A stretch of DNA of 32,000 bases, from NCBI RefSeq assembly GCF_001545095.1, contig NZ_CP013213.1:1770001-1802000 (forward strand), written 5' to 3'. Both the position numbers and the translations under genes were made by a program. The notes under the pieces were generated by a model. The model was not told the DNA's origin and did no database searches. It worked only from the letters and a program-made list of their open reading frames with translations. The DNA comes from Erysipelothrix larvae (lineage in GTDB: Bacteria > Bacillota_I > Bacilli_A > Erysipelotrichales > Erysipelotrichaceae). Below, one piece after another: positions 1 through 32,000 of this stretch (position 1 is its first letter; each line of letters opens with the position of its first letter).

Positions 1-553
1 TTTGCTGACTTCCTTCAAGTTCACAAATCGCATCCCCAATGACTCCATGATTGTCGATAATTAGATCAGACACTTCATATAAGCGTTTGCCGCTTGAGTG
101 TCTTGACGAGACAGATTTTGAATATTCTAAGTTTGTGATTGCTACAACGTGTGCTCCATTTTCTTTTGCTACTAAAGCTACATCGATACCAGCGCTGTTT
201 CGACCAGACACTGAATGAACAATAAGAAGATCGTTGGTTTTAAAATTTGCTTTCATTGCAATGACTCTACCATATCCCTCAAGTCGCTCAATTTGACTTG
301 TAATAGTTATAGGCTCATTATCAATGGACAATTCCCGTGGAAATATTGGATTAAAGAGCATAAACCCTCCAGCACGATAATACATTTCACAACTAATAAT
401 TCCTGCATGACCTGCACCAAATATATAGATACTTTGTTTATTCACGACCGCTTCGTAGAGCATTTCAGAAAGTGTTACAATTTTTTGTGTTTCTTCGTTG
501 GATACACGTTCAATATTCTCTTTGATTTTATCAAAGAACTGGAAGGACATCAT
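1..553 (-). CDS. SIS (sugar isomerase/phosphosugar-binding) domain protein; the 3' end runs off the window
   Basis: My reverse-strand translation from ATG 553..551 reads MMSFQFFDKIKENIERVSNEETQKIVTLSEMLYEAVVNKQSIYIFGAGHAGIISCEMYYRAGGF...LLIVHSVSGRNSAGIDVALVAKENGAHVVAITN. This is a SIS-like pattern. The start overlaps the EIIC stop (ATGA at 553..550). It is absent from the ORF track because no stop lies in the window. Confidence 0.7.
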   Translation of the reverse strand, partial: MMSFQFFDKIKENIERVSNEETQKIVTLSEMLYEAVVNKQSIYIFGAGHAGIISCEMYYRAGGFMLFNPIFPRELSIDNEPITITSQIERLEGYGRVIAMKANFKTNDLLIVHSVSGRNSAGIDVALVAKENGAHVVAITNLEYSKSVSSRHSSGKRLYEVSDLIIDNHGVIGDAICELEGSQQ

Positions 554-1815
554 AGAATGCCACCAAACAGGCTAGCAATCCAACGTACAATTGAACCAAA
601 GAATGAGAAGTCATTCCCTCCAAATATTAAGAGCCAGTTAGAAATCGTGTTTTGATACACCATTACAGAGATTCCCATGAACGCAACCATTACAATTGAA
701 GCTACAACGGTTCCAATAATGGATCCGCGAAGTCCTCCTGTACCTTCTCCGATGACTGCAGCAGTCCCTACTTCAAAGAATGAAGTAATTACTAATGGAA
801 TCAACATTACACCAAAGAGATTCATCGAGTTTGCGATAACAAGTGCCGCTGTAGATGTAATCATTGCAACAACAAACCCAAGAATTACTGCATTAGGCTT
901 GTAGTTGAAGATAATTGGACAGTCAAATGCAGGTAATGCATCTGGAACAAGCTTCTCTGAGATCCCCTGAAATGCAGGAACGATTTGGTTTATCAACATA
1001 CGTACTCCTTGTAGCATGATGAGAAGACCTGCACCAAAACTAAGTCCGTTTTCCACGGCATACATAAAGAGATTTGATCCTTCTGGAGTTAACTCAGGAA
1101 TGATAAGTCCCACTACGATAAACATTATGAAGATTACAATGCCACCCGTAATGGATATTTCTCTTAAGAATGAAAGTCCTGAAGGTAGGTTGAGATCTTC
1201 TGTTGATTTTTCTGTGTTTCCAAACTTCGATGCTACAAATCCTGAAATGAGTGATAGCATACCTGTTGGATGCCCAATTGTAAATGACTCGTCACCTGTT
1301 GTCTTCCATACATACTTTCTCAGTACCCATGGCATAATTGACCAATACAATGCAGAACAGATTGCTCCAAAAATGATTAATGCAACGCCAGATAATCCAC
1401 CTTCAACACCTGCTGCAACGAAAATGAATGGGAACCACCAAATCATATGTCCTGTAAGAAAGATTGTTTTGATTGGGGTAAAGCGTGCAATAAGCAAATG
1501 AATCATTAGTCCTAAAAACATGGCCATCCCCACATCAGCCCCATATTGTGCCGTAAAGGTGACATCATTAAGTCCATCAGTTACAACACCTCCTACGATA
1601 TTTGAAAATGCAGTATTAATTGGTGCGATAGCCCCTACAAGCACACCCACGCCAAAGTCTAAGATAACCATGCCAAATGCCGCAAGTAGCGCTCCCTTAA
1701 TCACATCTCCAATTGGTTTCTTAAGAATCATCAATCCCGTTGCCGCGACCAACCCCAATAAAATTGACGGGTTACGAATGATATTCTGAGTTACAAAGTT
1801 GAATACAGCTTCCAT
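550..1815 (-). CDS. PTS ascorbate-family (UlaA/SgaT-type) EIIC permease
   Basis: 421-aa polytopic membrane protein. The N-terminus MEAVFNFVTQNIIRNPSILLGLVA and overall pattern are typical of the SgaT/UlaA family. It sits directly downstream of a UlaB-type EIIB. Confidence 0.85.
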   Translation of the reverse strand: MEAVFNFVTQNIIRNPSILLGLVAATGLMILKKPIGDVIKGALLAAFGMVILDFGVGVLVGAIAPINTAFSNIVGGVVTDGLNDVTFTAQYGADVGMAMFLGLMIHLLIARFTPIKTIFLTGHMIWWFPFIFVAAGVEGGLSGVALIIFGAICSALYWSIMPWVLRKYVWKTTGDESFTIGHPTGMLSLISGFVASKFGNTEKSTEDLNLPSGLSFLREISITGGIVIFIMFIVVGLIIPELTPEGSNLFMYAVENGLSFGAGLLIMLQGVRMLINQIVPAFQGISEKLVPDALPAFDCPIIFNYKPNAVILGFVVAMITSTAALVIANSMNLFGVMLIPLVITSFFEVGTAAVIGEGTGGLRGSIIGTVVASIVMVAFMGISVMVYQNTISNWLLIFGGNDFSFFGSIVRWIASLFGGIL

Positions 1816-1830
1816 TATATTTTCCTCCTC

Positions 1831-2097
1831 TTAAATATATTCTTGTAATTTTCCCTTTACCTCTTCTTTGTCCATATAACGATGAATCGCAACTACAGGA
1901 CATTTAACACTTGATCGTAGTTGTGTTGCAAGCTCGTTGCTTGTAAACACTAAGTCTACTTGCGCACCCTGGGCACTGCTAACATCCGTATTTTCTACTT
2001 CCGCAACAATTCCCAAATCTTTACAAGCTTTCTCAATACTCATACGTAGGATCATTGATGATCCAACTCCAAATCCACATACAGCTAGAATTTTCAT
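1831..2097 (-). CDS. PTS ascorbate-family EIIB (UlaB/SgaB-type)
   Basis: 88 aa. MKILAVCGFGVGSSMILRM carries the phospho-Cys loop typical of PTS_IIB (Lac/Asc type). Its start overlaps the regulator stop (ATGA at 2097..2094). Confidence 0.85.
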   Translation of the reverse strand: MKILAVCGFGVGSSMILRMSIEKACKDLGIVAEVENTDVSSAQGAQVDLVFTSNELATQLRSSVKCPVVAIHRYMDKEEVKGKLQEYI

Positions 2098-4019
2098 AGG
2101 TCTCCTCCTTCCTTTAGTACGCGTAAGATTGTTTCAATATCTCCATCTTTAATCTGTTGAAGTTTTTCATCAACTGATATTATCTCCGTTAATCCGGCAA
2201 GTGCCTTTAGATGCGTGTGATTATCTACAGTCGCTAATACCATGAATATTTTTACAGGATTACCCTTAAGATCTACAGGCTCGTTTACTTTAAGTAACGA
2301 TATTGCAACTTCTTTAACATTGCCCTGATTTGATGCATGTGGTAATGCAAACTCATCTGCTAAAACAATGTAGGGCCCATATTGCTCAACGGCCGAAATC
2401 ATTGCATCCACATAGTCTTGCGTAAACACCCCTTCGTTTAGTAAGGGTTTACTGGCAAATTGTATGGCTACTTTCCAATCAGATATTGAATCAATGATTT
2501 GAATTCGATCTCGATTTATTACTTCATTTAACATAGGTTGTCCACTCCTTCCTTCATTTTTGGTTTCTAATACATCCGATAGAGCTTGGATGAGTTGGGG
2601 ACGGTTATGAACTGTTGTATATTTTTCTATAATTTTCATAACCTGTATTTCTAGATGCTTCGTTTCTTTTTTTTCTGATCCAAATTCTGTAAAGAGTCTG
2701 TCACAATCACTTTCTGATAAAATTGGATTAACCTTTATGACATTTTGAAACTGGGGCAAATCCAGTGTGGTGATAATTGCATCATAATGTTCGACAATGT
2801 TACCCAATTGATTGATAGACAAGACATCAATGACATCAATACTTGAAAACCCCTTTTCAATTTGATTTCGTAGATGGTGGGCAACAGCTCGTCCTTGTGG
2901 ACATACGAGAATTACCCGGTGTTGCATCGTTGGTTCTTCCCTTTTGTCATACAGATATCCACCAATGTATGCAACTACAAATCCAATTTCTTCATCACGC
3001 ATTTTATGAAAAATACTAATGTGATCAATCGAACGGATTGTGTTTTTCACAATCATGAACATATAAAAGTACTTTACTCTGATATCGTTCAGGCTTTGAT
3101 TCAAAGCAGGAAATCCGAACTTAATTCGATAAAATGATGCAATCAAATGATTTTCAAGACTTGCCTTAAAACTATCATTCCATGTAACATTTAGTGCCAT
3201 ACGAATCTTTATTTCTTTCAACAATTCACTCACATATAGGTGAACAATATTTGAGACATCTTGATGACCACAAGAGTATAAACTCAATATGTATGCTTTG
3301 AGATAATCTGCCTCCTGATCATTTTCTATATTAAGTATTTCCCGAACATCAATATCTACTGTTTCTATAAATGACTGATTCAAATTTAACATTTGGTAAA
3401 TTGAGACACTTTGATGTTTTCTTCTTTTATCGATAAATTTTATAAATTTACTGAGATAAAACATTGAGTAATCCGACAAGACCAATTGATTTCTTTCATT
3501 AAATTGAATAACAGAATCCAAGATATCCTGATATTGAAAATCCATCACATTCAACATACTAAGATATACATCCCTAATTTTGTATTCAGGACCAGTAACT
3601 AAATAGTGTTTGTTGTAATCCAGAGACAGCCCATCTTGATATAATCGAGAACGGATCGCTTCAATATCCGCAAATACTGTTGTCTTACTTACACTAAATG
3701 CAGTTAGGTAATCATCGAGTGTTTTATGTTCTTCTTCAAGTATTGAATATAAAATCCGATCTTGCCTTTCAATGCGATCATAATAAGGTTCAAACACACG
3801 CTGAGCAAGTGTCGTATTAATCGCTTCAACATCACCTTCTAGTATTAATACATCTTGGTTTATTCTTAACTTGCCTAAGCCAGATAACTCATAATTGATT
3901 TCTTCAAGATCGTAAAATAATGTACGTTTTGATATATCATAAATACCCATGATTGTGGAAATATCAACTACTTTGTTATTTACCATAATGTGAAGCATTT
4001 CTATTTGCCGTGTTCTCAT
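2094..4019 (-). CDS. BglG/MtlR/LicR-type PRD-containing transcriptional regulator with EIIB-like and C-terminal EIIA(Mtl/Fru-type) domains
   Basis: 641 aa. It has an N-terminal wHTH (DISKRTLFYDLEEINYEL), central PRD-like repeats, an EIIB(Gat)-like segment (RVILVCPQGRAVAHHLRNQIE) and a C-terminal PTS_EIIA_2-like domain (ADEFALPHASNQG). SD is AAAGGGGA 5 nt before the ATG. Confidence 0.8.
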   Translation of the reverse strand: MRTRQIEMLHIMVNNKVVDISTIMGIYDISKRTLFYDLEEINYELSGLGKLRINQDVLILEGDVEAINTTLAQRVFEPYYDRIERQDRILYSILEEEHKTLDDYLTAFSVSKTTVFADIEAIRSRLYQDGLSLDYNKHYLVTGPEYKIRDVYLSMLNVMDFQYQDILDSVIQFNERNQLVLSDYSMFYLSKFIKFIDKRRKHQSVSIYQMLNLNQSFIETVDIDVREILNIENDQEADYLKAYILSLYSCGHQDVSNIVHLYVSELLKEIKIRMALNVTWNDSFKASLENHLIASFYRIKFGFPALNQSLNDIRVKYFYMFMIVKNTIRSIDHISIFHKMRDEEIGFVVAYIGGYLYDKREEPTMQHRVILVCPQGRAVAHHLRNQIEKGFSSIDVIDVLSINQLGNIVEHYDAIITTLDLPQFQNVIKVNPILSESDCDRLFTEFGSEKKETKHLEIQVMKIIEKYTTVHNRPQLIQALSDVLETKNEGRSGQPMLNEVINRDRIQIIDSISDWKVAIQFASKPLLNEGVFTQDYVDAMISAVEQYGPYIVLADEFALPHASNQGNVKEVAISLLKVNEPVDLKGNPVKIFMVLATVDNHTHLKALAGLTEIISVDEKLQQIKDGDIETILRVLKEGGDL

Positions 4020-4961
4020 AATATCCCCTTTCGTTCTCCTTGAAGTGTGATACTTGCTGTGTGCAATCCTTTGAACAAACGTAAATAGAGCATCTCTCTT
4101 TAGGACTCACGTTCTTATAACCTTATCGTGTTTATATATGTGATTTACATAAATATAAACGGTTAATACACGTTATTTTGAGTCTCTCTTTGTTTTTTTC
4201 ACACTCTAATTATGGTTCAATCTCCAATTATGCACAATATCGATATGTTGCACTGATCATTAAGAAATGTCATTTAAATAAGAACAAATTATACACTTCA
4301 TCTTGTACCAATCCTTCCCTTCATTGTTTTGTAGCATGGATTTTTTATCGTTTCTTTTTGCATGTGACCACACAGTATTATAAGCAATAGTCTTTGATTT
4401 GATTCAACCCAGACCTAATCACAAACAGAAACTGCAAACCGTTAACCTTGACATATCTAGCCACTTTACCGCTATTTATTAAATATAAGGACTATTTTAT
4501 TGACTAAAAGTGACTCATTTCGTGTAAATTCAGTACGGTAAGCACAGTACACATTTGTGCCAATCCTTACCTCTATGTTTACTTGTAATCCCACACATTC
4601 CAATCGATGTTTCGCGTCAAGACCACATTTTATACACACCATTCGATTACAATAATCCCACATCTAAAGTTTGCATTGAAGTGATTTTATTTTAAAAATT
4701 TTGATCAACTTTACCCACATAATTTGTAATTGATGCTAGTTAATTACAATTTATAAGATTCTTATAGTTATCAAAGTGTATTGGTGTTGTTATTCTATCA
4801 TGTTCAATTTAGGGTATGAAACCTATTCCCAAAAAGAAAACACTGTTTCATATATTTCTATTTCATGAATGAATTCATTTAAAGAACCATTCATCATAAT
4901 CACTTTTCATAAACTGTGTTATGGTAAGCTTTATCATGATAGAGGAATACCTACTATCGAG

Positions 4962-5237
4962 TCATGTTTTCTTTGTGTATGCGATATAAAAAGAAGATTC
5001 AATCGGATGAAGTTGGGATGGATTGAAGGTGAATGAGCGAGTGGCTTCATTGATTGATACTTGTATATCCCAATCTACAAATCTCACAAAGAAACAGAGA
5101 TAAAGTAATGTTAAGACACTACCAACCAAGACAGACCATACTTCAACATGAATGGTATAAATCCTTGACATAACCTTCTTTATTGATAGGTCTTTTGTAT
5201 CATCAGTGACCTGTTTATCATATTGTTTTGGCTTCAT
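4962..5237 (-). CDS. Hypothetical small protein with one predicted TM helix (doubtful gene)
   Basis: 91-aa ORF with a hydrophobic stretch VWSVLVGSVLTLLYLCFFV. There is no convincing SD upstream and no family recognised. Confidence 0.2.
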   Translation of the reverse strand: MKPKQYDKQVTDDTKDLSIKKVMSRIYTIHVEVWSVLVGSVLTLLYLCFFVRFVDWDIQVSINEATRSFTFNPSQLHPIESSFYIAYTKKT

Positions 5238-5326
5238 AAAGCAAAATCACAACGTTGATATAGGTAACAAACATAAAAATTACAATAAGTTGTAATAAGA
5301 GCCCTTAGGATTTACCATTTAGGTTT

Positions 5327-5362
5327 AAACATAAAATATGCAAGGTAGTTATCCTTGCATAT
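5327..5362 (-). terminator. Rho-independent terminator downstream of the 6-phospho-beta-glucosidase gene
   Basis: Perfect 10-bp inverted repeat ATATGCAAGG (5336-5345) / CCTTGCATAT (5353-5362) with a 7-nt loop. On the minus strand it is followed by TTTTATGTTT. Confidence 0.6.
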
Positions 5363-5425
5363 TTCTTATTACATAGATTTCATTACACAGGTAAAGCGTA
5401 CAGTGCGTGAAATTGTGTGTTTATA

Positions 5426-8148
<2,723 letters not shown>

Positions 8149-8223
8149 AAACTTCCCTCCTACCCTCAATATATCACGCATTTTCTTGAATATAGGCTTC
8201 TTCATAAGAAAGTATTTCCAGGT

Positions 8224-8253
8224 AAAAAAACCACTTTCATATTATGAAAGTGG
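8224..8253 (-). terminator. Hairpin plus U-tract at the end of the RpiR gene
   Basis: Arms CCACTTTCATA (8231-8241) and TATGAAAGTGG (8243-8253) are perfectly complementary. On the minus strand they are followed by TTTTTTT (A-run 8224-8230 on the plus strand). The rpiR stop codon (8242-8244) sits at the hairpin tip. Confidence 0.6.
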
Positions 8254-9063
8254 CTTGATGTTACCATAGAGTTGATAGTATTTGTTGATGAGCACTTCAA
8301 AGAACAATTGCAGCTTATAGCGTCCTACTTTAGGGTGTTTATAGTTTCCCAATTGAACCACTTCATCAAATGAGTCAATACGTTTGATGGTGATGTTTTG
8401 AGTAATAAGAATCTTCTTCGCATCAGTTTCGACAAGTTCATTCATAAAATATCCACGCTTATTAATCAGATTTCCATCGGCAGAAGCAACCAAGACCAAG
8501 GTATCTTTATCAATTGTCTCAATGCTGTCAATTTGAAGTTGTGCTGTTGGAAAGTACGCAATGTTTTTCCCAATACACAAAAGCATGTATTGAAAGTTAC
8601 TCACAACATTCCCGGATAACTGAGCTCCATAGACATACACCTTCTTCGCTTTTTTTATGGAATGACAGAGGTTTTCAATAACGGCGAAATTGATTTGTTC
8701 ATCAAAGTCTAAGAGTGCATCATAGATGAGTTCAATGTAATTACTGAGTGTTTGGGAATCATGAATTGAATCAAACTTCAGATTTGCTTCATTGTCTTTA
8801 AACAACTCACTCCCAATCTTTTCAATTCTTAAGTATGTACCTTTCATTTGACCAAAGGACTCAAACCCAATCTTGCGACAAAACCGTGAGACCGTTGCTT
8901 GGGATGTATAACATTCTTTCGCAAGTGTTTCAATGTCTAGGTCGACAAGTGGAGGTGCGATGTTCTCGATTAAAAACCGAGCAATCGCCACATCAGCATC
9001 GGATTTGGAAGCATGAGATGAATTATTCACAATATTTTGTAGTGTTGACAGAAGTTCTTCCAT
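8242..9063 (-). CDS. MurR/RpiR-family transcriptional regulator (HTH_6 plus SIS domain)
   Basis: 273 aa. The N-terminal RpiR-type HTH is LAKECYTSQATVSRFCRKIGFESF. The C-terminal SIS-like segment is KVYVYGAQLSGNV...TLVLVASADGN. Confidence 0.85.
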   Translation of the reverse strand: MEELLSTLQNIVNNSSHASKSDADVAIARFLIENIAPPLVDLDIETLAKECYTSQATVSRFCRKIGFESFGQMKGTYLRIEKIGSELFKDNEANLKFDSIHDSQTLSNYIELIYDALLDFDEQINFAVIENLCHSIKKAKKVYVYGAQLSGNVVSNFQYMLLCIGKNIAYFPTAQLQIDSIETIDKDTLVLVASADGNLINKRGYFMNELVETDAKKILITQNITIKRIDSFDEVVQLGNYKHPKVGRYKLQLFFEVLINKYYQLYGNIKPLS

Positions 9064-9083
9064 GTGTTCACCGCCTTAAGTTC

Positions 9084-9092
9084 ATTATACCA
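9084..9092 (-). promoter_or_regulatory. Candidate extended -10 (TGGTATAAT) for the RpiR gene
   Basis: The minus strand reads TTTGGTATAATGAACTTAAGGCGGTGAACAATG, with the TGnTATAAT element about 20 nt upstream of the ATG. The -35 is weak. Confidence 0.35.
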
Positions 9093-9644
9093 AAGGTCCC
9101 TCTATATCGTTTGACTTTTTTTCATATTATCCATTGAATTTCTAGATACATCACACGCCTAATATCTAAACAATTACCATACGTTTGTACTTTCTCTCTA
9201 ATGTCATGACCCGACGTTCCCCATTTATTAAAAATGAGTGTGATGAATCCTGGTTTACCACTTTATGGATGCATTGATGATGGGTTTAGAAACTTCTTTT
9301 CCAAATGAAGAAAGATAATTACATATATGTGACATTTATTATGATTGACGATAAGATCATCACGTAAATCTTTTGTATAGGCACTGATCAATAATAAGAG
9401 GAAAACAGTGCTTTATGTACATTTTTCTTAGTCGCTTTTTCCATTCACTACATTCATGTACAAACAGGTGTTTTTTTTACCTTCAATAATCATGCGAATT
9501 TTGGGAATCAGATTATTCTAATACCATCGAAATCAAATTTACCAATTTATGAAGGATTCTTCATTTCAATAACTCACTTTGCTTGTGGATTATTCTTGGT
9601 GAATATCCTTGAACTATCTTGGTGTTTGATCCTTTGTTTTAAAG

Positions 9645-9674
9645 GATAAGAAAAACAACACCTGAGTGTTGTTT
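9645..9674 (-). terminator. Rho-independent terminator of the ABC exporter operon
   Basis: 9-bp stem AAACAACAC (9653-9661) / GTGTTGTTT (9666-9674) with a 4-nt loop. It overlaps the stop codon. On the minus strand it is followed by TTTTTCTTATCCTTT. Confidence 0.65.
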
Positions 9675-11439
9675 AGTCTTTCGCAAGTTCAAACTGACTG
9701 TTATACAGTTCAGCATAGAACCCTTTATTTTGTAGAAGTTGTTCGTGGTTCCCTTGTTCTACAATATTCCCATCCCTTACCACAAGAATGATGTCTGCAT
9801 TGCGTATGGTTGTGAGTCGGTGTGCAATCACAAAGCTTGTACGACCCTGCATTGCGGTTTGAAGTGCATCTTGAATGCGTTGATCAAGACGCGTATCAAT
9901 GGATGAGGTTGCTTCATCAAGGATCATAATCTTTGGATCACTTAGCAGTGCACGTGCAATGGTAATGAGTTGCTTTTCACCATTGGAAATGTTGTTTGTT
10001 TCTTCATTAAGGATCATATCATAGCCATCTGGAAGGGTTTGAATAAAGTGATGAACGTTTGCTTTTTTACTTGCTTCAATCACTTCATCCATTGTCGCAT
10101 CTTTTTTACCGTAACGAATGTTATCGGCGATGCTTCCACTAAAGAGCCAAGTATCTTGAAGGACCATACCAAAGTATGATCGCAAGGTATCGCGGTTCAT
10201 ATCCCGTAAGTCAACACCATCAATCTTGATTGAGCCTTTTTCGACATCATAAAACCGCATTAGAAGATTGATCAAGGTTGTTTTACCCGCACCGGTTGGT
10301 CCAACAATCGCAACCAATTGTCCAGGTTGAATTTCAGCACTAAGGTCTTTGATGATTGGTGTTGAGTTGTATCCAAATTCTACATGGTTAAAAGACACTG
10401 CTCCTTGAAATGGGGTGGGTATGACTGGGTAGTCTGGATCTTTGATATCATCGGCTTCGTTGAGAAAACCAAAGACACGGTCCATTGCTGCAAAGGAACT
10501 TTGAATGGCAGCTGAGAGTTGTGTCATTTGACTCATCGGTTGGTTTACTTGCCAGACATAACGAATAAAGGCTTGTAAGTTCCCAACAAGCATTGCACCA
10601 GCCAGAACCTTATTGGCCCCTAAGAAGATGGTTGTTGCGATGGCAAGATAGGTAAGCATGGAGACACTGGGTCCCATGAGTCCTGAGACAAAGGATGATT
10701 TGAACCCATACTCACACAACGCTTCATTGGCTTTTTTGAATGTTTGAATGGTTTCTTCTTGGTAGTTATAAAGTTTTATTTGCGCAAACCCCGTGAGGTT
10801 TTCTTGGGTAATGGCATTGAGGTTTCCCAGTGCTTTTTGGGTATTTCTAAAGCCAATTTGCGAGTGTTTTACGATAAAGCGTGATGCAATGAGTGTTAAT
10901 GGAATGATTGATATACCAATCCATGCCAATTGAACATCAATTACAAACATCATGATAATTGCCACAACCAACATAATAATTGCTTGGAATATGGCTGCAA
11001 AGGATTGTTGGAGGGCATTGGATATAGCTTCAACATCCGTTGACATTCGACTCATTAAGTCCCCCGTTTGATGGGCGTCATAGTATCGAATTGGCACGCG
11101 TGTTATTTTTTCTTTTACTGCGATTCTGAGGTCATAGGTTGCGGATTGAATTGCATTCGCAAGCAACGATTGTAAGATGAGTCGTAATCCTGCATTGAGT
11201 GTATAGACAACAAAGAGTATGGTTAAAAACCTAAAGATGACATCCACTTGAATCTGTGCCCCTTTAACACCTTGGGCGATGTCTTTTACATCACTTAACA
11301 GTTGTGTCGTGATGTTTCCTTCGATAAGGGGTGCCAGTGCAACCATGAGGACAATCACAATGGATAAGAGTGCAACAAGGATGAGTTGTTTCCAATAAGG
11401 TTTTAAAAACGATGTCAGTTGTTTCAGTGATTTACCCAT
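9673..11439 (-). CDS. ABC exporter fused permease/ATPase, subunit carrying the canonical (consensus) ATPase site
   Basis: Six-TM domain plus NBD. Walker A is GPTGAGKTT. Walker B is IMILDEATSSID, with the catalytic Glu. The signature is degenerate (ISNGEKQ). The start is set to ATG 11439 (MGKSLKQL), giving an 8-nt ATGGGTAA overlap with the upstream stop. The track start at 11496 would overlap by 65 nt. Confidence 0.85.
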   Translation of the reverse strand: MGKSLKQLTSFLKPYWKQLILVALLSIVIVLMVALAPLIEGNITTQLLSDVKDIAQGVKGAQIQVDVIFRFLTILFVVYTLNAGLRLILQSLLANAIQSATYDLRIAVKEKITRVPIRYYDAHQTGDLMSRMSTDVEAISNALQQSFAAIFQAIIMLVVAIIMMFVIDVQLAWIGISIIPLTLIASRFIVKHSQIGFRNTQKALGNLNAITQENLTGFAQIKLYNYQEETIQTFKKANEALCEYGFKSSFVSGLMGPSVSMLTYLAIATTIFLGANKVLAGAMLVGNLQAFIRYVWQVNQPMSQMTQLSAAIQSSFAAMDRVFGFLNEADDIKDPDYPVIPTPFQGAVSFNHVEFGYNSTPIIKDLSAEIQPGQLVAIVGPTGAGKTTLINLLMRFYDVEKGSIKIDGVDLRDMNRDTLRSYFGMVLQDTWLFSGSIADNIRYGKKDATMDEVIEASKKANVHHFIQTLPDGYDMILNEETNNISNGEKQLITIARALLSDPKIMILDEATSSIDTRLDQRIQDALQTAMQGRTSFVIAHRLTTIRNADIILVVRDGNIVEQGNHEQLLQNKGFYAELYNSQFELAKD

Positions 11440-13168
11440 AGATTTCCATCTCCTTTTCATTAAATTGTGAGCGCGCGATTTCAAGGTAAACTTCACACGT
11501 CTTCATCAGTTCTTTGTGTGTGCCTTGGCCTACAATCTCACCTTCATTGAGTACGATAATATGATCAGCATCAAGGATTGAACTGATGCGTTGCGCAACC
11601 ACAAACACAATGGAATCTTGTGTAATGGGTTTAATGTTTTTACGTATTTGAACATCAGTCTTATAATCAAGTGCTGAGAATGAATCATCAAAGACATAGA
11701 TTGCGGGTTTTCTGACAAGCGCACGCGCAATGCTGAGACGTTGTTTTTGTCCGCCTGAAAGGTTTGATCCCCCTTCACTCACCCATGTATCAAAGCCTTG
11801 TTCTTTGGATTGAATGAATTCAAGGGCCGATGCCATGGTACTTGCTTCAATCACTTGTTCTAAACTGGCATCTTTTTTACCATAGCGAATATTGTCTGCA
11901 ATACTGCCACTAAAGAGATTTGTGCGTTGTGAGATAAACCCAAAGTGTGAGCGAAGACCATTTAATTCATAGTCTTTGACATCCACTCCGTTGAGTTCAA
12001 CACTGCCTTCTTTGGTATCATAAAACCGAACCATAAGATTCATAATGGAGCTTTTACCACTTCCGGTTGAACCAATGAAGGCAACCATTTGACCTTGATG
12101 GGCTTTAAAGCTAATGTGTTGAAGAACGTTTTTTTCACTATCTGGATAGCCAAAGGTTACATCCTTAAATTCAAGGGTAAGTGGGCCAGACAGATTGTTG
12201 AGGCCTGTCGTACTGTTGATGATTTCTTCAGGTGCATCTAAGATTTCTTGAAGCCGTGCTGCACTGACTTGTGCGCGTGGGTACATAATAAAGACCGTCG
12301 CAAACAGCATCAATGAATACAATGCATGGAATTGATATTCTAAGAATGCGACCAAGGTTCCGACATTAAAGCTTGCATCACGAATCATATAGGTTGCGTA
12401 AATAAAGATTACAATCACCACCATATGGAGGATAAAGAAGAAGGTAGGCTCGGTCATGGACATGAGTCTAAAGAGTTTCTTTGAAGTATCGGCATATGCT
12501 TTGTTTTCGTGTGCAAAGCGGTGTGTTTCATAATCATCACTTCGAAATGCACGAATGACACGCACACCGGTAATGTTTTCACGGGTGATGCGGTTGATTT
12601 TATCAAGAAGTCCTTGTTGTTTTGTACTAAGTGGTTTTGATAGCTTAGAGATGGTAAACACCACAAGCAAGATTACAGGAATACTGAGTACATTAATAAT
12701 CGCAAGTTTAGAACTTGAGTTAAACATCAAGAAGAAACTGGTTGCGACCATAATCGGTGTAATCAATCCCATTCTCAGGATCATTTGGGTAAAGAGTGTG
12801 AGTTGGTATGCATCATTCACAATACGGGTAATCATGGAAGAGATTCCCAGATTGTTGTATTGCGCATGTGAAATACGTTGTGTTTTGTCAAACACATCGG
12901 TGCGGATATCCCGTGTCATATAGGTAGAAAAGCGTGTGGATGTGTAGTTAAGTAATACACTTCCAACCCCTCCAATGATGGCACAGGCAAATAAAAAGAA
13001 CCCTAATCGTGATAAAGCGTCTTTATCTTGGCCTAAGATCCCTTGATCAATCATCATCCCTGTTATTGTTGGAATTCCTAACTCAACCAATACGAATGAC
13101 AAAACCGCTATGAAGTTAAGAATCATCAACCCTTTATATTTTTTTACATATCTTAATATTAACGACAT
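11432..13168 (-). CDS. ABC exporter fused permease/ATPase, subunit carrying the degenerate ATPase site
   Basis: 578 aa. Walker A is GSTGSGKSS. The signature LSGGQKQR is canonical. Walker B is IYVFDDSFSALD, with Asp in place of the catalytic Glu. SD is AAAGGAAGG. Confidence 0.85.
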   Translation of the reverse strand: MSLILRYVKKYKGLMILNFIAVLSFVLVELGIPTITGMMIDQGILGQDKDALSRLGFFLFACAIIGGVGSVLLNYTSTRFSTYMTRDIRTDVFDKTQRISHAQYNNLGISSMITRIVNDAYQLTLFTQMILRMGLITPIMVATSFFLMFNSSSKLAIINVLSIPVILLVVFTISKLSKPLSTKQQGLLDKINRITRENITGVRVIRAFRSDDYETHRFAHENKAYADTSKKLFRLMSMTEPTFFFILHMVVIVIFIYATYMIRDASFNVGTLVAFLEYQFHALYSLMLFATVFIMYPRAQVSAARLQEILDAPEEIINSTTGLNNLSGPLTLEFKDVTFGYPDSEKNVLQHISFKAHQGQMVAFIGSTGSGKSSIMNLMVRFYDTKEGSVELNGVDVKDYELNGLRSHFGFISQRTNLFSGSIADNIRYGKKDASLEQVIEASTMASALEFIQSKEQGFDTWVSEGGSNLSGGQKQRLSIARALVRKPAIYVFDDSFSALDYKTDVQIRKNIKPITQDSIVFVVAQRISSILDADHIIVLNEGEIVGQGTHKELMKTCEVYLEIARSQFNEKEMEIYG

Positions 13169-13214
13169 AAAAACCTTCCTTTCGCATAACTATACATATG
13201 TTTCCAGTAGTGGT

Positions 13215-13245
13215 ATCATAAGGTATAAGGTAACATTACAGTCAA
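13215..13245 (-). promoter_or_regulatory. MerR-type promoter (TTGACT - 19 nt - TATGAT) for the ABC exporter operon
   Basis: On the minus strand the -35 TTGACT is at 13245..13240, the 19-nt spacer GTAATGTTACCTTATACCT at 13239..13221 and the -10 TATGAT at 13220..13215. The spacer contains the dyad GTAA-TG-TTAC and, with the two adjoining -10 bases, a tandem ACCTTAT ACCTTAT (plus-strand ATAAGGT at 13218-13231). It lies about 47 nt upstream of ATG 13168 and directly beside the divergent MerR gene. Confidence 0.6.
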
Positions 13246-13254
13246 GGAGAAAGT

Positions 13255-14070
13255 ATGAAACATAAACTTACAACCGGTGCATTTGCGAAACTGACGAATA
13301 TTCCAAAACATGTCCTCTTTTACTATGATGACATTGATTTGTTTAAGCCGCAAATCGTGGATGAAAATGGATACCGTTATTATGATTATCATCAGTATTA
13401 TTTATTATCAGCCATTCGTTTCTTAAAACAAACAGGCATGTCATTAAAAGATATTAAGGAATTTCTGGATACACGTTCTTTGGATAACCTTAAAATTGTG
13501 TTGGAGTCTCAACAGAAAACACTCCATGATGAGATTGAAGCCCTCCAACAAAAACAGCGCTTTATTGAGCATACATTACAAATGATGGATGCATCAGTTG
13601 ATTTGGAGTACAATACCTGTCGTATTGAACAAAGACAGCGCGGCTATGTGGTACAAAGTCAATTCCCACATCCCCTTGATTTCGGTCACTTTGTTGAGAA
13701 TTACAGTCATTTCATTAAAACCTATAAACTTCAATATACGAATTATATTGGCATTACCATTCGCACTGAAGATATTCGCAATAATATCTTTGATACTTAC
13801 AGACAGTATTATTTTATGAGCTTTGATGAAAATGATTCACGCATTAACCATATCCGAGAAAGTGGCCACTACTTGGTGTTGTATCATAAGGGAAATCCCA
13901 GTGATCTGGATCAGGCCTATAAAACAATCATCGCATATGCAGACACACATCACCTGACCTTGAGTGATACCCTATATGAAATGCCACTTCAGTCAGAATT
14001 GACCGTTAAGAACATTCACGAGTTTATTACGGAAATATCCGTACGGATTGTTGAAGGAGAAACACAATGA
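13255..14070 (+). CDS. MerR-family transcriptional regulator with a C-terminal GyrI-like/effector-binding domain (BmrR-like architecture)
   Basis: 271 aa. The MerR HTH is [27 protein letters not shown]...[10 protein letters not shown], followed by a coiled-coil ([17 protein letters not shown]) and a C-terminal domain of about 150 aa. SD AAGGAG lies 5 nt upstream of the ATG. Confidence 0.8.
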
Positions 14071-14585
14071 ATTCACGATTTATACCTGGTATGCGCATCA
14101 TTAAAACAGCGATTGCGATTTTGATTACCTTATTGATTACATATTTCTTAAACTATGACACGCCTATACAAGCAGCCATTGCCTGTGTCATTGTCATGAA
14201 AACTACCCCTGAACAATCCTATCGAACAAGCATTCATCGTTTGGCAGGGACCCTTTTAGGGGGTGTGATTTCATTAATTGCTATACAAGCATTGATTACT
14301 TTAAAGGTTGATGAGAACTCACTGTTAGCGATGGTTCTCTTTGCCTTTTCAACGATGATTGGGCTATATTTGTGTAAACTGTTTAATCTTCCAGAATATG
14401 TTGCATCGATGACCGGGATTGTGATTCTAGTCACCTTACTATCATTTGGCAGTTCCAACAACAATGCCTTATTCTATGTCATCAATCGCATGATTGAAAC
14501 CTTTGTCGGGGTTGTGATCGCATCCCTTGTGAATCGATATATTGGCTATAACAAAAACACCCTCGATCAAGAGGATGATTTGTAA
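14067..14585 (+). CDS. Short FUSC/aromatic-acid-exporter (ArAE_1/UPF0421)-like membrane protein
   Basis: 172 aa with about 4-5 TM helices. The N-terminus is [20 protein letters not shown]...[16 protein letters not shown]. The start overlaps the MerR stop (ATGA at 14067-14070). Confidence 0.55.
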
Positions 14586-14614
14586 TTCATTGATTCATTT
14601 GATGATCGGATTAT

Positions 14615-14638
14615 AAGAGGCTTTACAGCCTTTTTTTT
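14615..14638 (+). terminator. Rho-independent terminator after the MerR/FUSC-like pair
   Basis: Core stem AGGCT (14618-14622), loop TTAC, then AGCCT (14627-14631). The stem can be extended with one G-U pair, and it is followed by a T-run to 14638. Confidence 0.55.
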
Positions 14639-15000
14639 GTCCAATTCTCATTTGTTTGTTCTTTGTTATTGCTAAAGAAACACCATCTCCCCCATTTATC
14701 TTTCTGGATTTCTTCTCACACCATATCAATAAGTCTATCAGGATCTTGGGCATCTGTTATAGCTTATACATAGCACACTACACGATGTTTGTGATTGGTA
14801 TTATTTGTGACTGTAGTTTGGGATAATGGTTACGCGATGTTTTTTGAATTGGATCAAACAACACTCGAACCCTTTAAAAAAGAATCGGATGATTGCATGC
14901 ATAATACCTGTCAATTCTTGCGATTCTTTTTGTGCTTCTAATCTTAGTTAGAAGAATCAAATCTACCTTCAGTTTCTCTAAATGAAAAAGGAGGGTCCTT

Positions 15001-15361
15001 ATGAATCCAAAATGGTACACGATGCAGTATGAAACACTTGAATGGAAATTGCGTATCAACAGATGTTTCTACCCTTATTGAACATTGGGAAACGATCATT
15101 GAAAAACGAAAAACATCATCAATATGGAAACTCTTATATCTAATTGTCGGACAGCCAGTAATTAACTTAAAGTATTTAGAATCTAAAATCGGTATTTCAT
15201 TACGTGCATCAAACATATTGATGAAACGTGCTAAAGAATATGGAATACTATGACCAATAGGTAATGAAAAACGCGGTATGTTTTATCAGTCCGATGCGAT
15301 TATTTCCATCATGGAACCAACTTCATCAGAAGAGACCATCCGTCGTAATTTCCAACGATAA
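15001..15361 (+). pseudogene. Remnant resembling the C-terminal winged-helix region of a Fic-family protein; frameshifted and stop-interrupted
   Basis: A strong SD (AAAGGAGGG) lies 5 nt before ATG 15001, and that frame stops after 26 codons. The +1 frame continues as ...STLIEHWETIIEKRKTSSIWKLLYLIVGQPVINLKYLESKIGISLRASNILMKRAKEYGIL, hits TGA at 15251, then reads PIGNEKRGMFYQSDAIISIM... to TAA at 15361. The family assignment is from remembered sequence patterns only. Confidence 0.35.
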
Positions 15362-15702
15362 CATGATAGTGCCGTTTATCTTTTTTAAAGAGCATGATAC
15401 TTCAATTTACCATCTGTAATTATGCCACTTGATGTGTAACAATGTTTTGTAAAGAAACTTTGATATCTTCAAACCTAGGTCAACAAAAACCCAATAAAAT
15501 GTCCATCTATTTCTTCATTATGTTTTACTAAGTGTGGGAAAGCTTTCTTTATAACACTGGTGGTTCATTAAATCTATACATTTCTATTTAGCATTCTCCA
15601 TCACGCAAATACACAGTTAGTAAAATTATGGATAGTACGCTATCAAATATAGGGTGGATATCAATTTGATATTCCTTAGTAAGTGTGTGCGAATCAGAAT
15701 TA

Positions 15703-15737
15703 GAAAAAAAGAAACACTTAGCATAAAATGTTTCTTT
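15703..15737 (-). terminator. Rho-independent terminator of the sugar ABC operon
   Basis: 9-bp stem AAAGAAACA (15708-15716) / TGTTTCTTT (15729-15737) with a 12-nt loop. On the minus strand the stem runs directly into TTTTTTTCTA, the first three U's of which lie within the 3' arm. Confidence 0.6.
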
Positions 15738-15747
15738 TGAGTTCTTA

Positions 15748-16740
15748 TTAATCTTTGTTTCGTTTGATGAGGCGTTGTAATACAACTGCGGTCAGAATTA
15801 ACAGTCCTTTGATCAGGTCGTTTACAAATGCTGGAACACCAAATGATGTCAGGATTGTACTGATTGATTGTAGGATGATTGCACCAAAGAATGTTCCTTG
15901 AACAAATCCTTTACCACCTGACATGGATACACCACCAATTGCGACTGCAGCAATTGCATCGGTTTCCATAGCACGTGCAGCAGTTGCGGTATCAACCGCA
16001 CCCATTTGTGCGATAAAAAGAAACGCCGCTAAACCTGATAACATCCCAGACAATCCGTATACGATAATTTGAATGTTTGAAACTTTAACCCCTGTTAACA
16101 GTGTTGCTTTTGCATTTGAACCCACTGCATAGATGTATCGTCCGAGTTTTGTTTTAGTAAGTAATACCCATACTAAGAATGTAGTGAAGATAAAAATGAG
16201 AACAAGGTAAGGAATTCCAAACAGTTGACCATATCCAATGTATCGAAACAATTGGGTATATACTTCATGTTTTGTGACAAGTGGACCCCCTTGACCCAGT
16301 TGAATGGTTAGGGATCGATAGGCTGCTAGGGTTGCTAGTGAGACAACAAATCCTGCAATACCCAGTTTCCCTACAAAAAAGCCATTAAAAAGTCCTAGGA
16401 TTAATCCAAATGCAAGACAAACAAGGAGCGTTAGCAATACATTTTCTGTGCGATTAAATACTATGACACCAACCGATCCTGCAAATGCAAGCATGGAGCC
16501 AACGGATAAATCTATTTGTCCTATAAGAATGACCAATGTCATCCCTAATGCGAGTACCCCAAGAATCGATGCGGATCGCATCATGATCATCACATTTGAG
16601 AACCTGAGGAAGTTTGGATTTGCAAATCTTCCGACAATGACCAGTGCAATCAGTGAAAATATATAGTTATGGTTTCGTACAATATTCCCCATAAACTCTT
16701 TGATATCGAATAATTCTTTGTCTCCTTTAGTTTTTAACAT
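15748..16740 (-). CDS. Sugar ABC transporter permease (RbsC/branched-chain-type BPD_transp_2 family)
   Basis: About 10-TM protein with RbsC-like segments (GQIDLSVGSMLAFAG, GGVSMSGGKG). The start is set to ATG 16740 (MLKTKGDK), a 14-nt overlap with the ATPase stop. The track start at 16785 lies deep inside the ATPase gene. Confidence 0.8.
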   Translation of the reverse strand: MLKTKGDKELFDIKEFMGNIVRNHNYIFSLIALVIVGRFANPNFLRFSNVMIMMRSASILGVLALGMTLVILIGQIDLSVGSMLAFAGSVGVIVFNRTENVLLTLLVCLAFGLILGLFNGFFVGKLGIAGFVVSLATLAAYRSLTIQLGQGGPLVTKHEVYTQLFRYIGYGQLFGIPYLVLIFIFTTFLVWVLLTKTKLGRYIYAVGSNAKATLLTGVKVSNIQIIVYGLSGMLSGLAAFLFIAQMGAVDTATAARAMETDAIAAVAIGGVSMSGGKGFVQGTFFGAIILQSISTILTSFGVPAFVNDLIKGLLILTAVVLQRLIKRNKD

Positions 16741-18235
16741 CTTGGTTCTCCTTTTTGTTTGCACCTGTTGAATAATACATGACATTCATTTCCGTAATGT
16801 CATCTTCATGAAGAATTCGGTTGATTTCACCGCGATACATTACGATACATCGGTGTGATATTTTTTGAATCTCTGGGATCTCAGAACTAAATACAATGAT
16901 GCTTTTTCCTTCATCGGCAATCTTTGATATGAGTTCATAGATTTCACCCTTAGCACCAACATCGATGCCTTGTGTTGGGTTGTCAAGGATATATAAATCG
17001 TTATCCAGTTCAAACCAACGGGCGAAGATGACTTTTTGTTGGTTTCCACCTGATAAGGATGTAATCCCAGCTTTATGCGATTCAGCTTTAATCGAGAAGA
17101 TTTCTTTGTTTCTTTCAAACCGTTGTTTCTCAATGCTACTTGATATGAGCCTTTTATGATGACGGAAGCGATAGTATGGGATGGATAGATTATCACTGAT
17201 ATTCATATCTTTGATGACGGATCGATCTTTTCGATCACGAGGTACCATTGATACCCCATTTTTAATCATTTTTGGTATCGTTATTTTACCAATCTGTTCC
17301 CCATTTATTTCAATTCTTCCCGAGTCAATGGCGCGTGCACCAAAGAGGGCTTCACTCAATTCACCCCGTCCATCTCCAAATAATCCAGTAATCGAAACAA
17401 CTTCACCCTTTTTAACATCAAAGCTAATATTATTAAAGTAGGGTTTGGCACTGAGCCCTTCTACTTTAAATATAACCGCATCTTGGACGCCCTTACTTAC
17501 ATAGGATTGATCATGATTCATAGCTTTTCCAACCAATAACTCAGTAGCGATTTTTTCATTGATCTCATGGATCTTCCCTTCTTGGATAAAGGTACCATCT
17601 CTTAATACAACATAGTCGTCGCAGATTTCAAAGATTTCTGGCATTTTATGAGAAATATAAATACATGAAATATTGTCTTCTTTAAAGTTTCGCATGAGTT
17701 CAAATAAGATTTTTATTTCCTTATCGGTTAATGCGGTTGTGGGCTCATCAAAAATTATGACACGACTTTCATACAACAATGCTTTCGCGATTTCTACCAG
17801 TTGTTTTCGAGATGTATCGATGTCTTTCACAAATGCTTCAGGATCAATGTCAATCTTCATGCGTTTAAAGACATCTTTGGACCTTTTTATCATTTCCTTT
17901 TTATCCAATAGACCCATTTTTGTCAGTTCATGATTTAAAAATAGGTTCTCATATACTTTTAAATCATTCACCAAGTTAAGTTCTTGATGGATAAAACTAA
18001 TGCCAAGTTTAAACGTTTCGTCGGTGTTTAAACTTGTATATCTTTTGCCATCGATTTCAATTGTTCCAGACGTTGGTGCGAAAACCCCACCTAAAATATT
18101 CATCAATGTAGATTTCCCTGCCCCATTCTCTCCAAGTAGTCCTAGTATACTGCCTTGTTGTACACTAAAGCTCACACCTTTGAGGGCTTGTGTTGCACCA
18201 AATTGTTTTACGATATTATCAAACGTTATTTTCAT
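16727..18235 (-). CDS. Sugar ABC transporter ATP-binding protein with duplicated NBDs (RbsA/MglA-type)
   Basis: The first NBD is canonical: Walker A GENGAGKST, Walker B VIIFDEPT. In the second NBD the Walker A position is degenerate (GLFGDGRGE), the signature is LSGGNQQK and Walker B is LYILDNPTQGID. The start is set to ATG 18235 (MKITFDN), with SD AAAGGGTGA 6 nt upstream. Confidence 0.85.
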   Translation of the reverse strand: MKITFDNIVKQFGATQALKGVSFSVQQGSILGLLGENGAGKSTLMNILGGVFAPTSGTIEIDGKRYTSLNTDETFKLGISFIHQELNLVNDLKVYENLFLNHELTKMGLLDKKEMIKRSKDVFKRMKIDIDPEAFVKDIDTSRKQLVEIAKALLYESRVIIFDEPTTALTDKEIKILFELMRNFKEDNISCIYISHKMPEIFEICDDYVVLRDGTFIQEGKIHEINEKIATELLVGKAMNHDQSYVSKGVQDAVIFKVEGLSAKPYFNNISFDVKKGEVVSITGLFGDGRGELSEALFGARAIDSGRIEINGEQIGKITIPKMIKNGVSMVPRDRKDRSVIKDMNISDNLSIPYYRFRHHKRLISSSIEKQRFERNKEIFSIKAESHKAGITSLSGGNQQKVIFARWFELDNDLYILDNPTQGIDVGAKGEIYELISKIADEGKSIIVFSSEIPEIQKISHRCIVMYRGEINRILHEDDITEMNVMYYSTGANKKENQDVKN

Positions 18236-18253
18236 TGTTATCACCCTTTAGAA

Positions 18254-18287
18254 GAAAGAGGTTAACCAGGATTGATTAACCTCTTTT
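18254..18287 (-). promoter_or_regulatory. Strong intercistronic hairpin between the binding-protein gene and the ATPase gene
   Basis: Perfect 10-bp arms AAGAGGTTAA (18256-18265) / TTAACCTCTT (18276-18285), extendable by 1-2 pairs, with a 10-nt loop. On the minus strand the hairpin is followed by TCTTCTAAAGGG, which is only partly U-rich. Confidence 0.5.
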
Positions 18288-18299
18288 GCACACAATCTG

Positions 18300-19277
18300 T
18301 TAGCTTCCCCAACCTTCAAATTCTGAGTAGTTTGTCTTGTCTACTGCTTTAGTAGGAATGAGGTATTGCGCAGGTACATCTTTTCCGTTAAGATAATCGA
18401 TTGCGATTCGTACTGATTCTACAACCATGTTTGGATTAAATGTATATGTTACAACATCAATGCCTTGATCAGCATAATATTGAATCTTACCTAAGAGTTC
18501 TTTTGGTTCAGAGACTGCAGATACAATCTTAACCTTATGTGTTCCTGTGTAACCTTCAAGTGCTGTTAAGATACCCAATGCAACTTCTGCATCGTGTGTA
18601 AAGATCGCATCCAGTGTTTCAAACTCAGGGGTACCCATGAATTCTTCCATGAATTTTTGTCCGTTTGAACGTTGCCAATCTGTACTCCACTCATTGAGTT
18701 TCTTGAATTTACCATCAATTGTTTCTGCAAATCCTTCGCTACGTTGACGTGGTACAGAGGAGTTGTCACCAAGAAATTCAATATAGTTGATTGATTCAAC
18801 CGATGAATCTTCAAGTTCATTCTTGAAATAGTTATTGAAGTATAGCCCTGTTTGTCTTCCAATTTCGACATTATCACCCATTACTTCTGAGACTTGGTCA
18901 AAGCCATCAAGAAGTCTATCATAAATAACAACAGGAATCTTTGCATCTACAAATGCTTGTGCAGCGGATTTCAACGTGTCATCATGTGGCCATAAGACTA
19001 CAATGTCTGGTGCTTCTGCAACAATTTGAGCAACTTGAGCTGCTTGTTCTGTTGCGTTTGCTGATGTCACAACTTTATAGTCCATGTCGTTTTCTTCAGC
19101 AAGTTTCTTTGTGCCTGTCTGTGCATCGCTCACACTTTGCCCAGTAAATCCGTGTGTTGCATTTGGGGTCATCACAACGATTGATTTCTTACCATCGTTG
19201 GTATCACCTTGACTACCACAAGCTGTTAAGCCTACAGCAACCAATACTATCAATAATACGCTCAATAATCTTTTCAT
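18300..19277 (-). CDS. Sugar ABC transporter substrate-binding lipoprotein (RbsB/Peripla_BP_4-like)
   Basis: 325 aa. The signal peptide carries a lipobox: MKRLLSVLLIVLVAVGLTAC-GSQG. SD GGAGGG lies 4 nt upstream. It sits in an operon with the RbsA/RbsC-type components. Confidence 0.8.
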   Translation of the reverse strand: MKRLLSVLLIVLVAVGLTACGSQGDTNDGKKSIVVMTPNATHGFTGQSVSDAQTGTKKLAEENDMDYKVVTSANATEQAAQVAQIVAEAPDIVVLWPHDDTLKSAAQAFVDAKIPVVIYDRLLDGFDQVSEVMGDNVEIGRQTGLYFNNYFKNELEDSSVESINYIEFLGDNSSVPRQRSEGFAETIDGKFKKLNEWSTDWQRSNGQKFMEEFMGTPEFETLDAIFTHDAEVALGILTALEGYTGTHKVKIVSAVSEPKELLGKIQYYADQGIDVVTYTFNPNMVVESVRIAIDYLNGKDVPAQYLIPTKAVDKTNYSEFEGWGS

Positions 19278-19340
19278 AGGTCCCTCCTTTATTGATCGTG
19301 CTATGGTCTCTATTATGAAATTGATGTCATGCTTAAAACG

Positions 19341-20498
19341 TCATTCCATGTCAATCCAACGTTTTTCCTTGCTACTTTGAAGGCTTGCTTCAACCAATTT
19401 CATTAAGGTATGCCCTGTTTCAAAATCCACATAACTCTGTGAATCGTTATGGCCATCATTTCTGATATCTTCATAGAATTCTGAAATTGAATTCTTAAAG
19501 GCATCAGCCCACCCCACTGCGTGTCCATTTGGCAGTGATATAAAGCGTCTTAAGGATGGGTCAATATATTTTGGATCTGCGTACAATTCTTCATTGCCAG
19601 ACGCTCGATTTCCAATGATCAATCGGTCTGCTCTTTCTTGATGCCACGATAGTGAGTGTTTTGAGCCACTTACAACCAGTTCGACACCATTCTTATAGCC
19701 TCCGGTTACTTGAGATATATCCATTGAAACCTTGATCCCACTTTCCAGTTGGACAAGGATAAAGGCTGCATCTTCATTCACAACATCAACCTCAGTCACT
19801 GTATCACCATATTCTAAGGCAAAGGTTTCACCGGTTTGTTCACGTTTCTTTCGTGTGGGGTAGACAATCATTAAATCTGCAAAGACTTTCACGATTTTCT
19901 CACCATAGACAAATTGAATTAAGTCAAAGAGATGGGTTCCGATATCCGCAACCGATCGCGATGGTCCAACTTTACTTGGATCAAAATGCCAATCATAATC
20001 TGTATCAAACATCAACCAATCTTGTATATACTGTGCTTGCCCTAATAATGGGGTTCCAATCATGCCTGAACTGATGCGATGTTTCATTTCTCGAATCATT
20101 ACATTGCTTCTGTAATTTAAATTGACCGCAGTATAGACTGAGTGTTTGCGTGCAAGCTCTTTAAGTTCGTTTGACTCAAGGGTTGTTAAGGATAAGGGTT
20201 TCTCACAAAATACATTCAACCCTGCTTCAACACATTGTTTTGCCATTGGATAATGAAGGAAGTTAGGGGTACAAATATGGACCACGTCAATACCGTCCAT
20301 GTTCAACATGTCATCAATGCTTGTAAAGTAATGGTCAATGCCATAGGACTCTGCCGCACGTTTTGCACTTTCTCCATTGGGTTCAACTAAAGCAACCACT
20401 TGTGTATTGGGGATACGATGAATTGCTTCTATGTGTTGTTTTCCAATAAAACCAACCCCAACGACTGCTGCTTGTATCTTTTTTGAAATAATAACCAC
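19341..20498 (-). CDS. Gfo/Idh/MocA-family NAD(P)-dependent oxidoreductase
   Basis: 385 aa. The N-terminal Rossmann motif is AAVVGVGFIGKQH and the EKP motif is VFCEKPL. The start codon is uncertain: GTG 20498 is only 1 nt from the SD (see findings). Confidence 0.8.
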   Translation of the reverse strand: MVIISKKIQAAVVGVGFIGKQHIEAIHRIPNTQVVALVEPNGESAKRAAESYGIDHYFTSIDDMLNMDGIDVVHICTPNFLHYPMAKQCVEAGLNVFCEKPLSLTTLESNELKELARKHSVYTAVNLNYRSNVMIREMKHRISSGMIGTPLLGQAQYIQDWLMFDTDYDWHFDPSKVGPSRSVADIGTHLFDLIQFVYGEKIVKVFADLMIVYPTRKKREQTGETFALEYGDTVTEVDVVNEDAAFILVQLESGIKVSMDISQVTGGYKNGVELVVSGSKHSLSWHQERADRLIIGNRASGNEELYADPKYIDPSLRRFISLPNGHAVGWADAFKNSISEFYEDIRNDGHNDSQSYVDFETGHTLMKLVEASLQSSKEKRWIDME

Positions 20499-20507
20499 GC
20501 TCCTTAC

Positions 20508-20521
20508 TGTAATTAATTACC
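20508..20521. promoter_or_regulatory. Candidate LacI-family operator TGTAATTAATTACC
   Basis: 14-mer that is 13/14 palindromic, with a perfect core GTAATTAATTAC at 20509-20520. It lies between the -10 (20549..20544) and the SD (20505..20500) of the oxidoreductase/ABC operon. Related TGTAATT half-sites occur at 20624 and 20636. Confidence 0.45.
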
Positions 20522-20543
20522 TTGTTACACTCTTTTCGCTCAT

Positions 20544-20573
20544 ATTGTAAGCCTTTTCAACCGGAAATGTCAA
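20544..20573 (-). promoter_or_regulatory. Sigma-A-type promoter for the oxidoreductase/ABC operon (TTGACA - 18 nt - TACAAT)
   Basis: On the minus strand the -35 TTGACA is at 20573..20568 and the -10 TACAAT at 20549..20544. This is about 45 nt upstream of the coding start. Confidence 0.55.
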
Positions 20574-20643
20574 TATAATTTATGATAACTTTATAAATTT
20601 GTTCAATTATTGATAGAATAAAATGTAATTTACAGTGTAATTA

Positions 20644-20672
20644 TTGCATACGGTTACATTTACAGTTATAAT
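20644..20672 (+). promoter_or_regulatory. Sigma-A-type promoter for the LacI/TIM-barrel operon (TTGCAT - 17 nt - TATAAT)
   Basis: -35 TTGCAT is at 20644-20649 and -10 TATAAT at 20667-20672, with an exact 17-nt spacer. This is 28 nt upstream of ATG 20700. Confidence 0.55.
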
Positions 20673-20699
20673 TGTATGTAGGAATAGGATGTGATTGTT

Positions 20700-21731
20700 A
20701 TGAAAGAGAAATTAACCATTAAGGATATTGCAGAGTTGGCAGATGTATCGACTGCAACTGTGTCACGGGTTATGAGTGGTAAAGATAAGGTCAAAGAAGA
20801 AACACGAGAGCATGTTCTAAAGATTATTGCTCAACATGGATATGAACTTCAAAAGCGTTCGCAATTATCGGATCAAGAAAGTAAAACAATTCTGGTATGT
20901 GTGACTGAACTTAAAAACCCCTTTAACGTTCCAATATTTGATGGAATTCAAAATTCCGCGAAGAAAAATGGTTATGATGTATTAATCCTACAAACCAAAG
21001 ATATTTATATGGATTTCTCTGATTTTGAATCCGTCTTAAAATCTCAACGCTTTGTTGGGGTAATCTTTGTATCAACCTTAAATCAACATCAACTGAGAGA
21101 TATCACAGATCAATTGAGTCATCGAACTCCGATTGTATTGTGTTCTGAGTTCATCGAAGATTCAAACGTTCCCTATGTTGGAATCAATGACTTAGATGCA
21201 ATGCACAAAGCAACCAATTATCTTTTATCTGTAGGTCGTAAGAACATCTACTTTATTAATTCCCAATTAAATCGCAATTATGCAAGAAAACGTGAACAAG
21301 GATTTAGACTCGCTATGTCGCAAGCAGGACTCAGCATCAATGAAGATTACATTGTACGCTTATCATCCGTAACCCATGCACTTGCTTATGCTGCAACCTT
21401 GCATATACTGGACCAAAACCCACGCCCGGATGCTATTTTATGTGTATCGGATATGTTTGCGATTGGCGCTTTAAAAGCATGTCAAAAAAGAAACCTTCGG
21501 GTTCCTGAAGATGTTGCGATTGTTGGGTTTGATAACATTGAAATTACCACAATGGTTCAACCATCCATCACAACCATTGAACAACCAAGTTACCAAATCG
21601 GATATCAAGCCAGTGAGTTACTGATTGAGAAGATTCATTTCCCAAGTGTATCACCAAAGCAAATTATTCTTGATACCGAGCTGATTATAAGAGATTCAAC
21701 ACCAATAAACATAAATAAGGGAGGAATTTAG
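20700..21731 (+). CDS. LacI-family transcriptional regulator
   Basis: The N-terminal HTH is MKEKLTIKDIAELADVSTATVSRVMSG, followed by a periplasmic-binding-protein-like sugar domain (VGFDNIE). The start is set to ATG 20700, with AGGA 10 nt upstream. GTG 20691 is too close to the SD. Confidence 0.85.
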   Translation: MKEKLTIKDIAELADVSTATVSRVMSGKDKVKEETREHVLKIIAQHGYELQKRSQLSDQESKTILVCVTELKNPFNVPIFDGIQNSAKKNGYDVLILQTKDIYMDFSDFESVLKSQRFVGVIFVSTLNQHQLRDITDQLSHRTPIVLCSEFIEDSNVPYVGINDLDAMHKATNYLLSVGRKNIYFINSQLNRNYARKREQGFRLAMSQAGLSINEDYIVRLSSVTHALAYAATLHILDQNPRPDAILCVSDMFAIGALKACQKRNLRVPEDVAIVGFDNIEITTMVQPSITTIEQPSYQIGYQASELLIEKIHFPSVSPKQIILDTELIIRDSTPININKGGI

Positions 21732-21734
21732 ACG

Positions 21735-22649
21735 ATGAAATTTGGATTGAATACCGCAATACTTGGTCATATGGATTTTGATCAAGTCCTAGAGTTTTGT
21801 CATGGGGTAGGTTACAAAAGCCTAGAGGTTGCTTGTTGGCCTTCTGGAAAGAAAGAACGCCGTTATGCAGGTGTATCGCATATTAATGTTGATGCACTAA
21901 CACCCCATAAGGTTGAAGAAATCCTTCATGCATGTGAAACCCATGATATCGAAATCAGTGCTTTGGCGTATTATCCCAATCCATTGGATGAAAATCTTGA
22001 AGCCCGTGCCTTTAATATTGAACACCTTAAGAAAGTGATTGAAGGTGCAAACAAACTAAATGTGGGCATGGTTACCACATTCATTGGTCGTATGCAAACA
22101 AAAACCCTAGAAGAGAATCTTCTAGAGTTTAAGGCAGTATGGCCTGATATTATTCATTATGCAAAACAACTGAATGTTAAGATTGCGATTGAAAACTGTC
22201 CGATGTTATTTTCAAATGATGAATGGCCTGGAGGTCAAAACATCTTTACCTCCCCTGCAATATGGTGCAAATGTTTTGAGTTAATCCCAGAAGATAACTT
22301 TGGCATTAACTTTGATCCATCACATTTCATCTGGCAGCAGATGGATTACATCAAACCCATCACTGAGTTTAAAGACCGCATCTTCCACATTCATTTTAAA
22401 GACATCAAACTTTATCGCGATCAACTGGATGATTATGGGTGTATGGCAACACCCCTTCACTACATGGCTCCAAAGATTCCAGGTCTTGGTGATGTTGATT
22501 GGGCAAAATATATCTCTGCCCTTCGTGATATCAACTATAAGGGACATGCGTGTGTGGAAGTTGAAGACCGTTCCTTTGAAGACACTACACAAGACATTGA
22601 AGACTCGTGCATCTTAAGTTATCGCTATTTAAGTCAATTTCTGATTTAG
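21735..22649 (+). CDS. Xylose-isomerase-like TIM-barrel protein (sugar phosphate isomerase/epimerase family)
   Basis: 304 aa. AP_endonuc_2/IolE-like pattern: KIAIENCP, FGINFDPSHF, HFKD, CVEVED as likely metal ligands. It starts 3 nt after the LacI stop, with SD AAGGGAGG. Confidence 0.75.
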   Translation: MKFGLNTAILGHMDFDQVLEFCHGVGYKSLEVACWPSGKKERRYAGVSHINVDALTPHKVEEILHACETHDIEISALAYYPNPLDENLEARAFNIEHLKKVIEGANKLNVGMVTTFIGRMQTKTLEENLLEFKAVWPDIIHYAKQLNVKIAIENCPMLFSNDEWPGGQNIFTSPAIWCKCFELIPEDNFGINFDPSHFIWQQMDYIKPITEFKDRIFHIHFKDIKLYRDQLDDYGCMATPLHYMAPKIPGLGDVDWAKYISALRDINYKGHACVEVEDRSFEDTTQDIEDSCILSYRYLSQFLI

Positions 22650-22701
22650 GATATAATCAGCAAGGCGAAACTTAACATTTCAACATATCGAAAACACTAT
22701 T

Positions 22702-22746
22702 AAAGAGATTTTGTGTCCTTTTCTGGCTTACAAGATCTCTTTTTTT
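22702..22746 (+). terminator. Weak candidate terminator after the TIM-barrel gene
   Basis: 8-bp arms AAAGAGAT (22702-22709) / ATCTCTTT (22735-22742) with a long 25-nt loop, followed by a T-run to 22746. Confidence 0.3.
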
Positions 22747-22914
22747 GGCAAATAAAATGACCGACCAAAAATGTGAAATAATACAAGTTATATAATTAAA
22801 AGAACCATATCTTTCAAAATGCAATACTATACAAGTAGAAATTTTTACAGTCATTCTTTACTTAAGAGATCTATAAGTATAGATTTCTTTCAGTATGGTA
22901 GCCACTAGTATACC

Positions 22915-24246
22915 TTAATGAGATGCATTAATCCTTCTATAATTTAGGTAAATTGAAGTTGAACAAAGAATTATAATAGTTGCTACCCCAATAATGTTAA
23001 AGTTAGCAGTGAAATTAAAGAAGAACCATGCAGCAGGATGACCTGCATAATCAAAACAAGAAATCAGCGATATGCCTTCTGGTAGTACCGATCCGGATAC
23101 AAGTGCACTTTGAGTAAATATTGGTGCTAAACTAGTAGAAACATAATTACCTAAAATTAGTGCGAACAATCCAAATAAAAAGGTCCTAAAAACATTACCA
23201 TTCATGATTGGTATTACAAACGGAAATATATACATAACCCCAGCTAAGCTTGCGATTGGTAAAAAATGATTTCCTGGAAGAATAACCGAAATAAAGAGAA
23301 TAAAAGGTACTACTAATAATGAACACACTAAATTTGTCGGATGACCAATTACTAACGATGGACTCATACCTATCCAAAGCTCTCGCCCTTTGAATCTTTT
23401 CTCAAGTATGCTTTGGGTTTGTTTCGATATTGGGGCTAATCCTTCAATCAGTAAGCCGGTTATTCGCGGGATTAAAACCATAACCGCAGACATCTGAACC
23501 GACAATTTCAGTATACCTGATAATTCATATTGAGAAATAAATCCTAAAATCGCTCCAATTATTGCTCCTAAGATAATCGGTTCACCAAATACACCAATTT
23601 TGTTTTGCAATGTATCCGAGTCAAAATCTATTTTATTCATAATAGGAATTCTATCAATTACCCAATTAAATACTTCAGCAAGTGGAGCATACAAAGCAGT
23701 GATTGGGAACGCCATTGCCAGACCATCTATATTTGAATAGAACTTGTGAACACGAGGTGTATAGTAATCAGAAAGACAAATAGTTAAAATAAAATTGGAA
23801 ACCGCTCCAAATATACTCCATCCAAAACTACCGGTTGCCACATAAATAATAGACCCAATAAATGCATAGTGCCAATAATTCCAAATATCCATATTCATAG
23901 TCTTTGTCATCTTGAATAAAATCATTATTACATTAACACCAACGCAAATCGGTATCATCAATCCTCCAATGGCAGAACTATAAGCAATTTGAGAAGCAGT
24001 GGGCCACCCCACATCAAGAATAGTTGTTTGCAAGTGGTAAAGCTCTGACATCTTCGCAACTACTGGTCCTAGATTATCCGTAAGCATTCCCGTTACTAGA
24101 CTTAATCCAGCAAAACCAACACCAACTGATAACCCTGACTTAATTGATTTTCCAAATCCCATTCCTATTGCTACACCAATTATCGTGAAAATAATAGGCA
24201 TCATTACACTCGCACCCAGGCTAACAATATAATTTATTACATTCAT
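22915..24246 (-). CDS. PTS galactitol-family EIIC (GatC-type) permease, with no cognate EIIA/EIIB nearby
   Basis: 443 aa, polytopic. It resembles E. coli GatC in several blocks (LGASVMMPIIF, GVGFAGL, NMDIWNYWH, FGEPI, GNVFRT). Its ATG abuts the ADH stop (TAAATG). Confidence 0.8.
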   Translation of the reverse strand: MNVINYIVSLGASVMMPIIFTIIGVAIGMGFGKSIKSGLSVGVGFAGLSLVTGMLTDNLGPVVAKMSELYHLQTTILDVGWPTASQIAYSSAIGGLMIPICVGVNVIMILFKMTKTMNMDIWNYWHYAFIGSIIYVATGSFGWSIFGAVSNFILTICLSDYYTPRVHKFYSNIDGLAMAFPITALYAPLAEVFNWVIDRIPIMNKIDFDSDTLQNKIGVFGEPIILGAIIGAILGFISQYELSGILKLSVQMSAVMVLIPRITGLLIEGLAPISKQTQSILEKRFKGRELWIGMSPSLVIGHPTNLVCSLLVVPFILFISVILPGNHFLPIASLAGVMYIFPFVIPIMNGNVFRTFLFGLFALILGNYVSTSLAPIFTQSALVSGSVLPEGISLISCFDYAGHPAAWFFFNFTANFNIIGVATIIILCSTSIYLNYRRINASH

Positions 24247-25386
24247 TTACTTTTCTCCATCTATTAATGATAAATATATTGATTTAATCAATTGTTGGTT
24301 CATTGGTACATAACTATTTTTGAGTAGTCTTTTTTGGTTATTTACCACCGAAATAGAAAAACTTTCGACATCATTAACCCCAAAGTTATAATCGGAAAGT
24401 TTCCTATTTCTCATTATGGAATTGAGGAGTTTGTATAATTCATCCAAGGATTCATCAAGATTGCAGTCAAACTTTTCTGCAATTGCTTGCTTGAGAGAAG
24501 AAAACTTTCCATCTGGTTTCATTTTATCGTATGCATTTAGAACCCCTTTTAGTACATAAAAATTCGATTCACCATGAGCTATTTTATATTTTGCACCAAG
24601 TGGATAACTCAAAGCATGGATTGGCCCACATCCCCCAGTTTCAAATGCAAATCCTGCATAAGTGCTTGCAAGAATAAAATCTTGCGCCTTTTGTTTGATT
24701 GTAACTTCATAACCGAAGTTTTTTATATCAATAAAACCATTAAGAATCATTTCTATTGCGCGAATACTAAATATTCTACTTAAATCAGTACTGTTATCAG
24801 ACAGGAAAGACTCTGTTGCATGGATAAAGGCATCAATTGAACTCGTTGCGAAAACTCCTTGTGGTAAATTTTCGATAAGTCTTGGAATTAAAATCGCACA
24901 ATCACCATAAATACTTTCATTTGAAATTCCAACTTTTGTTCCCAATCTTGTTCTATTGATTGCTGCAATGCTTGTTACTTCACTTCCAGTACCACATGTT
25001 GTTGGGATAAGTATCAGTTGAATATTTCTTTCAATAATAGAATCTGATTCAAAAATCCAATCTATATTTTCTTGCGTTGAACCATATGCAATTGACAATA
25101 TTTTTGCGATATCGAGACACGACCCTCCACCTATTGCAATAATACGTTTTATGATGATGTGATTGATATCATTTAGCATGGATTCAATCATTATGTCAGT
25201 AGGCTCTTGATTTCCATATCGTTCAACGACAACAACATTCACTTCAGCACTGAATAAATCTTTAAATTTTTTATAAATGACATCTGTTACGACTACCATA
25301 TCACCTTCGCCAAATGGAAATTCATCAAGATAATCATCTAGATCGTTAAACTGATATAGTTTTGTACGCATTTTAATTAATTCCAT
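24247..25386 (-). CDS. Iron-containing (group III) alcohol dehydrogenase family protein
   Basis: 379 aa. Motifs are GGGSCLDIAK, PTTCGTGSE, a metal-site Asp/His (SSIDAFIHA) and IHALSYPLG...AHGESN. SD AAGAGG lies 6 nt upstream. It overlaps the TK C-subunit end by 14 nt. Confidence 0.8.
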   Translation of the reverse strand: MELIKMRTKLYQFNDLDDYLDEFPFGEGDMVVVTDVIYKKFKDLFSAEVNVVVVERYGNQEPTDIMIESMLNDINHIIIKRIIAIGGGSCLDIAKILSIAYGSTQENIDWIFESDSIIERNIQLILIPTTCGTGSEVTSIAAINRTRLGTKVGISNESIYGDCAILIPRLIENLPQGVFATSSIDAFIHATESFLSDNSTDLSRIFSIRAIEMILNGFIDIKNFGYEVTIKQKAQDFILASTYAGFAFETGGCGPIHALSYPLGAKYKIAHGESNFYVLKGVLNAYDKMKPDGKFSSLKQAIAEKFDCNLDESLDELYKLLNSIMRNRKLSDYNFGVNDVESFSISVVNNQKRLLKNSYVPMNQQLIKSIYLSLIDGEK

Positions 25387-26356
25387 ATTTGGCCTCTTTT
25401 CTCTTTATTACTTTTATTGCACTTTCATAGATTGATTGTGAATCAATATGATATTCTTTCGCAAGGAAATCAAGAGTTCCTACTTGACCAAACCTATCCT
25501 GAACACCAATCAGTTCCATTGGTACAGGGAAGTTTTTCACGACTATTTCAGATACAGCAGCTCCTAGTCCAGTTGTAATATTATGATTTTCACACGTAAC
25601 AATTGCTCCGGTTTCTTGTGCAGCTTTAACAATTGCCTCTTCATCAATTGGTTTCCAAGTAAACATATCTAAAATACGAACCGATATACCTTCTTCTGTT
25701 AATTTTTTTGCAGCTTGAATTGCTTGTGATACACAAAAGCCGCTAGCAATTAATGTTACGTCAGTTCCGTCTTGAATTAGACTTGCTTTTCCAAGAACTA
25801 AATCATCTGCATTCTCATAAATTTTGGTACAGGTTTTTCTAACTAATCGCATGTATGAAACACCATAATTGTCATGCAATTGAGGTAGAATTATCTTAAG
25901 TGATTCTAGATCAGCTGGCTCAACTACTGTTACCTCGGGAATACATCTCATAATACCCATATCCTCAAATGGCATATGTGTACCACCGTTCGCTTGAGCG
26001 GTTATTCCTGGGTCTGAACCAATTAGTTTTACGTTTAGTTTCGCATATGCTGCAGACACAAATACTTGATCAGCTACTCTTCTTGACATAAATGGACCGA
26101 ATGTATGTACAAATGGAATAAATCCTACAGAACTCAATCCAGCTGCAACCCCAACCATGTTAGCTTCTTGAATTCCACAATCAAAAGTTCGCTTTGGAAA
26201 TAACCCTTGAAATGGTTTTGTTCCCATAGCACTCATTAAATCTGCATCTAGTAGAACCACGTTCTTATCCTTTTCAGCCAATGATATTAAGGTATCGCAA
26301 AACTCCTCTCTCATCTCTTTTACTTCATTTCGAATTGGTTTCGCTATTATCGGCAT
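25373..26356 (-). CDS. Transketolase, C-terminal (pyrimidine-binding plus C-terminal domain) subunit
   Basis: 327 aa. Motifs are FDCGIQEANMVGVAAGLS and FVHTFGPFMS. The start shares one nucleotide with the upstream stop (TAATG at 26358..26354). Confidence 0.85.
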   Translation of the reverse strand: MPIIAKPIRNEVKEMREEFCDTLISLAEKDKNVVLLDADLMSAMGTKPFQGLFPKRTFDCGIQEANMVGVAAGLSSVGFIPFVHTFGPFMSRRVADQVFVSAAYAKLNVKLIGSDPGITAQANGGTHMPFEDMGIMRCIPEVTVVEPADLESLKIILPQLHDNYGVSYMRLVRKTCTKIYENADDLVLGKASLIQDGTDVTLIASGFCVSQAIQAAKKLTEEGISVRILDMFTWKPIDEEAIVKAAQETGAIVTCENHNITTGLGAAVSEIVVKNFPVPMELIGVQDRFGQVGTLDFLAKEYHIDSQSIYESAIKVIKRKEAKYGIN

Positions 26357-27198
26357 TATTTAATCTCCCCCTTCCATTTGTCAATACTTTTTAGAAAGTG
26401 ATAATAGTCCTCAGAAGATACATTCATTGAATGGCTCTTAATTGTTCCTTCTATTTCGTCCCATCCTTTTCCTTTTACAGTATCTAGCACAATTACTGAT
26501 GGTCTTCCTTGCGATTGGTTTTTGGCAACTGAGATTGCGCTCTCAATAGCATATAAATCATGACCGTCAATTGTCTGACTAAACCACCCAAACTCGCCGA
26601 ATTTCGCCCCAATGTCTCCTAACGAATTAATATCATCAGTAAACCCATCAAGTTGAATTTTGTTATTATCAATAAATGCAATTAAGTTATTAAGCTTATT
26701 TTGCGCAGCAAAGAGAGCCATTTCCCAAACTTGACCTTCTTGACATTCACCATCACCAAGAATTAAATACACATAACTATCAAAGCCTCTTAATTTTATA
26801 CCTAAAGCAATCCCCGCAGCACTTGAAGCTCCTTGTCCTAGTGAACCAGTCGTCATATCAATTCCTGGAGTTTTTGTTCGATCACAATGACTTGGAAGAA
26901 TCGTATTAGGTTTGTTAAGTGTTTTAAGGATATCAAGCGGAAAATAACCTTTTAATCCTAATGTCGCATACAATGCTGGGCCACAATGTCCTTTTGACAA
27001 TACGAGCCTATCTCTAGTAACGTCTATGGGATTAAGTGGATTAATTTTCATCACACCATTATATAGAACGGCTAAACAATCTGCGATTGACAATGCTCCT
27101 CCCACATGTCCCACTCCAAATGATGAAACTGCGAATAAGGTCCACTTCCTAATATCTAATGCAAACTCTTTTGTATTATTTGAATTTACTAGAGGCAT
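26356..27198 (-). CDS. Transketolase, N-terminal (thiamine diphosphate-binding) subunit
   Basis: 280 aa. Motifs are GHVGGALSIADCLAVLY, GSLGQG and the ThDP motif GDGECQEGQVWEMALFAAQNKLNNLIAFIDNN. SD GGAGGTGG lies inside the ALDH 3' end, with a 10-nt overlap. Confidence 0.85.
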   Translation of the reverse strand: MPLVNSNNTKEFALDIRKWTLFAVSSFGVGHVGGALSIADCLAVLYNGVMKINPLNPIDVTRDRLVLSKGHCGPALYATLGLKGYFPLDILKTLNKPNTILPSHCDRTKTPGIDMTTGSLGQGASSAAGIALGIKLRGFDSYVYLILGDGECQEGQVWEMALFAAQNKLNNLIAFIDNNKIQLDGFTDDINSLGDIGAKFGEFGWFSQTIDGHDLYAIESAISVAKNQSQGRPSVIVLDTVKGKGWDEIEGTIKSHSMNVSSEDYYHFLKSIDKWKGEIK

Positions 27199-28640
27199 GA
27201 ACTTCCACCTCCAATATTGATAAATTTGTATTCTAGATATTCCCTAATCCCATAAATTCCATTTTCTCTTCCAAATCCTGAGTATTTAATTCCACCAAAT
27301 GGTGTTTCATTTGTTGAAACAACAACTTCATTTATTGCTACTAATCCGAATTCTAGGTCAATCGCAAATTTTTTGATTCTTTCTAAATTCTCAGTAAATA
27401 CATAAGATGCTAACCCATACTCAGTTTCATTCGCTTTTCCTAATACTTCCTCGTCCGTATCAAATGTAATAACACTAAATACTGGGCCAAATATTTCTTC
27501 AAAGTAAATATCCATTGTACTGTTAACTTCATATAATATAGTCATCGGATAAATACTATCTGGGATAACATTGTCTTTCGGGATGTCTCGATACATTATG
27601 GCACCCTTACTCACTGCATCTTCAACTAACTTATTAATGCGATTGTTAGATTGGATACTAATTAACGGACCTACTTCAGTATCCTTTTTCATAGGATTCC
27701 CTATATTTAGTCCTGAAATTTCCTCTTTTAGTAGCTCAAGGAATAAATCTTTGACATCTTTCTGTATAAATATACGATTTGGGGAAGTACATACTTGTCC
27801 CATATTTCGTTTTTTTGCGGACACAAGTAGTTTAACTGCTTTACTTAAATTTGCATCACTAAAAATAATAAATGGAGCATTTCCACCCAATTCTAAGGAA
27901 AGTTTCTTTAGGGTAGTTGCACTGTCTTCAAATAGTTTTTTTCCTATTTTAGTCGATCCAGTGAACGATATTTTCCGGACGATAGGACTTTTCATAAACT
28001 CACTGCTAATCATTGATGAGCTACCTGTTACCAAGTTTACACACCCATCTGGAAATGGCAGCTCTGCAATTATTTTTACAAGCTCTGTAGAAATTAATGG
28101 TGTCATAGATGACGGTTTTAGCACTATCGTGCATCCTGCAGCTAGTGCGGGTGCTAGTTTACGTGTCACTAAGTTCAAAGGGAAATTCCACGGTGTTATT
28201 AAGCCAACGACTCCGATAGGTTCTTGTACAACAAGTTGAGTCGTATTTGAGTGAGAAGGAATAATCTCGCTATTTATCCGCTTAATTTCCTCAGCATTCC
28301 AAAGAAAATTCTCAATGGATTGATCTACTTCACTTATTGCGTCAACTATTTTTTTACCACTTTCAAGGCAGATTATTTCTGCTAATAAATCTCGTTTTTC
28401 AGACATTTTTTCTGCAATACTTTGAAGTAGTTTCGCTCGTTCATAAGTGTTTGTTTTCTTCCATTGTCCTAGTGCACGTTGTGCAGAGGTAATACTTTGT
28501 TGAACCTGTATCTCATTTACTTGAGCAACATCAGCGATTTTTTCTTGATTATATGGATTGAAAAGCGGTGCAGTTCCCTGTGTTGATCGCCATTTCCCAT
28601 CAATGAAACACTGAGTCGTTTCATATTTATATTTTCCCAT
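27189..28640 (-). CDS. NAD(P)-dependent aldehyde dehydrogenase
   Basis: 483 aa. Motifs are PWNFP, FTGSTKIG, LELGGNAP (catalytic Glu), GQVCTSPNR (catalytic Cys), EEIFGPV and PFGGIKYSGFGRE. SD is GAGGAG. Confidence 0.85.
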   Translation of the reverse strand: MGKYKYETTQCFIDGKWRSTQGTAPLFNPYNQEKIADVAQVNEIQVQQSITSAQRALGQWKKTNTYERAKLLQSIAEKMSEKRDLLAEIICLESGKKIVDAISEVDQSIENFLWNAEEIKRINSEIIPSHSNTTQLVVQEPIGVVGLITPWNFPLNLVTRKLAPALAAGCTIVLKPSSMTPLISTELVKIIAELPFPDGCVNLVTGSSSMISSEFMKSPIVRKISFTGSTKIGKKLFEDSATTLKKLSLELGGNAPFIIFSDANLSKAVKLLVSAKKRNMGQVCTSPNRIFIQKDVKDLFLELLKEEISGLNIGNPMKKDTEVGPLISIQSNNRINKLVEDAVSKGAIMYRDIPKDNVIPDSIYPMTILYEVNSTMDIYFEEIFGPVFSVITFDTDEEVLGKANETEYGLASYVFTENLERIKKFAIDLEFGLVAINEVVVSTNETPFGGIKYSGFGRENGIYGIREYLEYKFINIGGGSSCL

Positions 28641-29202
28641 AATTCAAATTCTCCTCATTCATAATTAAACTGTATAAATATTTCATTTCATTAGGTGATA
28701 GTTGTTTTTCACTACTCATTAATTCCAACTCATCTACAAGATCATTTTCGGATATAATTGCAATTTGACCTTGATGATATGGTTCTGAAACTAAACTATT
28801 TATTACAAATACATTGAAAGAATACTCAACGTCAATTTTTCCTACTAATTTTAAGAACTGGTTTCGACAAGCTCTCACGAGTTCGTTATTCATTTGTTTT
28901 ATTTTGCTAATTTTCTTTCCGTTTACTATAATGAAACCAATTCCATTTTTATGGATTAATAAAATGTAATTTCCTATTTCCCTCTGAGATGATTTCCCAA
29001 AAACCAAAAAGTGCTTTCCAAGTTGGTTATTAAGGTGTCTTGTAGATTCAATTTTGTTTTTCCTTATCGAAAAGTAGTATTCTAGGTAGCCATTGAAGAT
29101 TACTCGTAGAACACTTATTCGATATATTTTGTATTGATATACTAAGTCAACCAGAAAATAAGTAAAGGTTATTACTATGAAACCAAGTAGTAAACCATCC
29201 AT
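28627..29202 (-). CDS. Membrane-anchored hypothetical protein with a NERD-like (nuclease-related domain) layout
   Basis: 191 aa with an N-terminal TM helix LLLGFIVITFTYFLVDLV. The core HFLVFGKSSQREIGNYILLIHKNGIGFIIVNGKKI and the C-terminal tail (..ISENDLVDELELMSSEKQLSPNEMKYLYSLI) resemble the NERD pattern as I remember it. SD GAGAGGA lies 8 nt upstream. It overlaps the ALDH start by 14 nt. Confidence 0.4.
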   Translation of the reverse strand: MDGLLLGFIVITFTYFLVDLVYQYKIYRISVLRVIFNGYLEYYFSIRKNKIESTRHLNNQLGKHFLVFGKSSQREIGNYILLIHKNGIGFIIVNGKKISKIKQMNNELVRACRNQFLKLVGKIDVEYSFNVFVINSLVSEPYHQGQIAIISENDLVDELELMSSEKQLSPNEMKYLYSLIMNEENLNYGKI

Positions 29203-29223
29203 TATAAGTTCCTCTCTAAATTT

Positions 29224-29250
29224 AAAGCAGCTTATTCGGCTGCTTTTTTT
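29224..29250. terminator. Hairpin directly after the aldolase stop codon; it looks like a better terminator on the plus strand than on the gene strand
   Basis: 8-bp arms AAAGCAGC (29224-29231) / GCTGCTTT (29239-29246) with a 7-nt loop. On the plus strand the T-run extends to 29251. On the minus strand it is followed only by AAATTTAGAG. Confidence 0.5.
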
Positions 29251-30134
29251 TATTCAACTTCTTTAGTAGTAGTTTGGTCAAATACATAGCGTCCTGATGA
29301 ACCAATCATTTTCATAAAGCTTTGAATATATGTTTTCATAGCTTGTTCACCAACAATCTGGAAATCCATGTAATCAATATTTGGATTTTCAAGAGCAGCA
29401 TCAACCATTGCTTTTCTTCCTATCCTGAACAGATCGGTACAGACATTGATTTTATTGATTCCTAAAGATACTACCTTTTTTATATTGTCTTCCCCTGCTC
29501 CTGATCCTCCATGGAGTACTAGTGGAATCTTTAGTGTTTGTTTTAACACTTTGAGACGTTCGAAATCCAACTTTGGAATAATACCTTTAGGATAATTACC
29601 ATGAGCAGTTCCAATAGCTACGGCTAAACAATCTATATTAGTTCTTTGGACATAATCGAGAGCCTGATCAGGATTTGTATATAGATCAGCTTTCGCATCA
29701 TCTCCATCTTGTGCTATACCCACATGTCCAAGTTCTGCTTCTACTGAAAGTCCCTTTTCATGAGCCATAATCGTAATTAACCTTGTACGCTTAATGTTTT
29801 CTTCAAATTCTAGGGCTGAAGCATCAATCATTACACTTGAGAATCCAGCTTTCATAACACGATTTATATCCTCATATAACTGACCGTGATCAAGGTTTAG
29901 TGCAACTGGGACATGAGTTTGCTCAGCAAGAGCTTTAATCATCGGAACCATTATTTCTGGACTTGCATGAGCTTTCATTTGACGTGGTGAAATATTAACG
30001 ATTACTGGAGCATTTTCTGCTGTTGCTGCCCCAATTATAGCTCTTGCCTGTTCCATATTTGTACAATTAATTGCGACAACAGCATAATAGTTTTCGTGTG
30101 CATGTTGTAACATGCCTTTCATTGAAACATACAT
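29250..30134 (-). CDS. Class II ketose-bisphosphate aldolase (fructose/tagatose-1,6-bisphosphate aldolase family)
   Basis: 294 aa. Motifs are VALNLDHG, AELGHVG, IGTAHG and LVLHGGSG (zinc and phosphate sites of PF01116-type aldolases). Confidence 0.85.
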   Translation of the reverse strand: MYVSMKGMLQHAHENYYAVVAINCTNMEQARAIIGAATAENAPVIVNISPRQMKAHASPEIMVPMIKALAEQTHVPVALNLDHGQLYEDINRVMKAGFSSVMIDASALEFEENIKRTRLITIMAHEKGLSVEAELGHVGIAQDGDDAKADLYTNPDQALDYVQRTNIDCLAVAIGTAHGNYPKGIIPKLDFERLKVLKQTLKIPLVLHGGSGAGEDNIKKVVSLGINKINVCTDLFRIGRKAMVDAALENPNIDYMDFQIVGEQAMKTYIQSFMKMIGSSGRYVFDQTTTKEVE

Positions 30135-30153
30135 AATTTTTCTTTACCTTTCA

Positions 30154-31206
30154 CTAATCCAGTGCTGCTTCTTCGGTCAGAGGTTTCTTAATAATCGCAT
30201 AAATAACACCTGTAATAATTGTACCGATTCCTAAACATGTTAAGAAAACAAGTGGGTTATTCATCATTGGAACAACAAATATTCCACCATGTAAAGCCGG
30301 AGATTCAACCCCCCACATTAATGCTAAACCACCTGCTACCGCAGAACCTGGAATTGTTGAACACCAAACTCGAATTGGGTCATTTAGATAAAATGGGATA
30401 GCTCCTTCGGTGATATAACACATACTTAAAGGAACTGCTACTTTCGCATTTTCTATATCTGCTTGAGTAAATTTCTTTCGAGCTAACAATACAGCAAGTG
30501 CCATTCCTAAAGGAGGTGCCATACCAGCTGCCATTTTTACAGACGTTGGTCCATAAACTCCATCAGCATTCAATCCATTTGCAAATGATGCTGCAGTTTT
30601 CGTAAACGGTCCTCCGAAGTCAATCCCCCAACATGTTCCCATTACTGCTCCAAGAATGAATTTAGATCCTCCTTGTAATGATGCTAGCCAATTAACCATT
30701 GCGTTCATTACAAATGCGATAGGCTCACCAATAATGAATTGGAAGATACATCCAACCGCTAAGGTAACAGTTACAGGAATAACAAGAATCGGCATAATAC
30801 CCGTTGCCCAATTTGGTACCTTTAGTTTTTTGAACGCCAATACCATATAACCAACAAGGAATCCACCAATCAACCCTCCAACGAATCCAGCGTTAATTTC
30901 ATTTGATAGATAACCAATTGCTAAGGCAGGACCAATTGCAGGTCTATCACCAATTGAATATGCAATTGCTGCTGTTAAAATAGGAACTGAGAAGAAGAAC
31001 GCTGATGCACCAATCTGATTAATTAAATAAGCAAATGTACCAGGATTATTCGCAACATCATAGCCACCAATTGCTTTTGCAATGGCCATGATAATTCCAC
31101 CGGCTACAATAACAGGGATCATATACGATGTTCCAGTTAAAAATGATGCTTTTATTTTTTCTCCTTGACTGACTTTTTTGTTATTTTTTCTAGTGATAGT
31201 TGCCAT
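30154..31206 (-). CDS. PTS fructose-family EIIC permease
   Basis: 350 aa, polytopic. The FruA-type EIIC pattern includes FLTGTSYMIPVIVAGGI and ITEGAIPF. The start shares 1 nt with the EIIB stop. Confidence 0.85.
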   Translation of the reverse strand: MATITRKNNKKVSQGEKIKASFLTGTSYMIPVIVAGGIIMAIAKAIGGYDVANNPGTFAYLINQIGASAFFFSVPILTAAIAYSIGDRPAIGPALAIGYLSNEINAGFVGGLIGGFLVGYMVLAFKKLKVPNWATGIMPILVIPVTVTLAVGCIFQFIIGEPIAFVMNAMVNWLASLQGGSKFILGAVMGTCWGIDFGGPFTKTAASFANGLNADGVYGPTSVKMAAGMAPPLGMALAVLLARKKFTQADIENAKVAVPLSMCYITEGAIPFYLNDPIRVWCSTIPGSAVAGGLALMWGVESPALHGGIFVVPMMNNPLVFLTCLGIGTIITGVIYAIIKKPLTEEAALD

Positions 31207-31514
31207 TATGAAATTGCCTCCAATAATTCATCTACAAGACCTAATCCGTCTTTTACAGCTTCTGATACTCTACATTCAAGCACAGGAATATCATCAAATC
31301 TCTCAGGATTTCTAATTTTCACATCACTTGCAATGATAATACCAGCTGCTCTAGAAATGTCCTCTGAAGTAATTACGTTTTCAGGTCCTTGAGCTCCTTG
31401 AGTTTCAATCTTAATCTCCACATTACGTTTTTTTGCTGCTTTTTGTAAATTAGCTGCCGCCATGTAGGTGTGTGCAATACCTACTGGGCAGCTTGTGATT
31501 GCTAAAATAAACAT
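31206..31514 (-). CDS. PTS fructose-family EIIB
   Basis: 102 aa. ILAITSCPVGIAHTYMAA is the phospho-Cys loop of the PTS_IIB_fruc type. Confidence 0.85.
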   Translation of the reverse strand: MFILAITSCPVGIAHTYMAAANLQKAAKKRNVEIKIETQGAQGPENVITSEDISRAAGIIIASDVKIRNPERFDDIPVLECRVSEAVKDGLGLVDELLEAIS

Positions 31515-31525
31515 ATTTTTTCTCC

Positions 31526-31993
31526 TTATCTTTCTTTATCAATACTCTGAAATATACTTATTATTTTTTCTTTCGAAGAAGCATTAACAATACCGGTTCT
31601 AAACTCATCATTCATCAAATTATATGACAAAGTAGAAAGCAGTTTTAGAAAATCACCCGTCTCATTTGCAGGTACCGCTAGCATTATAACAATACTAACA
31701 GGATCCCCATCAAGTGATTCCCATTCAACATTATTTTTTAGTTTTACTATTGTAAAACATGTTTCGTTAACGCCATTACTTCGCGCATGGGGAATTGCGA
31801 TTCCCATTCCAATTCCTGTAGAATACTCACTTTCTCTTTTAAAAACATCATCTTCAAACACTTGTTTGTCATTAAGTAGCCCTTCATTTGATAAAACTTC
31901 AACAATTGAAGATATTACATCTTTTTTTGTATCCCCCCCAAAATCAAATTGAATCAAATTTGGTGTTTTAATTAATATTTCTGCTAAGCTCAT
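31526..31993 (-). CDS. PTS EIIA, fructose/mannitol (PTS_EIIA_2) type
   Basis: 155 aa. The phospho-His region is GMGIAIPHARS. It is the first visible gene of the block, and its promoter lies outside the window. Confidence 0.8.
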   Translation of the reverse strand: MSLAEILIKTPNLIQFDFGGDTKKDVISSIVEVLSNEGLLNDKQVFEDDVFKRESEYSTGIGMGIAIPHARSNGVNETCFTIVKLKNNVEWESLDGDPVSIVIMLAVPANETGDFLKLLSTLSYNLMNDEFRTGIVNASSKEKIISIFQSIDKER

Positions 31994-32000
31994 TTTTACC

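Follow-up and report, generated by a model that had tools for sequence, protein, structure and literature searches.

The stretch of DNA analysed here, referred to as the window, comprises 32,000 nucleotides of the Erysipelothrix larvae genome. Six minus-strand open reading frames occupy positions 22915-29202 and are packed with overlaps or zero spacing. From upstream to downstream they encode a 191-aa protein, an aldehyde dehydrogenase (ALDH), the N-terminal and C-terminal subunits of a split transketolase (TK_N and TK_C), an iron-dependent alcohol dehydrogenase (Fe-ADH) and a PTS permease of the galactitol family (EIIC-GAT); Pfam assigns domains to five of the six, the 191-aa frame having no match. 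The ALDH and 191-aa frames overlap by 14 nt (28627-28640), TK_N and ALDH by 10 nt (27189-27198), TK_C and TK_N by 1 nt within a TAATG at 26356, and Fe-ADH and TK_C by 14 nt (25373-25386), while EIIC-GAT adjoins Fe-ADH with zero spacing (24246/24247). The ORF listing reproduces exactly the six frames and five junctions of the initial annotation.

The six-gene order is kept in four related metagenomic contigs. In the relatives L001, L082 and L088 it reads aldolase, hypothetical protein, ALDH, TK_N, TK_C, (Fe-ADH), EIIC-GAT, and L001 shares both the order and the tight spacing of the window at protein identities of 38-84%, including the 10- and 14-nt overlaps of the TK genes with the ALDH and Fe-ADH genes. 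The recurrence of order and spacing in L001 is far beyond chance and supports the earlier view of one tightly coupled unit. The four contigs with this synteny are probably closely related, so shared ancestry could explain it.

The first gene of the unit (28627..29202, minus strand; AOC36_08285) encodes a membrane-anchored protein of 191 aa, for which 1.8 billion cluster representatives contain only 10 relatives. Its AF2 model (pLDDT 78) consists of an N-terminal helix and an alpha/beta domain. The label "NERD-like" that it had received finds no backing, as Pfam gives no match at E<=10 and Foldseek against the PDB none at E<=1e-3. The frame is a real gene, because homologues occupy the same position in L001, L082 and L088.

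PTS and aldolase genes lie upstream of the unit

The last gene of the unit encodes EIIC-GAT (22915..24246, minus strand; 443 aa; PF03611, 257 bits; TIGR00827, 397 bits, its cutoff of 542 not being reached), which is 84% identical to its L001 homologue. Upstream of the six genes, on the same strand, are genes for a Fru/Mtl-type EIIA (31526..31993; PF00359, 135 bits; TIGR00848 fruA, 119 bits, cutoff 103.5), whose start codon is 7 nt from the window end, a Fru-subtype EIIB (31206..31514; PF02302, 72 bits; TIGR00829, 104.9 bits, cutoff 76.85), a fructose-family EIIC (30154..31206; TIGR01427, 276 bits, cutoff 157.55) and a class II ketose-phosphate aldolase (29250..30134; PF01116, 310 bits). In L082 and L088 the six-gene unit is found directly downstream of a PRD regulator, EIIA, EIIB, Fru-type EIIC and class II aldolase, with the EIIA homologue at the equivalent position; in these relatives the six genes thus make up the 3' portion of a more extensive conserved PTS locus. 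The initial annotation had described the GatC-type permease as an orphan without EIIA or EIIB. Given that PTS genes lie directly upstream of the unit in L082 and L088 and in the window itself (29250-31993 region), the permease does have EIIA and EIIB genes in its vicinity. Elsewhere, in L085-L087, EIIC-GAT follows a TK-ZnADH-FeADH series with no EIIA or EIIB nearby.

Since the aldolase is encoded within the same conserved locus, it belongs to the picture. It is 79% identical to its L001 homologue, and its PDB relatives include the YdjI aldolase (6ofu). Its best NCBIfam match is TIGR01859 (277 bits, under the cutoff of 343), and it exceeds the cutoff of the cbbA subfamily (257.5 bits, cutoff 215.6). 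By analogy with IolJ, it may split a 1-phospho-ketose acid into DHAP and an acid semialdehyde.

The 47-nt gap between the aldolase and 191-aa genes contains a G+C-rich hairpin (29224..29246, read on the minus strand; RNAfold -11.9 kcal/mol). A terminator scan matches it, with 9 pairs and a following T run, on the plus strand alone; on the minus strand it is followed by TTTAAATTT only. A hairpin is also present at this junction in L001, L082 and L088, with T7 after it in L088. It could be a terminator or attenuator, and its conservation between the aldolase/PTS genes and the six genes counts against assuming that both halves are coupled.

Both dehydrogenases retain carboxylate-binding arginines

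The ALDH (27189..28640, minus strand; 483 aa; PF00171, 509 bits) is an NAD(P)-dependent enzyme of the succinate-semialdehyde dehydrogenase (SSADH) type, scoring 477 bits with TIGR01780, under its cutoff of 646. Its top PDB matches are SSADHs, including E. coli GabD (3jz4, 383 bits); scores are lower against E. coli AldA-type and lactaldehyde dehydrogenases. The enzyme has the motifs VTRK and KRNMGQVC in common with SSADHs, and the TRK and RN.GQ.C arginines of these enzymes are kept; going by the human SSADH structure, they presumably bind the carboxylate.

The Fe-ADH (24247..25386, minus strand; 379 aa; AOC36_08265; Pfam Fe-ADH and ADH_Fe_C) belongs to the 4-hydroxybutyrate (4HB) dehydrogenase subfamily. 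In the PDB it matches the C. viride 4HB dehydrogenase best (30sm, 300 bits), ahead of a runner-up at 93 bits, and its match to the lactaldehyde reductase FucO reaches about 65 bits only. Residues D185, H189, H257, Y261, H271, N275 and R353 align with the metal ligands, Y256, N270 and R348 of 30sm, such that all catalytic residues and the carboxylate-binding Arg are kept. R348 binds the carboxylate in the C. viride enzyme, which is highly selective (PMC13495136).

The identities of the two enzymes agree with the earlier proposal of one enzyme that oxidises and one that reduces an aldehyde on either side of the TK step. The proposal that the released aldehyde is glycolaldehyde or lactaldehyde is unlikely to be correct, given the 4HB dehydrogenase subfamily of the Fe-ADH and the SSADH-like character of the ALDH, although both score well under the equivalog cutoffs of these families. 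Both keep carboxylate-binding arginines, which makes an acid semialdehyde of C4 (or C3) length the more likely product.

The split transketolase has a non-canonical substrate loop

TK_N (26356..27198, minus strand; 280 aa; PF00456, 169 bits) carries the ThDP/PP domain; aligned to the split TK of C. hydrogenoformans (6yak), its His residues and GDG...N ThDP motif are kept. TK_C (25373..26356, minus strand; 327 aa; Transket_pyr and Transketolase_C) carries the Pyr and C domains and shares about 41% identity with the canonical split TK 6yaj. Its substrate loop, GSDPGITAQANGGTHMPFED (residues 113-132), is non-canonical and tells more than any other feature of the cluster. Compared with 6yaj and human TK, TK_C has D115 at the position of the phosphate-binding His and N123 in place of an Asp, while R16 and R173 are kept; in canonical TKs this Asp reads the 2-OH of the acceptor. 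The catalytic motifs of the operon had been described as intact. LELGGNAP, GQVCTSPNR, GDG...IDNN, GGGS and PTTCGTGSE are indeed present and the TK catalytic residues are kept; the description fails for the substrate loop.

The form DPG[IV]Txx(x)NGGTHMPFED, in place of the canonical H.G...GEDG..HQ, is invariant in 120/120 closest homologues and in 81/82 non-redundant family loci (L165 is not readable). With more than 555 metagenomic relatives and a branch of its own against canonical outgroups in a neighbour-joining tree, the window TK belongs to a distinct, large and apparently uncharacterised enzyme family; the changed loop and separate branch bear out the suggestion that it differs from canonical housekeeping enzymes. 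An E. coli TK altered by engineering to act on 5-ketogluconate has the substitutions R358I/H461S/R520Q (PMC12016104), and H461S changes the same phosphate-binding His that is changed in the TK family. An Asp at the position of this His is not obvious as a carboxylate binder.

The TK family associates with dehydrogenase, inositol and malate genes

Genomic context was counted in the 53 family loci of at least 8 kb. A Zn-ADH and a 4HB dehydrogenase-type Fe-ADH each occur in 19 of these, an ALDH in 10, an AbfD-like dehydratase with a CoA transferase in five, and a type II GAPDH with PGK in 10-11. At least one of these genes, or a malate or iol gene, is found in 40/53, and dehydrogenases in 25/53. 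The regulators of the sister clade are of the GntR/FCD type, which typically sense organic acids, and its TK-adjacent Zn-ADHs best match threonine dehydrogenase, IolM and idonate dehydrogenase in NCBIfam, all under cutoff. In termite-gut loci TK adjoins glycyl-tRNA synthetase, a housekeeping-like position.

In four loci (L164, L136, L124 and L130) TK adjoins iolB, iolD, iolE and iolG (iolD 982 bits, cutoff 715; iolE 439, cutoff 290; iolG 489, cutoff 355), and the flanks of TK contain no iolC, iolJ or iolA. These loci carry instead a type II GAPDH, PGK and a malic-enzyme-like gene, together with either a nickel-dependent malate racemase (612 bits, cutoff 500) or a tartrate/D-malate dehydrogenase (517 bits, cutoff 470). 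On stereochemical grounds, the iolGEDB product 2-deoxy-5-keto-D-gluconate would offer the D-threo ketol that TK needs. Its cleavage would yield (R)-3-hydroxy-4-oxobutanoate, a carboxylate isostere of D-GAP, and oxidation of this to D-malate would account for the D-malate enzymes.

The window TK falls in the 'dehydrogenase' clade and not in the iol/GAPDH clade, and the inositol link is thus evidence at the level of the family (53-57% identity). A Zn-ADH, iolG, iolE, iolD and iolB are all absent from the E. larvae operon, so a ready-made keto acid would have to be external. For the neighbouring Gfo/Idh/MocA and TIM-barrel genes, the IolG and IolE models give scores far under cutoff (111 bits against 355, and 46 against 290).

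Discussion

The TK family seems, judging by sequence and context, to remove a two-carbon unit from keto sugar acids and leave an acid-aldehyde for neighbour enzymes. We give an even chance to the reading of the unit as a module for the catabolism of a sugar acid with a terminal ketol (HOCH2-CO-CHOH-). We infer the following for substrate class and acceptor, for the way in which flux runs and for a functional link with the PTS and aldolase. A 5-keto-(deoxy)hexonate or ketohexuronate, e.g. 2-deoxy-5-keto-D-gluconate, 5-ketogluconate or fructuronate/tagaturonate, would be cleaved by the split TK, the C2 ketol unit being transferred to an acceptor, probably glyceraldehyde-3-P to give xylulose-5-P. 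A free aldehyde with a carboxylate tail would be released, in all likelihood a succinate-, malate- or tartrate-type C4 semialdehyde, which the SSADH-like ALDH may oxidise to a dicarboxylate with production of NAD(P)H or, alternatively, the Fe-ADH may reduce to an omega-hydroxy acid at the expense of NADH. EIIC-GAT may import the substrate or export a product, and the PTS (EIIA/B/C) and class II aldolase next to the unit would probably form a parallel or feeding branch with an IolJ-like cleavage.

The AldA/FucO couple of E. coli follows the same logic for lactaldehyde, with redox state deciding whether a single aldehyde goes to an ALDH for oxidation or to an Fe-ADH for reduction. In a reading with a neutral substrate, TK would cleave a ketose or polyol (erythrulose, a deoxy-ketose) to glycolaldehyde or lactaldehyde, which would then be handled as by AldA/FucO. 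The unit has no kinase, the lost phosphate-binding His suits a non-phosphorylated donor, polyols are the usual Gat-family cargo, and the sister-clade Zn-ADHs could be polyol dehydrogenases. We consider this unlikely, however, as the window enzymes are, unlike AldA and FucO, of the SSADH and 4HB dehydrogenase subfamilies, with their arginines and relative scores as given above, and the TK family is tied to AbfD/CoA-transferase, malate racemase and D-malate/tartrate dehydrogenase genes. Could the split TK be the cell's pentose-phosphate TK or a second copy, located in a sugar operon by chance beside an unrelated succinate-semialdehyde/4-hydroxybutyrate pair? Its ThDP-binding and catalytic His residues are all intact, and some family members adjoin gap, pgk or glyS. 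Yet the loop is changed at two functionally defined positions throughout the family, the overlaps with the ALDH and Fe-ADH genes persist in L001, dehydrogenases accompany the family in nearly half of the large loci, and members are embedded in iol operons without iolC/J/A, making such a coincidence quite improbable.

In the sulfo-TK pathway of Clostridium sp. MSTE9 the split TK SqwGH takes C2 units off a sugar with an anionic, unmetabolisable tail, and the anionic aldehyde is reduced by a PF00465 enzyme (the Fe-ADH SqwF) or, in some variants, oxidised; sulfo-EMP2 employs a PF01116 aldolase (PMC9594981). The window likewise has a split TK and an Fe-ADH with no kinase acting on the TK substrate, sulfonate and carboxylate tails are alike, and the weak top NCBIfam match of the Fe-ADH is the sulfoacetaldehyde reductase SarD. 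Sulfolactaldehyde dehydrogenases, moreover, are GabD-like. A sulfo-TK variant or sulfo-EMP2 hybrid, in which PTS-phosphorylated sulfofructose passes through a SqiA-like aldolase and/or a SqwGH-like TK before the sulfonated aldehyde is reduced or oxidised, is nevertheless very unlikely. The sulfoquinovosidase YihQ, the FucI-like isomerase SqvD, SqvB, the RpiB-like isomerase SqwI and the exporter TauE are absent from the operon and the other scanned ORFs of the window, SarD and SafD score 130 and 301 bits against cutoffs of 700, the Fe-ADH is of the 4HB dehydrogenase type, the tail would be a carboxylate and not a sulfonate, and the TK family is tied to inositol and malate genes. SqwGH is by its description a close homologue of the pentose phosphate pathway TK, unlike the family with the changed loop. 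The least probable reading, which we regard as highly doubtful, is a Listeria-type PTS pentitol/hexitol operon, in which a Gat EIIC imports and phosphorylates a polyol and TK only joins the ketose phosphate to the pentose phosphate pathway. EIIC-GAT does adjoin TK, with EIIA, EIIB and a PRD regulator in the relatives' locus; against this, E. larvae-type loci have no polyol-phosphate dehydrogenase, ribulose-5-P epimerase or ribose-5-P isomerase, the ALDH and Fe-ADH would be left unexplained, and the TK has lost its phosphate-binding His.

In D-apiose catabolism, reportedly described by Carter et al. in 2018, a split, substrate-specialised apulose-4-phosphate TK (AptA/AptB) is likewise part of a catabolic cluster. 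That pathway is said to need an isomerase and an apulose kinase and to yield DHAP, not a free aldehyde. Compared by description, the window has an ALDH and an Fe-ADH and, as the initial annotation had stated for the unit, no sugar kinase or isomerase among the operon genes. The conclusion that the gene content matches no sulfo-TK, apiose or Listeria pentitol set is borne out, and a literature search, with most subscription journals outside it, gave no fitting published pathway, in line with the claim of an undescribed route.

The end steps of the myo-inositol pathway (IolC, IolJ, IolA) act on the likely substrate class, 2-deoxy-5-keto-D-gluconate being a ketol acid, and give an acid semialdehyde; TIGR01859, the best model for the PF01116 aldolase of the window, was linked to DKGP aldolase activity in a 2026 study (PMC13311982). 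Unlike that pathway, the window has no IolC or IolA, its TK would replace or accompany the aldolase, and iolGEDB-embedded family members carry TK, type II GAPDH, PGK and D-malate enzymes in place of iolC/J/A. The window PTS could stand in for the IolC kinase. In the tartaric-acid route proposed for grapevine and Gluconobacter, 5-keto-D-gluconate is cleaved by a TK to tartaric semialdehyde, which an SSADH-like dehydrogenase converts (PMC12016104). TK cleavage of a 5-keto-aldonate followed by SSADH-type oxidation of a C4 acid semialdehyde is what we propose for the window, with the difference that the tartaric-acid route serves biosynthesis or was engineered, no natural TK having been assigned to it, whereas the window TK family is natural, is changed at the His position and is found in catabolic operons. 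For improved activity in that route, wild-type E. coli TK needs the three substitutions named above (PMC12016104).

A proposed transketolase-based route for keto sugar acids

The initial annotation had proposed that the Erysipelothrix larvae operon encodes an undescribed transketolase-dependent catabolic route. The gene cluster itself is confirmed and the interpretation is supported in part, with both the aldehyde and the extent of the unit revised. On our reading the cluster carries out transketolase (TK)-based catabolism with keto sugar acids as the substrate class, a proposition that we regard as evenly balanced. The aldehyde released by the TK would be a C4 acid semialdehyde (succinate, malate or tartrate type), which the ALDH would oxidise or the Fe-ADH would reduce. 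The idea of a redox valve acting on a TK-released aldehyde is thereby retained, but the aldehyde would be a different one, an acid semialdehyde, proposed because Fe-ADH and ALDH both keep carboxylate-binding arginines.

Extent and layout of the locus

ORF listing returns the six minus-strand ORFs with coordinates identical to those first described, and the junctions derived from these agree as well: four are overlaps, of 14, 10, 1 and 14 nt, and one has no spacing. Five of the six genes have Pfam and NCBIfam assignments and encode a Gat EIIC (EIIC-GAT), the Fe-ADH (AOC36_08265), the Pyr/C-terminal half (TK_C) and the N-terminal half (TK_N) of a transketolase, and the ALDH; the sixth encodes a 191-aa protein (AOC36_08285). 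While the gene set is real, the unit does not end where it had been placed, as four further genes lie directly upstream on the minus strand. According to Pfam and NCBIfam these encode a class II ketose-phosphate aldolase (29250-30134), a fructose-family PTS EIIC (30154-31206), a PTS EIIB (31206-31514) and a PTS EIIA (31526-31993, 7 nt from the window edge). The permease had been taken for an orphan; in fact, EIIA and EIIB genes are present 7 kb upstream of EIIC-GAT.

Contigs showing the whole locus were reached via homologues of Fe-ADH and TK. The complete locus is visible in four of them (L088 and L082 to L084) and starts with a divergently transcribed Fe-ADH gene, followed by genes for a PRD/Mga/EIIA regulator, EIIA, EIIB, EIIC, aldolase, the small protein, ALDH, TK_N, TK_C, Fe-ADH and EIIC-GAT, whereas a fifth contig, L001, holds the 3' part, with identities to the window proteins of 38-84%. 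In L082 the in-operon Fe-ADH is only a 50-aa remnant, and judged from the gene content of L082 to L084 the reductive branch seems dispensable. A 50-aa called gene occupies this position in all three contigs (L082:10917-11069 and likewise in L083 and L084), and their divergent upstream Fe-ADH is a YqhD-like protein of 396 aa.

A G+C-rich hairpin is present at 29224-29246, in the 47-nt gap after the aldolase gene. A hairpin is found at the same junction in all four related loci (the window, L001:829-851, L082:7085-7114 and L088:~7040-7122), in L088 followed by a T7 run, and the 5' boundary initially assigned to the operon may be a real terminator or attenuator. As a possible partial terminator, the hairpin could divide the locus into two transcription units. 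Despite it, the PTS/aldolase half and the six-gene half travel together.

The 191-aa protein consists of an N-terminal transmembrane helix and an alpha/beta domain, and has homologues at the equivalent position in the related contigs. A search of 1.8 billion cluster representatives gives only about 10 relatives. The name NERD-like (PF08378) is not borne out. Four members of the family have no Pfam match at E<=10, a Foldseek search of the PDB with a model of pLDDT 78 returns nothing at E<=1e-3, and hints of a restriction-endonuclease-like fold are weak (TM 0.25-0.3). The PD-(D/E)XK nuclease motif is not conserved in the family, in which only E41, Y42, L57, G62 and G87 are invariant.

A transketolase with a changed substrate loop

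The TK halves had been described as intact. This holds for the ThDP motif (GDGECQEG...IDNN in TK_N) and for the catalytic and ketol-binding histidines, which align with those of 6yak/6yaj and include the retained GGTH127, but not for the C-terminal substrate loop, which is replaced. Where the C. hydrogenoformans split TK has ATHAGLTVGEDGASHQ and human TK has GSHCGVSIGEDGPSQM, both canonical forms of the loop, the aligned TK_C of the window reads GSDPGITAQANGGTHM. D115 stands in place of the phosphate-binding His (human H416, E. coli H461) and N123 in place of the Asp that binds the acceptor 2-OH (human D424, E. coli D469), while the phosphate-binding arginines R16 and R173 are retained; these roles of the loop His and Asp and of the arginines are what we take TK structures to indicate. 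In the alignment, the substrate loop His and Asp of the canonical split TK (EC 2.2.1.1) are both absent from TK_C. An E. coli TK variant with better activity on 5-ketogluconate carries R358I/H461S/R520Q (PMC12016104), so that the His changed in this variant is the same one that is changed in the window TK.

The non-canonical loop does not vary among the 120 closest homologues in the database (58-100% identical), and a metagenome scan yields more than 555 relatives. With canonical split TKs for comparison, the family is a branch by itself in a neighbour-joining tree and separates into two main clades, of which clade A contains the window TK. The family seems to be previously unrecognised and may be distinct from SqwGH and AptAB. 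The unusual loop was at first accepted as proof of a non-housekeeping role, a view weakened by gap, pgk and glyS neighbours in metagenomic loci; this objection is eased by the iol, malate-racemase and LarB/LarE genes that the same loci also hold.

Both aldehyde enzymes point to an acid tail on the substrate

The best PDB relative of the Fe-ADH is the 4-hydroxybutyrate (4HB) dehydrogenase of C. viride, Cvir-Hbd2, at 300 bits, the next match scoring 93. The two proteins are ~41% identical, and in the HMMER alignment D185, H189, H257, Y261, H271, N275 and R353 of the window protein match D181, H185, H252, Y256, H266, N270 and R348 of Cvir-Hbd2, that is, its metal ligands D181/H185/H252/H266, Y256, N270 and the carboxylate-binding R348 (PMC13495136). 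By these residues the window Fe-ADH belongs to the 4-hydroxybutyrate dehydrogenase subfamily (cd14860). At the NAD site, N34 and Y36 of Cvir-Hbd2 are T34 and V36, and the NCBIfam 4-hydroxybutyrate dehydrogenase model gives 103 bits (cutoff 500).

The ALDH is closest to succinate semialdehyde dehydrogenases (SSADHs), its best-scoring family being TIGR01780 at 477 bits, below the cutoff of 646. We take carboxylate binding in human SSADH to involve R213, R334 and S498, the arginines of the motifs VTRK and KRN.GQ.C being among these. Both arginines are present in the ALDH, in VTRK and KRNMGQVC, and the position of the SSADH Ser is a Gly, in GRENGIYG; the two ALDH motifs occur solely in the four E. 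larvae-type ALDHs. Judged from these residues, both aldehyde enzymes point to an acid tail on the substrate. All family scores of ALDH, Fe-ADH, aldolase and EIIC-GAT lie below equivalog cutoffs.

Gene neighbourhoods of the transketolase family

ORFs were called in 82 non-redundant family loci, their neighbours were clustered and recurrent clusters were annotated. In clade A, the sister loci of the window (L085 to L087) encode a GntR(FCD) regulator, TK_N, TK_C, Zn-ADH, Fe-ADH and EIIC-GAT, and neither EIIA nor EIIB lies close to them. Other clade A loci, from gut Clostridia including C. symbiosum and C. transplantifaecale, combine TK with two Zn-ADHs, an SSF transporter and an Fe-ADH, the regulators being of the GntR or sigma-54 type. 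Five clade A loci add an AbfD-like dehydratase, a 4HB-type CoA transferase, a crotonase and a 3-hydroxyacyl-CoA dehydrogenase, enzymes that convert 4-hydroxybutyrate-type acids to butyrate. The Clostridial Fe-ADHs of the clade share 63% identity with the C. viride 4HB dehydrogenase, a biochemically characterised and highly selective enzyme (PMC13495136).

When the Fe-ADH was used to seed a contig scan, all genes recovered were 4hbD-like (36-44% identity), and tblastn with the other operon proteins located TK homologues in seven of these loci. Six 4hbD-like loci labelled Blautia, Ruminococcus or Prevotella (L016, L017, L018, L024, L031 and L033) form another recurrent ALDH/Fe-ADH/TK grouping, with an ALDH ~36% identical to that of the window and a split TK that is just 34% identical and whose loop is not matched by the search pattern for the family.

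In clade B, four loci each hold a single operon with an ABC transporter, type II GAPDH (420 bits, cutoff 185), PGK, TK_N and TK_C (L164:3225-16772, L136:6796-20564, L124:6827-17064 and L130:69-8225). The same operons encode IolD (982, cutoff 715), IolE (439, cutoff 290), IolG (489, cutoff 355) and an IolB-like protein at 108 bits, below its cutoff of 205. Each also has a nickel-dependent malate racemase (612 bits against a cutoff of 500) or a tartrate/D-malate dehydrogenase (517 against 470), often accompanied by a malic-enzyme-like gene. IolC, IolJ and IolA were not found in the flanks of any of the four. A further locus, L115, joins TK, GAPDH, PGK, malate racemase and malic enzyme to a Thermotoga-type IolG, IolM-like, IolN and IolO set. 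In termite-gut loci the TK lies beside LarE and LarB, two proteins that make the malate racemase cofactor. Six such contigs (L144, L146, L147, L157, L158 and L162; for example L162:10988-11734 and L144:7450-8205) have the order GlyRS, TK_N, TK_C, LarE, LarB, the nickel-pincer cofactor genes thus adjoining the TK family. Directly upstream of GAPDH-PGK-TK in L136, at 3672-6308, are an FAD-linked oxidase and an Fe-S/CCG protein resembling GlcD/GlcF, a possible D-2-hydroxyacid (D-malate or glycolate) dehydrogenase.

In the established inositol pathway, IolG, IolE, IolD and IolB lead to 2-deoxy-5-keto-D-gluconate. Read from the ketol end, this compound has a HOCH2-CO-CHOH- terminus that is D-threo, as TK donors require. 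Its cleavage by TK would leave (R)-3-hydroxy-4-oxobutanoate and convert the acceptor glyceraldehyde-3-phosphate to xylulose-5-phosphate. (R)-3-hydroxy-4-oxobutanoate is D-glyceraldehyde-3-phosphate with a carboxylate replacing the phosphate ester, and type II GAPDH and PGK could oxidise it as an isostere to D-malate with a gain of ATP, D-malate then entering central metabolism through malate racemase or D-malate dehydrogenase. Such a scheme would explain three features of these operons: the lack of iolC/J/A, the GAPDH/PGK pair, which would serve oxidation with ATP gain, and the D-malate-specific enzymes. By gene content, the four operons are candidate carriers of an inositol pathway variant that runs through a transketolase and ends in D-malate. 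We found no description of such a variant in the literature, and a 2026 study of inositol-to-butyrate fermentation reports the aldolase route (PMC13311982). The inositol evidence comes from a clade other than that of the window, with identities of 53-57%.

Alternative pathways and significance

Can the E. larvae operon be assigned to a known route? As first noted, its gene content is unlike that of the sulfo-TK or Listeria Gat-PTS pentitol sets. Sulfo-TK clusters carry a co-located sulfoquinovosidase YihQ, an SQ isomerase SqvD and an RpiB-like SqwI, whereas Pfam detects none of these among the 10 operon genes and 10 other ORFs of the window, nor do they occur in L082 or L088; the sulfoacetaldehyde equivalogs SarD and SafD reach 130 and 301 bits against cutoffs of 700. 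The AptAB pathway of apiose places an apulose kinase and an apiose isomerase beside the TK, but the E. larvae operon has neither kinase nor isomerase (Pfam). The Listeria pentitol operon comprises Gat EIIA/EIIB/EIIC, polyol-phosphate dehydrogenases, Rpe and RpiB. The E. larvae locus shares the EIIC-GAT, but its EIIA and EIIB are typed to the Fru family, and Pfam and NCBIfam find no polyol-phosphate dehydrogenase, Rpe or Rpi in the operon. As for an IolJ/DKGP aldolase, the window aldolase belongs to PF01116 (310 bits) but scores 277 with TIGR01859, below the cutoff of 343, and 257.5 with the cbbA subfamily, above that of 215.6. Literature searches returned no description of the gene set and no phenotype data for E. 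larvae.

Within the acid semialdehyde reading, an exact succinate-semialdehyde model, with 2,3-dideoxy-5-keto-hexonate as donor, was considered because of the AbfD and CoA-transferase neighbours and was demoted to a sub-case; we know of no natural source of this donor. Zn-ADH and iolG/E/D/B are absent from the E. larvae locus, so that the substrate would have to arrive as a keto acid. Speculatively, the upstream PTS and aldolase could deliver and split a keto acid of this kind in the manner of IolJ, the ketol hydroxyl being phosphorylated without a kinase. More broadly, it is possible, if still on the doubtful side, that the TK family represents an unrecognised, widespread and kinase-free breakdown of 5-keto sugar acids that includes the inositol variant, with the E. 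larvae operon as a PTS-linked offshoot whose SSADH-like ALDH and 4HBDH-like reductase would take the place of GAPDH and PGK.

Few substrates of TK-based catabolism have, to our knowledge, been described, the main ones being sulfoquinovose and apiose. Keto sugar acids, if the proposal is true, would be a new substrate class, and the D…xxNG loop a signature by which hundreds of genes that currently carry the label "transketolase" could be re-annotated. It would also account for the inositol operons without iolC/J/A in many anaerobes, and would give the large and widespread group of nickel-dependent malate racemases, for whose physiological role we found no statement in the literature, a source of D-malate and such a role. 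Finally, it would provide a natural enzyme for the conversion of 5-ketogluconate to tartaric semialdehyde, a step for which tartaric-acid biotechnology currently relies on engineered E. coli TK (PMC12016104). For E. larvae itself, the operon suggests that the bacterium is cross-fed with oxidised sugar acids in an insect gut.

Other sugar genes of the window

A separate sugar-oxidation cluster adjoins the operon at 15748-22649, encoding a ribose-type ABC transporter, a Gfo/Idh/MocA oxidoreductase (best matches levoglucosan dehydrogenase, 148 bits, and IolG, 111 bits), a LacI regulator and a TIM-barrel protein weakly similar to IolE/IolO. The oxidoreductase and TIM-barrel genes score far under the IolG and IolE cutoffs; in loose blast clustering, genes of this region fall together with those for IolG, ABC and LacI proteins in TK loci. 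On the minus strand at 550-1815 and 2094-4019 lies a second Gat-family EIIC (PF03611, 313 bits), downstream of a PRD/Mga/EIIA_2 regulator, with no EIIB visible beside it up to the window edge. The minus-strand genes at 5426-9063, for a GH1 6-phospho-beta-glucosidase, a Lac/Cel-type PTS EIIC and an RpiR regulator, make up an ordinary beta-glucoside PTS unit.
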